Of a DNA stretch of 64,000 nucleotides, positions 1-64,000 are shown piece by piece. A program made the translations under genes and the position numbers. Source of the DNA: Spirulina sp. GTDB lineage: Bacteria; Cyanobacteriota; Cyanobacteriia; Phormidesmidales; Phormidesmidaceae. The stretch covers positions 1 to 64,000 of the forward strand of contig JBIPSI010000020.1 in NCBI GenBank assembly GCA_044070495.1. The letters are read 5' to 3'. The notes below the pieces were generated by a model. It was not told the origin of the DNA. It saw only the letters and a list, made by a program, of their open reading frames with translations, and made no database searches. The stretch's first letter is position 1. Each line of letters opens with the position of its first letter.

Positions 1-245
1 GTGCGTTTGGGCCTTACCGTTTTTAACCGTACTCGCGCCGTCAGAGCGCTACAACCAACAGCAAGGGCGACGGCACAAAGCGTTAACCGATTGGGCGAGA
101 CAAATGCTGGTTCAAGTCCGACGCTGGCTAGGCCATCGGCCTATGGTGGTGGTGGCCGACAGCAGCTTCGCGGCGCTAGACTTTTTGGCCTCGGTGAGCC
201 ATTTACCGAATCCGATTCACGTCGTCACTCGACTGCGCTTAGATG
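1..245 (+). mobile_element. Truncated IS701-like DDE transposase fragment, running in from the window edge
   Basis: Frame 2 reads VWALPFLTVLAPSERY...RRHKALTDWARQMLVQVRRWL...VVVADSSFAAL...VTRLRLD, then similarity ends; followed by an IS-end-like sequence CTTTTCAAACGCCCTC near 317-332. Confidence 0.7.
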
Positions 246-532
246 AGGTCAGCCTCAGGCGTCAAAAAATCCGTAGATTTACACCGATTTAACGATCAAA
301 CGCACCTGAGGCAACCCTTTTCAAACGCCCTCTTAAGGCGGTCTAATATGCTGACGGATGGGTAGATGGAACAGTGAGCCGGTGGGCTGGTGATCAATGG
401 AGGGTCGCGCTGGTCTGTTGCTGCTGCCTTTCACCGCTAGGCGTAGAATCAGCGGTGGCCGGGGGACATCCCAGCCCTGGGAAACTTGGCCTATAGTAGG
501 CGTAGACGGTAAGTAGCATTCCAGAGATATCT

Positions 533-1192
533 ATGGTTTTCTTTGGCTTAGGTAAAGGCAAAAAGACTGAAATGCCCTCTCCCAAAGACGCCCTGCCGGG
601 GCGCACCACGCCCATGCCGGTACCGAGCCAGCACTATGTGAATGGCCATCCCCTCCAGGCACCCTTCCCCGCTGGGATGGAAACGGCGATGTTTGGCCTG
701 GGCTGTTTTTGGGGGGCCGAGCGCAAATTTTGGCAGCAAAACGGTGTCTACACCACGGCGGTGGGCTATGCGGCGGGCTATACCCCCAACCCCACCTATC
801 AGGAAGTGTGTTCTAGTTTGACGGGGCACAACGAGGTGGTGCTGGTGGTGTTTGATCCTCAGGTGATCAGCTACGACCAACTGCTGAAGGTGTTTTGGGA
901 AAGCCACAACCCCACCCAGGGCATGCGCCAGGGTAACGATGTGGGCACCCAGTATCGCTCCGGCATCTACACCTATTCACCCGAACAAAAGCAGCGGGCG
1001 GAAGCCTCTAAGCAGGTGTATCAACAGGCGCTTGCGGCGGCGGGCTATGGGGCCATCACCACCGAAATTTTGGATGCCCCAGAGTTCTACTACGCCGAGG
1101 CCTACCACCAGCAGTATTTGGCCAAAAATCCCGGTGGCTACTGCGGCCTAGGCGGCACCAATGTGGCCTGCCCGGTGGGTCTGGCGGTTTAA
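533..1192 (+). CDS. msrA: Peptide-methionine (S)-S-oxide reductase MsrA
   Basis: GCFWG active site, [25 protein letters not shown] motifs. Confidence 0.97.
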
Positions 1193-1200
1193 CCCTAGTT

Positions 1201-1349
1201 CCTGATTGCCTGACACCTCTCCCGTGTAGGTTGGGGGAAGCGAAGCGGAACCCAACACTCGCCCAGGATTTCGAGCTTGTTGGGTTTTGCTATCGCACCA
1301 CCCAACCTACGAGACATAAGGGGTTTTCGAGATTGTGTCAGTCAGTCAG
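1201..1349. repeat. Dispersed palindromic repeat family B (GTAGGTTGGG...CCCAAC...CCCAACCTAC core)
   Basis: Related copies at about 28768-28860, 52033-52173 and 58116-58225, partial at 11005-11058; imperfect terminal inverted repeats CTGATTGCCTGACAC / GTGTCAGTCAGTCAG. Confidence 0.75.
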
Positions 1350-1399
1350 CCCTAGCCCAGTTGCTAACGTTGCCATTGTTTTGATCCCCTTGTTTTACT

Positions 1400-2224
1400 A
1401 TGGGCACCCCCGTCACCATTGCCGAGTTAATCCAGCACCTAGAGGACTGGGCACCGCCTAGCTGGCAGGAAAGCTGGGATAACTGCGGCTGGCAGGTGGA
1501 ACCGGGGGTGTTGGATCAGCCTGCTAGGGTTTTGGTGTGCCTCACCCCTACCCTGGCGGTGTTAGAAGAAGCCCTGGAACTGCGTCGTCAGGGCACCGAG
1601 GTCAACCTGATTTTGGCCCACCATCCGCTGATCTTTAGTCCGCTCAAGGCCGTCACCCAGGGCGATCCGGTGGGGCAGATGGTCTACCAGGCCATCACCC
1701 ACGGCATCGGCCTCTACAGCGCCCACACCAACTTTGACCAAGTGGCGGGGGGAACGGCGGATACGCTGGCCCAGATCCTCCAACTGCAAAACCCGGAACC
1801 CGTGGTACCCACCCAGCCGGAGGTGGGCTATGGCCGAGTGGGGGATTTGGCCCCGGTGCCGTCCCTGCAAGACCTGTTGGCGAAAATTCAGCACGTCCTC
1901 GCCCCGCCCCGATTGATTTATTCTCCCGCCGCCGATCTGCGCCAGCCGATCCAACGCCTCGCCGTGCTAGGTGGCTCGGGGGCCAGCTTTTTGGGGGCCG
2001 TTGCCAAAACGGGTGCCCAAGCTTACCTCACGGCGGACTGCAAATTCCACCAGTTCCAGGAAGCCCGTGATCGCCAGGTCGTCCTAATCGACGCTGGACA
2101 TTACGCCACCGAGCGCCCCGCCTGTGCCGCCCTAGCCGATTGGGTGCAGGGTCAGGGGGCTGATTGGGTTGCCCTGAGCCAGCGGGACGAGGATTTTCGT
2201 CAGTTTTTGGGATCTGAGGTTTAG
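1400..2224 (+). CDS. Nif3/YbgI-like dinuclear metal-centre protein
   Basis: ESWDNCG, HHPLIF, HTNFD, GGSGA, DAGHYATE motifs. Confidence 0.93.
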   Translation: MGTPVTIAELIQHLEDWAPPSWQESWDNCGWQVEPGVLDQPARVLVCLTPTLAVLEEALELRRQGTEVNLILAHHPLIFSPLKAVTQGDPVGQMVYQAITHGIGLYSAHTNFDQVAGGTADTLAQILQLQNPEPVVPTQPEVGYGRVGDLAPVPSLQDLLAKIQHVLAPPRLIYSPAADLRQPIQRLAVLGGSGASFLGAVAKTGAQAYLTADCKFHQFQEARDRQVVLIDAGHYATERPACAALADWVQGQGADWVALSQRDEDFRQFLGSEV

Positions 2225-2661
2225 GGGGTTGTCGCAGACTCTTGACCCACTTGGGAACACACGTAGTCTAGGGTTTGGGCATTGAGCGGATCCCCCGCCA
2301 CGGAATGCCAGGTGAGGTCACCGGGTTGGCCGTTGTACTCCACATCCCGGTACTGCCGATCCTGGCAGCGATATTCGGTGAGATAGGTAGTGCGCTGGGC
2401 GGGTTGTTGCCGCTGATTGAGGTAAAGACTGCGTACCTGTACCGTACCCCCCGGCTGAGGTTGGATCGAGTCTACGTCGATAAATTGCTGCTCTAGGCCA
2501 GCGGGGGTCACAGGGAGCCAATTTCCGGCCCAGGCTGAAGTTCCCCAGATCGGCACCCCCCAGACCAAACCGACCATGGCGATCATTAGCCCGATCCGCC
2601 CGCCTTGGGCCGAAATCCAGGATACAAACTGAGTCATCATTTCCCTTGCCACACCACGCAA
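2221..2661 (-). CDS. Exported hypothetical protein (surface-adhesin-E-like)
   Basis: Signal-like N-terminus; FIDVDSI...EYRC...LDYVC pattern. Confidence 0.55.
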   Translation of the reverse strand: MRGVAREMMTQFVSWISAQGGRIGLMIAMVGLVWGVPIWGTSAWAGNWLPVTPAGLEQQFIDVDSIQPQPGGTVQVRSLYLNQRQQPAQRTTYLTEYRCQDRQYRDVEYNGQPGDLTWHSVAGDPLNAQTLDYVCSQVGQESATTP

Positions 2662-2860
2662 AGCCTTCCACGTTTAGCAGTCTAATCCCAAATCCAAATC
2701 GCAAACCCCAATTCCCAGTCCGAACCGCCGTAGGGGCGAGGTCTCCTCGCCCGCTGATATCGGGAGCAAACTAGCCGGATTTCGTCTAAGGGCAAGGTAG
2801 GGAGTTGCTAGGATAGTTTCGCAGGGGTTGGGGGTTGGTTTGGAGAGGAACGGATTGGCC

Positions 2861-4471
2861 ATGGCGCGAAGGATGGGTTGGACGTGGGGCTGGATAGTGG
2901 TCTTTGGATGGGCGGCTTTGGCCACAGCGGCAGAACCGCAGCTTCAAACGCCAGAACCTCTGGCTGTCGAGGCTTCTGATGTCGAGGCTTCTGATGCTGA
3001 AGTGGTTCATCCTGAGTCTGTTGATACGGAATCTGTGAATCCTGAGGCGGAAACCGTTAATCCTGAAGCCGTTCATTCTGAGTCTGTGACCCCTGAGGCT
3101 ACGGAATCGGATAATCCTGAATCTACAGAGGCATCTGATAATTCTGATAATCCTGAATCTACAGAAACCATTAATCCTGAAGAGTCTAGTAATTCTGAGT
3201 CTACAGAAACCACGAATCCTGAGGCATCTGATAATCCTGAGTCTCTAGAAACCGTTAATCCTGAGGCATCTGATAATCCTGAGTCTACAGAAATCTCTAA
3301 TCCTGAGGCATCTGATAATTCTGAGTCCGCGCCCCCTGAGGCTACGGAATCGGATAATTCTGAGGCTACAGAGGCATCTGATAATTCTGATAATCCTGAA
3401 TCTACAGAAACCATTAATCCTGAGGGATCTGGTAATTCTGAGTCCGCGCCCTCTGAGGTTATGGAATCGGATGATCCTGAATCTATAGAGGCATCTGATA
3501 ATCCTGATAATCCTGAGTCTATAGAAACCATTAATCCTGAGGAATCGGATAACCCTGAGTCTATAGAAACCGTTGATCCTGAGTTGGCTGTTCCTGAGCC
3601 TGTCGAGCCGGAATCCGCTAATTCTGACGCTACTAATCCTGAATCTGTCGATACGGAGCCTACAAATCCTGAAATCGCTGATCCGGAGGGGGTTGATCCG
3701 GAGATCGTAGAACCTCCATCGACCGTAGCGACCTGGGAAACGTTTCAGCAGTGGTGCGAAGCCGAGGATAGTTTGCCAGAGGGGCAACGACATACGGTGG
3801 AGGTGCTGCTAGCGGAACTGGGGGTGGAAAACTGCCGCCAAGCGGGGCGACGGGCTTCGGTCGTCACGATTTTGAACCTATCGCACCAGGATTTGACGGA
3901 CATTGCCCCCCTCGCCAGTTGGCCTCAACTGACGGATCTGCTGCTGCACAACAACGCCATTCAAGACCTGCGCCCCCTGGCTGAGATGCCAAACCTCACC
4001 CGCCTCTACCTCAGCAACAACCAAATTACCGACCTCGCGCCCCTAGCCTCCCTAGACCAAATTCGGGTGCTGAGCTTAGCCAACAATCCTTTAGGGGATG
4101 TGCAGGGGCTGGAGTCGCTGACGACCCTGGAAGAACTGCACCTCAGCCAAACCCAACTGCAATCCCTTGCGCCCTTGGCTTCCCTGTCAAACCTCACCAC
4201 CCTTTATCTGAATCAAAACCAGATTAGCGATCTAACGCCCCTGGCCTCCCTAACGGCCCTGGAAGTGCTTGACCTTAGCTCAAACCAGGTGGACAATCTG
4301 GCCCCCCTGATGGCCCTGGAAAATCTGCAATCCCTCAACCTCAATCGCAACCGCATCCAGGATGCCTCTGCCCTGCGGACCATGCCGAACTTAGGGCAGG
4401 TTTATCTCTACAACAATCCGGTCAACCGCTCTGGGTGTCCTGGTAATCCCAACGCGATCTGTTTTATGTAG
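2861..4471 (+). CDS. Exported internalin-like leucine-rich-repeat protein with a long acidic repeat linker
   Basis: Signal peptide, roughly 250 aa of E/S/D/N/P-rich repeats, then 22-aa LRRs (LxLxxNQIxDLxPLAxL); ATG at 2861 preferred over TTG at 2828. Confidence 0.88.
   Translation: MARRMGWTWGWIVVFGWAALATAAEPQLQTPEPLAVEASDVEASDAEVVHPESVDTESVNPEAETVNPEAVHSESVTPEATESDNPESTEASDNSDNPESTETINPEESSNSESTETTNPEASDNPESLETVNPEASDNPESTEISNPEASDNSESAPPEATESDNSEATEASDNSDNPESTETINPEGSGNSESAPSEVMESDDPESIEASDNPDNPESIETINPEESDNPESIETVDPELAVPEPVEPESANSDATNPESVDTEPTNPEIADPEGVDPEIVEPPSTVATWETFQQWCEAEDSLPEGQRHTVEVLLAELGVENCRQAGRRASVVTILNLSHQDLTDIAPLASWPQLTDLLLHNNAIQDLRPLAEMPNLTRLYLSNNQITDLAPLASLDQIRVLSLANNPLGDVQGLESLTTLEELHLSQTQLQSLAPLASLSNLTTLYLNQNQISDLTPLASLTALEVLDLSSNQVDNLAPLMALENLQSLNLNRNRIQDASALRTMPNLGQVYLYNNPVNRSGCPGNPNAICFM
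3050..3710 (+). repeat. Coding tandem repeats (NPES/ASDN units) with higher-order duplications of about 110 bp
   Basis: AATCCTGAG-type units; blocks starting near 3090, 3334 and 3450 are near-copies. Confidence 0.85.
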
Positions 4472-4472
4472 C

Positions 4473-4612
4473 CTCAGTAGATCACAAAGTCCCCGCCGCC
4501 CACCCTGACGGGAAACAAGCTACACCCCCAGCCCCTCTTCCAGAGAGGAGAGGGGAGCCGGAAGCCTTTCAAAGTCCCTTTTCCTTGGGGAGAGGGATTT
4601 AGGGTGAGGGCG
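4473..4612. repeat. Dispersed repeat family A (MITE-like), partial copy
   Basis: Begins CTCAGTAGATCACAAAGTCCC and ends GGGAGAGGGATTTAGGGTGAGGG, as in the 33525-33683 copy. Confidence 0.8.
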
Positions 4613-4619
4613 GCTCAGG

Positions 4620-7391
4620 TTACTCAAACTGGGGCGGCAGTTCTGAAGGGGAAAGGCCGTTCGGGCTGGAGAGACGGGGGGTTACAAGGGGATCCCCAGG
4701 CTCTCCATCTGCCGCTGCCGCTGCCGCTGCCGCCGCTGCCGCCGCCGCTCCATCCTCACCACCACCGCCGCCGTTAGCCGCCGTTGGTGGCAGGGCCACG
4801 GTGGCCAGGGTAAACGACCGCTGCACCTGCTGGCCATCGCGATTGGTGACCTGGAGGGTGATGACGGTGGAGCTGGTTTCGGTGCTGAGGGGCAGGGGCA
4901 GACTGCCCTGGGGAGGGACGTTACCGGGGACGGGCAGTAGGGCGACGGTGGTGCCGGGGTTGGCCTCCACCTGCCAAGACACGACCATCTGGGGCGGCGG
5001 TTGGTTGGGGGCTAGGGCAACGGTGTATTTCGGCTGCAAGGGCTGGCCGTTCACCGAAAAGTTGAGAATCTGGGGTGGGCGGGCTTCGATCAAAATCGGG
5101 GCAGTGGCCAAGGTGATGGGGGGATCGGCGGGGCCATCGACGGGGATTAGCGTGAGTTCAAAAATATAGCGTCCGGCTTGGCGTACCCCGGTTTGCAGAT
5201 TCTCGCAAATGAGGGCTTCTTCGAGTCGGCAGAAGGGTTGGAGCTGTTCGGGAAGGCCCTGGCGCAGGTCAATTTGCACCTTAGGGAAGACAACGGTACC
5301 TTCGGGGTCGCGACCCACCAACTCTAAAACCGCAACGCGCTCAGGATGGGCGATGGCCCAATTGAGGCGAATGCCGTAGGGGTCGGTGTCTGGGTTGGCC
5401 CCATTCCCCGCCGCCACGGGCTGGGTGCTATTGGGGGGTGGGGCTTCGGGATAGACGGGCTGGCTGGGGCCAAAGGCCAGAATTTCCGGCTTGGGGAAGG
5501 GATCGACGGTGATCAACGCCGAGGTGATCTGGTGGGGAAGAAGATTACCGCGCCTGGGTTTGGGAAAGGCGGTGAGGGTGAACTGGTATTGACCGGGCTG
5601 GCGGGCATCGGTGAGCACGGCGCGGCAGGTGAGCAGCACGCGGCTGAGGGTGCAGAAGGGTTCTAGGTCGGTGGGTAGACCTTGGCTGAGGTCGTAGGTG
5701 ATGGGGCCACTGGTAATGGTGCCCTCCGGCGATTGACCAACCAGTTCTAGGCGCTGCAAACGACGGGGTTGGCTGACCTGAAAATCGAGCCGCACGGCAT
5801 CGTCGTTGGTTTCGCTGTATTGGGGGTCGGCGGGGGCCAACCGCACCACCTGGGGCGGCACCGGAGGCCGCAGAAACAGCCACCACAGCAGCCACAGCCC
5901 CGCCGCCACCCCGCCAATGGCCAACAGCACCAGGGGCAACACCTGCCACCAAGGGCGCGACTCCCACAGCAGAAAGCCCTGCATGGGAATCTCTGGCAAG
6001 GGGTGATTGTCTAAATCTTGGGTTTCGACGGTGAAGTTAATCACCTTGCCGCCGCCGATCCAGGGGCGCTTGCGGCGGGGATGGGGCTGGACGGTAATTT
6101 TGCTGGTTTGGGTTTGCTGGGGGGCCAGGTGCAGTTCCGGTGGCTCTAGGGTAAAGGTGCAGAGGTCGCCGCCATCAAGGGGAAGGGCCTGGAATCCCAG
6201 GGTTCGGGGGGTATTGCCCTGGTTGCTGGCCTGCACCATGTACACCCCTGGCTGGTTTTGCACCCGGCTCACCAGGGTACGAAAGCTGAGATGCACCTGG
6301 TAAACCGGGCGCACCTCCAGGTACAGCAGCTCCAGCAGGGTTAGGTCGGGCTGATTCTCCGATTGCAGCTTGAGGGTGCCGACATAGCTACCCGCCGGGG
6401 TGTTGGGGGGCACCGTCAGCCGCACGGAAATGGTGCCCTGGTCGTTGGGGTTGAGGTCAAGGTACTGCTCGATCAGCGATAGCCCCACCGCCTGAAACCC
6501 CTGGGGGTAGGTAATGGTGAGCCAATCGGTGGGCAGATCTAAACACCGCAGACGAAACCGATCCACCCGCTGCCCCCGGTTGTGGACGATCACCTGAAGA
6601 TCCAGGGTTTCGCCAGGAGAAAGGCTAACGGGGCTGGCGGATCGGGTGGGCGGCAGTAGGAAAAAGGTGGGGTCGTTGGCCTGGTCGGTGTCTTCGGCGG
6701 CGGGCAAGACCTGCACTCGCTGCTCAAACCGCTGGGGCGGACTGCCGGGATAGTGCTGGGGGGCATCGACCACCAGGGCATAGGTGTAGTACCCCGCCAT
6801 GGCGGTGGCAGGCACCTGAAAGCTAAATACGGCTTCCCGGCTTTGGTCGGGGCCGAGGGCCAGCCGCTCCTGGGTGGAGGAAACCCAGGCGTAGAGGGAG
6901 GCGGGCAGATCCTCCAAAAACACATCAATAATGGCGCTGATGTCGCCTTTGTTGGTCACCGTCACGCTCAGGGTCAGGGTTCTTCCTGGAGCCACCACAC
7001 TAGCCCCACTCAGCATCACCGCGAGGGGGGCCACGGTCGAATCTTCTGTCGAATCCACGCTGCCCGCCCGCTGGCGCGACAAAATCCGGGCTCGGTACTG
7101 CACGGGGGTGGGGGCCCCTGGGGAGGAGAGCCCCTCGGTCCAGCCATCGCCCTGGGGAGAGGACACCACCTGCACATAGCCCAGGGTTAAGAGGGAGGCG
7201 ATCTGTTGCTGGGCCTCCAGTTCAGACACCCCCAGGTGTTGGGCCACCTCGGCTAGGGTCACCGTAGACTGGCGAATCAGCCACACCATCAACTGCCGCT
7301 GTTCCAGGGGAAGCGCCAGCATATCGGCCATACTCAGGCCACCCCAGGACTCCTCGATGGAGGCTTCATTTTGAAACCCTGAACCTGTCAT
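4620..7391 (-). CDS. Large membrane-anchored protein with COG1470-like Ig/beta-sandwich repeats and an N-terminal winged-helix-like segment
   Basis: 923-aa ORF; TNKG/HNRG/SNQGN repeated domains; one TM helix (WWQVLPLVLLAIGG...WWLFL); two similar Cys-containing domains after the TM. Confidence 0.65.
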   Translation of the reverse strand: MTGSGFQNEASIEESWGGLSMADMLALPLEQRQLMVWLIRQSTVTLAEVAQHLGVSELEAQQQIASLLTLGYVQVVSSPQGDGWTEGLSSPGAPTPVQYRARILSRQRAGSVDSTEDSTVAPLAVMLSGASVVAPGRTLTLSVTVTNKGDISAIIDVFLEDLPASLYAWVSSTQERLALGPDQSREAVFSFQVPATAMAGYYTYALVVDAPQHYPGSPPQRFEQRVQVLPAAEDTDQANDPTFFLLPPTRSASPVSLSPGETLDLQVIVHNRGQRVDRFRLRCLDLPTDWLTITYPQGFQAVGLSLIEQYLDLNPNDQGTISVRLTVPPNTPAGSYVGTLKLQSENQPDLTLLELLYLEVRPVYQVHLSFRTLVSRVQNQPGVYMVQASNQGNTPRTLGFQALPLDGGDLCTFTLEPPELHLAPQQTQTSKITVQPHPRRKRPWIGGGKVINFTVETQDLDNHPLPEIPMQGFLLWESRPWWQVLPLVLLAIGGVAAGLWLLWWLFLRPPVPPQVVRLAPADPQYSETNDDAVRLDFQVSQPRRLQRLELVGQSPEGTITSGPITYDLSQGLPTDLEPFCTLSRVLLTCRAVLTDARQPGQYQFTLTAFPKPRRGNLLPHQITSALITVDPFPKPEILAFGPSQPVYPEAPPPNSTQPVAAGNGANPDTDPYGIRLNWAIAHPERVAVLELVGRDPEGTVVFPKVQIDLRQGLPEQLQPFCRLEEALICENLQTGVRQAGRYIFELTLIPVDGPADPPITLATAPILIEARPPQILNFSVNGQPLQPKYTVALAPNQPPPQMVVSWQVEANPGTTVALLPVPGNVPPQGSLPLPLSTETSSTVITLQVTNRDGQQVQRSFTLATVALPPTAANGGGGGEDGAAAAAAAAAAAAADGEPGDPLVTPRLSSPNGLSPSELPPQFE

Positions 7392-7570
7392 TACTGCGTC
7401 CTAATTCTCAGGGGCCAACGTTCTCAGAGGGAATTATAGTCTGAGCCATTTGAGGAATGGGTCATGCCCTCAGGCGTCATTACTTAGGCCGTTGTGGCAT
7501 TTAAGCGGTCATTATAAACTGAGCCACCCCATTCTCCGCCTGAACCCTCGGCAGCAAGACCCTACCAGCG

Positions 7571-8200
7571 TTAGGCGGCTCGTTGTAGGGCCGCTAGATC
7601 TGTGCCGCAGATGGCCTTCAGGTTGCGGGTAATTTTGGCGATATCCCAGTGCCACCATTGCAGATTCATCAGGGCTTGGATGGTGTCGTCATCGAACCGT
7701 TGCCGGATGGGGCGGGCGGGGTTGCCCCCGACCACGGTGTAGGGTGCGACGGACTTGGTCACCACCGCTTGGCTGGCAATGATAGCTCCATCGCCAATCT
7801 GCACCCCTGGCATAAGGGTTGCGCCGTAACCCATCCACACATCGTTGCCGATGACGGTATCGCCCTTGTGGGGCCAATCTTCGGGCATAGCCACCTCCCA
7901 GCCCTGGCCAAAGACGGGGAAGGGATAGTTGGTGAACCAGTCCGTCCGGTGGTTGCCGCCATTCATGATGAATTTCACGTCGGAGGCGATGCAGCAAAAT
8001 TTGCCGATGATCAGTTTGTCACCGACAAAATCAAAGTGGTAGAGCACATTGCGCTCGAAGTTTTCGGGATTCTCGAAATCGTCGTAGTAGGTGTAGTCTC
8101 CGACAATGATGTTGGGGTTGGTGATGATGGTTTTTAGGTACACCAGGCGCGTTTGTCCAGTTATTGGATGGCGGGTGTTGGGGGCGGGGCCGTAGGACAT
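7571..8200 (-). CDS. Vat/CatB-family hexapeptide-repeat O-acetyltransferase
   Basis: IIVGDYTYYDD, IGKFCCIA, IGNDVWMG, VGGNPA, QWWHWD. Confidence 0.92.
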   Translation of the reverse strand: MSYGPAPNTRHPITGQTRLVYLKTIITNPNIIVGDYTYYDDFENPENFERNVLYHFDFVGDKLIIGKFCCIASDVKFIMNGGNHRTDWFTNYPFPVFGQGWEVAMPEDWPHKGDTVIGNDVWMGYGATLMPGVQIGDGAIIASQAVVTKSVAPYTVVGGNPARPIRQRFDDDTIQALMNLQWWHWDIAKITRNLKAICGTDLAALQRAA

Positions 8201-8532
8201 AGGACTTTCTCAAGGGGGCTCAAGTTTCAAGGGGGCTCAAGTCGTCTCTCCAGGAACCGTGGCGATAAAACCGACCGATGGGCTTGCCAGGGGCCAACGT
8301 TGCCGATGGCGGACGTTGGGGTAGTAGGCTTCACCCGTGCCTTGAACTCTAGTACAATCAGGCTCTGACGCTAGCATAGGCGGCGTAAAAAGGGCGCTTA
8401 ACCCGGCCTGCGCGACTTGCCACCCTGAAAAGCTGTGAACCTTGCTGGCAAAGCCGTAAACCTTGCTGGCCTCGCCACCCCATAGCCGCGTCCGGCGTAC
8501 GGTTCCTCAGTCCGCCTAATCCTTGGTTTGCC

Positions 8533-8982
8533 ATGCCCAGCCTCTACAGTGAAGTCACCATTGACGCGCCTCGGTTCGCCGTCTGGGATGCCCTGATTCG
8601 TAAGGAAGAATGGCATCGCTGGAATACCTTCCTCTACGACTGCGACCCCAGCCGCCCGATCCGTCCGGGGGGAGACATTCTCTTGGCCCTGCGCCGCCTA
8701 GAAGGGGAAGACGAAACCGAATTTCAGCCCCGCATTTTGGTGGTGCAGCCCAACCGCTGCCTGCGTTGGATGGCCAAGGTCCCCGGCTTCCGCAGCGAGC
8801 ATGTTTTTGAGTTAGAGGACATCGGCCCCAACCGCACCAAATACATTCACCAGGAACGCATTTCTGGCCTGTTGTCGAAGGTGTTCCTGCCCTTCATTCG
8901 CCGCGATGAAAAGGAAGGAATCCGCCGCATGAGCCGCCAAATTAAACGCTACGTCGAGCACGACTATCGCCGTCAGTGGTGA
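8533..8982 (+). CDS. SRPBCC (polyketide cyclase-like) domain protein
   Basis: TIDAP..VWDAL..WHRWN, CLRW, EHVFELE pattern. Confidence 0.8.
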   Translation: MPSLYSEVTIDAPRFAVWDALIRKEEWHRWNTFLYDCDPSRPIRPGGDILLALRRLEGEDETEFQPRILVVQPNRCLRWMAKVPGFRSEHVFELEDIGPNRTKYIHQERISGLLSKVFLPFIRRDEKEGIRRMSRQIKRYVEHDYRRQW

Positions 8983-9080
8983 ACTTCAGGGGTAAGCAAA
9001 ATTAAGTTTCTTACTAGGCGTCCCTTCCTCTGTGGGCCTGGGGCATCCTGTAGGTAGCCCTTTGCAACAGGCCAGCGGCG

Positions 9081-10958
9081 ATGCTTTTGTCTACCTCCCA
9101 TCAGTTATTTATGGTCAGCGGCAAGGGGGGTGTGGGTAAAACCACGCTCTCCTGCGGGTTTGCGCGGCGGTTGGGGCAGCGGCGGCCCCAGGAGGCGATT
9201 CTTCTGCTCTCCACCGATCCGGCCCACTCCTTGGGGGATGTGTTGCAGGTGCCCGTGGATAATACCCCCACCGCCCTGGATGATGTGCCCAATGTGCGGG
9301 TGCGGGCGCTGGATGCGGAGTTGTTGCTGACAGATTTTCGGGCGCAGTATGGCGGCATTTTGGAACTGCTGGTGGAGCGGGGCAGCTTTGTGGCGGGGGA
9401 AGACCTTGGCCCCTTTTGGGAAATGGGCTGGCCGGGACTGGATGAACTGATGGCGCTGCTGGAAATTCAGCGCATTCTGCGCGACCACGAGGCCGACCGG
9501 GTGGTGGTAGACATGGCCCCCAGCGGCCACACCCTCACCCTGTTTGCCCTGATGGACTTTTTAGATACGCTGCTGGCGTCGCTAGATCAATTCCAGGAAA
9601 AGCACCGCTACATGACCCAAACCCTCTCCGGCCAATACCAGCCCGATGAGGCCGATGGCTTCATTGAGGACATGCGCCGCGATTTGCAAACGGGACGGGG
9701 GCTGATTCAAAACCCAGAACGCACCGCCTGCTGGGTGGTGGGTATTCCAGAACCCATGAGCTTTTTGGAAAGCCAGCGGTTTATCGAATCTCTAGATCGG
9801 TTGCAGATTCCCCTAGGGGGGCTGGCCATCAACCGAGTCATCCTCCAAGGCGGACAGGTAAACCCCGTACAGGCCCAGGTGTTGGATCAGTTTCGGCCCC
9901 TGGCGGCGGGGCATCCGGTACTGTGGGTGCCGCTGCAAACGGGAGAACCCGTGGGTGGATCCGCCCTAGACGCTATCTTTTCCCGTATCGCCCCCATCGA
10001 TGAATTACCGGGAACCGCCCAAGCTAGCGGCGGCGTTCCTTGGCCAGACCCCATCCCCCCCGGCTTTGAGGACTTTTTGGCCGCAGGTCGGCGGCTGATT
10101 GTGGTGGGCGGCAAAGGCGGCGTCGGCAAGACCACTGTGGCGGCGGCCATCGGCTGGGCCACTAGCCATCGCCACAGCGATTGCGCTATCCGCATGATCT
10201 CCATCGATCCCGCCCACTCCCTTGGCGATGCCTTTGGCCAACCCCTGGGCCACGAACCCACCGCCCTCAGCCCCAACCTCCAGGGCCAAGAGGTGAGCGC
10301 CGCCGTGATGCTCGACCAGTTTCGAGAAGATTACCTGTGGGAAATTGCCGATATCCTCGGCGGCGACGATGGCAAGATGGCCGGGATGAAACTGGTCTAC
10401 GGCCCAGAGGCGTGGCGGCAAATTGTCTCCCAAGCCCTCCCTGGCATTGACGAAATGCTGTCGCTGATTACGGTGATGGACTTGCTAGAGCGCAACGAAC
10501 AGCAGTTGATCGTCCTGGATACCGCCCCCACGGGCCATCTGCTGCGCTTTTTAGAAATGCCCACCGCCATGGGCGACTGGCTCGGCTGGATTTTCAAACT
10601 GTGGATTAAATACAAAGACGTGGTGGGCCGCGTGGAATTTATGGGTCGTCTGCGTACCCTGCGCCAGCGGGTCGTAGCGGCCCAAGCCAAGCTCAAGGAT
10701 CCCGCCCACACCGAATTCATCGGCGTCGTCCAAAATCAGTCCGCCATCCTCGCCGAGGCCCAACGCCTCAACCAAACCCTCACCGATATGGGTATCGCCC
10801 AACGCTACATCGTCCACAACCGCTACGACAACGGCCAGGATTTGCCAGCCGATAGCTTTCCCCAACAAACCATCGTGCGCCTGCCCGCCCTGCCCCCCCT
10901 CAATAGCCCCTTTGAACAGGTGAAAGCCGCCGCCCATCTCTTGTTTCCTGGTATCTAA
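9081..10958 (+). CDS. ArsA/GET3-family ATPase with two ATPase domains
   Basis: Two GKGGVGKTT P-loops, two DPAHSLGD motifs, DMAPSGH and DTAPTGH switch motifs. Confidence 0.92.
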   Translation: MLLSTSHQLFMVSGKGGVGKTTLSCGFARRLGQRRPQEAILLLSTDPAHSLGDVLQVPVDNTPTALDDVPNVRVRALDAELLLTDFRAQYGGILELLVERGSFVAGEDLGPFWEMGWPGLDELMALLEIQRILRDHEADRVVVDMAPSGHTLTLFALMDFLDTLLASLDQFQEKHRYMTQTLSGQYQPDEADGFIEDMRRDLQTGRGLIQNPERTACWVVGIPEPMSFLESQRFIESLDRLQIPLGGLAINRVILQGGQVNPVQAQVLDQFRPLAAGHPVLWVPLQTGEPVGGSALDAIFSRIAPIDELPGTAQASGGVPWPDPIPPGFEDFLAAGRRLIVVGGKGGVGKTTVAAAIGWATSHRHSDCAIRMISIDPAHSLGDAFGQPLGHEPTALSPNLQGQEVSAAVMLDQFREDYLWEIADILGGDDGKMAGMKLVYGPEAWRQIVSQALPGIDEMLSLITVMDLLERNEQQLIVLDTAPTGHLLRFLEMPTAMGDWLGWIFKLWIKYKDVVGRVEFMGRLRTLRQRVVAAQAKLKDPAHTEFIGVVQNQSAILAEAQRLNQTLTDMGIAQRYIVHNRYDNGQDLPADSFPQQTIVRLPALPPLNSPFEQVKAAAHLLFPGI

Positions 10959-11131
10959 CGGCAAGCCATTGAGGCCGTAGCCCTGCTTCCTGACCCATCC
11001 CCCTGTAGGTTGGGGGCCGCGACATGGAACCCGGCCCTCGCCTTAACGCAACCCATAGGTTTTGGGATTGCTGTTTTAACCTCCCCCGGCGGGGATTGAA
11101 ATATACTGGGCTAAAGTATGCCGATCTTCCC

Positions 11132-12256
11132 ATGCCCAGAGCCGCTCAAGCCATCGAGCTAGACCTCAGTGCCAAAACGCTTTGGCCCGCCCAAACCGAA
11201 CTGGTCGGCCTGCGGTTTGACCTGGTGGCCGATGGCGACTACGCACTATACCCCCAATACACCATTGGTCTGCACGCCTGGTTCTTGGGCCAGATTCAGG
11301 CCGTTGATTCTGCCCTCTCGGCCCAACTGCACGATGGCGAAACCGACAAAGCTTTTAACCTATCGGGACTGAGCGGCCAATTCTCGACCCAGAGCCGCAG
11401 CCTGCGCCTGCAAGCAGGCCAAACCTATCCGTGGTACGTGGCCGGACTCACCAAGCCCGTGGTGAAAGGGTTGGCCCAGTGGCTAAGGCAATTGCCGGAG
11501 GTGGTGACCTTAAAAAATGCTCCCCTGACCATCCAGCGGGTGAGCTATGCCCAGTTGCCCACCACCTATGCCAAACTGGCCACGGTGGAGCCAGGACAGA
11601 GTCTTAGCCTCACCTTTGTCAGCCCCACCAGTTTTCGGCGCAGGGGCCACCACCTGCCCATTCCCTGGCCGCGCAACGTGTTTCACAGCTATCTGCGACG
11701 GTGGAATGAGTTTGCCAACCGACCTGCGAACCCTGATCAATTCCTGGATTGGGTCGATGAATGTGTGGTGTTTCATCGCCACGAGTTAGTCAGCGAAAAA
11801 ATTGCGGCGGGCAAGCGTGGCTCGGTGACGGGATTCACCGGAGCAGTAACCTATGGTCTTGCGGGAAAGGCGGCAGAAGATCCTGAATTTCGGCAACTGT
11901 TCTACACCCTGGGCCACTATGCACCCTACTGTGGCACCGGGCACAAAACCACCTTTGGCCTAGGGCAAACCCGCCTGGGCTGGCATCTCGACCACCCGCA
12001 ACCCGTGCCCCTGGCCCAAACCCTACTGGCGGATCGCATCGATGAACTAACGGCCTACTTTATCCACCAAAAGAAACGCACCGGAGGGGATCGCGCCCAA
12101 GCCTCCGCCGAAACCTGGGCCACCATTTTGGCCCGCCGAGAGATGGGCGACTCCCTCCAGACCATCGCCGCCGATCTGGGTATCCCCTACGAAACCGCAA
12201 AAACCTACAGCAAGCTGGCACGGCGGGTGATGAAGGTCAACTCCCAGTCAGGGTAG
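11132..12256 (+). CDS. cas6: CRISPR pre-crRNA endoribonuclease Cas6 with a C-terminal helix-turn-helix extension
   Basis: FVSPTSFR and G-rich loop YCGTGHKTTFGLG; C-terminal SLQTIAADLGIPYETAKTY; start ATG 11132 inferred. Confidence 0.92.
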   Translation: MPRAAQAIELDLSAKTLWPAQTELVGLRFDLVADGDYALYPQYTIGLHAWFLGQIQAVDSALSAQLHDGETDKAFNLSGLSGQFSTQSRSLRLQAGQTYPWYVAGLTKPVVKGLAQWLRQLPEVVTLKNAPLTIQRVSYAQLPTTYAKLATVEPGQSLSLTFVSPTSFRRRGHHLPIPWPRNVFHSYLRRWNEFANRPANPDQFLDWVDECVVFHRHELVSEKIAAGKRGSVTGFTGAVTYGLAGKAAEDPEFRQLFYTLGHYAPYCGTGHKTTFGLGQTRLGWHLDHPQPVPLAQTLLADRIDELTAYFIHQKKRTGGDRAQASAETWATILARREMGDSLQTIAADLGIPYETAKTYSKLARRVMKVNSQSG

Positions 12257-12311
12257 ATCGGCGGTGAAGCGGTCAGCGTAGGGCTATCGGCGACGGCTGT
12301 TTTGAACTGGT

Positions 12312-12548
12312 CTATTGTGAAGACGGCTGCGATAGAAGCTCGCGCATCACTAATCCACTATGTTTGACGAATTGCTTGCCCCGCTGAACCATGACCGCGC
12401 TCGCAACATAGAAACAGGCGTAGTAGGCCCGATTGATGGCAAAGTCAAACCGTTGAGCCTGAAACTCAGATCGGGCTGATTCTAGCGCCTGATCGGCTTT
12501 TTGCAGTAGGTAGTTGATGACATCATCGGCTTGGCGGCTTAGTGACAT
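12312..12548 (-). pseudogene. Truncated HEPN-domain protein
   Basis: KADQALESA...AINRAYYACFY...KHSG, then similarity is lost; 78 aa with no C-terminal R..Y motif; ATG overlaps the upstream TGA. Confidence 0.75.
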
Positions 12549-12690
12549 CAGGCGGCGACGCCCCGTTGCGCGATTTCGTGATGGATGGGGAGCAGTGTAT
12601 AGTAGCCCGTCAGCCAATCTGTTTGAGCAACGACTAGGGTGCTGATGACGACATCTAACAGTAGGTTGGCAATGGTCTGCATAGCGCAAT
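12548..12690 (-). pseudogene. C-terminal remnant of a minimal nucleotidyltransferase (MNT) paired with the HEPN gene
   Basis: DVVISTLVV...PIHHEIAQRGVAA resembles an MNT C-terminus; no GS..DxD N-terminus. Confidence 0.55.
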
Positions 12691-12741
12691 GGTGAGGATG
12701 CTGGATTCTTTGCCATCGTAGCGAATCAACGAATCCCTTGA

Positions 12742-12931
12742 GCAGCACTCGTCTTGCGGCAGATGGGTTAGGAAAGACAGAGGATAGATCCCAGGGTTCT
12801 TGGAGAACCCTGGGATCTGTTTCCGTCCCCTTGCGGGGAATGAGTTAGGAAAGATCCAAGGCGAGTACAACGCCGGACGAGATCAAACAAGCGGAAGTTT
12901 CCGTCCCCTTGCGGGGAATGGGTTAGGAAAG
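12742..12931 (-). CRISPR. CRISPR mini-array: two 35-nt repeats CTTTCCTAAC(C/T)CATTCCCCGCAAGGGGACGGAAAC, one degenerate terminal repeat, two spacers (43 and 42 nt)
   Basis: Repeats at 12897-12931 and 12819-12853, degenerate copy at 12742-12776; 3' 23 nt identical to the main-array repeat. Confidence 0.88.
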
Positions 12932-12981
12932 CAGGCAGTCCAAAACCGCCTTGCCACCTACCGCGTAAAAAGTTGCTGAGA

Positions 12982-14331
12982 TTACACCGTACTCAGAAAC
13001 TGGGGTAAGGGATGGCGGTTTTGCTTGGAAATCAGGGCATCTAAGGCTGTGGTAATAAAGGTTTGAATGACCTGCCCAGAGGCTTGGTAATCGCTGGCCG
13101 TAATGGGGGTGAAGCCGTGGGCCAGGAGGGAATAATTGCGGGTTTTGAGGGCATCCTGAAGGCGATTAGCCTGGGGATCAAAGTGCTTGCCGAGGGTATC
13201 ATCGGGCAGTTGGCTCAGCAGTTGGTAACTCTTCCACAGGGGAATCTGAACCTTGTCGGTGCGGGGGTTGCGCTCGGCGGTGTAGGTGTCGCGCAGGGTT
13301 TCGGGCAGTTTGGTGAGATCGAGGTCGCCCGTTTCTAGGCCGTAGGTTTGCTTCAGCCGAATTTGGGCCAGCAGTTCCAGGGCACGATACAGCCGCCCCA
13401 CGGCATCGTCGTAGCGTTGCTGATGGGCGCGGCGTTGGGCATTCAGCAGCAGGTCTTCCACCAGTTCGTAGCCGTGGCCCGGAATGACTGCCGGGGATTG
13501 GAATTCTGGATCAATCGATTGGCGACTGTGGAGTACCCGCTTGAGGCCGAGGATGTGGGGATGCTTGCGATCCAGGTGCATTGACAGCAAATTCCAGGCC
13601 TCCAGGTGGTCAAACCGATCCCACGCCTCGAAACCCGCATAGATGTCGCGCTGTTGACGAATGTGGCGCTTTTGGTCGGCGGGCAGTTCTAAAGATTGCA
13701 GCAGCGTTTGTAGGGTAGCAATGGCACCACTGTAGTTAAAATCCTGCAAAAACCGAGGCAGATCTTGGTTCAGAATGCGCTCGACGGTGAGCAGGGTGGT
13801 GGGTGCCCGCTCGGTGGATTGGCCCCGCTCCACCCGAATCAGGTTCTCGCGGGTGGCGTTGGTGGTCAGGTACAGCGCCACCCCATAGTCCAAAGCGGCC
13901 ATTCCCAGTGACAGCGACATGGTTTTGGTGCCGCCCGTATAGTCGGCATACAGTTCGTTACTAGGGTTCTCCTGCTGGAGGGCTTTAATTTTGGTGGCAA
14001 TCCGCCGATAGCACTCCGCCAAATCATCTGGGTTATCCAGCCGTACCAGATCGGTCTCAGGGTTGAAGCGATCCCCCAGGTTCAATTGAGTCGGAATATT
14101 CGGCTGACGATCTACCTCCGCCCCGCGCCGAATCTCGCAGGGGGTGCCCTCTCCAATAATTTGCGACAGGCTTCCCCGTGGCCCATCGGAACAAATAAAG
14201 ATGATGCGATCAGGCCGCAAACTATTGATGGCGGTGAGGATGGGGGCGGGAGAGCCGCCAACGGTAATCAGTAAAAGGGTAGCCATGGGAGAACCGGGTG
14301 TGGGGTCTATCATAGGTTGTATCACTGGCAA
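12982..14331 (-). CDS. TIGR02710-family CRISPR-associated CARF-HEPN effector (Csx1/Csm6-like); probable start 14286
   Basis: ITVGGSPAP, DYTGGTKTMS (CARF), YDDAVGRLYRALEL, RNYSLLAHG (HEPN R..H). Confidence 0.9.
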   Translation of the reverse strand: MPVIQPMIDPTPGSPMATLLLITVGGSPAPILTAINSLRPDRIIFICSDGPRGSLSQIIGEGTPCEIRRGAEVDRQPNIPTQLNLGDRFNPETDLVRLDNPDDLAECYRRIATKIKALQQENPSNELYADYTGGTKTMSLSLGMAALDYGVALYLTTNATRENLIRVERGQSTERAPTTLLTVERILNQDLPRFLQDFNYSGAIATLQTLLQSLELPADQKRHIRQQRDIYAGFEAWDRFDHLEAWNLLSMHLDRKHPHILGLKRVLHSRQSIDPEFQSPAVIPGHGYELVEDLLLNAQRRAHQQRYDDAVGRLYRALELLAQIRLKQTYGLETGDLDLTKLPETLRDTYTAERNPRTDKVQIPLWKSYQLLSQLPDDTLGKHFDPQANRLQDALKTRNYSLLAHGFTPITASDYQASGQVIQTFITTALDALISKQNRHPLPQFLSTV

Positions 14332-14476
14332 CGCCCCTAACCTAGCCCTAGACCCTGAGTTGATTGAGGCCCATCACGGCTAGGGGCAGTTGGCCCTGCG
14401 GCGGGCGGTGAGCGCGTGGGGAAAAGAGCCGTCGGCGAATCAGGCTTAATATGGGAAGAGATCACCGATTGGAGGG

Positions 14477-15256
14477 TTGGTCGTGGCATCGCCGTTTCCG
14501 GGAATGGATCCATACCTTGAAAATCCTGAGCTATGGTCGGCTGTCCATAGTCGGTTGATTGTGGCGATTGCGGATGAGCTGGTAGAGCATCTGAGTGAAA
14601 AGTATCGGGTTGAGGTGGAAAAACGGGTTTACTTCAGCAGCGATGATGGGAGTGTGTTGGTCGGTATTCCAGATGTTTCGGTGGCCACCAGCCGTTCAGC
14701 GAAATCGACAACGGGCACTGTGACATTACCCCTGCCGGTTCAGCCGGAAACCGTCACGGTGCCCCTGGCGGAAGAGGTTACTGAGCGGTATTTGGAAATC
14801 CGGGAAGTGGCCACGGGCATGGTGGTGACGGTAATTGAATTGCTGTCGCCTAAAAATAAGCGACCCGGTGAGGGGCGGATGGCCTACCTGCGGAAGCGGA
14901 ACCAGGTGCTGGCCAGTGTGTCGCATTTGGTGGAAATTGATTTGTTGCGAGGGGGCCAACCTTTACCCATAACCAGTGGCCATACCAGCGACTATCGAAT
15001 CTTGGTCAGCCAAGCTGATAGACGACCGAGGGCCGATCTGTATGGGTTTGACCTACAACAGCCGATTCCGCCCTTTCCAGTACCGCTGATGTCGGGGGAA
15101 GAGGCACCGATTTTGGCATTGCAGCCGCTGTTGAATCGGGTCTATGGGAAGGGGCGGTATCACCTGGCGATTGATTATGGTCAGCCGCCAGTGCCGCCGT
15201 TGGGAGAGGCGGCGGAAAAGTGGGCAACGACCCAAATCCAGAAGGCTCTGGGGTAG
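14477..15256 (+). CDS. DUF4058 family protein (restriction-endonuclease-like fold)
   Basis: SPFPGMDPYLE, VIELLSPKNK, HLVEIDLLRGG. Confidence 0.9.
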   Translation: MVVASPFPGMDPYLENPELWSAVHSRLIVAIADELVEHLSEKYRVEVEKRVYFSSDDGSVLVGIPDVSVATSRSAKSTTGTVTLPLPVQPETVTVPLAEEVTERYLEIREVATGMVVTVIELLSPKNKRPGEGRMAYLRKRNQVLASVSHLVEIDLLRGGQPLPITSGHTSDYRILVSQADRRPRADLYGFDLQQPIPPFPVPLMSGEEAPILALQPLLNRVYGKGRYHLAIDYGQPPVPPLGEAAEKWATTQIQKALG

Positions 15257-15273
15257 CTGCGTGCTGAACAAAC

Positions 15274-15747
15274 TTATTGTTCAGAGTTTAGCCAATATTG
15301 TTTGGATAACAGTTCGTCTACCTCTGTGCAGAAAGGACAATCGTTAGGAAAGCTCGCCTGCCTGTACTCAATGGAGACTAGCTCTAGAGAGTCGAGATAG
15401 ACTTCTGGCAACGTTTTTACTAAATAAGGTTTTAAGCTGGGGGAATCCTTCAGCAATGTTTGGATTTGTTTACGTTGATCTGTGATGGTTAACTCCCAAC
15501 CATTGAAATTCTCAGGCATGGGAACGTACAGCCGCTTGAGCAGATGGGCCAGCAATACTCTCAGTCTGCTGATGAGTTCCCGACGGTCTCGTTTGCCCAA
15601 GCTGTCTATTTCCTCAATCAGGTTTTCAATATCCAGTTGGTGGATCTGCCCGGCTTTGAGTTGGGCGACGGTGGTCTCACACCAGGCGACGAAGTCTTGC
15701 TCGTACAGTTTTTGCAGGGTTTGAATGGTTTGCATAATAAATGCCAC
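15274..15747 (-). CDS. DUF29 family protein
   Basis: LYEQDFVAW, LDIENLIEEI, LLAHLLK, DSPSLK, FPNDCPF. Confidence 0.9.
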   Translation of the reverse strand: MAFIMQTIQTLQKLYEQDFVAWCETTVAQLKAGQIHQLDIENLIEEIDSLGKRDRRELISRLRVLLAHLLKRLYVPMPENFNGWELTITDQRKQIQTLLKDSPSLKPYLVKTLPEVYLDSLELVSIEYRQASFPNDCPFCTEVDELLSKQYWLNSEQ

Positions 15748-15794
15748 CTGACCTGAGGACGGTTCTATGGAACTGCTGTCATTCTAGACCGTTG

Positions 15795-16055
15795 CTACAC
15801 AAATCTGTCTCGGCCTGAGCTGGGGTCGCGCAGGTTGGCCCAGTGTTCATCGTCTACGCCGGTTTCGTCGATGTTGAAGGTCTGGCGGTAGGTTTGGAGG
15901 GCTTGCCAGAAGCTGGGTCTCGTGTCGGGGGCAGGTTGCAGGATGGCGATGGGTTGGTCATCGCGAAAGATTTCGATGGGGGTACCTTGTTCGACGAGTT
16001 GGAGGTAGTGGTCGAGGTTTTCGCGGAGTTGGGTGATGGTGCAGTGATGGGGCAT
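15795..16055 (-). CDS. Phd/YefM-family antitoxin with no adjacent toxin
   Basis: TITQLRENL...VEQGTPIEI.R...PIAIL. Confidence 0.75.
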   Translation of the reverse strand: MPHHCTITQLRENLDHYLQLVEQGTPIEIFRDDQPIAILQPAPDTRPSFWQALQTYRQTFNIDETGVDDEHWANLRDPSSGRDRFV

Positions 16056-16058
16056 GGG

Positions 16059-18290
16059 TTACTTTCGCTTTGAATTCTTGGCTCGCTCAAAAGCCGCTTT
16101 CATACTGGTGTTACCACCTTCATTAGAGGATGAGTGCTTATCTGACTTTTTTGGAGAGGAACGACCCTTACCTTTAAGCTTGGGTGGATCTGGCTTGCAG
16201 CGATTGCTACCTCCTGAACCTCCAGAATTTCGGGCTTCTATATCATCACATTTCTCCCAGCCAATTATTTGCAGAGGAGTTGGTAAAACAGGTCGATCGG
16301 CATACTCGTTTACCTTGCCTTTCTTTGGTGTACCAATGTGGTGTAAGCGCTCATCCCTCTCGATTTCCATATAACGAGTCTGATCAGGGGATGGAGCCTC
16401 ACCCCAACTCAGCAGTGCCAGGAGCATTTTGATCCGTCGAACTTCCTTTAGCGAAGCTTCAGTTGCTCCAATTTGATGACAAATATACTTATCAAATTCT
16501 TTAATATAATCGTCAGCCGAGTCAGGCTGATCATCATATCCTGTCAGCCACTTCTGTCCAACAAACAAGCCCTCATAGCGTTTCTTACACTTGCCCAAGT
16601 ACAAATGATGCGTAATCTTTACGGCTCCCATGCCTAGTGGCTTACCCATCCCTAGCGAGAATCGATATTTATCATCTTGGGCAAGATCCAAAGCCCAAAT
16701 CAAAGCTCCAAGTTCAACATTACTCAAATTCTCAAAATGCATGGAAAATGTGAATGAGACTCCTGCCTTGATGGGTTTGATTTCTGTGTACTGTGATTTA
16801 GCACTATTAATTTGCTCACTATCTGATTGTTGAATCTGACTAATATCTGTATCTTTCTTATGCCAGTACAGTTTATGGCCACGAATAACAGTTTCACCTG
16901 AACTATTAATACTTGGCGACTGGCTAGCATAATGTTTCAGTTCAGCCTTATCAGCATCGGTTTTTTCTGGCTGCACTAAATAATGTTGGAAAGTTGTTGT
17001 TTTAGGGCCACCAAGAATTTTTGGAATAATAGAATGTTCTGACAGCCAAATGCCATCTTTATCTTCTTGATAGATTGCATCAGTAATGCAAACTCGCCCT
17101 CTAAGACTTTGGTTATTCCGCTTAGATTGCTTTTCTTGACTCACAAACCCAAAAATACTATCTGCAATATCAATTATTGAAGGATCTCGTAAAGCTTCTG
17201 GCACAAAGTCAACGACACTAGACGCATGACCATTACCTTCGGGCGAATACGGAATACGAAAATTAGGACTTTGCCCGAAAAAACCGATTAAGTCGCTTTT
17301 TGACGGAGGATAGTAGAAAACTGGAACTGGTCGGTTTTCATTTAGCAGTCCCTTCTCGGCACTAAAAGGTGCATCTTTTTGAAAATCTGTAAGAGCTTTA
17401 CAATAGTGTTCGACAGCAATGTTATCAAGTCTTAGTTTTTCAGCTTTTTTATTTTCCTGGAAAACAAGGCAATTGTTACGTCTGGGCGAACGTTCATTAC
17501 CTTGCTTCATATTTCCACTTGTCACTAAAACTCCTTGATGATCTGGATAAACATCAGGAGAAGCAATGTCACTAGCAAATGTGCGTTTAGCACGATCTTT
17601 ATTATCCTGGGCAACTTTTCCGTAACTCACAGAAATATATTGAGGTCTATAATTTGACTGATCAAACTTAATCAATTCATCTACAGTAGTGTCTCTTTCT
17701 CGAACCCAAGCAAATGTTTTTCCTTGAACCTTTCGAGATGGCTGAATATACCAACCTTGAGAGTCTTTCCTGAGATATCCTGCTTGGACTTTATCGGGCT
17801 GAATATACTTTTTATATTCTTTTGCAGCAGATTCTACTTTGGGATTACCAGCAACTGCTCGAAAAAAAAGCTTTTCAGTATCAGACACACGTTCAATCTT
17901 GCTGAAACTTATAATTTCCAGTATGGTTCTCAACATCCCTCGTATGCTGCTACCAGGAATGCTCGGTAACATTTGCTGTGGGTATTTGAAAAAGTCAGTT
18001 AGTCTGTCTCTTTCCTCAGATGAACAAGTTTCTAAATCTTCAAGATTCGTAGACTTGCCATTAGTAAAGTCTAGAAGACTCAATCCACAGCGGATATACA
18101 GAGGGGACTCAGTAGTTAGGTTACACATAATCTTGCCTGTATGAAGATCAGGGTAGTAGCGATCTCCACTCGGCAAAGAATCAGGATCAGCAGTGACAAC
18201 TTTATCTGGTAGCTCCACAAAATTATAAGGAGCAACTGCTTTACGATCTTCTGGTACACACTTAATATGTTTTGGAAAAGTCATGATCAA
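16059..18290 (-). CDS. cas7: Type III-D Cas7 with large insertion (TIGR03986 RAMP)
   Basis: APYNFV, IPGSSIRGMLR, LGGPKTTTFQHYL, RGHKLYWH, LGMGKPLGMG. Confidence 0.93.
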   Translation of the reverse strand: MIMTFPKHIKCVPEDRKAVAPYNFVELPDKVVTADPDSLPSGDRYYPDLHTGKIMCNLTTESPLYIRCGLSLLDFTNGKSTNLEDLETCSSEERDRLTDFFKYPQQMLPSIPGSSIRGMLRTILEIISFSKIERVSDTEKLFFRAVAGNPKVESAAKEYKKYIQPDKVQAGYLRKDSQGWYIQPSRKVQGKTFAWVRERDTTVDELIKFDQSNYRPQYISVSYGKVAQDNKDRAKRTFASDIASPDVYPDHQGVLVTSGNMKQGNERSPRRNNCLVFQENKKAEKLRLDNIAVEHYCKALTDFQKDAPFSAEKGLLNENRPVPVFYYPPSKSDLIGFFGQSPNFRIPYSPEGNGHASSVVDFVPEALRDPSIIDIADSIFGFVSQEKQSKRNNQSLRGRVCITDAIYQEDKDGIWLSEHSIIPKILGGPKTTTFQHYLVQPEKTDADKAELKHYASQSPSINSSGETVIRGHKLYWHKKDTDISQIQQSDSEQINSAKSQYTEIKPIKAGVSFTFSMHFENLSNVELGALIWALDLAQDDKYRFSLGMGKPLGMGAVKITHHLYLGKCKKRYEGLFVGQKWLTGYDDQPDSADDYIKEFDKYICHQIGATEASLKEVRRIKMLLALLSWGEAPSPDQTRYMEIERDERLHHIGTPKKGKVNEYADRPVLPTPLQIIGWEKCDDIEARNSGGSGGSNRCKPDPPKLKGKGRSSPKKSDKHSSSNEGGNTSMKAAFERAKNSKRK

Positions 18291-18297
18291 CTCCTTG

Positions 18298-20329
<2,032 letters not shown>

Positions 20330-20333
<4 letters not shown>

Positions 20334-21952
20334 TGTTGATTCTCCTTCGTGGCTTGCTTAGCAACTGCCATAATCAGTCTTAATGTGTACTCAATCAGTA
20401 ACGGATCATCAGCATTACCGCTATTTAGACTACGATTAATATTGCCACTCAAACTAATTTCCATATCTGAATCAGGTAGGTTTAACCAGCTATGTGGAGA
20501 ACTCATCCAGGTTTTGATTTGCTCATATAAAGGTATATTACCCCTATCAAAATGGGAAGCCTGAAATTGTTTTAGAGCAGTTTTTGTTAGGTTCTTTTCA
20601 TCCAGAAGATCCTGTATGGGTTGTAAGCTGCCAATCGCTAAGCCTTGGCGGGCAGCAAGCCTTAGTCTAGAAAGTTGGCTGTTTGAAATAGGAATTGTGC
20701 CGTTAGCATCTTGCTTTAACTTGCTAACATCAAGCTGCTTCTTGAGCTTTTGCTCTAAGCGTTGACGTAGCAATTGTTCTGCCATGAAATTTGCTAATTG
20801 AGTTGAGCCAATCGTATATTTCTGTTCTCTAGCGCGAATTTGAGGTGGTCTTTGAATATTGAAATTTGCTTTTCGATGCCAATTTACAGCTACACGGCCA
20901 AATCCTTCATTGCGGCGGTCGCCAATTCCTTGCCATTGCAATTGCTGAATTTGCTCGTCTGTCAGTTCAGCATCTTCAAACACCACCACTGTTCCAGCAG
21001 ATAAAGTGGGCAATTGAGGCAGTGGTAAACCCCACTTACGGTTGAATCCGCCTACAAATGTACTGCTGCTAAAGATATTTTTGGGTTCTGGAGAAAGTAA
21101 AGCACTTTCACAGGCGTTATTGATCGCCACATTTAGCAAATGTGGATTAGCTGTGGGCTGCCCACTAGCGTCAGATAGAATTGCGTCACTGAGAAGAATG
21201 ATAGTTAAATGCTCTGTCTCATCATCCTCTTCTAAAAATGCGTCAGTCTCTTGCCAGTTGTCATCCGCTATCTCATAGGACAACTTTGTATGACCGTAAC
21301 CAGCGCTACGGGAACCACCAAGCCACAAGTCTGGCTCAGCTAGAAGTTCTTCAAACCAAGAGACATCCTGTTCTTCACAAAGAACTACGGACTGAAAGGT
21401 TTGCCCACTATCTAGTGCATCGTAGCGGAAGATTTCGCCTTCACTGCTAGGTTGATCTTCCCGTTTGCTGGAACGACCTTTACGGCGATCACGGGTATTG
21501 TGGATGTTAATGCGCCGTTCAGGAGCATATAGTCGGATACAACCCTCTTCAAAGACACAAAACCCACCTCGAATGACTTTCAGAGAGTCTTCTTCATCAA
21601 CATATTCCAAACTCCGGTCGTAAATATTAGTTGCTGTATCTTTTGAAATTTCCGTATCCTTTCGTTTATACCAGGATCGAGGTATGGGTAGTGTGCGATG
21701 CTGTTCTTGCTTGCTGACCAGATAGGCATTGAGGTAGCGTGTGCTGTGAGATGCAAAGAAAAGACGCTGCGTCTCTAAATCATCTAAATTAAGCTCATTT
21801 AATCCCTTCTGCTTCAGATAGCGACCAATCAAGGCACCCCGAATCATGCTACCTGGAATATAGTCATAGGAGACATCACTATTAGGATCACCCTGAAATG
21901 AAGTGGCCAGGATGGGTTGCAAAGTTTTGATGGTGACTAGAATAGCTGGCAT
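20330..21952 (-). CDS. csx10: Csx10-type Cas5 RAMP with a C-terminal Cas11-like helical domain
   Basis: YIPGSMIRGAL, LGGSRSAGYG, GIGDRRNEGFG; C-terminal ISNSQLSRLR helical region. Confidence 0.85.
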
Positions 21953-21955
21953 GGT

Positions 21956-22609
21956 TTATGCCTCCTGAACAGCAAAAAAGCGATCAAGGTAATTTGTGGG
22001 TAGGGGTGCTCCATCAAGGTTACAGCATACGTGGCCGCGTCCCCGGTTGCGACCGCTGCCCAGATAACGAAGGGCTTTGGCTCCAGCCATCAGTAAGCAA
22101 AGCTGATTATCTGTCGATTGCTGCTCAAAATAGATGTGAGCCGTAAAGATCAGGTCTCTCAATACAACACGAGCAGAGCGTAAACTGCCTCGATCTGGCA
22201 CTCCTGTTTCAGGATTGATAGCGGTTTGGCGGCGAATTGTGGTGAGAGAATTCAGAATTTCAGTTTTGGTTAATTTTTCTTGGCTAATTTGGTAGGCAAC
22301 GGCCTGACGTAAATCCTCTGGTAAACGAGCATTTCCGACATGAATCGCCCCCGTAGTGTCCACGGTGCTGCCGGGTTTGCCAAACAATTCTCCGGCAACA
22401 AGTTGCCAATCAGGTTTCTGATTACTGGGCAACGCATAAATTAAATTGTCGCACTCTTCGCTTAATAGGCCTTTGAGCGTCCGTCCACGCAAATAGGGAA
22501 ATCCATAGGGATCATGTTCAACTTCCTGATCAATTAAGCCAGCCACACCATCTCCTCTGCCAAAGGTAGTGTCACTGAGTAAATGAATGTTGAGCGTATA
22601 AGTTGACAT
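21956..22609 (-). CDS. cas7: Stand-alone Cas7 (Csm3-group) RAMP
   Basis: LLSDTTFGRG, GFPYLRGRTLKGLL, TAIN..TG, LGSGRNRGRG. Confidence 0.88.
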   Translation of the reverse strand: MSTYTLNIHLLSDTTFGRGDGVAGLIDQEVEHDPYGFPYLRGRTLKGLLSEECDNLIYALPSNQKPDWQLVAGELFGKPGSTVDTTGAIHVGNARLPEDLRQAVAYQISQEKLTKTEILNSLTTIRRQTAINPETGVPDRGSLRSARVVLRDLIFTAHIYFEQQSTDNQLCLLMAGAKALRYLGSGRNRGRGHVCCNLDGAPLPTNYLDRFFAVQEA

Positions 22610-22780
22610 CTAGTGACTCTCCTGTTGTCGTAGTGCGTGCAGAAATGCTTTGAAGGTCATGCACAGACGAGGGCGACCGACAACTATTGCAATCAGAGTT
22701 TCATATTGCTGCCAGCTCACATGGGGCAGAAAAACTCGCACCTCGCTAAATGGGTCGAGTAGTTTTGCTAGCCTACTCAT
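22610..22780 (-). pseudogene. 56-aa internally deleted Uma2/DUF820 remnant, not in the ORF track
   Basis: Hand translation MSRLAKLLDPFSEVRVFLPHVSWQQYETLIAIVVGRPRLCMTFKAFLHALRQQESH; ATG overlaps the cas10 TGA and the TAG abuts the cas7 ATG. Confidence 0.65.
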
Positions 22781-24402
22781 TGGCTCACCTCCAGAGGAAT
22801 ATAAAAATCCATCGCCTCAATCGCATCGAAATAACCGCAGGTAGTATCCAGCCACCCCTGTTCTGCCAGTGGGGATTTTAGCCTGTGATCACTGCCAGGC
22901 ATAATAGGAAGGGTTTCTAACTGATAGGCCGTTAAAAACTCTTTGGTTGCTGCTGGCCCTCGTCGCAGCACTTCTCGTAAAGCCTTTACCTTATTACGCT
23001 TATCTTTCCAACCTTCTCCTTCAAATTCTTTGATAATAGATTTAAAATTCTCCCAGTTTCGCCAATCACCAAGATTACCAGCTAACAAGAGCGGTCGCAT
23101 TTCTAGAGGTTTATTGTCTTGACTACGATACTCTCGTTCCCGAATCTCTGTCAGATCGCCTAGCAAGCCACTAGCCGCGATATGCCAGTCTATGGCAGAT
23201 ACAGGTTCAGGGCGCTCATTGTCAAGGATGCGATCATGCTTTGCGATCTTTTTAGCAGATCGACACAGTGCTTCGCTGAGTTCATAGGCTCTAGCGAATG
23301 GGTAATGTGCCTTAACGATACAAACTCCGGCACAAGCAGTCAATTTTTTCCCGTCAGCAGCTTCTTGATTTTCAAATTCTTTCAGATATCGAGTAGCTAA
23401 AGTTAAACCAATACGTCCATCACAAACAAAGGTGACATCATCACCGCCATATACTAGAGGTCGAAATGGCAAATATTTATCTTCATGAATTCGGAAACTC
23501 TTCTTAAATGTCTTAATAGGGTTTCCACCTTGATCTACATCATCCTCAATTCCATCAACGACTGCTCTGGCGACTATTTCGAGTGCTTTCATCCCTGCCT
23601 GTTTTACACTCTCAGATAGCTGCCGCATACAAGCAATATATTCTGGATCAGACTTACCTCTGCCAAATTCCTGGAATCTTTTTCCCATGCTGTTGCCATC
23701 AATATGAACAACAGCGATGTAGCTCATTTCACCTTTTGAACGTCCAAAATCATCAAAGTCTCGCGGAATATCCCAAGGATTTGGTCTTTTAGAATCAAAA
23801 ATCGTTTGCTTCAAATCTTGATTGGCTAAGATAACAGCTTGTAGCTTCTTTCCAATTTCGCGTGAGATTGGATAAGGCGCGTGTTCCTTTGGCATCTCGT
23901 ATTCAGGAGATTTGCTGGTATCTACAGCAACTAATCGAGTAGATTGACAATCTGCTGTAACTCCAAGACCTAATAATGGGGAAGAGGGAATGCGCGATCG
24001 CTTTTTCACATCTAGGTCATGTTTCATCATCTCCTGAACTGTATCGTAAAGCTGTCTTTTATCCCACTCAAAATCATGGCGATGAGCAGCAACTAGGTTA
24101 ACCCCTGGGGCTTCTTTCAGAACTTTAAGACTGAGCTTTTTAGTAAACTCAATGGCAAGTTCAGCCGACTTAAACAGCAAGACTGTGTTACCGCCTCCGG
24201 CATATACTAGCCTTGCATCTTGAGTTTCAATCGAGGCTTCAGGGTCTTCAATCCCAAATTCCTCGTGTAAAATCTGCTTAACCCAGGCATCCGTTACCTG
24301 CCCAACCAGGTAGGACGCGCCAATGTTTTCCCGCAGGCGGTTGCTGCCAAAAATATAGGACTGAATTCCAGTGGTATCAAGAACCGTCACAGTTAATTTC
24401 AT
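22777..24402 (-). CDS. cas10: Cas10 lacking the HD domain, cyclase Palm motifs intact
   Basis: DTTGIQSYIF, YAGGGN, HIDGNSMG, LVYGGDDVTF, HYPFARAY; 541 aa. Confidence 0.95.
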   Translation of the reverse strand: MKLTVTVLDTTGIQSYIFGSNRLRENIGASYLVGQVTDAWVKQILHEEFGIEDPEASIETQDARLVYAGGGNTVLLFKSAELAIEFTKKLSLKVLKEAPGVNLVAAHRHDFEWDKRQLYDTVQEMMKHDLDVKKRSRIPSSPLLGLGVTADCQSTRLVAVDTSKSPEYEMPKEHAPYPISREIGKKLQAVILANQDLKQTIFDSKRPNPWDIPRDFDDFGRSKGEMSYIAVVHIDGNSMGKRFQEFGRGKSDPEYIACMRQLSESVKQAGMKALEIVARAVVDGIEDDVDQGGNPIKTFKKSFRIHEDKYLPFRPLVYGGDDVTFVCDGRIGLTLATRYLKEFENQEAADGKKLTACAGVCIVKAHYPFARAYELSEALCRSAKKIAKHDRILDNERPEPVSAIDWHIAASGLLGDLTEIREREYRSQDNKPLEMRPLLLAGNLGDWRNWENFKSIIKEFEGEGWKDKRNKVKALREVLRRGPAATKEFLTAYQLETLPIMPGSDHRLKSPLAEQGWLDTTCGYFDAIEAMDFYIPLEVSQ

Positions 24403-25706
24403 CGGCCCACCTCCGCATCACTCTCTCGAATCCAACCAATGACTTCATCGGCAAAGTTAGCCAGATGCTTACGCCCAAAGAGTCTAATTTGCTTTTGTGA
24501 CAGAAGGTTACCCATTTCAGAGGCTAATCCGCCTAAGTCGTCATTGAAACAAAATAGGGCTACTCTTGCTTCACTGCCGCCAAGTTGCTGCGATCGCAGG
24601 TAGGCTTCAAATAGTTTCGATTTGCATAAACTGCGATCTGATGTTGTCGTACAGGAAATTGCGAACAGTTGATAGCCGTAGGTAAACGCTACATCAAATT
24701 CAAATCCCTCCTGAGTGCCTTCTAATGGAACTTCAAAGTTCAGTCCATAGTCAGAAATACCAGCTTGATTGACAATTGACTGAATATCGCCAAGAAGATA
24801 GTGTTCTAGCCATATACCGTCTAGCCATTTGCAAAAGTGCTGAAGATCTTGAAAGCTTGGATGCTTGTGAACAAGTTCGAGGGAGAGGTCGTCATCTTGA
24901 TTCAGAAAACCCTCTTGCTGAAATCCTCCTAAAATTTCCTTCGGCAAACAAGTCGTTGGAAACGATAGTCCCCTGAGATCAGTTTTTGATTTCCAATTAC
25001 CTAGTTTTCCACCTGTCTTTTTAGGTTTTCTTGCCGCCTGGCTAGAATCACCATCTCCCTCACAGAAGATTGAGTAGAACCAATGAAACCAAGCTCTTCC
25101 TTTCGTTGTATCTTTATGAACTTCAGCTAGTCGAGTTGCCAGATTGAGTAGAAGTGGATCTTTAGCGGGTTGCTTATTGTCTTTCCACTTGAGTCCATGA
25201 AGCTCAAAAAGTGTGCTAAGGCTAATCGTGACATCTTTTGAGTAAATAGGAATTCTGAGACTTTCGCCCCCTTCGTTATCAATGCATATCTCTAGCCGTC
25301 GCGGGTCAAGATAGCTAAAAACTGCTTGCTGCCCCTTCTCCTTTATCTCTCTGAAGACAGCGCGATAGGCATGGACTGCCATGGCTTTCGTTCCGCCCGT
25401 ATAATTCAGTCCGACTTGATCATTCAAATTCTTCAGAACTTGCTGAATTCTTGCTTGAATTTGATAAGCGTCAGACTCGTATTTTTCAAGAGAAACTAAT
25501 TGGGCTAACTGAAAATCAGCTAACTCGTTCTTCAAAATCTTTGCCAGACGATTAGCCGATCTTTCAGTTCCAGTGGTATAGACCAGATAGGGAGTGCCAC
25601 CTTGTTTGAGCAGTAGTCTGGCTGCCACGTAGTTGGGCAAAGGATTTTCGCCGATTAGTAGAAAAAGATGATCAACTTGGTACGGACTAAATTTCGAGCC
25701 ACTCAC
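24399..25706 (-). CDS. Card1/DUF1887-like CARF plus restriction-endonuclease-fold effector
   Basis: LLIGENPLPN, LNYTGGTKAM (CARF); DGIWLEHY, EFDVAF, AISCTT (nuclease); GTG start at 25706 with an AGGAG ribosome-binding site. Confidence 0.85.
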   Translation of the reverse strand: MSGSKFSPYQVDHLFLLIGENPLPNYVAARLLLKQGGTPYLVYTTGTERSANRLAKILKNELADFQLAQLVSLEKYESDAYQIQARIQQVLKNLNDQVGLNYTGGTKAMAVHAYRAVFREIKEKGQQAVFSYLDPRRLEICIDNEGGESLRIPIYSKDVTISLSTLFELHGLKWKDNKQPAKDPLLLNLATRLAEVHKDTTKGRAWFHWFYSIFCEGDGDSSQAARKPKKTGGKLGNWKSKTDLRGLSFPTTCLPKEILGGFQQEGFLNQDDDLSLELVHKHPSFQDLQHFCKWLDGIWLEHYLLGDIQSIVNQAGISDYGLNFEVPLEGTQEGFEFDVAFTYGYQLFAISCTTTSDRSLCKSKLFEAYLRSQQLGGSEARVALFCFNDDLGGLASEMGNLLSQKQIRLFGRKHLANFADEVIGWIRESDAEVGR

Positions 25707-25732
25707 GTTTTTTCTCCTTAATGTTTTCTGAT

Positions 25733-26662
25733 CTATGCTTTTCCTGCTAACAATGTCTCGACCTGTTCTAGGAGGACACCGGGGATGCCGTCGGTGGCTC
25801 CGCGCAGCCAGGGGCCGCAGGTCATTTCCAAAAAGGGTTGGCGGCGATGGACTTGCAGGGATCGATCTAGGGTGCTGTGGATAACGGCAACGGGTTTGAG
25901 GTTGCCTCGGTCGCGGCAAAATTCGTGCCAGGGTTCGATGGCGTCGGGGTTGGCGCTGATGACGAGGTAATGGGAGCAGGCATCGAGCAGGGGCAGTTTG
26001 GTGTCTTGCACCTTGCCGCCTACATCGACCAGCACCAGGGGCTTTTGGCGACGCAGTGCCAGGATGCCCTGGGCCTGCCAGGAAAAGAAGCGTTCGCTGG
26101 GGCCACCCTTGAAGGCGCGTTTGAAAGTTTCTTGCTGGTCGGCGGTGGCGTTGTCGGGCAGTTCTAGTAGCCAGTTGCCTTCGCCATCCCAGTTGGCCCG
26201 CTGCAAAAAGGTATTGGGGTGGCGGGGCAACAAAGCTTGGAAGAGGGCATGGCTGAGGACGGATTTGCCGCTATCGGGGGGGCCAACGATGAGCAGGGCG
26301 GCCCCTAGGCGCGGGGGCAGGGGCGTTTGGGGCAGGGGCACCACTTGGCCCACGGTGGCTTGGCGAGAGTGGGTGGCCACGACCACACCTCCCCCCAGGC
26401 GCGGGTCGTAGCAGGCGACCCAGGCGGTGGGGTGCAGTTCATGGACGAGGTGGGCGTAGAGCCAGATCGGGGCACGTCCATTGATGACCACGCCGCCGGT
26501 GGTGTCGATGCCCGCTGGCAGGGTCAAATCGACCAGGTCGCAGGGTTCGATCAGGCGGTCGGGGCTTGTGAGATCGATGGTGAGAACTTGATAGGCAAAT
26601 CCTTGGTGGGTTTGGGGTGCGCTCAGGCTGAGATGAATAGAAGACGGAACCTCGAAGGTCAT
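25733..26662 (-). CDS. csx3: Csx3/Crn3 ring nuclease fused to a P-loop NTPase-like domain
   Basis: GVVINGRAPIWLY, ACYDPRLG..VVVATH (Csx3); GPPDSGKS Walker A, WDGEGNW, VLVDVGG. Confidence 0.88.
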   Translation of the reverse strand: MTFEVPSSIHLSLSAPQTHQGFAYQVLTIDLTSPDRLIEPCDLVDLTLPAGIDTTGGVVINGRAPIWLYAHLVHELHPTAWVACYDPRLGGGVVVATHSRQATVGQVVPLPQTPLPPRLGAALLIVGPPDSGKSVLSHALFQALLPRHPNTFLQRANWDGEGNWLLELPDNATADQQETFKRAFKGGPSERFFSWQAQGILALRRQKPLVLVDVGGKVQDTKLPLLDACSHYLVISANPDAIEPWHEFCRDRGNLKPVAVIHSTLDRSLQVHRRQPFLEMTCGPWLRGATDGIPGVLLEQVETLLAGKA

Positions 26663-26725
26663 AGCTACCTCGTCAACGGACAGAATCTAACGATCCATAG
26701 ATGGCTCTGTCGTGGTGTCGCCGCT

Positions 26726-26760
26726 ATTATGGCACACCCTTGGAAGAGACCCCTTCCAAG
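26726..26760 (-). promoter_or_regulatory. Predicted interference-operon promoter: inverted repeat CTTGGAAG-N6-CTTCCAAG plus extended -10 (TGnCATAAT)
   Basis: Inverted repeat at 26739-26760; CATAAT on the minus strand at 26731-26726, 7 bp away. Confidence 0.7.
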
Positions 26761-26989
26761 ATGTTGAGGTGACGTTGAGAGGATGAAACGTTCTGGACTG
26801 GGACATTGTGGCGTGGGTTGGCGTGGGGCCGTGCCGGGGGCGGGCGAGGATGGGGATAGTTTTCGATCATAATTTCAAGGGAATTATTACTGAGGATGCC
26901 CGCTTCTCCTTGGGGAAATAACGGATTTTTCTGCACAGTTTTTCGTAGTTTTGTTGGCTTTTTTAGCGTGATGTTGCGGCGGCTTAACA

Positions 26990-28465
26990 ATGACTCCATT
27001 TCTTCATGCTCCAACTCCTCGGTTGCTTCAGTGGCTTAGCGGTGGCACCCTGGCATTGCGGCTGCGGCGCACCCTGCGGGGCTGGGTGTGGCTGCGGTTG
27101 ATCTATGGCGATGGGGCTTCACCCCTGGTGGATTTGCCGCCCACCTTTCGCTATGGGCCAGTGCGAGATCGCGTGTTTGCCCCCAGCCATCCCCGCGCCG
27201 ATGGGGCCACGGTGGCGGATATGCAGCACCGTTGCGGCGGCAGCCATTGCCTGTGCCAAACCCCCACCCATGCCCTGCTGTTTCAGCACCATCCCCCCTT
27301 AAATAAGGCGGACTGGGTGGCGGAAATGGCGGATCTGAGCGGCTTCAGTGCCGAGGCGGTGGAGGAGGAACTACGGGACTGCGCCTTTGCCACGGTGCAT
27401 CGCACCCTGCGGGACGACCTGGCTTGGCTAACCAAACTGGGCTGGCTGGAGTCGGCGGGGCGGGGGCAGTGGCGTAAAAAAGCCCCCAAAGATTGGCCAA
27501 CCTTGCCTGAGCACCTTTCAATGGGCTATGGGCCGCCAGAACTCTCGCCCCAGGAGCAGCAGAGTTTGTTGGGGGTGCTGGAGGAAATAGCCTTTTTGCG
27601 GCCCCAGTTGGCAGTGGTGGTGGATACCCTATGGCAGCGCATTACCCCTCAACCCCAGACCCCCTTGCCCCTGGATCGACCTCGACGGTTGTTTGTGCAT
27701 TTAGACTATGTGCTGTCCCAGGATGCCCAGGAACAGGTGGATCAGCACCAGCATGATCTAGAGCAGCTTTGGCACAGCCCAGAGGGAGGCGTGGTGCAGT
27801 TTGACTATTTCAGTGCGCGGCGACAGCGGCAAACCCAGGTCACCGCCTACCCCGTGTGTTTGCACTATGCCCGTCGGGCCAAATATCTCACGGTGTTTGG
27901 CACCACGCCTAAAGGAAATCTGGACTGGTGGAACTATCGCCTCGACCGGATTACCTCCCCCCGGCTGCACCTGTTGCCCTGGGGCGATCCGGCCATTCCC
28001 GATGACCTCAAACAGCTTCGCCAACGGGGCAACCTGCCCACCCCCGCAACGGTGGAACGCCACCTAGAAGAAGCCTGGGGGTTTAATTTCTACCTGCCCA
28101 AGGCGCTGTTGATTCTGCGGTTTAGCCCCGATTTTGCCCGTTGGTATGTGGATGGCACCGACCGCCACCCCACCTTTGCCCCGGTGGACTATGGCAACCT
28201 GCCCAAGCTAATTGCCGATCATGCCCCCACCGCCGACCAAGACCACCTCTTGGCCCTAGTGGCAGATCGTTCTCCCCACGACCGTTACTACCAGGGCTGG
28301 ATTCGGGTAGGGGATACCAACGTCACCATGCGCCTACGCGACTGGCGACCCCAGGGCGAGGTGATTGCCCCCTGGGTGGTGCGCCAACAGATGATCGCTG
28401 AGGCGGAACAGGAGTTAAGGCAATACCGAGGTTCAGTAGATCACAAACATGCCCTTTTGCCGTGA
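26990..28465 (+). CDS. TIGR03985-family CRISPR-associated WYL-domain protein, putative regulator
   Basis: HRTLRDDL..L...GWL (winged HTH), YPVCLHYARRAKYL, NYRLDRI (WYL), AWGFNFY, YVDGTDRH. Confidence 0.88.
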   Translation: MTPFLHAPTPRLLQWLSGGTLALRLRRTLRGWVWLRLIYGDGASPLVDLPPTFRYGPVRDRVFAPSHPRADGATVADMQHRCGGSHCLCQTPTHALLFQHHPPLNKADWVAEMADLSGFSAEAVEEELRDCAFATVHRTLRDDLAWLTKLGWLESAGRGQWRKKAPKDWPTLPEHLSMGYGPPELSPQEQQSLLGVLEEIAFLRPQLAVVVDTLWQRITPQPQTPLPLDRPRRLFVHLDYVLSQDAQEQVDQHQHDLEQLWHSPEGGVVQFDYFSARRQRQTQVTAYPVCLHYARRAKYLTVFGTTPKGNLDWWNYRLDRITSPRLHLLPWGDPAIPDDLKQLRQRGNLPTPATVERHLEEAWGFNFYLPKALLILRFSPDFARWYVDGTDRHPTFAPVDYGNLPKLIADHAPTADQDHLLALVADRSPHDRYYQGWIRVGDTNVTMRLRDWRPQGEVIAPWVVRQQMIAEAEQELRQYRGSVDHKHALLP

Positions 28466-28605
28466 TCCAGCCCTCACCCTAAATCCCTTTCCCAATGTGG
28501 GAGAGGGACTTTGAAGTACTTTCGGCTCCCCTCTCTCCGTGGGAGAGGGGAGCCGCTTCAGTATTCCGGTTCCCTCTCCCTGTGGGAGAGGGCTAGGGTG
28601 AGGGC
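28432..28605. repeat. Repeat family A copy in inverted orientation, overlapping the 3' end of the WYL gene
   Basis: TCAGTAGATCACAAACATGCCC...CCCTCACCCTAAATCC matches the reverse complement of the right end of 33525-33683. Confidence 0.75.
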
Positions 28606-28943
28606 TTTTGGGGATCTGGCTAACAAGTTTTGTCAGTCAATCAACCACCTGACTGAAAAGATGGGGCAACAGATCCAAATGCCCTGTGATAGACAGAGTA
28701 ATCAATGGAGTTGCGTTAACGACTGCTTTCATAACCGCTAATGAAGCTGCTACCAAGCACTGGTATCCCTGATTGCCTGACACATCTCCAAAGTCGATTG
28801 GGTGCAGCGAAGCGGAACCCAACACTCGCCGCGAATGGTGGGCTTGTTGGGTTCTGCCAACACAATCAGCAACTCATTCGGAAAGGCAACATCCATCAGC
28901 CGTCCAGAGAGACACCGCTCCTATCCTACAGTTTCTATCTTCC

Positions 28944-29297
28944 TCATTCCTCATCCCGGCGGGGTAGGGATTGCCGGGGAGAATCTCCCTCAGAAATTCG
29001 GTTCCAGAAATCGCCCTCGTTGGCCATTTCTCCGCGTTGGGGTGGCCCCTGGCGGTTAGGATCGCCAAACCGAATGGATCGGGGGTCGTTATTCATATCG
29101 TTCAGCAAGGCGTTGAGGGCCAAATCGCCCAAGAAGCCCGTCGCCAAGCTGGCCAAAAACACCATCACCGTACAGTTGATCACCGCAAACAACCCCAGGG
29201 GCGCAATGATCAAAATCACCCAAGTAATCCCTGCATTTGCCAAGGCCACCATCACATTGCGGTAGCGCACCAATTTTCGAGCCAGTGATCGAGACAT
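28944..29297 (-). CDS. csx18: CRISPR-associated membrane protein Csx18
   Basis: RN..VA..NAGIT.VILIIAPLGL.AVI with two TM helices; divergent from cas1. Confidence 0.8.
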   Translation of the reverse strand: MSRSLARKLVRYRNVMVALANAGITWVILIIAPLGLFAVINCTVMVFLASLATGFLGDLALNALLNDMNNDPRSIRFGDPNRQGPPQRGEMANEGDFWNRISEGDSPRQSLPRRDEE

Positions 29298-29364
29298 CGT
29301 CAAATCTCCCTAGAACATTGCGTTAAGACCAATCGCCCTCAGGCCCATCGCCTCAAGACACCCC

Positions 29365-29412
29365 ACTATAACCATCTCTTGGAAGGGGCATCTTCCAAGG
29401 GCCTGCCATAAT
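29365..29412. promoter_or_regulatory. Predicted bidirectional csx18/cas1 promoter centred on CTTGGAAG-N6-CTTCCAAG
   Basis: Inverted repeat at 29378-29399; CATAAT (+) at 29407-29412 and TATAGT (-) at 29370-29365, each 7 bp from it. Confidence 0.7.
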
Positions 29413-29424
29413 TGAGCCGCCTGA

Positions 29425-29457
29425 AGATCCCAGGGTTCTTGAAGAACCCTGGGATCT
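29425..29457. repeat. 33-bp palindrome AGATCCCAGGGTTCT-TGA-AGAACCCTGGGATCT
   Basis: Perfect 15-bp stem; 32/33 identical to 12786-12818. Confidence 0.9.
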
Positions 29458-29596
29458 AAATCTCAGGACAATCCTCCCTAGAGGATTTCGGCTTTGAGCC
29501 AAGGATTTCTAATCCTCGGCTCTCCGGCCACCGCCAGCAGGGAGTGAACTCCCTGGCTGATAGCTGAAGTCTGCTGACGCAGACTGGGGGGTATCG

Positions 29597-29640
29597 CCAA
29601 CAACCAACAACCAACAACCAACAACCAACAACCAACAACC
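29597..29640 (+). repeat. Heptamer tandem repeat (CCAACAA)x6, STRR-type, directly before the cas1 ATG
   Basis: Read directly. Confidence 0.9.
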
Positions 29641-30651
29641 ATGACCACCCTCTACCTCACCGAACCGGGCACCGTTGTCCAATGCCGCAATGAAACGCTG
29701 GTGATTAAGCGCCAAGGCAATCGCCAAACCCTACGGTTGGTGGAGGTGGGGCTATTGGTGGTGTTGCCGGGGGTGCAGCTTACATCCCAAGCCCTAGCGC
29801 AGTTGATGGATCGGGGCATTGAAACGCTGTTTCTCACCCGCAGCGGCCAGTTTCGGGGGCGGCTTCAGGGGCAGTTTCCCACCAATCCTGCCATTCGGTT
29901 GGCCCAATATCGCACGGTGGAAACGCCCTTTGGCTTGGCCTTGGCCCAACGGCTGGTGGGGGGCAAAATTGCCAATCAGCGGGCGCTGTTGCAGCGGCGC
30001 AACCGGGCCACCAGGGGCACTATCGGCGAACTGTCGGAGGCGATTGATGCCATTGCCGCCTACCGAACCACCCTAGACCACACGGAAACGCCCCTCAGCC
30101 GAGAGGAACTGATGGGCATTGAGGGCATCTGTGCGCGGGCCTATTTTCAAGGGTTGCGCCACTATTTCGACCCCCGCTGGCAGTTCCAGGGGCGCAATCG
30201 TCGGCCCCCGCTGGATCCGGTGAATGCGTTGCTGAGTTGGGGCTATGGGGTGCTGCTGGCGCGGGTGTTTGCGGCGGCGGTGCAGGCGGGGCTAGACCCC
30301 TACCTGGGCTTTTTCCATGCCATCGAACCCTATCGGCCCAACCTGGTGCTAGACCTGATGGAGGAGTTTAGGCCGCTGGTGGTGGATCAGGCGGTAATTG
30401 CCATTTTGAATGAGGATGTGCTGTCGCCGGAGGATTTTGAACCCTCGCCGGATGGGGCCGGAATTTGGGTGGGGGCGGTGGGCAAAAAGCTGTTTTTGGC
30501 GGCCCTAGAAAAGCAACTGCGCCAAACTACCGACTACCCGCCCCAGGGCCGACGGCTGAGCTATGGCCAAATTATTCTAGAGCAGGCCCGCTGGGTGGCG
30601 CGTTGTTTGGTGGATCGTCAGCTTGCCTATGAACCGATGCGTCTGCGGTGA
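29641..30651 (+). CDS. cas1: CRISPR-associated integrase Cas1, no RT or Cas4 fusion
   Basis: LMGIEG..AR.YF, RRPPLDPVNALLSWGY, GLDPYLGFFH, LVLDLMEEFRP. Confidence 0.97.
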   Translation: MTTLYLTEPGTVVQCRNETLVIKRQGNRQTLRLVEVGLLVVLPGVQLTSQALAQLMDRGIETLFLTRSGQFRGRLQGQFPTNPAIRLAQYRTVETPFGLALAQRLVGGKIANQRALLQRRNRATRGTIGELSEAIDAIAAYRTTLDHTETPLSREELMGIEGICARAYFQGLRHYFDPRWQFQGRNRRPPLDPVNALLSWGYGVLLARVFAAAVQAGLDPYLGFFHAIEPYRPNLVLDLMEEFRPLVVDQAVIAILNEDVLSPEDFEPSPDGAGIWVGAVGKKLFLAALEKQLRQTTDYPPQGRRLSYGQIILEQARWVARCLVDRQLAYEPMRLR

Positions 30652-30935
30652 AGCCTATGCTATGGCTAATTTGCTACGATGTGGCCGATAATAAGCGCCG
30701 CCAAAAGCTGGTAAAGCTGCTGGAACAACGGGGCCAGCGGGTGCAGTATTCGGTGTTTGAATGCCCGCTGGAGGAGAAGGAACTGCGCCAGTTGCTAGAA
30801 AAACGCTGGCTGAAGGTGCTGAACTTGCGGGAGGATAATCTGCGGATTTATCCCCTCGATGAAACGGCGAAAAAACGAACGCTGGTGTTTGGTGGCCCGC
30901 CGCCCTATGAACCACCGGACTACGTGATTTTGTAA
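30648..30935 (+). CDS. cas2: CRISPR-associated Cas2
   Basis: LICYDVAD.KRR, RVQYSVFEC, DNLRIYPL. Confidence 0.96.
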   Translation: MKPMLWLICYDVADNKRRQKLVKLLEQRGQRVQYSVFECPLEEKELRQLLEKRWLKVLNLREDNLRIYPLDETAKKRTLVFGGPPPYEPPDYVIL

Positions 30936-31274
30936 CAATCCTGTTATGTTTTGGCGACGGTTTTGCGCGGTTGTGATGGCCAGAAGGGCCGACAGAAGCC
31001 AGGTTTTTTGATGTTGCGAAATGTAACGAAGTTTCGAGTTTTGTCGCGCTTAGCTAGGGGACGTTAATCGTCGTAAACAAAACTTTGCTGAACGAAACAC
31101 GATCTGTTTGCCAAAATTGGCCCCACTTTGTATCTTTTTCGTTGCAATTTGGCTATAATGACAAAGAAAGCCTGGGTCGATCATGAATGTTTCGTCTTGT
31201 AAACAAGTCTCTCCGTACCCCCGCTTTTTCGGTACCTTGAAAACTAGATATTTCAATAGTTTCCAAGGCCGAGG
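30936..31274 (+). promoter_or_regulatory. CRISPR leader
   Basis: AT-richer non-coding stretch between cas2 and the first repeat; contains TATAAT near 31154. Confidence 0.65.
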
Positions 31275-33131
31275 GTCAGATACCCTCAATTCCCCGCAAG
31301 GGGACGGAAACGCTTAATGACGGGGATGCCGACTAGTGGGAGTCTTTGAGGGTCAGATACCCTCAATTCCCCGCAAGGGGACGGAAACACGAATGGTTGG
31401 AAAGCAACCCTAAAAACAAAAAACAGCAAGTCAGATACCCTCAATTCCCCGCAAGGGGACGGAAACTGGTTGGAAAGCAACCCTAAGAACAAAAAACAGC
31501 AATTCTGTCAGATACCCTCAATTCCCCGCAAGGGGACGGAAACAAGCCGACGTTGCGGCCTTGCGTTTGGCGTTAGTGGCAGAGGTCAGATACCCTCAAT
31601 TCCCCGCAAGGGGACGGAAACGACCAAGGTAACGACGAAAGCGGTAGCCACGGCACCATAGACCGTCAGATACCCTCAATTCCCCGCAAGGGGACGGAAA
31701 CCTAAACCGGGAGGCCGTGTCAATCTCGAAGGGTCCCAAGTCAGATACCCTCAATTCCCCGCAAGGGGACGGAAACTGTTCTGGATTATCAAGGCCTCGA
31801 TCCTGCAAAGGATTTCGTCAGATACCCTCAATTCCCCGCAAGGGGACGGAAACCCATCCCCCATGCCTACTACTGGGGGTGGTATGTGTATGGTCAGATA
31901 CCCTCAATTCCCCGCAAGGGGACGGAAACCATGCTAGCATTTAGCCAACTGGGAAAGTAAGACTTGAGTCAGATACCCTCAATTCCCCGCAAGGGGACGG
32001 AAACTAGGTCTCGCTGCAAACTCAAAACGTCTTCGTGTGCCGAGAGTCAGATACCCTCAATTCCCCGCAAGGGGACGGAAACGGACACGGATCTACTCTC
32101 GCACAAGTCTAAGAGGACTTGTCAGATACCCTCAATTCCCCGCAAGGGGACGGAAACGGCGGCAGCTTGCCGGACTCGTAGGACGGGATGACCTGTCAGA
32201 TACCCTCAATTCCCCGCAAGGGGACGGAAACTTCGTCTGTTCGGGCTTTTGCCCGGAGGGCGTTCTCAGTCAGATACCCTCAATTCCCCGCAAGGGGACG
32301 GAAACCAACCCGACCGCCGGGGGTGGTGATTTCGATCCAGTCGTCAGATACCCTCAATTCCCCGCAAGGGGACGGAAACCGCCTGAAACCATACCGTTAC
32401 TTTTGTCGGTGCCTGTTGGGTCAGATACCCTCAATTCCCCGCAAGGGGACGGAAACTGCCGTAGCGGATGATTTCGGCCACCTGCGCCTCTAGGTCAGAT
32501 ACCCTCAATTCCCCGCAAGGGGACGGAAACAATCCTAGCTCAAGATGCTGCCGCAAAGCGGTATTGTCAGATACCCTCAATTCCCCGCAAGGGGACGGAA
32601 ACCAACCTAATGGTTATGGCTTTCTTACCTTCATCATTCAAGTCAGATACCCTCAATTCCCCGCAAGGGGACGGAAACAGAGAATTAATGGACTTAGAAT
32701 TATGCAACCTCCAATGCGCTGTCAGATACCCTCAATTCCCCGCAAGGGGACGGAAACCCATACCCTGACTCCATCACGTCGGCTTGCTCACCACGTCAGA
32801 TACCCTCAATTCCCCGCAAGGGGACGGAAACAAACTACTAGGACACCTCCAATTGAAATCTCAATCTCTTTTGTCAGATACCCTCAATTCCCCGCAAGGG
32901 GACGGAAACTCCATATAGAGATTGCCGAACAAAACAAACTTAAAGTCAGATACCCTCAATTCCCCGCAAGGGGACGGAAACTACTCTGGCAATATAAGCT
33001 AATAAACTTTCTGCGTCTGGGTCAGATACCCTCAATTCCCCGCAAGGGGACGGAAACCCGTAGACGAACTACTCGATAAACTACCCAATGCTGTGTCAGA
33101 TACCCTCAATTCCCCGCAAGGGGACGGAAAC
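31275..33131 (+). CRISPR. Main CRISPR array: 25 identical 37-nt repeats GTCAGATACCCTCAATTCCCCGCAAGGGGACGGAAAC and 24 spacers of 35-43 nt
   Basis: Counted by hand; TCCCC-GCAA-GGGGA hairpin and GAAAC 3' end set the orientation. Confidence 0.99.
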
Positions 33132-33158
33132 GAATTGGATTTAGGATAAGCCCCATCC

Positions 33159-33488
33159 CTAGGGTTCGTCTGCTTCGTCTAGATTGTCATCTGGTAAGGC
33201 CCAGGTGGCCACTGGCTTCAGGAGAGCAGGGATCTCCGCGCCCTCGGCAAACTCCAGGATGGTTTCGGAATAGCCCAGGTAGCCAGATTCTGCAAAACTG
33301 GTGAGCATTCGGACGAGGGCAGGCCACACCTCATCGGCAAATTCCCAGTCCTGGTTAAACAGGGCACGGTCGGCAATCGACCGCAGCGCCCAGAAATAGC
33401 TATTGCGAACCACTGAGCCAGATTTTTTGTACCGGGGCACATCGTCCTGGTGCAAAAAGAGGATTTGCTGCTGAAGGTAAACGCGCAT
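33159..33488 (-). CDS. Hypothetical cyanobacterial protein
   Basis: 109-aa ORF, VVRNSYFWALRSIA, ESGYL. Confidence 0.65.
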   Translation of the reverse strand: MRVYLQQQILFLHQDDVPRYKKSGSVVRNSYFWALRSIADRALFNQDWEFADEVWPALVRMLTSFAESGYLGYSETILEFAEGAEIPALLKPVATWALPDDNLDEADEP

Positions 33489-33524
33489 AGAAACACCCCG
33501 TATTCTGAAGCCTAATGTCCTAGC

Positions 33525-33683
33525 CTCAGTAGATCACAAAGTCCCTGCTAGCCCTCACCCCCAACCCCTCTCCCACGAGGAGAGGGGAGCCGGAAACGGC
33601 CTTCAAAGTCCCTCTCCCCACGGGAGAGGGATTTAGGGTGAGGGCTGGATCGCGGCAAGAGAGCATGTTTGTGATCTACTGAG
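33525..33683. mobile_element. 159-bp MITE (family A) with 16-bp terminal inverted repeats and a 14-bp flanking direct repeat
   Basis: TIR CTCAGTAGATCACAAA at 33525-33540 and its reverse complement at 33668-33683; CCTAATGTCCTAGC at 33511-33524 and 33684-33697. Confidence 0.85.
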
Positions 33684-33723
33684 CCTAATGTCCTAGCCTA
33701 CTATCCTTAAGCCTGCCCCAGCG

Positions 33724-35334
33724 CTAGGGTAGCCAGGTGGCTTGGATGCCTTGGAAAGGGAACTGTTCTGGGGTATCGAGGAGGGGCGCACCCTGATCGG
33801 CGGCGATCACCAGGGGCAGGTACCACAGCCCTGGGGCGAGGTCGGCTTCGACGTTGGCCTCCTCCTCCTCTAAGTCGGCTTCAGCATCCAGGCTGACCAA
33901 ATCTAGCAGCAGGGCGCGGCCATCGGGGGCAAGGCTCATGGATAGGGTGGGCTGCTGAGGCAGGATGGCCAGTTTGGTCATGGCCTTGGCCTCTAGGTCA
34001 ATCAGCAGCAGCAGGGGTTGCTCAGCGTATTCTTCGGTGTCGAGGGCATCGCGGCGGCGGCTGTCCACCTGTTCGCTGGCCAGCACGTAGAGAAAACGGC
34101 GGCTGGGGTCAAACTGGGCGTCGCGAATGGATCCGCTCACCCGCATCAGTTCCTCTTCGGTGCCCTGGCTAGTAACGAGAAAGAGCGATTCGGTGAAGCG
34201 TTTTTCGGGGTCGTTTTGGTTGAAGTTCACCATGGCCGCCGCCAAGCCATCATTGGAGAGATCCAGCACTTGGCCATAGTTGGGCAAAAAGTCGAGGGGT
34301 TGCTGGGGGCCACGGGCCGATTCGGGGCTGAGGTCGAGGATAGCGGTGCCTTCGCCCTGGAGGAGAACGAGGGACTGACTATCGGGGGCAATTAAAAAGT
34401 CGCCGCCCGGATCGGTGTCCAGGGGATAGGGAGCCTTGCCCGTCCGCACCACCCAGGGGCCAAAGTCCGATGGATCGTCTCGGTTTACCCGCTGCACGAC
34501 GATGGTTTGCCCATCGGCAGAGAGGTCGAATTTGAGGTTTTGGTAGTCGCGGTTGTCTAGAACAAGGGTGAGTTCTCCAGGCGTGGCCTCGGTGGGTTCG
34601 GGCCGCAGGCGCTTCCAGAAGGGCGGCGGCTCGGCCAGCAAATCCTGGGGTGGACGGGGCACAATGCCCGTGGTGACGGTGTAGATCTGTTGGTTTAGCA
34701 GGCCATCGGTTTCGGCGGCATCGGTGGCAGAAAACAGGATTCTATCGCCCCAAGAGTAGGGCTTGAAGGCCAGCACCGACAGGTTTTTGGGGGTGAGGAT
34801 GACCCGCTCCTGCTGTTCCAAATCGGCCAGTACCAGGCGGTTCAACTCGTCGCCCTCGGTGCCAATGTAGACAAAGGCGCGTTTGCGGGTTTGAAACTGT
34901 CCCTCAAAGGGTTGAAATCGGCCTGGGTTGTCTGCGTCCGCAAAGCGATCCTTCGCCTGTTCCAACCGCAGGGTAAAGGATTGGCCGTAGGGCAGGGGGT
35001 CGGTAAGGGTATAGGCCATGCGGCGTCCGGCCCAGCTTACTTTGCCATCGAGGGGTGGATCGAGGGTCAAGTTCTCCTCCACGCTCACCGGATCCATCGG
35101 TCGGCTGAAGGTGATCAAAAAGGCCCGATCCTCGATGCCCACCTGCCGATTGTGCCAGCTAAAGTCGCGTACCCTGGCGGTGGCGTGGTCGCCGGAAAAG
35201 ATCAAAATCCCCAGCACCAGGGCCAAACCCGCCATCACGGTGACGGCCAGCCGATCCAACGGATAGCGGCGACGGGGTGCGCCAGCACGGGGGGCTTTTC
35301 CAGGGGTAGAACGACGGGAACGGCGACGGGCCAT
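33724..35334 (-). CDS. Membrane-anchored protein with a bacterial Ig-like domain and TolB-like propeller region
   Basis: N-terminal TM, FSRPMD..SVE, GKVSWAGRRMAY. Confidence 0.7.
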   Translation of the reverse strand: MARRRSRRSTPGKAPRAGAPRRRYPLDRLAVTVMAGLALVLGILIFSGDHATARVRDFSWHNRQVGIEDRAFLITFSRPMDPVSVEENLTLDPPLDGKVSWAGRRMAYTLTDPLPYGQSFTLRLEQAKDRFADADNPGRFQPFEGQFQTRKRAFVYIGTEGDELNRLVLADLEQQERVILTPKNLSVLAFKPYSWGDRILFSATDAAETDGLLNQQIYTVTTGIVPRPPQDLLAEPPPFWKRLRPEPTEATPGELTLVLDNRDYQNLKFDLSADGQTIVVQRVNRDDPSDFGPWVVRTGKAPYPLDTDPGGDFLIAPDSQSLVLLQGEGTAILDLSPESARGPQQPLDFLPNYGQVLDLSNDGLAAAMVNFNQNDPEKRFTESLFLVTSQGTEEELMRVSGSIRDAQFDPSRRFLYVLASEQVDSRRRDALDTEEYAEQPLLLLIDLEAKAMTKLAILPQQPTLSMSLAPDGRALLLDLVSLDAEADLEEEEANVEADLAPGLWYLPLVIAADQGAPLLDTPEQFPFQGIQATWLP

Positions 35335-35336
35335 GG

Positions 35337-36146
35337 CTAATATTCGTAGGGGGTGCGAGGTTCAGGAATTTCGGTGAGGGTGGCCTCTCCGATCACCAGT
35401 TGGCGCTTGTTGTCGAGGGTTTGGGTGGTCATGGATCCGGTCACCTCCAGCCAGGTGTCGGGCTTGGGACGCTCGGTGCCGGGGGACAATTCTACGGGTA
35501 GGCCCACCGGATAGGCATCGGCGGCGCAGCAGGTGAGCACAAAGCGGGTGATCATGAAAACATTGTCGGGCCAGCCGGGAATGTGGGTGACAAAGCCGCT
35601 CACCTTTACCCCTTGTCCGGCGTAAGCTTCGGGTTCGGGGTAGACATTGAGGGTGCGGATCCAGTCCACGATGGTGCGATCCTCCGAAGCCCCGCTGAGC
35701 ACAAACCGCTGGGGCCGAGACCGAGTTTGGCCCAGCACATCGGTAATGCCCCGCTGAAAGGCGGTTTCGCTGGTGAAGGGCCGGGGGGTGTAGATTAGCC
35801 CAAACACCGCCACCGCCAACAACAACCCGGTGCTAATCCGGCGGGGCAGCAGGGCAATGTGTTCCTGGCTGCGGGGGCCAGTCTGCCGCTGCGACGACTG
35901 CATCACCTGCCAAACCTGCCACATCCGCGCCATGCCCATGGTAAAAGTTAGCCCCATGGCTAGGTGAGACAGCCACATATAGTCGGGGTGCAGCAGCAAA
36001 TACAGCTTGCCCGTAACGGTAAACCGCAGCAGCATGGCCGCCCACAGCAGCAGCATAAGACCATCAATAATGGCCTGCCAGGGCAACGGGGCGCGCTGGG
36101 GGGCGGGGGAACGGCGGCGGCGAGAGCGAAGGGAGGAGGAGGTCAT
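35337..36146 (-). CDS. TIGR03943 putative permease subunit
   Basis: LLLHPDY, VKVSGFV, RFVLTCCAADA, DTWLEV, EPRTPYEY. Confidence 0.88.
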   Translation of the reverse strand: MTSSSLRSRRRRSPAPQRAPLPWQAIIDGLMLLLWAAMLLRFTVTGKLYLLLHPDYMWLSHLAMGLTFTMGMARMWQVWQVMQSSQRQTGPRSQEHIALLPRRISTGLLLAVAVFGLIYTPRPFTSETAFQRGITDVLGQTRSRPQRFVLSGASEDRTIVDWIRTLNVYPEPEAYAGQGVKVSGFVTHIPGWPDNVFMITRFVLTCCAADAYPVGLPVELSPGTERPKPDTWLEVTGSMTTQTLDNKRQLVIGEATLTEIPEPRTPYEY

Positions 36147-36198
36147 GGAATCAGAGAGAGTTAGCATCCAGCATGGTCGTAATCCCCTAGAGGAGCCC

Positions 36199-36618
36199 CT
36201 AGAGGAGATTCTCAAACTGTTGGCGCAGGCGATCTAGCTCGGTTTGGGAGAGATTGGAACTGTCCTCAGTCTTGGCGTCCCGCTCGCCCTCCCGGAGAGC
36301 AGGGTCAGCATCGGGATCCCAATCGAGGGCCTCAACCCGGTTTTCAGGGGGGATGGCCAGGGATCCTTCGGGGACGATTTTGCAGCCATAGCCCGCACTT
36401 TCACAAAAGGCTTCGATCTCGTCTTGTTCCATCCCTTCCACGGTGGCCTCCGGGAAATCCTGGGCCTCTAGCATGAGGGCAAAGCGGGTGGCGTCGTCTT
36501 CGTTTTCAAACATCAGCACAATGTCCTCGCTGTCATCAACCCTGAGGGTGTGGATGCCCTCATTGTCGGTACGCGCATTGAACAGTAAAACGTACACCAC
36601 CATAACCAAACTATCCAT
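36199..36618 (-). CDS. DUF3110 family protein
   Basis: VLLFNARTDNEGIH, FENEDDATRFALMLEAQDF. Confidence 0.88.
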   Translation of the reverse strand: MDSLVMVVYVLLFNARTDNEGIHTLRVDDSEDIVLMFENEDDATRFALMLEAQDFPEATVEGMEQDEIEAFCESAGYGCKIVPEGSLAIPPENRVEALDWDPDADPALREGERDAKTEDSSNLSQTELDRLRQQFENLL

Positions 36619-37016
36619 GTGAGTGATCAGGGCTTATCCCACGCTCAGCCCAAACGCAGCACCCTTGCCTTGGCTAAACGCTGGTCAACGGGATGGGCGG
36701 CAAAGGGAATGTATGCCAAGTCCGAACTACCCCCCCAATTCCCAACCTGTCAAACCATCGGAGCAAGGAAACCTCGTCCGTTGGAACCGGGGTTAAGCCA
36801 TCAGGGTTTCGTATTAGATCGGAACAACGCCTATTCTATCGGGTTTGCCCCAGGGGATTTAAGCCACGGGCCAAGAATGCCCCTAGCGCAACCAGCGGAT
36901 CCGTCACCTTAGCGTTTTGGGGGGATGCCATAGACAACACGAAGGCGTTCCTTTGCTGGGATGTCCATTACCATTAGCTAGAGATTTTTGGCTAACCTGA
37001 GCGAGGACGATACCCC

Positions 37017-37592
37017 ATGGTGACCTGGGCGCTGAAGGAGTGGGATGCAGCGGTAACGGCTCTGTTAACCGGGCAGACGATTTTGTTACTGCGAAAGGGG
37101 GGGATTCGAGAAAAGCAGGGAGAATTCTCAGTGGTAACGCGCCAGGTGTTGCTGCTGCCCACCTTTGAACACCAAAAGCCGGAACTGATTAAGCCGGAGT
37201 TTCAGCCCTTGGTGCAACCCGCCCCCCCGGAGGCAAAGGCTGACTCCGTACCCTTTGCAGGCTGGGCCGACATTACCCACGGGTTCACGCTGCCCTCTAC
37301 CGCTGCGGCCCTAGATTTGGTGCCCGACCTGATTTGGACGGGTCAGTTTGTGCAGGAGCGCCTCCATTGGCAGTCGGATCGCCCCCTCTACGGTCTTTTA
37401 CTGCGGGCCTACCGCTTCCATGCGCCCGTTCAACTCCCCTGGCACAAGGGTTATCGGGGCTGTCGGTCGTGGGTAGATCTGGGGCAATCGGTCGCCGTGG
37501 AGGACAGCACCCCAGCCCTAGCCGACGCCGACTACCAGCATCGAGTGGATCGTATTTTGGCGGATTTGCCCGATGGGGCAACGCCCCTGTAG
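37017..37592 (+). CDS. DUF1802 family protein
   Basis: ALKEW, LLRKGGI.E, PTFEHQ, Y.GCRSWV. Confidence 0.9.
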   Translation: MVTWALKEWDAAVTALLTGQTILLLRKGGIREKQGEFSVVTRQVLLLPTFEHQKPELIKPEFQPLVQPAPPEAKADSVPFAGWADITHGFTLPSTAAALDLVPDLIWTGQFVQERLHWQSDRPLYGLLLRAYRFHAPVQLPWHKGYRGCRSWVDLGQSVAVEDSTPALADADYQHRVDRILADLPDGATPL

Positions 37593-37800
37593 GCAGGGCA
37601 GAGATCCTAGGGTGGTCGGCCCGGCGGTGGCGCTGGATCACCAACCTTAACCAACTCTTGATGCAGCCCTTCACAGCGATCCCACAGTATTGAATGATGG
37701 AGAGGGATGAATTGCCATCTGCACCTGTGCGATGGCAGATGGGCTGTGGCCTGTTCCATACCGCTGTGTCCCCCTTAGACCAATCACTAGGACAATCACT

Positions 37801-39702
37801 ATGATGAGCTTTCCCATTGACCTGGGCGCGTACCAACGAATTTCTCTAGATGCCGCTAACCCCACCCTCACCGACGAGCAACGCAGCGCCATCAAGGCCA
37901 ATATTCAGCTCTGTCGTGATGCCATTGTCTTTTTCACGGCCACGGGGGCTGCACGGGGCGTAGGCGGACACACAGGCGGCCCCTACGATACGGTGCCCGA
38001 AGTGGTGATTTTGGATGCCCTATTCCGGGGCGCGGGCGAGAAGTATGTGCCCGTGTTCTTTGACGAAGCGGGACACCGGGTAGCCACCCAATACCTGATG
38101 TCGGTGCTGAACGGCGACATGCCCGCCGAGCAACTGATGCACTACCGCGAAGCCGGGTCTAAGCTGCCCGGACACCCGGAACTGGGCCTGACCCCCGGCG
38201 TCAAGTTTAGCTCTGGCCGTCTGGGTCACATGTGGCCCTACGTCAACGGTGTGGCCCTAGCCAACCCCGGCAAGACGGTGTTCTGCCTCGGTTCCGACGG
38301 TGCCCAGCAGGAGGGCGACGACGCTGAGGCGGCCCGCTTTGCGGTGGCCCACCATGTCAACGTCAAGATTTTGGTGGATGACAACGATGTCACCATTGCC
38401 GGACACCCCTCCAGCTACATGGGCGGCTACAGCGTCAAGCAAACCCTCGAAGGCCACGGCCTGACGGTATTTGAAGGCGACGGCGAAGACATCGACAGCC
38501 TCTACGCCAACATTGTTCAAGCCATCAACACCCCTGGCCCCGTGGCGGTAATCAACAAGCGCCCCATGGCGGTGGGCATCGAAGGCATCGAAGGCAGCAC
38601 CCACGGCCACGATGTGATCTCCGTTAAAGCAGCCATTGCCTACCTAGAAAGCAAGGGCCACACGGCGGCGGTGGAGATCCTCAACAGCATTTCCCCCAGC
38701 CCCAACCCCTACGAGTTCATTGGCTCCAGCAAAAACGTGGGGGCCAACCGCAACACCTTCGGCGATGCCATGGTGGAGGTGCTGGGCGAGATGGACGAAG
38801 CCACCCGCAAGGCCAGCGTCCTCGTTGTGGATAGCGACCTGGAAGGCTCCTGTGGCTTGGCCCAAATCCGCAAAGCCTACCCGGAAATCTTCATCAGCGG
38901 CGGCATCCAAGAGCGGGGCAACCTGTCGGCGGCGGCTGGGTTCGGCATGGAGAAGGGCAAGCAGGGCGTCTTTGCCACCTTCGCCGCCTTCTTGGAAATG
39001 TGCATTTCCGAGATCACCATGGCCCGGTTGAACTACTCCAACCTGCTGTGCCACTTCTCCCACTCCGGCATCGACGACATGGCCGACAACACCTGTCACT
39101 TCGGCCTCAACAACTTCTTTGCCGACAATGGCCTCGACGACGGCTACGAAACCCGCCTCTACTTCCCCGCCGACCCCAACCAGATGAAAGCCTGCGTCAA
39201 AACGGTCTTCCACGACCCCGGCCTGCGCTTCATCTTCTCCACCCGCTCCAAGGTGCCGATGATCCTCGACGCCGACGGCAACGAAATGTTTGGCGGCGAC
39301 TACACCTTCACCCCCGGTAAGGATGAAGTCATCCGCGAGGGCACCGCTGGCTACATCGTTACCTTTGGCGATTCGGTCTACCGCGCCCTGGATGCGGTGG
39401 AACGCCTGAAGCAGGAAGGCATCGACGTGGGCCTGATCAACAAAGCCACCCTCAACGTCGTAGACGAAGAGATGATGGCCAAGATTGGCAAAGCCCCCTT
39501 TGTGCTCGTCACCGAAGCCTTCAACCGCAAAACGGGCCTGGGCAGCCGCTTTGGCTCCTGGCTGCTGGAGCGCGGCTATACGCCCAAGTTCGCCTACCTC
39601 GGCACCCACGAAGAAGGCTGCGGCGGCCTCTGGGAACAGTACCCCCACCAGGGCATCGACCCCACAGGCATCATGGCCAAAGTGAAGGAACTCGTCGGGT
39701 AA
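37801..39702 (+). CDS. Thiamine-diphosphate-dependent transketolase-like enzyme, atypical subfamily
   Basis: GGHTGG, LPGHPE, SSGRLG, GSDG..QEG...DDN ThDP motif, GIQE. Confidence 0.85.
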   Translation: MMSFPIDLGAYQRISLDAANPTLTDEQRSAIKANIQLCRDAIVFFTATGAARGVGGHTGGPYDTVPEVVILDALFRGAGEKYVPVFFDEAGHRVATQYLMSVLNGDMPAEQLMHYREAGSKLPGHPELGLTPGVKFSSGRLGHMWPYVNGVALANPGKTVFCLGSDGAQQEGDDAEAARFAVAHHVNVKILVDDNDVTIAGHPSSYMGGYSVKQTLEGHGLTVFEGDGEDIDSLYANIVQAINTPGPVAVINKRPMAVGIEGIEGSTHGHDVISVKAAIAYLESKGHTAAVEILNSISPSPNPYEFIGSSKNVGANRNTFGDAMVEVLGEMDEATRKASVLVVDSDLEGSCGLAQIRKAYPEIFISGGIQERGNLSAAAGFGMEKGKQGVFATFAAFLEMCISEITMARLNYSNLLCHFSHSGIDDMADNTCHFGLNNFFADNGLDDGYETRLYFPADPNQMKACVKTVFHDPGLRFIFSTRSKVPMILDADGNEMFGGDYTFTPGKDEVIREGTAGYIVTFGDSVYRALDAVERLKQEGIDVGLINKATLNVVDEEMMAKIGKAPFVLVTEAFNRKTGLGSRFGSWLLERGYTPKFAYLGTHEEGCGGLWEQYPHQGIDPTGIMAKVKELVG

Positions 39703-39735
39703 GGGTTCGGAGTCTCACAAATATCACCTAAATCC

Positions 39736-39770
39736 AAAACCCCGGCTTCTTGAAGAAGCCGGGGTTTTCT
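39736..39770 (+). terminator. Hairpin after the transketolase-like gene: terminator or REP-like palindrome
   Basis: AAAACCCCGGCTTCT-TGA-AGAAGCCGGGGTTTT. Confidence 0.6.
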
Positions 39771-39902
39771 TTGGGGGAGTTCATCGATACCTAAAAGACC
39801 ATCCAGTTTTGAAGAATCATTACTATCTACAGGATTACAGCCCCAACGGACTGAAGTCATTCCTATCTAGGTCAATGAGGTCTAGGCCGTTGAGGTGATG
39901 GG

Positions 39903-40418
39903 ATGTTTAGCACTCAACATCACTGGCTCACCCGCCTTTGGCAAAGTGTTTTGTTAAGTTTACTGATCAGCGGTGCAGGATTCGTTTTTGCGCCTGCTGT
40001 TGGGCCTGCCTTGGCCCTAACGAATGAGGAAATTGCCGCCCAAGTGGAGCACCTGCAACAATCCAACCAACGCTGGTTGCAGGTCGATTTATCTAGCCAG
40101 CGTTTGTATGCCTGGGAAGGTAACACGCCCGTCTATGCCGTTATTGTTTCCACTGGAAAGCCCTCAACGCCAACCGTTAGGGGCGTGTTTACGATTCAGT
40201 CTATGCATCGCACCGCCAGAATGCAAGGCGCAGATTATGACGTGCCCAATGTGCCATGGACGATGTATTTTCACCGGGGCTATGCCATCCATGGAGCCTA
40301 CTGGCACCACAATTTTGGTACTCCCGTGAGCCATGGTTGCGTGAATGTTGCCGTGGATCATGCCGAGTGGTTTTTCCACTGGTCGAGTATTGGCACCCCC
40401 GTTGTTGTCCAAGAATGA
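39903..40418 (+). CDS. L,D-transpeptidase (YkuD family)
   Basis: VDLSSQRL, VSTGK, AIHG...SHGCVN. Confidence 0.93.
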   Translation: MFSTQHHWLTRLWQSVLLSLLISGAGFVFAPAVGPALALTNEEIAAQVEHLQQSNQRWLQVDLSSQRLYAWEGNTPVYAVIVSTGKPSTPTVRGVFTIQSMHRTARMQGADYDVPNVPWTMYFHRGYAIHGAYWHHNFGTPVSHGCVNVAVDHAEWFFHWSSIGTPVVVQE

Positions 40419-40539
40419 AAGACGATTTCTAGGGTCTGGGTAGTCGTTGTCCTAGCTAGGTGTTGTTCGGCTATACATCAAGCATGTTGTTTGCATGACT
40501 TACGCTGTAGTCGTTCATTCTGCTACTCCTAAAAAAATA

Positions 40540-40770
40540 ATTTTGGGCATTTACCTTCATCGTCGTCCCTGCGATCAAAGGGATATTGTCTTGGCTGAGA
40601 GCAATGTGGGGATACTCAGTTGGTATCAGGCTTTGAGCATTGAGCATGGCACGAGAGGTGATGACGACTAACTGCCATCGTAACAACTCCAGCGGATACC
40701 AAACCAATGACACAGTAATGGTGTGGCCATCCATTAAATCGACGTTGATGGTGTCTTCTGTGAAGTGGAT
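40540..40770 (-). pseudogene. Chimeric remnant: DUF2442 N-terminal fragment plus DUF433-like fragment
   Basis: IHFTEDTINVDLMDG..VWYP matches 45449-45527; YPHI....PLIAGTTMKV resembles a DUF433 start. Confidence 0.6.
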
Positions 40771-40846
40771 AGAGATATACCGATGCTGCCTCATAGTCGA
40801 TTAAAATGGATTCAGAGATCAGAAAACCAGGCTAGATAATCATTAG

Positions 40847-41119
40847 GTGATGGAATTTGAGTTTGATGAGAACAAGAGCCGCTCAAACAAACTCAAGCAT
40901 GGCGTGGATTTTGTCGAAGCCCAGGTTCTCTGGCAAGATGATGACCGCATCGAAGTGCCTGCCCGTACCGCAGACGAGCCGCGATTGGTTATTGTAGGGA
41001 AAATTGGCTCAAAGGTATGGTCGGCAGTTGTAACCTAGCGAAACGGTAAGGTTCATATTATCTCAGTTCGGCGGGCACGGCAGCAAGAGGTAGAACTCTA
41101 TGAAGGCAGAAGTGTTTGA
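40847..41119 (+). pseudogene. BrnT-family toxin with an in-frame TAG at 41036-41038
   Basis: FEFDENKSRSNKLKHGVDF...WSAVVT*RNGKVHIISVRRAR; similarity continues past the stop. Confidence 0.85.
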
Positions 41120-41324
41120 CCAAAAGTTTGACGAGGACCAGGAGGACATTATCGACGACCTCGATCTATCTCAACTCAAACGCCCTGGTTACGAACAGCG
41201 AAGCATCGACATTGATTTCCCAATTTGGATGATTGAGGCATTGGATCGCGAGGCATTACGGCTAGGAGTAAGCCGACAATCCATTATTAAAGTGTGGATT
41301 GCTGAGCGACTGGAACACATTTAA
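41100..41324 (+). CDS. BrnA/CopG-like antitoxin
   Basis: FDQKFD, IDFPIWMIEALDREA..LGVSRQSIIKVWI. Confidence 0.85.
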   Translation: MKAEVFDQKFDEDQEDIIDDLDLSQLKRPGYEQRSIDIDFPIWMIEALDREALRLGVSRQSIIKVWIAERLEHI

Positions 41325-41329
41325 AAGAG

Positions 41330-41539
41330 ATGTCTTTTATGCAATATCAAGACATTATCACTATTGAACCGGGCAAGCGTGGCGGAAAGCCCTGTATTCG
41401 GGGGATGCGGATTACGGTTTATGATGTGTTGGAATATTTGGCATCGGGGATGACCTATGAGGAAATTCTGGATGATTTTCCCTACCTCACCCAGACCGAT
41501 ATTCTGGCCTGCCTGAGTTTTGCGGCCAACCGTGAATGA
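41330..41539 (+). CDS. DUF433 family protein
   Basis: GKRGGKPCIRGMRITVYDVL, EEILDDFPYL. Confidence 0.9.
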   Translation: MSFMQYQDIITIEPGKRGGKPCIRGMRITVYDVLEYLASGMTYEEILDDFPYLTQTDILACLSFAANRE

Positions 41540-41614
41540 ATGCCGTAGCCGCCGCCGCAAATTTCCCACTGGGCAAGCTGTTCGGGTGGAGCGTTTGAAT
41601 TTCAAGTGGCCTGG

Positions 41615-41920
41615 TCAAGCGGCTTGCTCATCTCGTACCGTGACCGAAAGCTTTAGCCCTAGGTCATGGAGTAGGGCTGATATTAAGTGAATGTTTGGCA
41701 TTTCGCCACGGGAAATGAGTTGATAGTAAGTCTCCCAACGGGCGTTAGAGGAATCTGAAGGGTGGCCTATGTCCCGTCGAGCTTCTGCAACATTCTTAAG
41801 CGCTAGCAGCATCGGTTCAATGTCGCCATCTTCTAGAACGGCATCCAAATAAGCGGCGGCCTCGGCTGGATCTTTCAGGGATTCGATTAAGTAGGTGTGA
41901 TAGCTCCTAGAAGCTTTCAT
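41615..41920 (-). CDS. Addiction-module antidote (HigA/HI1420-like)
   Basis: LKDPAEAAAYL, LALKNVAEAR, GEMPN...LGLKL. Confidence 0.8.
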   Translation of the reverse strand: MKASRSYHTYLIESLKDPAEAAAYLDAVLEDGDIEPMLLALKNVAEARRDIGHPSDSSNARWETYYQLISRGEMPNIHLISALLHDLGLKLSVTVRDEQAA

Positions 41921-41948
41921 CTTGCCTCCGTTGGAAATCTGTCCAGTA

Positions 41949-42260
41949 TTACTGAGCCTTCAAGATATCTTGCCTTTGGGTGCTTTTATCGCCGCCACAG
42001 AGCAGCAGGATAAGCGTACTACCAGTTTCGGCAAAGTAAACCCGGTAGCCAGGGCCATAGTCGATTTTTAGTTCTGATACCCCTTCGCCAACGGAGCGCA
42101 CATCTCCCAGGTTGCCTAGCTCAACTCGGGCGAGTCGTTTCTTGATTCTAGCTCTTGCCCTGATGTCGCGAAGACCATCTAGCCAGCTTACGAGCGGGCA
42201 ATGGCCATGCTCTGTTCCGTAGAGGATGAGTTCTCGTGGGGTGGCCTCCATGCCTGTCAT
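41949..42260 (-). pseudogene. RelE/HigB-like addiction-module toxin, probably shortened by a nonsense codon
   Basis: RVELGNLGD..SVGEGVSELKIDYGPGYRVY, LLCGGDKSTQ; frame continues KAQ*YWTDFQRRQDESF. Confidence 0.7.
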
Positions 42261-42401
42261 GGGCGGTGGGCTGGATTTGGCGGCGGTTGATGCTTAGCAT
42301 TTTAGCAAGGGACATATAGAGCGCCTGCTGGAGGAAAGAGCTAACCGCATCTAAAATTAGATGAGATAAACGCTAGTTTTAGACAAGCCCAAAAAGCAGC
42401 C

Positions 42402-42746
42402 ATGGTTCAAGATGTGCGCTACGTAACCGATGAATTAGGGGAGTGGGTGGCGGTTTTGCTAGATTTAGCCACCTATCAACGGCTCATGGCTACTCATAAT
42501 GACCCGGATCTACTGGTGGGGCTAAGCAACGATGCACTGCTTGCCTTGGCGGAAAGCGCCCTGTCCCTAGCGGCTCAAAGCCAACTCCAGGATTTACTGA
42601 GCCGCCATGCCGACAGAGAACTGTTAGGCGATGACTTAGCAACCCTCGATCATCTCTTGGCAAGGGTGGATGACCTCAACCTGCTCAAGGCTAAAGCCCG
42701 CTACACCCTGGATTATCAAAGCTACCTCCATCCCCTATCCCAATGA
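42402..42746 (+). CDS. Hypothetical antitoxin-like protein
   Basis: RYVTDE.GE.VAVLL N-terminus and LLKAKARYTL; TA context. Confidence 0.55.
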   Translation: MVQDVRYVTDELGEWVAVLLDLATYQRLMATHNDPDLLVGLSNDALLALAESALSLAAQSQLQDLLSRHADRELLGDDLATLDHLLARVDDLNLLKAKARYTLDYQSYLHPLSQ

Positions 42747-43003
42747 GTAAGCTCACTCTAGAAATTTCTAGCGACCTAGCCGAAGCCCTACGTTTGCCTG
42801 AGGATGAGCGTCTGTCTCGGCTTCAGCAAGAACTTGCGATTCGCCTTTACCAAAAAGGCTTATTATCCTTTGGTAAAGCCCGTGAATTGGCGGCTCTCAG
42901 CAAGTGGGATTTCCATGAACTGCTGAGTCAGGAAGGGATTGAACGCAGCTATGACGAGGAGGAACTGGAGGACGATCTTGCGACCCTGGAGGCTTTGGGT
43001 TGA
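42743..43003 (+). CDS. UPF0175 family antitoxin
   Basis: LAIRLYQKGLLSFGKARELA..SKWDF. Confidence 0.88.
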   Translation: MSKLTLEISSDLAEALRLPEDERLSRLQQELAIRLYQKGLLSFGKARELAALSKWDFHELLSQEGIERSYDEEELEDDLATLEALG

Positions 43004-43488
43004 AAGCGGTTTCTAATTCATCGGTGTTAATTGCCCTCAGCGCTATTCAGCAGCTTGATTTACTTCAGCAGCGGTTTCCAGACGGGATTTTGATTCCTCC
43101 TGCGGTGTGGCATGAGGTGGTCATCACGGGTGGCGGACGACCTGGCTCTCAAGCTGTAGCAACTGCGTCGTTTATTCAGGTTTGTTCTATCACCAATAGG
43201 CCGCTGGCCCAGGTTTTGCAGGCCGAGCTAGATTATGGCGAAGCTGAGGCGATTGCTCTGTTTCTGGAGAACCCCACCGATGCTTTGCTGCTAGATGAAA
43301 AAAGTGCGCGGCGAGTAGCCGCCAGAATGCGCTTGCCCGTGCTGGGAACGGTGGGGATTTTGATTTGGGCCAAACAGAATGGCCTAATTGCCAGCCTCAA
43401 GGAGCAATTAGATCGACTGACCAATCAGGGCGGTTTTCGCCTAGGGCAGCGAATTTACCATCGGGCCTTGCAGCAAGTAGGAGAATAG
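43000..43488 (+). CDS. DUF3368 PIN-domain protein
   Basis: VSNSSVLI, LDYGEAEAI, LLDE..ARR, GTVGIL. Confidence 0.88.
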   Translation: MKAVSNSSVLIALSAIQQLDLLQQRFPDGILIPPAVWHEVVITGGGRPGSQAVATASFIQVCSITNRPLAQVLQAELDYGEAEAIALFLENPTDALLLDEKSARRVAARMRLPVLGTVGILIWAKQNGLIASLKEQLDRLTNQGGFRLGQRIYHRALQQVGE

Positions 43489-43638
43489 GTTCTCTTATCT
43501 CGCTTTCGTTTCTGCGGCAGGGGCACCGCGCAGCATTCCTTCGGTACTGAGGTTTTCGCCTAGGGATTCCCAGCAGGAGAGGTGGATTGGTAATAGCTGT
43601 GGTATTCAAGTCTGTCTGGGTAGCTGTAGTTAGGTGGC

Positions 43639-43887
43639 TCAATAGCGCAGCCATTTGGTGAGCACACGCATGGGTCTGCCCGTTTTGGGGTCAATCTGAG
43701 GTTTACTCCAGGCTCTAGCTTCGGCAAAGCCCAGGCGATGGAGGATTTTGACCACCAAGTCGAGGCCAGTGGCGGAACCGATGATGGTAATGAGAATCGG
43801 TTCGCGACTGGGCTGGGTAGGCGCAGGGTCGCTGGGTGGAGCGCTGTAGATTTCGCTGTTGGGGATGAATTCTTCTGACATAAGCAC
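43639..43887 (-). CDS. Small hypothetical cyanobacterial protein
   Basis: REP....IGS......LHRLGFAE...WS pattern; divergent from the XRE gene. Confidence 0.6.
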   Translation of the reverse strand: MLMSEEFIPNSEIYSAPPSDPAPTQPSREPILITIIGSATGLDLVVKILHRLGFAEARAWSKPQIDPKTGRPMRVLTKWLRY

Positions 43888-43896
43888 ACCAGGTCA

Positions 43897-43952
43897 ATGT
43901 AGTCACAAGTGTGACATTAGCACAGGCGCGATGTATCCACAAGTGTGACATT
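43897..43952. promoter_or_regulatory. Paired operator-like sites (CACAAGTGTGACATT x2)
   Basis: 22-bp near-identical repeats at 43897-43918 and 43931-43952; the first contains the palindrome GTCACA-AG-TGTGAC. Confidence 0.65.
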
Positions 43953-43985
43953 TACCTTCGCGTGCGGCTCTGACAAGATTAGGGC

Positions 43986-44234
43986 ATGGGAAGGGCAAGC
44001 GACGCACTGAAGCAGGTTTTAGACACCTACAGCATTAGCCAGAACAAGCTGGCGGTGACGATGGGCATTAGTCGCGCCAATGTGGGGCGCTGGTACCATG
44101 GGCTTGACCCCAGTGCTGAAAACATTGCTCAGATTACCCAGGCACTTAAAACCCTGAACCCCCTGGCGGCTAAGGAGTTTGTTAAGCTCTATCTAGGTAA
44201 CCTTGTCGAAGATGACCAGGCTAGCGAGTCATAG
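43986..44234 (+). CDS. XRE-family HTH regulator
   Basis: ISQNKLAVTMGISRANVGRWY.G.DP. Confidence 0.88.
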   Translation: MGRASDALKQVLDTYSISQNKLAVTMGISRANVGRWYHGLDPSAENIAQITQALKTLNPLAAKEFVKLYLGNLVEDDQASES

Positions 44235-44380
44235 GTGATGGGCTTTTGGATGAATCTCTATGAAGGCAACAGCGTTTGACCAAAAGTTTGACGAGGGCCA
44301 AGAGGACATTATCGATGACCTCGACTTATCTCAACTCAAACGCCCTGGGTACGAACAGCGGCGCATTGATTTCCCAATTT
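44235..44380 (+). pseudogene. Deleted second copy of the BrnT/BrnA module
   Basis: 44260-44380 is a near-copy of 41100-41227 (MKATAFDQKFDEGQEDIIDDLDLSQLKRPGYEQR), truncated. Confidence 0.75.
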
Positions 44381-44407
44381 TAGATACTAAGCTCAAAGAT
44401 AAAGCCG

Positions 44408-44656
44408 ATGACTCAACTCAGTGCTCTAGAAATACCTGATGCCCTCTATACCCAAATTCAGGGTATGGCCTTGTCTCAGTCTCGCTCTATGAACGAGCAA
44501 ATTGTGGCACTACTTCAGCGGGCGCTAGACATTGAAGCCCAGCGGCATAGCCAAGCAAAAATCTTACAAGAGATTCATCAAGCACGATGGACACCTCCTG
44601 AAATCGTCCCCGACAGCGTAACCCTTTTACGAGAAATTCGGGGATACGATGAGTGA
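44408..44656 (+). CDS. Ribbon-helix-helix (Arc/FitA-like) antitoxin
   Basis: IPDALY..I...A....RSMNEQIV..L, DSVTLLREIR; overlaps the PIN gene. Confidence 0.75.
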   Translation: MTQLSALEIPDALYTQIQGMALSQSRSMNEQIVALLQRALDIEAQRHSQAKILQEIHQARWTPPEIVPDSVTLLREIRGYDE

Positions 44657-45083
44657 CCCCACCCGCTGCGTGGTTGATGCTAGCGTTGCTATTAAGCTTT
44701 TCATCGAGCAAGAAGGATCGGCCCAAGCCGAAGCGCTCTTTGACCAACTCAGTACCCAACCAGGCACCGAGTTGTATGTACCGGATCTGTTTTTTGCTGA
44801 ATGTGCCAATGTGCTCTGGCAGTATGTGCGCCGGGTCAACTACCCGCCGGATAAAGCAAAAGCAAGTTTGGCTCGGCTGAAGACGTTGTCTTTGCAGACG
44901 GTCGCTATTCAAGACGTTGTCAGTGAAGCGTTAGAGATTGCGATTACCCACAACATTTCAGCCTATGATGCCTGCTATGTTGAATTATCTGAACGCTTGC
45001 AGTTGCCTCTAGTGACCGCCGATCAGAAATTGATTCGTGCGCTTGCAGGTACGAATTACCAAATTCAAAACTTGATGGATTGA
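44649..45083 (+). CDS. vapC: VapC-family PIN toxin
   Basis: VVDASVAIK, ECAN, SAYDACY, LVTAD. Confidence 0.88.
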   Translation: MSDPTRCVVDASVAIKLFIEQEGSAQAEALFDQLSTQPGTELYVPDLFFAECANVLWQYVRRVNYPPDKAKASLARLKTLSLQTVAIQDVVSEALEIAITHNISAYDACYVELSERLQLPLVTADQKLIRALAGTNYQIQNLMD

Positions 45084-45298
45084 AATCGAGAATATTTTTT
45101 CGGCTGAGGGCAATACGCTCGAATATCTTCTGATCCCAGTGTTAGCAAAGCCAGAGTCTCCCCCGACTCAGCCACAAATTCTACTTCAAAAGCTTGTCTG
45201 TCCGCGTAGCAATGAACAATCGCACCCCGACTACCCTTCGATAAGCCATGCTCAGGTATATCGTGGGTCAGCATAACGACATCGAGTTCTTTAATCAT
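45065..45298 (-). CDS. DUF4926 family protein
   Basis: ELDVV.L..DIPEHGL..G..GAIV, FEVEF. Confidence 0.85.
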   Translation of the reverse strand: MIKELDVVMLTHDIPEHGLSKGSRGAIVHCYADRQAFEVEFVAESGETLALLTLGSEDIRAYCPQPKKYSRFQSIKF

Positions 45299-45302
45299 GT
45301 CG

Positions 45303-45540
45303 TCACCTTGTTCTTGCTTCTGGGGAAGGTGCGCCACGCAGCATTCCTTCGGTACTGAGGTCTTCGTCGAGGGATTCCCAATGAATGCCGTAGCCGCCGC
45401 TGCAAATTTCCCACTGGGCAAGCTGTTCGGGTGGGGCATTCAACAGACGCGGATACCAAACCAGCGGCACGGTAACGGTGCGGCCATCCATTAAATCAAC
45501 GCTGATGGTGTCTTCTGCGAAGTGGATATCTTTGACCGTA
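45303..45540 (-). pseudogene. DUF2442 family gene with no evident N-terminal start
   Basis: VKDIHFAEDTISVDLMDGRTVTVPLVWYPRL...GIHWESLDEDLS. Confidence 0.75.
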
Positions 45541-45995
45541 ATAATTCACTCCCCTCCTGGCTAAATCGCTATAACCTTTTATCTCTCATTCAAAGGTAGG
45601 GGTGGTGTGAACAGTTGCCTTTAGCGTCCTTTACCCTTTACCCGCTTACTGGAAGATACAACTTTAATAGCCTGCCTTATAAGACTTCCAAGCAAGATAC
45701 CAAAAAAGGGGAAGTGTGATAGGCCATAATGGAAGAATTACTCCGAGAATCAAGAATATAACAGTCCTGAATTTAACAGTATTTGCTTGTTCCGCAGCCA
45801 TAGTGACTCCTCCTGCATCAGCCTACATTAGCTAAACATGTTTCAATTTTCAACAATCTATGACGCAATCATTGAATTGACAAAGAGCATATCTAAGACT
45901 AACCCAAGCCAAGAGATATGAATCTGCGCATTATTGAAATTTAAATCAAGTAAAGTCCTATTAGATTATACTATCTAAATGTTCTCTCAAGTCGT

Positions 45996-46718
45996 TTAGC
46001 GAGATTTAAACCACAAAATCCCCCTCTTTACTCCTGCATTAACGTCATCTAATATACTTTTAACATCCTTCACTGTATTAAACAGGCCATTGCCAATTGA
46101 ATCGCCAATATCACCAATATCTTCTATCACCTTTTGCTCTCGCCTAAAAATAGTGTAGTCGGATGAGCCTGGAAGCATTCTAAAATTAGCCTCATACAAT
46201 GCGGTACAGCTTTCTGCATAAGGCAAAAGATTATATACTTCTTCTCCCTTCCTTAAAGAGTTCAGCGCATCTTGACCAGCAGTTGTAGTCGCAGTAAATA
46301 GAGATGTGTAAGTTGAAATATTTTTGTGCCATTCTAAATTACTACCTTGTGAAAACCCCTGCGATTGGTTTGGCTTCTGAATGACTTGGCTGATGATTTC
46401 CCCTGCGGCTGTCTTTGCTATTACAATTGTTCCTTTGGCGATTTCCGCTCTCCACTTACGTGCCTGCTCAACTCTGGCCTTGAAAGTGGTGCTTATCGGC
46501 AGAGAAAGCTCGCCTTCAATGAGAAGATAATCATGAATATTAGCGAATTTAGCTTTTGCAGCAGAACCATGAAACTCTTGTTCAGTTTCAACTATCCAGA
46601 CTTTTTCGTTTTTCTTTAAATCCTCTTCTGAAAGAAGCTTTACCCAACAACTCGGACAAAATAAAAGTCCTTCCCAGACCCTTTGATTGCAATTTTCGCA
46701 ACGAATTCGATTTTCCAC
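45996..46718 (-). CDS. Hypothetical protein with an N-terminal zinc ribbon
   Basis: CENC-x10-CPSC; AT-rich; no family recognised. Confidence 0.6.
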   Translation of the reverse strand: MENRIRCENCNQRVWEGLLFCPSCWVKLLSEEDLKKNEKVWIVETEQEFHGSAAKAKFANIHDYLLIEGELSLPISTTFKARVEQARKWRAEIAKGTIVIAKTAAGEIISQVIQKPNQSQGFSQGSNLEWHKNISTYTSLFTATTTAGQDALNSLRKGEEVYNLLPYAESCTALYEANFRMLPGSSDYTIFRREQKVIEDIGDIGDSIGNGLFNTVKDVKSILDDVNAGVKRGILWFKSR

Positions 46719-46757
46719 CCTAAGTATCCTCCTGAAAATAAGTCAAACTCAAAAAGT

Positions 46758-47465
46758 CTATTTTGAAGTGAGAACAAGTTTTAGCACCTCCTCGAGATGT
46801 TCTAGACCGCAACCAATAGGACTACCCGCCCATTCAACTAGGGCACTAACTCGATCTGCCTGTGGAGATGTCGCAGAAGGAATATTTCCAGAGGGTACCT
46901 CTAGTCCAAACACAACTCGATTAAATTGAGGTGGCGGTAAACTAGAAAGTATTTGATAGAGTTGACTTAGCTTATTAAAGCGCTCAAGCTTTCGTTTCTT
47001 GTCAAGATATGCACAAGCTGCTGGATCCCCAAGTTCTGCAAGCAGGATTAGCTTCAGTTCTTCAGTGTCAAGTCCCAAGTTTTCAAGTACTCGATTTGCC
47101 ACTCCTTCTCCATCTCGGATAATTGCCAGCAACAAATGCTCAGTTCCTTGATAACCATGACCAAGCTTTCTTGACTCTTCCAATGCAAACTCTAAGATTC
47201 TCTTTGCCCTTGGGGTAAATGGAATTTCTTCTGCTACAGCGTCATTTCCAAATCCAATAATTTGCTCTACCTGGACTCGAGAATTATGCCAGTTAACACC
47301 ATATGAATTTAGTATCTTGGCAGCAATCCCACTTCCTTCACCAATGAGTCCAACCAAAATTTGTTCAGAGCCAACAAAATTATGTTTTAGACGACGGGAC
47401 TCTTGTTGAGCAATCATAATCGCCTTGATTGATTCATTAGTAAAATGTTCAAACATCATTCTCAA
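46758..47465 (-). CDS. Clp N-terminal repeat domain fused to a small helical adaptor-like domain, no ATPase
   Basis: [49 protein letters not shown]. Confidence 0.8.
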
Positions 47466-47942
47466 CTGGGGGATCTTCCGGGGTCAGGGGGATAAGACAA
47501 GCTAATGTCTAGGCACAGCAAAGCTTTCAGCAGGCTCAATACAAACACTACGTATCGAATGATACGGTTTTAACCGCAGATCCGGCAGAACCTAACTAAC
47601 TGGCCCTGTGCAGTAAATGAGGAAGTTTTTATTTTTATAGTAATGTTACACACATATTATCACATCTAATTTCCACAGAAATTAGAGCAAATCCTTGATT
47701 ACAACCCTTACTTATCCTATAGACAAGAATCGATCAGTCAAACAGGGACTGCTAAATTCTAGCTTAGCAAAAGGGATAGACGCAAACGCCTATCCCCCCT
47801 TGGGATTTCGAGTTTGTATGCCTCGCCCGTTAAGTCAGTGAGGCTCAGCCATGAGATGCACCTAGCGCCCATCGGTCTAGAGCAGCATGCTTAAGCGGGA
47901 AGCGCTGCTTGCCAAAGGTAGGTGCTCATGAAAATTACGTGT

Positions 47943-49875
<1,933 letters not shown>

Positions 49876-49980
49876 AGATCCTCGTGGGCGGGGTTCGCCA
49901 ATCTCTAGTTCAGAGATGGATTAAACCAGAAAACCGTACCGGGAGTCAGTGATATACCAGTGATTTGCTAGGGAGATTCG

Positions 49981-50328
49981 CTATAAATCAGAGCCATCGG
50001 ACAGTAGGGGATGATCTTCGTTGGCTTCGATGGTGGTCGTTTCTTCGCCGTTGTCCAAAATCATCTCTGGGTCGAAATTGAGACCCAACACCTGTACCAG
50101 GGCGTCTTCATCAGAGTTGAGCTGATAGAAGGGCACCATCAGGTTCGAGAGCTTTGGCTCTAGGGCATTGACCACCCCCAAAATCAGGAAAGAGGACGGT
50201 CGGCGGCCCCCATCGGGCGTACGGACAGAGGTTTGCTGCATTTGGATGGTCAACCAGCCGCGATTGGCTTGCACATAGTCCAACCACTTCTGGCGGATGA
50301 CCTGGGTAAAGTTCTCAAAAAAGGCCAT
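49981..50328 (-). CDS. DUF5331 family protein, second paralog
   Basis: KWLDY...NRGW, RRPSSFLILG, VLGLNFDP. Confidence 0.85.
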   Translation of the reverse strand: MAFFENFTQVIRQKWLDYVQANRGWLTIQMQQTSVRTPDGGRRPSSFLILGVVNALEPKLSNLMVPFYQLNSDEDALVQVLGLNFDPEMILDNGEETTTIEANEDHPLLSDGSDL

Positions 50329-50428
50329 AATCCTGCCTCGTTTGCTAAGTTGAATGGCTGCGTACCGATGATAATGCAGCCCTTCCAAATCAGAACTTTA
50401 TCCGGTGAGATCTTTGCAGCGGGGGGGA

Positions 50429-50528
50429 TGCCCTCACCCTAAATCCCTCTCCCAAGCTGGGAGAGGGACTTTGAAATTGTCTTCCGGCTCCCCTCTCCTC
50501 CCTGGGAGAGGGGCTGGGGGTGAGGGCC
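50429..50528. repeat. Repeat family A core copy; another at about 58895-58990
   Basis: CCCTCACCCTAAATCCCTCTCCC...GGGAGAGGGGCTGGGGGTGAGGG. Confidence 0.75.
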
Positions 50529-50535
50529 GATAGGA

Positions 50536-51417
50536 TCAAACCATCATCAGATCCAGCTCCTCCACCTCCTGCTTGGGGGCATCGGCGGGGGGATTGAGGT
50601 AGAAGTCCGACAGCAGGCTGAATAGGTCGCGGTCGGGGGTTTCGGTGGGTACTACGCCTTCGGGACGGGCCAGGATTTGGTCGGCGATGTTGAGGTAGTA
50701 CTGGCAGACGGGTTCCAGGGCGGGATCGGTTTCCGCCATTTCAAACACCGTCTTACCCTTCACGCGGGAGATGCGGATGTCTTCAATCAGCGGCAGAATC
50801 TCCAGCACGGGCATGGGCACATGCTCGACGTACTTGTCGATCAAATCCCGCTTGGAGGTGCGGTTGCCGATCAAGCCTGCCAGCCGCAGGGGGTGAGTAC
50901 GGGCCTTCTCGCGTACCGAAGCCGCAATACGATTGGCGGCAAACAGGGCATCAAAGCCGTTGTCGGTGACGATCATGCAGTAGTCGGAATAATTCAACGG
51001 GGCCGCAAACCCACCGCAAACCACGTCGCCCAGCACGTCAAACAAAATCACGTCAAACTCGTCGAAGGCGTTCAGTTCCTTCAGCAGCTTCACGGTTTCG
51101 CCCACCACATAGCCACCGCAGCCTGCCCCCGCCGGAGGCCCACCCGCTTCCACGCAATGCACGCCGCCATAACCCTTGTAGATCACATCCTCCGCCCACA
51201 CGTTCTCGTAATGGAAATCTTTTTCTTGCAGCGTGTCGATGATGGTGGGAATCAGAAACCCGGTGAGGGTAAAGGTGCTGTCGTGCTTGGGGTCGCAGCC
51301 AATTTGCAACACCTTGCGACCCCGCTTAGCCAGGGCCACGGAAATATTGCAACTGGTGGTGGACTTGCCAATGCCCCCTTTTCCATAAACAGCGAGCTTG
51401 AGTGTCTGGTTGTCCAT
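50536..51417 (-). CDS. chlL: Light-independent protochlorophyllide reductase iron-sulfur ATP-binding subunit
   Basis: [36 protein letters not shown]; the upstream ORF extension is repeat-derived. Confidence 0.98.
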
Positions 51418-51454
51418 AGGGATGACGCGATGTAGGTAGGGCAAACGAGAAGTG

Positions 51455-51566
51455 GGATCCCCCCTAGCCCCCCTTGTTAAGGGGGGAACTGGAGTCAAAC
51501 TCCCTTTTTGGGAAGGGGGAATCAGAGTCAAAGTCCCCCTTCCCAAGGGGGATTTAGGGGGATCAA
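51455..51566. repeat. Dispersed palindromic repeat (GATCCCCC...GGGGGATC type)
   Basis: Nested CCCCC/GGGGG hairpins ending GGGGGATTTAGGGGGATC. Confidence 0.65.
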
Positions 51567-52580
51567 ATCTAGGCAACAGTTCACCCAGGGGCACCTTGCG
51601 GTTTGGGGATAGGCCACCCGCAACGGCAGGGCACCCCCAGAGGATCTGTTTTCAAACTTGGTCTACGTCGATGGGGTCTGACGCAGCCCAGGGTGTTTCG
51701 GCTGTTTGGATTATGCGCACAGCCCCAGAGCCTTGAGAAGGGGCGTTGAGAACGACTAGGGGCGTAAATCAGTCCTTAATAGACTAAATCGATTTTAAGC
51801 AGCTTTCCTAGCCTCAAAATCTGATTCAAGGATTTATAAATCCTAAAAATCAGTTTTGTGTAAATATTAAAATTAAATTAGAACAATAACAAAAACCAAA
51901 TCCTTAAATCTTTTAGCGCAGAATATTTCCGCCTAGGTAGTGGCAATCGGGCCATCCTCCCGCCTAGGCCGTTGCCCGCCAAACCTGGCCAACGCCCAAA
52001 CCATCAAAGGGTCAGGTCTTCTGTCCCTGGGTGTCTGACATTCTCAAGGGTAGGTTGGGTGCAGTGAAGCGAAACCCAACGCTCACGGAGGTTTTGGGGC
52101 TTGTTGGGTTCTGCTATCGCGCCACCCAACCTACGAGAAATCAAGGCCTCGCGGAGTTGTATCAGTCAGCCAGATCCTGACCTCTAACGTCTCCCAATGC
52201 TGTAGAGGACAGCCCGATGCAGAATCTTTGGCCCATCGCGTAGGGTGCATTCGCGAAGCAATGCACCACCCAGCAGTTTCGACCGAGTCATCAGCCTGAC
52301 AGGCTCGTTGATTCGGTTCTTGGCCTGTCGCGATCCCTGGCCGCGATTCAACGAAATCGAACTTTCTCTATAGATTTGTAAAACTTTTGTCTGTGCAACG
52401 AACTGTTGCCGATTGTGTGGAGATAGTTGCAATCCTCTTTCTCCCACTGGCCCCATGCAGGAGGTGAGTCTCAGTGGTGGATGGGGTCAGGAATTTTTGG
52501 CGCTGGCCGAGCCGTTCGATGGGGCGATGGTTGTGGATCAACCCTAGCAATGGCGGTTTTCTCCGGCATTTCTCAGGAAG

Positions 52581-53663
52581 ATGGGTTCTAATAAGTCATT
52601 GTCCCTAGTTATTCCAGCGAGTTTGCCGATGGTTGCCTCCCCCCCCTCTGTTTCCGCCGTTTCCACTGAATCTGCCGCTGTCCTTGGCGTAACGCCCTTT
52701 GATCAGCGGATTGGCCAACCCCTCACCAAGCTGCCGATTACGGTGCTGCAAATTAACCTAGGGCGGCGCTGCAACCTGGCCTGCACCCATTGCCATGTAG
52801 AAGCAGGGCCAAAGCGCACGGAGGAACTCTCGGCAACGGTGTGCGACCAGCTCATTGAGGTGATTCGCCGCTATCCGCAACTTGCCACGGTAGATTTGAC
52901 CGGTGGTGCCCCAGAGATGAACCACGGCTTTCGGCCCATCGTAGAGGCGGCCAGGGCGGCGGGCAAAACCGTGATGGTGCGCACGAATTTGACCATCTTT
53001 TTTGAACCGGGCTATGGCGACCTGCCGGACTATTTCGCCCACCATCAGCTTCAGGTAGTGGCTTCGATGCCCTGCTACCTAGAAAACAACGTTAACCAGC
53101 AGCGCGGATCGGGGGTCTACGATGCTTCGGTGCGGGCCTTGCAATGGCTCAACCAACTGGGCTATGGCCAAGACCCCAACCTGCGGCTAGATTTGGTCTA
53201 CAACCCCCCCGTGCCCCGCTCCGCCGAGTTCTCCCTCACCCCGCCCCAGGCCCAGCTCGAGGAAGACTATCGCGCCTACCTGAAAACCCACTTCGGCATT
53301 GCCTTCAACCAGCTCTATACCCTCACCAACCTGCCCATTGGCCGCGTCAAACAAGCGCTAATGGCTCAGGATCTCCATGAACCCTACCTTCAGTTCCTCT
53401 CGCTGCACCATAATGACGCCACCGTGGCTAATGTCATGTGCCGCAACCAGCTTTCCGTGGATTACCTAGGAAATCTCTACGACTGCGACTTTAACCAAAT
53501 GGAAGGGGTGCCCTGCCGCCTGCCCAACGGTCAACCCTTCACCGTGGCAGATTTGCTAACGGAAGCGGGATTAGATCAGCTTCAAACGGTGCAAACGCGG
53601 CCCTACTGCTATGGCTGCACGGCGGGCAGCGGATCTAGCTGTGGCGGTGCGTTGGTGGATTGA
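52581..53663 (+). CDS. arsS: Radical SAM protein of the ArsS/DUF3641 family
   Basis: CNLACTHC, DLTGGAPE, YDCDFNQM, CYGCTAGSGSSCGG. Confidence 0.85.
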   Translation: MGSNKSLSLVIPASLPMVASPPSVSAVSTESAAVLGVTPFDQRIGQPLTKLPITVLQINLGRRCNLACTHCHVEAGPKRTEELSATVCDQLIEVIRRYPQLATVDLTGGAPEMNHGFRPIVEAARAAGKTVMVRTNLTIFFEPGYGDLPDYFAHHQLQVVASMPCYLENNVNQQRGSGVYDASVRALQWLNQLGYGQDPNLRLDLVYNPPVPRSAEFSLTPPQAQLEEDYRAYLKTHFGIAFNQLYTLTNLPIGRVKQALMAQDLHEPYLQFLSLHHNDATVANVMCRNQLSVDYLGNLYDCDFNQMEGVPCRLPNGQPFTVADLLTEAGLDQLQTVQTRPYCYGCTAGSGSSCGGALVD

Positions 53664-53674
53664 GTATTGACCCA

Positions 53675-56600
53675 TCAGGAGGGGGTCGTTAGCTGAGCTT
53701 GCCATAGGGCCATCGCCATCTGGTTCAATAGGGTTTCTGCGTCAAAGGGCTTATCCAAAAAGGCGTTGGCCCCCAAGGCTCGGGCGAGGGTTTCGTGGCT
53801 GGGAATACCGCTAAAGGCGACGATCGGCACCTCGGTATTGTGGGCGCGTAGGATTTCGATCAAGGTTAGGCCGTCTACGACGGGCATCATGATGTCGGTC
53901 ATGACGAGCTGAATGGTGTCTTGGTGCTGTTGGTACAGTGCTAGGGCGGCGGCCCCATCCTCGGCCAGGATGAGGTGATAGTGGTGGCTTTCGAGGAGCG
54001 AACGCAACATTTCGCGCAGGATTTCTTCGTCCTCCGCCAGCAGCACCGTTGCCCCTGGGGGGCTGGGGAGGATGGGCCGTGGCGAGGCTTCCTCATCTCC
54101 GGGGACAGGGTCGGCAACCTGGGGAAGGTATATCTGAAACCGGGTACCCTGGCCCACTTCGCTCCAAACCTGTAAAAAGCCGCCGCTGTCCTTCACCAAT
54201 TCGCGCACGGTGGCCAAACCCAAGCCGGTGCCCTGTTTGGGGGCTTTGGTGGTAAAAAACGGTTCAAACATCCGCCTTTGCACCTCAGGGGTAATGCCGA
54301 TGCCGGTGTCGGCCACGGTAATCACCAGGTAGGGGCCACTATGGGCCTCTGGAATTTGGCTGGCCATGGCCTCGTCCACCTGGGTTTGGGCCACCGCCAG
54401 GGTGAGGGTGCCGCCCTTGGGCATGGCGTCGCGGGCGTTGACGCATAGGTTGAGGAGGATCTGGTGCAGGTAGGTGGGGTCGGCCATAATTCTGCCCAGG
54501 GGCGCGGTAACGGGGTCTGATGGGGGCAAACTAGCCTGAATTCGGATAGATTTCGGAAAACTTTGCTGAATTAGCGCAATTTCCTCCCATAGCAATGCCA
54601 CCGGATCGACAGGGATGGGATCGCCGTTGGGGGCGCGGGTGACCGCCAGAATTTGTTTAACTAGGTTGGCTCCCCGTTGGGCACTCCGTTCGATTAGGGC
54701 GAGTTGATCCTGCCCCTTGTCGTCTAGCCCTGGCTGGGTCTGCCCCAGGTTTTGGGCCATGGTCAAAATGGGGGTGAGGACGTTGTTGAGGTCGTGGGCG
54801 ATGCCGCTGGCCAAGGTGCCCAGATTCTCTAGCCATTGGGCATGGTAAAACTGGGCTTCCATCGCCTTCCGTTCAGTGATGTCGGTGGAGATGCCGCCGA
54901 GGGCGTAGGGTTGGCCCTCGGCATCGTAGAGGGGAAACTTGACGGTGATGTAGCTGTGATTACCATCGGCAAGGGGAACCGTCTCCTCAACTTGCAGCCG
55001 TTGGCCCGTGTCTAGCACCGTGTGGTTTTGAGCAGCAAAGAGATCGGCGGTCTTGGTGGGCCACACCCCATGGATGGGCTTGCCGATCAGGGCTTCTGGC
55101 GTGGTCGCGAGCTGTTGGGCATAGCTCTGGTTGACCAGCAGATGCCGGTTCTGCCTATCGATGAGATAAATGATGGCAGGGGAGTTGTCTAGAATGGCCT
55201 GGAGCCGTCGCTCACTGGCCCGCAGAGCCTGTTCGGTGGTGCGCCGTTCAGTGATGTCTACGGCGGTGCAGACATGGCCAATAATTTCTTGGTGGCTGGC
55301 CTGAATGGGGGCAAAACCCATGGAAATCCAGCGAATGGTTCCGGTTGGGGTTAGCAGCCGAACGTCGGGCGGGCTTTGGAGGTCGTCACCTTCTAAATAA
55401 CTGGCCCAGGCGGTGGATAGGGCCTCATAATCGTCGGGATGAACGCTATGAAGCCAGCCAGCCCCCAGGCAGTCTTCGTAGCTAAACCCTGAGAGTTCGC
55501 ACCAGCGGGGGTTGACGTATAGGCAAACGCCATCGGCATTGGTCTGACAAATGCCAATGGGGGCCGCTGTACTGAGGGAACGAAAGCGGGCCTCACTTTC
55601 CTCCAGCACCGTCTGCATGGCCTCCCGTGCAGCGAGCTCGTTGCGGGCCTGGGCGTAGAGTTCAGACTGGTGGATGGCAATGCCCACCTGGGTAGTCAAC
55701 CGCTTCAGCAGGGCAATGTCTGAACCTTGCCACTGGCGCGGGGCATCACACTGATGGGCGATCAACAATCCCCAAAGGATCTTTCCCCTAAAAATCGGTA
55801 CGGCCAAACTAGCCTGCACCTGAAACTGCTGCAACAGATCCACGTAGCAAGGTTCTAAACCGGGCTGACGAATGTCGTCTAAGACCGCCACATGGCCCCG
55901 GCGAAAGGGTTCAATTAAGCGATCAGCAAAGCAGGGGTCGGCAATGGTCGTGGACTGAATCGCTGTCCACCCATCGCCCACCGATTCCATCACCACATCG
56001 CCCTGCCAGTTGGGCCAAAAGCGAAAAATGACGACGCGATCACAACTCAGCCAATCTCGCACCCGATTCACCGCCGTGCAGAGTACCTGGCTAAGATCGA
56101 GGGACTGGCGAATTTCCTGGGCAATGTCGCCCAGCAAATACTCCTGGCGAATTTGCTGCTCTAGGGTAAGGGCAGCCACCTTACGATCGGTGACATCGCT
56201 AAATAAGACAGCCGCCTGGCGGGTTCTCCCATCGCCAATCCGCGAGACATAGGACGAATACCAGCGTTTGGTGTGTTCGTTATAGTTCTCTAGGCGAATG
56301 GGCTGCCCGGTCCGCACAACTTGCTCGTAGACGGCAAGGCAGTGGGCGTTTGTGGTTGGCGTAATCTCGCCGCCCAACCGACCCACGACGTTTTTTAAAC
56401 CGGTCTGCCGTTCAAAGGCTGGGTTGACTTCCATAAAGCGGTAATCCACTGGATTACCAGCTTCGTCCTCAATCAACTCGATAATACAGAAGCCCTCATC
56501 CATCAAATTAAATAAAGATTGATACCTGGCTTCCGAAACCTGAAGGGTCTGTTCGGCGTAGGCCCGTTCGATGCGGGGAAAGGTGCGGTTGGCCACCTCT

Positions 56601-57463
56601 TGAATCAGATCAATCTCATCGTTACGCCAGCGGCGGACGGCGGAATCACCGACTACAAACAGGTATTTCCAAACCCCTTGGCGATGAAAGGGCACGGCAA
56701 TGTAGGCATAGGCCTTGAGGGCAGCGTAGCGCTGGCTATCGACGCGAGGATCGCTCTGGGTATCGTTGATGATAATGGGGTCTCCGGCCCGTGCCGCCCG
56801 CCGGAAATCTTCGTTGATAAAGTCGGAGAGACAATATCTCCCCGCCACCTCTGGGGTATCGGCGGTGTGCCAGGCGTGGTAAGCCATCGCCTGATCGTGT
56901 TCCTCGTCAATTTCAAAAAACAGGCAGGTGGTCGTCGCTAGATACGCGCCTACCTTTGCGCCGATGGCCTGCATAATGTCCTGGGCGGTCGAAAGCCGAG
57001 AAAAGTCATCCTCAAGGCTGGCAAAAAAGACCAGGTGCGCGGCGATGCTTTTGAGATCCGGCACCGTATCCACCGTGAGAAGACGGCCTGAGGCTGCCCC
57101 AGAGGACGGCGCAGCAACCACTTCTCCATACTGCGGATTGAGCTGATACCCCCGCCGAGGCACCGTTTTCACCAGGTCTGCCGGGGCACCGTGCTCGCAA
57201 AGCACCCGGCGCAACCGCTGGATCTGGGTACGAATCTCGCTATCCCTGGGAGGAGCTAAGCCACCCCAGCCGCGCTCTGCCATGGCGTGGGCACTCAGAA
57301 TGGCGGGAGCCCAACGCAGCAAGATTTCCAGCAGCCGGTATTGCAGAGGCGTTAAGGGCAGATCTGTCTCACCATAGCTCACCTGTAGCTGGCTAGGATC
57401 TAAGCACAGGGAACCCCATCTCAACACCGGGGACTTTAGCTGATTAGAACGATGATTCTGCAT
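53675..57463 (-). CDS. Hybrid sensor histidine kinase: wHTH-GAF-PAS-CBCR GAF-PAS-PAS-HisKA-HATPase-REC
   Basis: VKTVPRRGY (OmpR-type wHTH), DPCF and CY (DXCF cyanobacteriochrome), AHDLNN, NARDAM, GTGLGL, DIMMP. Confidence 0.9.
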   Translation of the reverse strand: MQNHRSNQLKSPVLRWGSLCLDPSQLQVSYGETDLPLTPLQYRLLEILLRWAPAILSAHAMAERGWGGLAPPRDSEIRTQIQRLRRVLCEHGAPADLVKTVPRRGYQLNPQYGEVVAAPSSGAASGRLLTVDTVPDLKSIAAHLVFFASLEDDFSRLSTAQDIMQAIGAKVGAYLATTTCLFFEIDEEHDQAMAYHAWHTADTPEVAGRYCLSDFINEDFRRAARAGDPIIINDTQSDPRVDSQRYAALKAYAYIAVPFHRQGVWKYLFVVGDSAVRRWRNDEIDLIQEVANRTFPRIERAYAEQTLQVSEARYQSLFNLMDEGFCIIELIEDEAGNPVDYRFMEVNPAFERQTGLKNVVGRLGGEITPTTNAHCLAVYEQVVRTGQPIRLENYNEHTKRWYSSYVSRIGDGRTRQAAVLFSDVTDRKVAALTLEQQIRQEYLLGDIAQEIRQSLDLSQVLCTAVNRVRDWLSCDRVVIFRFWPNWQGDVVMESVGDGWTAIQSTTIADPCFADRLIEPFRRGHVAVLDDIRQPGLEPCYVDLLQQFQVQASLAVPIFRGKILWGLLIAHQCDAPRQWQGSDIALLKRLTTQVGIAIHQSELYAQARNELAAREAMQTVLEESEARFRSLSTAAPIGICQTNADGVCLYVNPRWCELSGFSYEDCLGAGWLHSVHPDDYEALSTAWASYLEGDDLQSPPDVRLLTPTGTIRWISMGFAPIQASHQEIIGHVCTAVDITERRTTEQALRASERRLQAILDNSPAIIYLIDRQNRHLLVNQSYAQQLATTPEALIGKPIHGVWPTKTADLFAAQNHTVLDTGQRLQVEETVPLADGNHSYITVKFPLYDAEGQPYALGGISTDITERKAMEAQFYHAQWLENLGTLASGIAHDLNNVLTPILTMAQNLGQTQPGLDDKGQDQLALIERSAQRGANLVKQILAVTRAPNGDPIPVDPVALLWEEIALIQQSFPKSIRIQASLPPSDPVTAPLGRIMADPTYLHQILLNLCVNARDAMPKGGTLTLAVAQTQVDEAMASQIPEAHSGPYLVITVADTGIGITPEVQRRMFEPFFTTKAPKQGTGLGLATVRELVKDSGGFLQVWSEVGQGTRFQIYLPQVADPVPGDEEASPRPILPSPPGATVLLAEDEEILREMLRSLLESHHYHLILAEDGAAALALYQQHQDTIQLVMTDIMMPVVDGLTLIEILRAHNTEVPIVAFSGIPSHETLARALGANAFLDKPFDAETLLNQMAMALWQAQLTTPS

Positions 57464-57873
57464 GACAACGAGTTCGGATTTTCAGCGGAACTTAAACAAC
57501 GGTTCACCCCATTGATGAAAGAAACGCAAGCTATTAGAGTACCTATCGAAGGTTTATTGCCGACTCTTCAAGACAGGCGCGATCACCCGTTTTTAGGTTT
57601 TTCTGCCACGCCCTGCATTTCTCTCAATGATAACCTCCTTCACAAATTCCTTACAAGTATCTTGCATAATCTTAAAGAAGAAAGTAGTTCACCTTTTAAG
57701 GGCAGATAATGTAAAGCTATATAAACGCCATTGTCCTGATGGGTTCGATTGAGAAAAATAAATTTTGAATAAATTTCAGGTGTTTTGTAAGTCTCGTTAG
57801 ATTCACACTTTTAGATCATCACAGTTTTAGATCAATAGAGTTTGCATCCTATCATCAGGCAAGGTTAACAAAA

Positions 57874-58044
57874 ATGAACATAGCATCAACCATAAAATCA
57901 AGATCTTTTCACATGTCTTGCCAGCGATGCAAATACTATCAACACCAAGGCAGACGGGGTGGGCAGTGTCATCGGCTCGATGTACCCGTTAAAGCCGATT
58001 GGCGTGCCTGTTCCTTAGCTATTTCTGTATTTTTAGCCGCCTAG
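57874..58044 (+). CDS. 56-aa Cys-rich small protein, not in the ORF track
   Basis: Hand translation MNIASTIKSRSFHMSCQRCKYYQHQGRRGGQCHRLDVPVKADWRACSLAISVFLAA. Confidence 0.7.
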   Translation: MNIASTIKSRSFHMSCQRCKYYQHQGRRGGQCHRLDVPVKADWRACSLAISVFLAA

Positions 58045-58428
58045 GATCGGTCTATTCTTCCTGATTGACTGGCAAAACTTGCCAGAACTGCCACAGGCTC
58101 AGGAAACTTAATCCCCTGATTGCCTGACACATCTTCTATGTAGGTTAGGTGCAGCGATGCGGAACCCAACACTCGCCGAGGATTTCGAGCTTGTTGGGTT
58201 CTGCTATCGCGCCGTCCAACCTACCGAACGATACCTGAGACAACCCTTTTCAAACCCCCTCAAAGAGACTCATTCATTGACACAAAACCTTAGCGAAATG
58301 GAAGGTGGCGAATGGCCTACTACCTTTCTACAAGTACCTTGACAGCGCATAGCCAAGCGCATTCTTCTTCTTAGGTTCTTGTATATCTAAGGACATTTTT
58401 CGGTTACCATATCCCTTACATTTTTTCT

Positions 58429-58752
58429 TTGTTGCCCCCGGTATTCGATATGATCATCTCTTTAAGTTCCATCACCCATCGAACCAGTCAACTTTTCAGC
58501 CAATCAGGCTCAGCCCTGAAGCAATTTTTGAGGCCCCAACAGCCTTGGTGGGTGAAAATTCACACTCAAAACCCAACCTATACCTACTACTTTGGGCCTT
58601 TTGATGGTAAGGCAGAGGCTATGGTGGCACAGGCAGGCTACGTTGAAGACTTAGAGCAGGAAAATGCTCAGAATATTCGGCTTGAAGTGAATCAATTTTC
58701 TCCCCAGCAGCTAACGATTGATGAAGACGTGCTATCTCCGCTAGCTCGCTGA
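58429..58752 (+). CDS. DUF1816 family protein
   Basis: WWVKIHT..P..TYYFGPF, GYVEDLEQE. Confidence 0.88.
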   Translation: MLPPVFDMIISLSSITHRTSQLFSQSGSALKQFLRPQQPWWVKIHTQNPTYTYYFGPFDGKAEAMVAQAGYVEDLEQENAQNIRLEVNQFSPQQLTIDEDVLSPLAR

Positions 58753-59153
58753 GTAACCAGCAATTCTCAGTATGACTAGGCTGGTGAATAAAATACCGCT
58801 CAGGCTGAGGGCGAACGGCCAATTTGCCAAAATGAGAATTGCTGCTGAGTAACAAACCTGAGTTCGGGTTAAGCTCAGCAGCCCTATGCCCTGGCAGCCC
58901 TCACCCCCAGCCCCTCTCCCACGAGGAGAGGGGAGCTAGAAAGGCTCAAAGTCCCTCTCCCTTGGGGAGAGGGATTTAGGGTGAGGGCTGAAGTACAAGC
59001 TGGCAGTAGGTTTCTCAAGATTGAAGTGTTTGGCTTATCCCGAACTGAGGTTAACAAGGTATGCCCAAGGAGGGATTGGGTATCCCCTTGCTACGCCCAG
59101 CATAGCCGCTACCCGCTATCGGCGGCGGCTTGACTATGTCCACGCCATGATGC

Positions 59154-59756
59154 CTACAGTTCAGAGTCAACGGGAAGGCCGCTGGGGGTTTGAAGGGAGC
59201 GACCATCCACAGGGGTGGCCACTGGCGCAGGGATCGGGAAGGCGGGTTCATCGATGGCAATGTGAAGGGTCTCGCCGGGAACCCCATGCGGCCCTTGGGC
59301 CACCGACCACCGGGCTGGGCCAGATCCCATGGTGCCCGATAGCAGGTTTAAGACGCCCACAATGGCAACGCCTGCCCCGGCCATGGTAACCATCCGCAGC
59401 CGACGATTGAGGCATTGAAACACCCCGGAGAGGGTGACTTCTGGATCGCAAGGGGTGTTACAGGCATCCTCTCGCAGACCATGGCGCAGCGCCATAAGGC
59501 GGTTGTATAGGCACTTGGCGGTGGGGTCATTGTGGAGCCAAGTTTGGACAAGGCGACGCTCCTCCGGGGTCACTTCCCCATCGAGGTAGGCGCTCAGCAG
59601 TTCAAAGCGATCTCGTTTCATTACATCTAGGTCCGAACACATCGCTACAGCGGAACCGAACCGGGGACTGACTTGGCCGTAGTGGCCCCCGCGACCTTGG
59701 AGTGAAACCGGCGTGTAAGGGGAGGTGGACATACCGAAAACAGCACCTAAAGTCAT
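59154..59756 (-). CDS. Anti-sigma-factor-like membrane protein
   Basis: RFELLSAYLDGEVT..ER..V..WL followed by a TM helix. Confidence 0.8.
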   Translation of the reverse strand: MTLGAVFGMSTSPYTPVSLQGRGGHYGQVSPRFGSAVAMCSDLDVMKRDRFELLSAYLDGEVTPEERRLVQTWLHNDPTAKCLYNRLMALRHGLREDACNTPCDPEVTLSGVFQCLNRRLRMVTMAGAGVAIVGVLNLLSGTMGSGPARWSVAQGPHGVPGETLHIAIDEPAFPIPAPVATPVDGRSLQTPSGLPVDSEL

Positions 59757-60153
59757 GACACTAGACGACAGAGGCGACTCCCAGGTTTCCCAGGCTGGGG
59801 ATCGGGCATTGGCCTATTACATTGAGAAGCCAGAACTGATCATAAGCGGAATTTCTAAAAATCGGTAATCCCCCTTAGAAGAATTCGTTATTTCTTTAGG
59901 GCAGATTGGCAAATCAGCCCTGTCAAGGTAAGAGGGCGTTTACTCCCTGGTGGTCGTGGCCAGAGTCCCTCAGTCTATCGGCGTTTGGGGAATAGTTGAA
60001 CCCCCTTGACAGGGCTGAGATTAGCCAATCTACGAACAGCGCTAGATGGCTTCCACCGGATCCCATCTAGGGCGCAGTCATGGGCCATTTCCTTTGCCGA
60101 GGGGGATGGCCGTGAGCTAGGGTTAGAACCAGTGCTCTCGAACGACTGCCCCT

Positions 60154-61371
60154 GTGATGACTTCCTCCGCCACCCACCCATCGACCGCCGACCTCGACAG
60201 GCTACTTCACCATCGTCAGACCTTTCCCGCCCTTCAGCGGAGCCAGTATTTTAACTACGGTGGCCAAGGCCCCATGGCGACGGTGGCCCTAGAGGCCATG
60301 GCCGAAACCCATCGCCACATTCAAACCGTGGGGCCGTTTTCCAACACGGTGAACCAGTGGATTGGGGCCGAGGCCGCCCGTACCCGTGAGGCCATCGCCG
60401 CCGAGTTGGGCACCACCGCCGCCACCATTACCCTCACCGAAGACGTGACCGTGGGCTGCAATATCCCCCTGTGGGGAATGCCCTGGCAGGCGGGCGACCA
60501 TATTCTGCTGTCCGACTGTGAACACCCTGGGGTGATTGCGGCGGTAGAAGAAATTAGCCGTCGCTACGGCGTCACCCACAGCCCTTGCCCCCTGCTGGAG
60601 ACGGTGAACGGCGGCGACCCGGTGGCGGTGATTGATCGCGCCCTGCAACCCAATACCCGCCTGCTGGTGATCAGCCATGTGTTTTGGAATACGGGCCAAG
60701 TGCTTCCCCTCCAGGCCATCGTGGATCTCTGCCATAGTCGGCCCCAGCCCGTGCGGGTGTTTGTGGATGCGGCCCAGTCGGTGGGGGTGCTGCCCCTGGA
60801 TTTGCCTGCCCTGGGGGTGGATTTCTATGCCTTTACGGGGCATAAGTGGTGGTGTGGGCCGGGGGGATTGGGTGGCTTGTACGTTAGCCCAGCGGCCCTA
60901 GAGGCCATTCATCCCACCTTCATCGGCTGGCGCAGCATCACCACCGATGCCACCGGAAACCCCACGGGGTGGCAGCCCAACGGCCAACGCTTTGAAGTGG
61001 CCACCTCTGACTACGCCCTCCAGGCTGGACTGCGGGCCGCCCTAGCCCACCAGGCCACCTGGGGCACCGCCGAAGAACGCTACCAGCGCATCTGCCAACT
61101 CAGCCAGCGGCTTTGGCAGCAGTTGAACACCCTTCCCCATCTGCGCCCAGTGCGGCAAACGCCCCCCGATTCGGGCCTGATTTCCTTTTGGGTGCTGCAC
61201 AACGGCGAACCCTCCCCCCAACACCACCGGCAACTGGTAAACACCCTAGAATCCGAGGGCATCTTCCTGCGTACCCTGCTGTCGCCCAACTGTGTGCGGG
61301 CCTGCGTCCACTACCTCACCCTAGAATCCGAGGTCGATGCCCTAACGGAACGCTTGCGCCACTCGGTATGA
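60154..61371 (+). CDS. Class V PLP aminotransferase, cystine/cysteine lyase C-DES-like
   Basis: [29 protein letters not shown]. Confidence 0.88.
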
Positions 61372-61411
61372 TGGGGCCGATGCCCTCTCCCCGCTGCTCC
61401 CAGCTACTGCC

Positions 61412-61981
61412 ATGTCCCACGACACCACAACGGCTCTGGTTCTCCAGGCCCTCCAGTTTGCGGCTCTCAAACATCGGGATCAACGCCGTAAGGATGCGGC
61501 GGCTTCCCCCTACGTCAACCACCTGATTACCGTGGCGAACCTCTTGGCCAACACCGGGGCCGTCACCGACGCCGTTACCCTGATGGGGGGCATTCTGCAC
61601 GACACCATCGAAGATACTGAAACCACCCCCGACGAGCTAGAGGCCGCCTTTGGCCCAAGGGTGCGCCAGGTGGTGCAGGAGGTCACCGACGATAAGCGCC
61701 TCCCCAAGGCGGATCGCAAGCGAATTCAGATCGAGAAAGCGCCTCACCTGTCTATCCACGCCCGCCAGATCAAGCTGGCCGACAAAATTTCCAATGTGCA
61801 GGATATCACCCACTCCCCCCCAGCCGCCTGGTCGTTGGAACGCTGCCAAGCATACCTAGCCTGGACGGAACAGGTTGTAGCGGGGTGCCGGGGGGCAAAT
61901 CCGGCCCTAGAAGCCCTCTACGACCAAGCCCTAGCGGCAGGCTGGCAGGCCCTAGGGAAGCCTACCCCCACGCCCAATTAG
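61412..61981 (+). CDS. HD-domain hydrolase (Mesh1/SpoT-hydrolase-like)
   Basis: [27 protein letters not shown]. Confidence 0.88.
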
Positions 61982-62107
61982 GCCATCCTAATTCCCCGCC
62001 CGTCACACCGTAGGGGCGAGATCTCCTCGCCCGGTTGAACCGGGGACAAGCCCTCAGGATGTCCTGAGGGAGGCAGGACGCCATGGCTTTGAACAGGGCT
62101 TGATCAT

Positions 62108-62143
62108 AAAAAAGACGCTTGATCGCCTTGAGATCAAACGTCT
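62108..62143 (-). terminator. Intrinsic terminator
   Basis: Minus strand AGACGTTTGATC-7 nt-GATCAAGCGTCT followed by a T run. Confidence 0.65.
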
Positions 62144-62544
62144 ATAGCTGGAGATAAAGCCTGAGCTTAGAAAGCACGGGTTTCTTTCACCTGGAGCAAC
62201 AGGGCCAAGACACAGTCCCTAGGGCCGCTAGCGCAGGGCTTGGGTTCCATGCTGTAGCCATTATGGGGATGGTTAGGCCGAGAAGCAAACGACAGGCCGT
62301 CAAAGATTTCTAACCCGACAACTGCCCCTGCCGTTGGGATTTGGGGTATATCGAGGGGGTGGGCTGCGGATTGGGTTGTCGCGAACCCTGGGTAGCGATC
62401 CCTTGTCAAATAGCCCCTATTCAATAAACTATGGATATCGTCAAGGCAAAGCATGTTTGGTCTTGGCTGTGGGGCTGTCGGTGCCCTAGCCGATACCACC
62501 TCGGCTAAAGACGTTGTTTCGTACCCTGTCACCCTGCCTGAACC

Positions 62545-62985
62545 ATGGCTCCCCTTCCCTTGTCTCGTCCCCACCAGTTGACCCTTGGCCCCCTAGAACA
62601 GGAAATTTTGTCCATTCTGTGGCAGCGAGGTTCCGCCACGGTGAAGGACATTTTGGAAGAGATTTTGACAGATCTAGATCGCGATCTCAGCCAAGCTACG
62701 GTGACGACGGTGTTGCAGCGTCTCGCCAAAAAGGGTTGGGTGCGCCGAGAGCCAATCACCTTCTCCAGCCTGAAAGGCCGAAAGGGCTACGTGTGGCACC
62801 CCCAGGTGAGCCAGCAGGAAGCTAGGATGCTGCAATCCCACCGACAGCTTGAAGAATTCTTGGCCATCAGCAACCCAGACCTTGTCGCCGCCTTTGCTGA
62901 TAGCCTAGATGCCACGGCCCTAGACCGCTTGGAAGCCATTGCCCGTCGTCTGCGGGATATCCGCGCCACCCAGGAGGATGCCTAA
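62545..62985 (+). CDS. BlaI/MecI/CopY family repressor
   Basis: LGPLEQEIL.ILW..GSATVKD, TVTTVLQRL.KKG. Confidence 0.9.
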   Translation: MAPLPLSRPHQLTLGPLEQEILSILWQRGSATVKDILEEILTDLDRDLSQATVTTVLQRLAKKGWVRREPITFSSLKGRKGYVWHPQVSQQEARMLQSHRQLEEFLAISNPDLVAAFADSLDATALDRLEAIARRLRDIRATQEDA

Positions 62986-62987
62986 CC

Positions 62988-63845
62988 ATGCACCTAGGAC
63001 TTCTGTGCTTGACGATAACGGTGGCAGCGGTGGTGCGCTGGCGGTGGAAGCCAGGGTTAGGGACTTGGTCGCAGCGGTGGTGGTGGGCGGTGCTGGCCCT
63101 ATGTTGTCCGATTTTTGGGCTGTTTTCTACGGCCATCGCCATTCTGGGCATGGGGCACCACGGCACCATGCTGGGTTGGGCGGTGGGGCCAACGGGTTGT
63201 CGCATCAGCCAACTAGTCCTAATCGGCGGTCTGATGGCGGGGCTGTATGGGGTGTTCCAGGCCGGATGGACAACCTGGCGGTGGCGGCAATATCCGCTAA
63301 CTCAGTTACCCCAGGGCATTCCCGCCCGCCTTATAGATACGGAAGTACCTATTGCCGCCCAGGTGGGGTTTTGGCGATCCGCCCTCATGGTCAGTCGTGG
63401 CTGGCTCGATCAGCTCTCTAGCGAAGAGCAGGCCATGGTTTTGGCCCACGAACAGGCCCATGCCTACTATCGCGATCCGCTGGGGTTTTGGCTGCTGGGC
63501 ATGGTGCGGCAGCTCACGGCTTGGCTCCCTTGCACCCAAGCCCTTTGGCAAGAATTGCTGCTACTGCGGGAAATTCGGGCGGATCGCTGGGCGGCCCAAC
63601 AGGCCCATCCCCTGGCGGTGGCAGAACTTTTGGTGAAAATGTCTCGCCAAACCATACTAGAAAAGGCTGTTCCGTCCTCCGCGCTGATCGGTTTCAGCAG
63701 CCCCGACGAGATGGATCGTCTAGAACAGCGGGTGGATGCCCTCCTAGAACCGATGCCTAGCGAGGAGACACCACCCCTGGGCAAGGTCGTCGTGGGGTTT
63801 ACCCTTACCCTTCTGCCTCTCCTGGCCATGGGGCTGCACCATTAA
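62988..63845 (+). CDS. M56 (BlaR1-like) membrane metallopeptidase
   Basis: TM helices, LAHEQAH zinc motif, REIRAD; directly follows the BlaI-like gene. Confidence 0.88.
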   Translation: MHLGLLCLTITVAAVVRWRWKPGLGTWSQRWWWAVLALCCPIFGLFSTAIAILGMGHHGTMLGWAVGPTGCRISQLVLIGGLMAGLYGVFQAGWTTWRWRQYPLTQLPQGIPARLIDTEVPIAAQVGFWRSALMVSRGWLDQLSSEEQAMVLAHEQAHAYYRDPLGFWLLGMVRQLTAWLPCTQALWQELLLLREIRADRWAAQQAHPLAVAELLVKMSRQTILEKAVPSSALIGFSSPDEMDRLEQRVDALLEPMPSEETPPLGKVVVGFTLTLLPLLAMGLHH

Positions 63846-64000
63846 AGTAAGGCAAAATAAGGGTTCCCGGCATGGGGTGATGACTTCGTGCCGTCTTTGA
63901 ATCGGGGAACCTTGGCATGGCGTGTTGCCCAAAACCTGGAGGGTTGTGTTGATCAGACGCTACATTCGACTGGGGTTGATTCTCCTCTGTGGCCTGCTAG

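Follow-up and report, generated by a model that had tools for sequence, protein, structure and literature searches.

A candidate operator for TIGR03985-family WYL regulators at type III-D CRISPR-Cas promoters

A 22-bp palindrome occurs twice in a type III-D CRISPR-Cas locus of Spirulina sp., once on each side of a gene encoding a WYL-domain protein of the TIGR03985 family, and comparison with related loci makes it highly likely, in our judgement, that this palindrome is the operator of that protein. Its core, TGGAA-N8-TTCCA, with the variants TAGAA, TTGAA and CGGAA, is the first candidate binding motif for the family; the first-pass annotation of this DNA knew of no defined binding site, and literature searches found none either. 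Since 2014, WYL proteins whose genes adjoin CRISPR loci have been termed regulators. To our knowledge, it is poorly known how type III CRISPR-Cas systems are switched on and whether acquisition is coupled to interference. Our study yields a concrete candidate operator, places it within the promoter and names a candidate regulon (csx3, cas10, Card1-like nuclease genes, cas1-cas2 and csx18) in at least 33 genera.

The locus and its two palindromes

The window, by which we mean the whole stretch of DNA analysed (64,000 nucleotides), contains a CRISPR-Cas locus that is assigned to type III-D from a Cas10 palm2 domain, Csx10, Csx19, a Csx7-like RAMP, a TIGR03986 RAMP, Cas1, Cas2 and an array of 25 repeats. 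The relevant features are the following.

11024-12256: cas6 (Pfam and NCBIfam Cas6 domains)
16059..25919, minus strand: type III-D effector genes, downstream of csx3 (NCBIfam/Pfam domains)
25733..26662, minus strand: csx3 (309 aa; NCBIfam TIGR02579, E 1.2e-28; Pfam Cas_csx3)
26726..26734, minus strand: extended -10 box facing csx3, top strand ATTATGGCA, minus strand TGCCATAAT; predicted start at about 26719
26739..26760, no strand: palindrome O1, CTTGGAAG-N6-CTTCCAAG, in the divergent gap between csx3 and the WYL gene
26990..28465, plus strand: TIGR03985 regulator gene (491 aa; NCBIfam TIGR03985, Pfam WYL)
28944..29303, minus strand: csx18 (NCBIfam NF040558, E 3.9e-25)
29365..29370, minus strand: -10 box facing csx18, ACTATA, which is TATAGT on the minus strand; predicted start at about 29358
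29378..29399, no strand: palindrome O2, CTTGGAAG-N6-CTTCCAAG, in the divergent gap between csx18 and cas1
29404..29412, plus strand: extended -10 box facing cas1-cas2, TGCCATAAT; predicted start at about 29419
29641-30651, plus strand: cas1 (NCBIfam/Pfam domain)
30648-30935, plus strand: cas2 (NCBIfam/Pfam domain)
31276..33132, plus strand: CRISPR array, 25 repeats of 37 nt, repeat family D1

The effector stretch contains a 506-aa ORF and genes for the C-terminal part of Cas10, a RAMP, Csx10, a double Csx7-like RAMP, Csx19 and a TIGR03986 RAMP; from the shared strand and tight spacing, csx3 and these genes probably form one operon. The csx3 product carries the Crn3 ring-nuclease domain as a fusion within a longer protein, and csx3 is the nearest minus-strand gene downstream of O1. 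Upstream in the locus lie the Cas6 gene and a TIGR02710 CARF gene.

The two palindromes, O1 (CTTGGAAGAGACCCCTTCCAAG) and O2 (CTTGGAAGGGGCATCTTCCAAG), have the same 8-bp arms and different N6 spacers, as the first-pass annotation had described them and as both a reading of the sequence and a pattern search confirmed. Among 100 dinucleotide shuffles of the window, none had two or more matches to the palindrome at up to two mismatches (mean 0.07). The annotation had also placed three -10 boxes exactly 7 bp from the palindrome, facing csx3, cas1 and csx18, and these are present in the sequence, with the gaps between hexamer and arm at 26732-26738, 29400-29406 and 29371-29377, respectively. The csx18 box fits TAnnnT and stands at offset 10, which is one of two favoured offsets (see below). 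A sigma-70 scan demanding both hexamers returned no promoter-like site in 26500-29800, a result that is consistent with promoters lacking a -35 box and that does not count as separate support for promoters. Both palindromes lie inside a 43-nt inverted duplication (26719-26761 versus 29377-29419, 84% complementary), which makes the promoter-operator unit of csx3 a copy of that of cas1 and vice versa. The right flank of O1, toward the regulator gene (whose start codon is 230 bp downstream of O1), reads AGGTGA and contains no -10 box at the standard distance; the self-regulation of the relatives' regulators may be absent or different at this locus.

The annotation had raised the possibility that the motif is common throughout the genome as part of a dispersed repeat. 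It is not a dispersed repeat: the genome searched (5,313,730 bases in 74 contigs) holds two perfect copies, O1 and O2, none with one mismatch and one with two mismatches (contig C31, position 1085). The single 8-mer arms occur 78 and 74 times, and because lone arms are this common, it is the pairing of the arms that is special.

Conservation among TIGR03985 loci

We compared 1.06 Mb of sequence around 66 TIGR03985 genes from 39 genera, plus the window. The exact core occurs 43 times in the 1.06 Mb, compared with approximately one occurrence expected at equal base frequencies, and with at most one mismatch it is found within -260 to +20 of the regulator start in 28 of the 66 loci (21 genera). 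A matrix trained on those 28 sites, with a match threshold of at least 16 bits, yields 67 matches, 28 of which are its own training sites, versus 4.05 +/- 1.75 in 20 Markov simulations. Matches are present in 50 of the 66 loci and 33 of the 39 genera, counts of loci that overstate independence because the loci are related to one another. In 36 of the 66 loci (23 genera) a match falls within -400 to +30 of the regulator gene, and 23 of these 36 are at -60 to -82; at two loci, L034 and L037, the site is just 21-26 bp from the regulator start codon. The remaining 16 loci have no match of at least 16 bits, and several of them have TAGAA or TTGAA variants, which escape the matrix. Arm changes in relatives are symmetric (TAGAA/TTCTA, TTGAA/TTCAA and CGGAA/TTCCG). 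The gaps at Synechocystis sll7078, a family member with 29% identity, have no GGAA-N8-TTCC.

The matrix contains no sequence from the window, and in a scan of the Spirulina genome it ranks O2 first (23.5 bits) and O1 second (21.8 bits), with the next match at 20.0 bits. The rest of the CRISPR locus has no matrix site, and the same search found no operator copy in the leader of the CRISPR array. The first-pass annotation had proposed comparing loci with and without the TIGR03985 protein, and a control of this kind favours its reading: eight of nine csx3 loci in genomes without a TIGR03985 match lack the site. In the remaining one, a site of 22.8 bits precedes a truncated TIGR03985-like ORF (E 9e-8) by 60 bp.

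The site also recurs at other promoters of the relatives, namely at csx3 in seven loci (L034 and L037 among them), at cas10/cmr2 in four, and at cas1, TIGR02221 and cas6 in one locus each; Card1-like CARF nucleases and additional Csx3-domain genes are further site-bearing targets. One relative has a palindrome in a divergent csx18/cas1 gap with the layout seen around O2, and in two genomes the csx3 promoter sites are on contigs other than that of the regulator gene. An ATTATGGCA box adjoins a palindrome variant upstream of csx3 in another locus, as at csx3 of the window, and an TGGCATAAT box does so on Nostoc edaphicum pNe_2. The divergent neighbours of site-bearing WYL genes vary (Csx3-domain proteins, Card1-like nucleases, NYN proteins, a hydrolase, a TPR protein and unknowns). 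In the clade nearest to the window, the divergent pairing of csx3 with the WYL gene is conserved, and across the relatives the gene divergent from the regulator is often a gene of the cOA pathway.

Promoter geometry, the regulator and its possible mode of action

A TAnnnT box stands at offset 9 from the core in 47 of 134 flanks and at offset 10 in 22, or 69 together; every other offset has 0-5 flanks, except offset 2 with 16, and the background rate is 0.036 per flank. Such a box is found on at least one side of 50 of the 65 sites outside the window (29 of 33 genera) and on both sides of 18. The operators end 7-8 bp upstream of the -10 hexamers. Because the distance to the -10 box is fixed at 9-10 nt, the operator would occupy -35 in promoters that have no box there, spanning approximately -38 to -21, with the promoter-proximal TTCCA half-site at approximately -26 to -22. 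In relatives, the partner -10 box is in many cases weak (TACGCT, TAACCT and TAATCT) and is accompanied by neither a -35 box nor a canonical TGn. As judged from sequence, this layout corresponds to the promoter architecture of DriD/PafBC-type activators, in which the site lies over -35/-26 at a constant distance from the -10 box and a -35 box is lacking. The architecture of CapW/BrxR-type repressors, in which the operator overlaps the -10 box or the start, is not seen at these sites; the non-overlap weakens the case for a CapW-like arrangement, and repression through occlusion of the -35 region would still be compatible with it.

The regulator matches NCBIfam TIGR03985 with 337.2 bits against a cut-off of 60 (model positions 1-249, residues 232-480) and Pfam PF13280 (WYL) with E 1.5e-5 (residues 268-325). 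The WYL domain is found in 44 of 46 aligned family members and Pfam WCX in 19 of 46. Pfam reports no WCX in the window protein itself at E <=0.01; the structure model (pLDDT 87.9) suggests a WCX domain, since its residues 232-482 align with residues 127-327 of DriD and the predicted dimer interface runs through residues 444-481. The modelled domain plan comprises a winged-helix-like N-terminal domain, a three-helix linker, WYL and WCX. The best Foldseek matches are DriD (E 6e-10), the PafBC-RNA polymerase complex 9fnd (E 1e-8), CapW (1e-5) and BrxR (4e-5), and VIA-align gives Z 12.3 for DriD (rmsd 3.8, 191 residues aligned) and Z 8.5-9.5 for CapW/BrxR. A homodimer is predicted with a score of 0.51, compared with 0.00 for the best control, at a contact agreement between runs of at least 53% and a partner pLDDT of at least 75; 20 of the 30 solved pairs and one of the 23 single chains attained this mark, and resemblance to solved WYL dimers may lie behind the result.

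The assignment of the N-terminal domain to DNA binding is weakly supported. No Pfam HTH is found in this domain. Its model, which has a pLDDT of 93.9 and comprises three helices and a hairpin at 106-163, gave no Foldseek match at E <=0.001. In a wide VIA-align search the best match is the DpnI winged helix (Z 5.3, in a range that the tool calls uninformative; rmsd 2.5, 75 residues), and the top rows are nearly all winged helices (Fur, PerR, IclR, MarR and cullin WHB), with Z <=5.3. The model suggests a domain of approximately 170 residues, consisting of a winged helix and an insert of approximately 65 residues with conserved His and Cys residues.

We propose that a TIGR03985 dimer would read each TGGAA half-site with one winged helix. 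Each operator would be centred approximately 30 bp upstream of the predicted start, at a promoter with a -10 box and no -35 box. O1 would serve the csx3-cas10 effector operon, and O2 would serve csx18 and cas1-cas2 in opposite directions; thus one protein would control interference, adaptation and csx18 jointly. On binding a signal, the WYL domain would free or position the winged helices, and the bound dimer would help RNA polymerase onto weak promoters. Because the sites lie over -35 and their spacing to the -10 box is fixed, as in DriD and PafBC, we take ligand-dependent activation as the likeliest mode. The annotation's central claim, that a single operator under the TIGR03985 protein governs csx3-cas10, cas1-cas2 and csx18, is supported by the 36 of 66 loci with a site upstream of the regulator gene, the targets in relatives, the 9-10 nt spacing and the first two matrix ranks. 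The whole proposal, operator and ligand-dependent activation together, could in our view equally well hold or fail.

The same protein might instead act on the same operator as a repressor that sits over the -35 region until a WYL-bound ligand releases it, which would lead to joint de-repression. We regard this reading as a tentative yet serious competitor. TGn-extended -10 promoters can function without a -35 box or an activator, and since the csx3 and cas1 promoters, the two strongest in the window, are TGn-extended, a repressor would be better suited to them. Furthermore, the characterised WYL regulators of defence systems, CapW, BrxR and, by knockout, Sll7009, are repressors, most sites precede the regulator gene itself, as is usual where a protein represses its own gene, and a protein bound at the L034 and L037 sites would block its own transcription. 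However, a repressor needs no strict 9-10 nt spacing to the -10 box, the weak -10 boxes of relatives would leave little promoter activity to repress, and in structure the regulator comes closest to two activators, DriD and PafBC. In addition, the CapW site is described as including the TATAAT box itself (PMC11662680), whereas the present sites stop 7-8 bp before the -10 box.

It is improbable that another protein binds the site (the N-terminal extension of Cas6, the domain fused to Csx3 or a global regulator of the host) and that the closeness of the WYL gene is incidental. Within the nearest clade alone, where the csx3/WYL divergent pair is conserved, the site is not assignable to either gene; across the family, however, it stays upstream of WYL genes while the divergent neighbours change. 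A global regulator would have many good sites, whereas the two best in 5.3 Mb are both at this locus, and in five other genomes 8 of 56 bare cores lie within 12 kb of a WYL gene, despite an overall frequency close to that of the reversed control (56 versus 39). The annotation had offered an HTH of Cas6 as the alternative regulator, and this suggestion is not supported: Pfam and NCBIfam show only Cas6 domains in this protein and no HTH family, the window cas6 and CARF genes have no nearby site, and the common neighbour of the motif is the WYL gene.

Least probable is that the palindrome acts as a nucleic-acid structure (an RNA hairpin, an attenuator or a cruciform) or is a relic of the 43-nt promoter duplication, with no regulatory protein: pairing of the arms could give an 8-bp stem closed by a 6-nt loop, the symmetric arm changes in relatives would preserve pairing too and both window copies lie within one inverted duplication, but the sites are upstream of the -10 boxes and would be untranscribed by the promoters they flank, no T-run follows them and the terminator scan lists none there, the GAA/TTC core and N8 spacing are kept as sequence beyond pairing across 33 genera, the fixed -10 distance on both sides argues for action on DNA at promoters, and conservation at the non-homologous cas10, cas1 and Card1-like promoters rules out a simple local relic.

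Comparison with known regulators

Ligand-dependent activation by the TIGR03985 protein would resemble the action of DriD of Caulobacter crescentus, a homodimeric wHTH-3HB-WYL-WCX activator and the best structural match of the modelled regulator. According to the available accounts, DriD binds as a homodimer to a pseudo-palindrome of approximately 21 bp over the -35 position of promoters that have no -35 box, with a constant spacing to their -10 box (PMC13004042, PMC9186387), and its site between driD and a divergent operon is 10 nt from the driD start codon (PMC9186387), an arrangement that the L034 and L037 sites resemble in their closeness to the regulator start codon. The two regulators differ in sequence (just 14-16% identity), in half-sites (ATACGAC-N7-GTCGTAT versus TGGAA-N8-TTCCA), in the N-terminal domain (a wHTH of 70 residues versus approximately 170 residues) and in regulon (DNA-damage genes versus, as a candidate, CRISPR-Cas). 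PafBC, the mycobacterial WYL activator that works by "sigma adaptation", is reported to use a -26 element (-23 to -28) at promoters that have a canonical -10 box but lack a -35 box (PMC8635444), a position approximately matched by the TTCCA half-site. PafBC, however, as a heterodimer-like fusion, uses one HTH to recognise an element that is not palindromic, whereas the present site is symmetric and, in the 18 cases counted above, has -10 boxes on both sides.

CapW and BrxR have the domain order wHTH-WYL-WCX, which the TIGR03985 model follows with a putative winged helix; they bind palindromes of approximately 20 bp as dimers, as is predicted for the present regulator, and their genes likewise lie beside the controlled defence operon (CBASS and BREX, respectively). 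They differ from the proposed activator in being repressors, and their fold-search scores are below those of DriD and PafBC; CapW is described as being released by ssDNA (PMC11662680), and in the sources cited here the defence-linked WYL regulators characterised to date, CapW and BrxR, are repressors. Sll7009 of Synechocystis PCC 6803 is another WYL protein from a cyanobacterium whose gene adjoins a CRISPR-Cas locus, the type I-D CRISPR1; according to the accounts cited, its knockout raises crRNA, which indicates a repressor (bioRxiv 10.1101/2023.12.07.570523, PMC10212523), and its binding site is given as undefined, with possible action at any of three promoters (PMC10212523). In contrast to the regulator studied here, Sll7009 has a type I-D target and is not detectably a TIGR03985 member; in a tblastn search with the window regulator as query, sll7078 on pSYSA is the sole match at E <=1e-5. 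The promoter geometry predicts that a WYL factor associated with defence may be a DriD/PafBC-type activator and not a repressor, which, if confirmed, would change the current picture of WYL regulators in defence islands.

On a more speculative reading, which we consider unlikely as it stands, the TIGR03985 proteins would sense infection and, as activators, complete a feedback loop in type III immunity, with the WYL domain responding to a product of the response (the cyclic oligoadenylate of Cas10 or nucleic-acid fragments). The dimer would dock at the -35 position and switch on the effector, the cOA-handling genes (the Csx3 ring nuclease and Card1-like nucleases) and spacer acquisition; because of this joint switching, adaptation would be boosted exactly when interference is engaged. 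We entertain this reading because the cOA pathway so often supplies the regulator's divergent neighbour. One WYL factor is reported to sense c-di-GMP (PMC11880434). If true, the feedback would make the TIGR03985 regulator a bacterial, WYL-based counterpart of archaeal Csa3 with a bidirectional version of the mechanism of DriD/PafBC. Csa3a and Csa3b of Sulfolobus are locus-encoded, ligand-sensing CARF-HTH factors that couple adaptation and interference genes to one sensor; they differ from the TIGR03985 regulator in that the sensor is CARF and not WYL, the host is archaeal and the promoters and motif are unrelated.

A paired palindrome in a type III-D CRISPR-Cas locus

According to its gene and domain annotation, the window contains a cyanobacterial type III-D CRISPR-Cas locus, and the features relevant here are listed below. 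The Cas10 of this locus appears to be split or highly diverged. The 506-aa ORF (24399-25919), which lies between csx3 and the Cas10 C-terminal part, matched the Card1-type CARF model at a borderline level only; as listed it overlaps csx3 (25733-26662) by 187 nt, and its true start is therefore probably further downstream. In addition, a gene resembling Vat-family (streptogramin A / xenobiotic) acetyltransferases occurs a few kb upstream of the CRISPR locus (7571-8200), with a score just below the curated cut-off (288.9 vs. 300 bits).

Features of the CRISPR-Cas locus and the -10 boxes read from the sequence
11024-12256, plus strand: cas6
12982-14331, minus strand: TIGR02710 CARF gene
16059-26662, minus strand: TIGR03986 RAMP, csx19, double Csx7-like RAMP, csx10, RAMP, Cas10 C-terminal part, 506-aa ORF and csx3
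25733-26662, minus strand: csx3
26726-26734, minus strand: -10 box TGCCATAAT
26990-28465, plus strand: TIGR03985 WYL gene (the regulator)
28944-29303, minus strand: csx18
29365-29370, minus strand: -10 box TATAGT
29404-29412, plus strand: -10 box TGCCATAAT
29641-30935, plus strand: cas1-cas2
31276-33132, plus strand: CRISPR array, 25 repeats

The first-pass annotation had proposed that one palindromic operator is shared by the promoters of csx3-cas10, cas1-cas2 and csx18. Reading of the sequence from 26500 to 29700 and a pattern search recovered both of its palindromes, CTTGGAAGAGACCCCTTCCAAG at 26739-26760 in the gap between csx3 and the WYL gene (O1) and CTTGGAAGGGGCATCTTCCAAG at 29378-29399 in the gap between csx18 and cas1 (O2). 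The 8-bp arms of the two are identical and the 6-bp spacers differ, and none of 100 shuffles of the sequence contained two palindrome matches. The three -10 boxes also lie where they had been placed, each exactly 7 bp from a palindrome arm; transcription starts are predicted about 7 nt past these boxes, near 26719 (csx3), 29358 (csx18) and 29419 (cas1). A 43-nt inverted duplication (26719-26761 vs. 29377-29419, 84% complementary) has O1 and O2 as its cores, and since it holds both the csx3 and the cas1 promoter units, the two units are copies of each other. A simple two-hexamer scan of the O1-O2 region returned no promoters, which is expected if the -35 box is absent; the promoters are predicted from their -10 boxes. 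Toward the regulator gene itself, no -10 box was found at the standard distance from O1, and self-regulation in the window may therefore differ from that in relatives.

Several repeats surround these promoters. A perfect 33-bp palindrome with 16-bp arms (29425-29457) is found downstream of O2 in the predicted cas1 leader, starting a few bases past the predicted transcription start. It is a dispersed element, of which the 15-mer occurs 60 times in the genome, and it might serve as a hairpin or attenuator in the leader of cas1-cas2. A heptamer tandem repeat, (CCAACAA)x6.4, at 29597-29641 abuts the cas1 ATG, has similar tracts on two other contigs (C1 and C2), and could either be prone to slippage or form an unstructured leader before the adaptation genes. 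MITE-like elements rich in CCCTCACCC / GGGAGAGGG hairpins were observed at 28426-28600 and 33509-33699. Their 65-nt arms (28429-28493 and 33622-33686) are 92% complementary and flank the csx18-cas1-cas2-array module on both sides; the final codons of the WYL gene fall within the first arm, and the C-terminal tail of the regulator is modelled with low confidence.

Conservation of the motif and the genes beside it

Of 401 sampled genomes of the phylum, 61, the genome of the window included, have a TIGR03985 match that exceeds the cut-off. The set of relatives comprised 66 TIGR03985 genes from 58 genomes and 39 genera, each with about 8 kb of sequence to either side (1.06 Mb in all), with the 15 weakest or partial rows (at most 71 bits) left out; in 5 of the 66 loci (L067, L089, L093, L094 and L095) ORF calling gave a cut or disrupted regulator gene. 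In this 1.06 Mb, 43 occurrences of the exact core TGGAA-N8-TTCCA were counted, where about one is expected at equal base frequencies, and in a first, smaller set T and A flanked 17 of 18 GGAA-N8-TTCC matches. Cores with at most one mismatch were found from -260 to +20 of the regulator start in 28 of 66 loci (21 genera), and these 28 sites, with the window excluded, were used to build a matrix 24 nt wide. At 16 bits or more, the matrix gave 67 matches in 67 regions, compared with 4.05 +/- 1.75 in 20 first-order Markov simulations; 28 of the 67 matches are sites that served to train the matrix, and the loci are kin. Such matches are present in 50 of the 66 loci (33 genera); 36 loci (23 genera) carry one from -400 to +30 of the regulator gene, and 23 of these 36 fall at -60 to -82.

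In close relatives of the window protein (42-47% identity), the arms are often TAGAA...TTCTA or TTGAA...TTCAA; one clade has CGGAA...TTCCG, and the same change is usually seen on both arms. The second position of the half-site seems tolerant because one locus, L048, has both TAGAA and TGGAA sites. A specificity claim based on the predicted recognition helix (ATVHR, GVTRR or AQVRK) was considered and dropped: the helix follows clades, the half-site variants are mixed within clades, and no clean co-variation emerges (L077 combines TGGAA with AQVRK, and L048 has both variants). Synechocystis pSYSA was included as an experimentally mapped case; the relevant gaps around its sll7078, a TIGR03985 gene with 29% identity, contain no GGAA-N7/8/9-TTCC. 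Approximately 50 bp upstream of sll7078 (L031, about 74976-74990) there is a GAA-N9-TTC palindrome, TGAAAAACTGGTTTTCT, with a TATAGT box 10 nt to its right facing slr7080; judged by sequence, it may be a diverged operator with a spacer one base longer.

The full palindrome has two copies in the complete genome of the window (5,313,730 bases in 74 contigs, with the window at C20:1-64000); there is no one-mismatch copy and a single two-mismatch copy. The matrix ranks O2 first (23.5 bits) and O1 second (21.8 bits); the next match scores 20.0 bits, and this match and most of those after it are inside ORFs. The bare 10-base core and a reversed control are about equally common in five other genomes (56 vs. 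39), yet 8 of the 56 cores lie within 12 kb of the regulator gene. A dispersed repeat, which would have undermined the original claim, is therefore ruled out by the copy counts. Within the locus, the matrix found no site other than O1 and O2, with none at cas6, the CARF gene or the array leader. Matches at C2:236102, C13:25470 and window position 38993 were discarded as further regulon members, each falling within a long ORF. An intergenic operator-like site, TGGAAG-N6-CTTCTA (C45:30159, L119 about 6160; 18.9 bits), is flanked by genes for a family-2 glycosyltransferase and an AAA_35-domain protein, with a TATCCT box at offset 10 and no CRISPR link; it may be due to chance.

Candidate targets in the relatives were assigned by annotating the ORFs that flank each site. 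Divergent csx3/regulator pairs with a site, as in the window, occur in L034, L037, L038 and L040, and ten further loci have a site adjoining csx3 or Csx3-domain genes (L058, L068, L069, L055, L066, L041, L061, L050, L095 and L067). Other sites adjoin cas10/cmr2 (L048, L057, L062, L093), Card1-like CARF nuclease genes (L068, L073, L077, L081, L084, L051), NYN-domain genes (L053, L062), cas1 (L045), a TIGR02221 gene (L066) and cas6 (L091). Three genomes (L078-L080) have operator-like sites located 2.7-2.8 kb downstream of the regulator gene, where the gene for an HtpX-like protease and that for a reverse transcriptase of the group-II-intron type border them; each site has a TAnnnT box at offset 10 on either side. 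The L035 locus reproduces the layout of O2, with a TAGAA variant in the gap between csx18 and cas1 and -10-like boxes at offset 10 on both sides. The box beside the csx3 palindrome of L033, ATTATGGCA, is the same as that of the window, and plasmid pNe_2 of Nostoc edaphicum CCNP1411 has, in the gap from crn3 to the TIGR03985 gene, TAGAAG-N6-CTTCTA (about 15189-15206) with a TGGCATAAT box next to it. The cas1 gene was in range in three of the fetched loci (L035, L045 and L053), and each of them carries a site upstream of its adaptation genes. Sites are thus found in relatives at csx3, at cas1 and in the csx18-cas1 gap (L035), the positions named by the first-pass annotation. Furthermore, in L107 and L108, where csx3 and the regulator are on different contigs, csx3 or a small ORF preceding it still has the palindrome upstream, which argues that the operator would function in trans.

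As a control, nine csx3 loci were taken from genomes with no TIGR03985 match: eight have neither a site of at least 13 bits nor a generalised palindrome near csx3, six of these eight coming from one genus and all eight from only three genera. The ninth (L106, genome G248) has a 22.8-bit site 60 bp upstream of an ORF beside csx3 (3390-4117, 222 aa); the alignment of this ORF with the window regulator covers the N-terminal 153 residues of the latter (27% identity, E 9e-8). This ORF was missed by the TIGR03985 search because it is a truncated member and the NCBIfam model covers the C-terminal part; the truncation reflects either decay of a regulator gene or a frameshift in the assembly. Short csx3 genes from the genus that supplied six of the controls (g5), when not linked to the regulator, lack a site both in genomes that have the regulator and in genomes that do not. 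Not every csx3 belongs to the regulon.

Promoter geometry and the regulator protein

Among the 134 flanks of 67 sites, TAnnnT starts 9 nt from TTCC on 47 and 10 nt on 22, and every other offset from 0 to 29 accounts for 0-5 flanks except offset 2 (16, a clade-specific flank). At least one side is boxed at the two preferred offsets in 50 of 65 non-window sites and 29 of 33 genera (chance, 0.036 per flank), and 18 non-window sites from 14 genera are boxed on both sides. All three -10 boxes of the window are at offset 10. Setting the -10 hexamer at -12 to -7 puts the palindrome at about -38 to -21, with its centre near -30. It thus occupies the usual place of the -35 box, which is absent, and its proximal half-site falls at about -26 to -22 relative to the predicted start.

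The window regulator (491 aa) scores 337 bits for TIGR03985 and contains a Pfam WYL domain; WCX was found in 19 of 46 aligned family members. An AlphaFold model built from the 46-row alignment (pLDDT 87.9) has its best fold matches, in order, in DriD (E 6e-10), PafBC on RNA polymerase (1e-8), DriD-RNA polymerase complexes, CapW (1e-5) and BrxR (4e-5). The three-helix-bundle/WYL/WCX core of DriD aligns with the model over 191 residues (VIA-align Z 12.3, rmsd 3.8). The N-terminal 180 residues are modelled confidently (pLDDT 93.9) and had no Foldseek match at E of 0.001 or less; a wide structure search gave weak matches (Z at most 5.3), almost all of them winged-helix DNA-binding domains. We read this domain in the model as a putative winged helix (helices 106-149, hairpin 153-163) with an insert of about 65 residues (40-105). 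No Pfam family covers this N-terminal region (26990-27529), and H67, C87 and C89 of the insert, nearly invariant across the family, could form a metal or redox site. A homodimer was predicted with a score of 0.51 against 0.00 for the best control (contact agreement at least 53%, pLDDT at least 75). Of solved pairs, 20 of 30 reach this mark, as does 1 of 23 single chains, and resemblance to WYL dimers already solved may explain the result. The predicted interface passes through residues 444-481.

Proposed operator assignment and sign of regulation

The association of the palindrome with the regulator gene across differing neighbourhoods, its uniqueness in the genome, the match between a dimer and a palindrome, and the known behaviour of the family lead us to conclude that the palindrome is very probably the operator of the TIGR03985 protein.

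The sign of regulation is a closer matter. Activation, which we hold at even chances, is favoured by the strict spacing between operator and box, the absence of -35 boxes and the many weak partner -10 boxes, as well as by precedents at promoters that lack a -35 box. The pseudo-palindrome bound by DriD covers the -35 position at a constant distance from the -10 box of such promoters, and the site between driD and the divergent operon is close to the driD start codon (PMC13004042, PMC9186387). PafBC recognises a -26 element (-23 to -28) in promoters that have no -35 box (PMC8635444), a position similar to that of the proximal half-site here. Repression is somewhat less likely and would suit the TGn-extended -10 boxes of the window, the self-regulatory position of most sites and the WYL precedents CapW, BrxR and Sll7009, which are described as repressors (Sll7009 through citing papers). 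However, the published CapW operator takes in the TATAAT box, unlike the sites in the window and its relatives. Binding of the palindrome by a protein other than the regulator is improbable given the same gene association, and a purely structural element or relic is more improbable still.

Regulation of CRISPR loci by WYL proteins was predicted earlier (Makarova et al., 2014; PMC4012209), and Shah et al. (2018; PMC6546367) described an 'HTH-WYL' type III-D accessory cluster and termed Csx18 'adaptation associated'. The statement of the first-pass annotation that it knew of no defined binding site for the TIGR03985 family agrees with our full-text searches of main articles, in which no paper defining one was found. 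A WYL transcription factor with a palindromic operator is thus of an already known kind; the motif, its position in the promoter and the breadth of the candidate regulon would be new.
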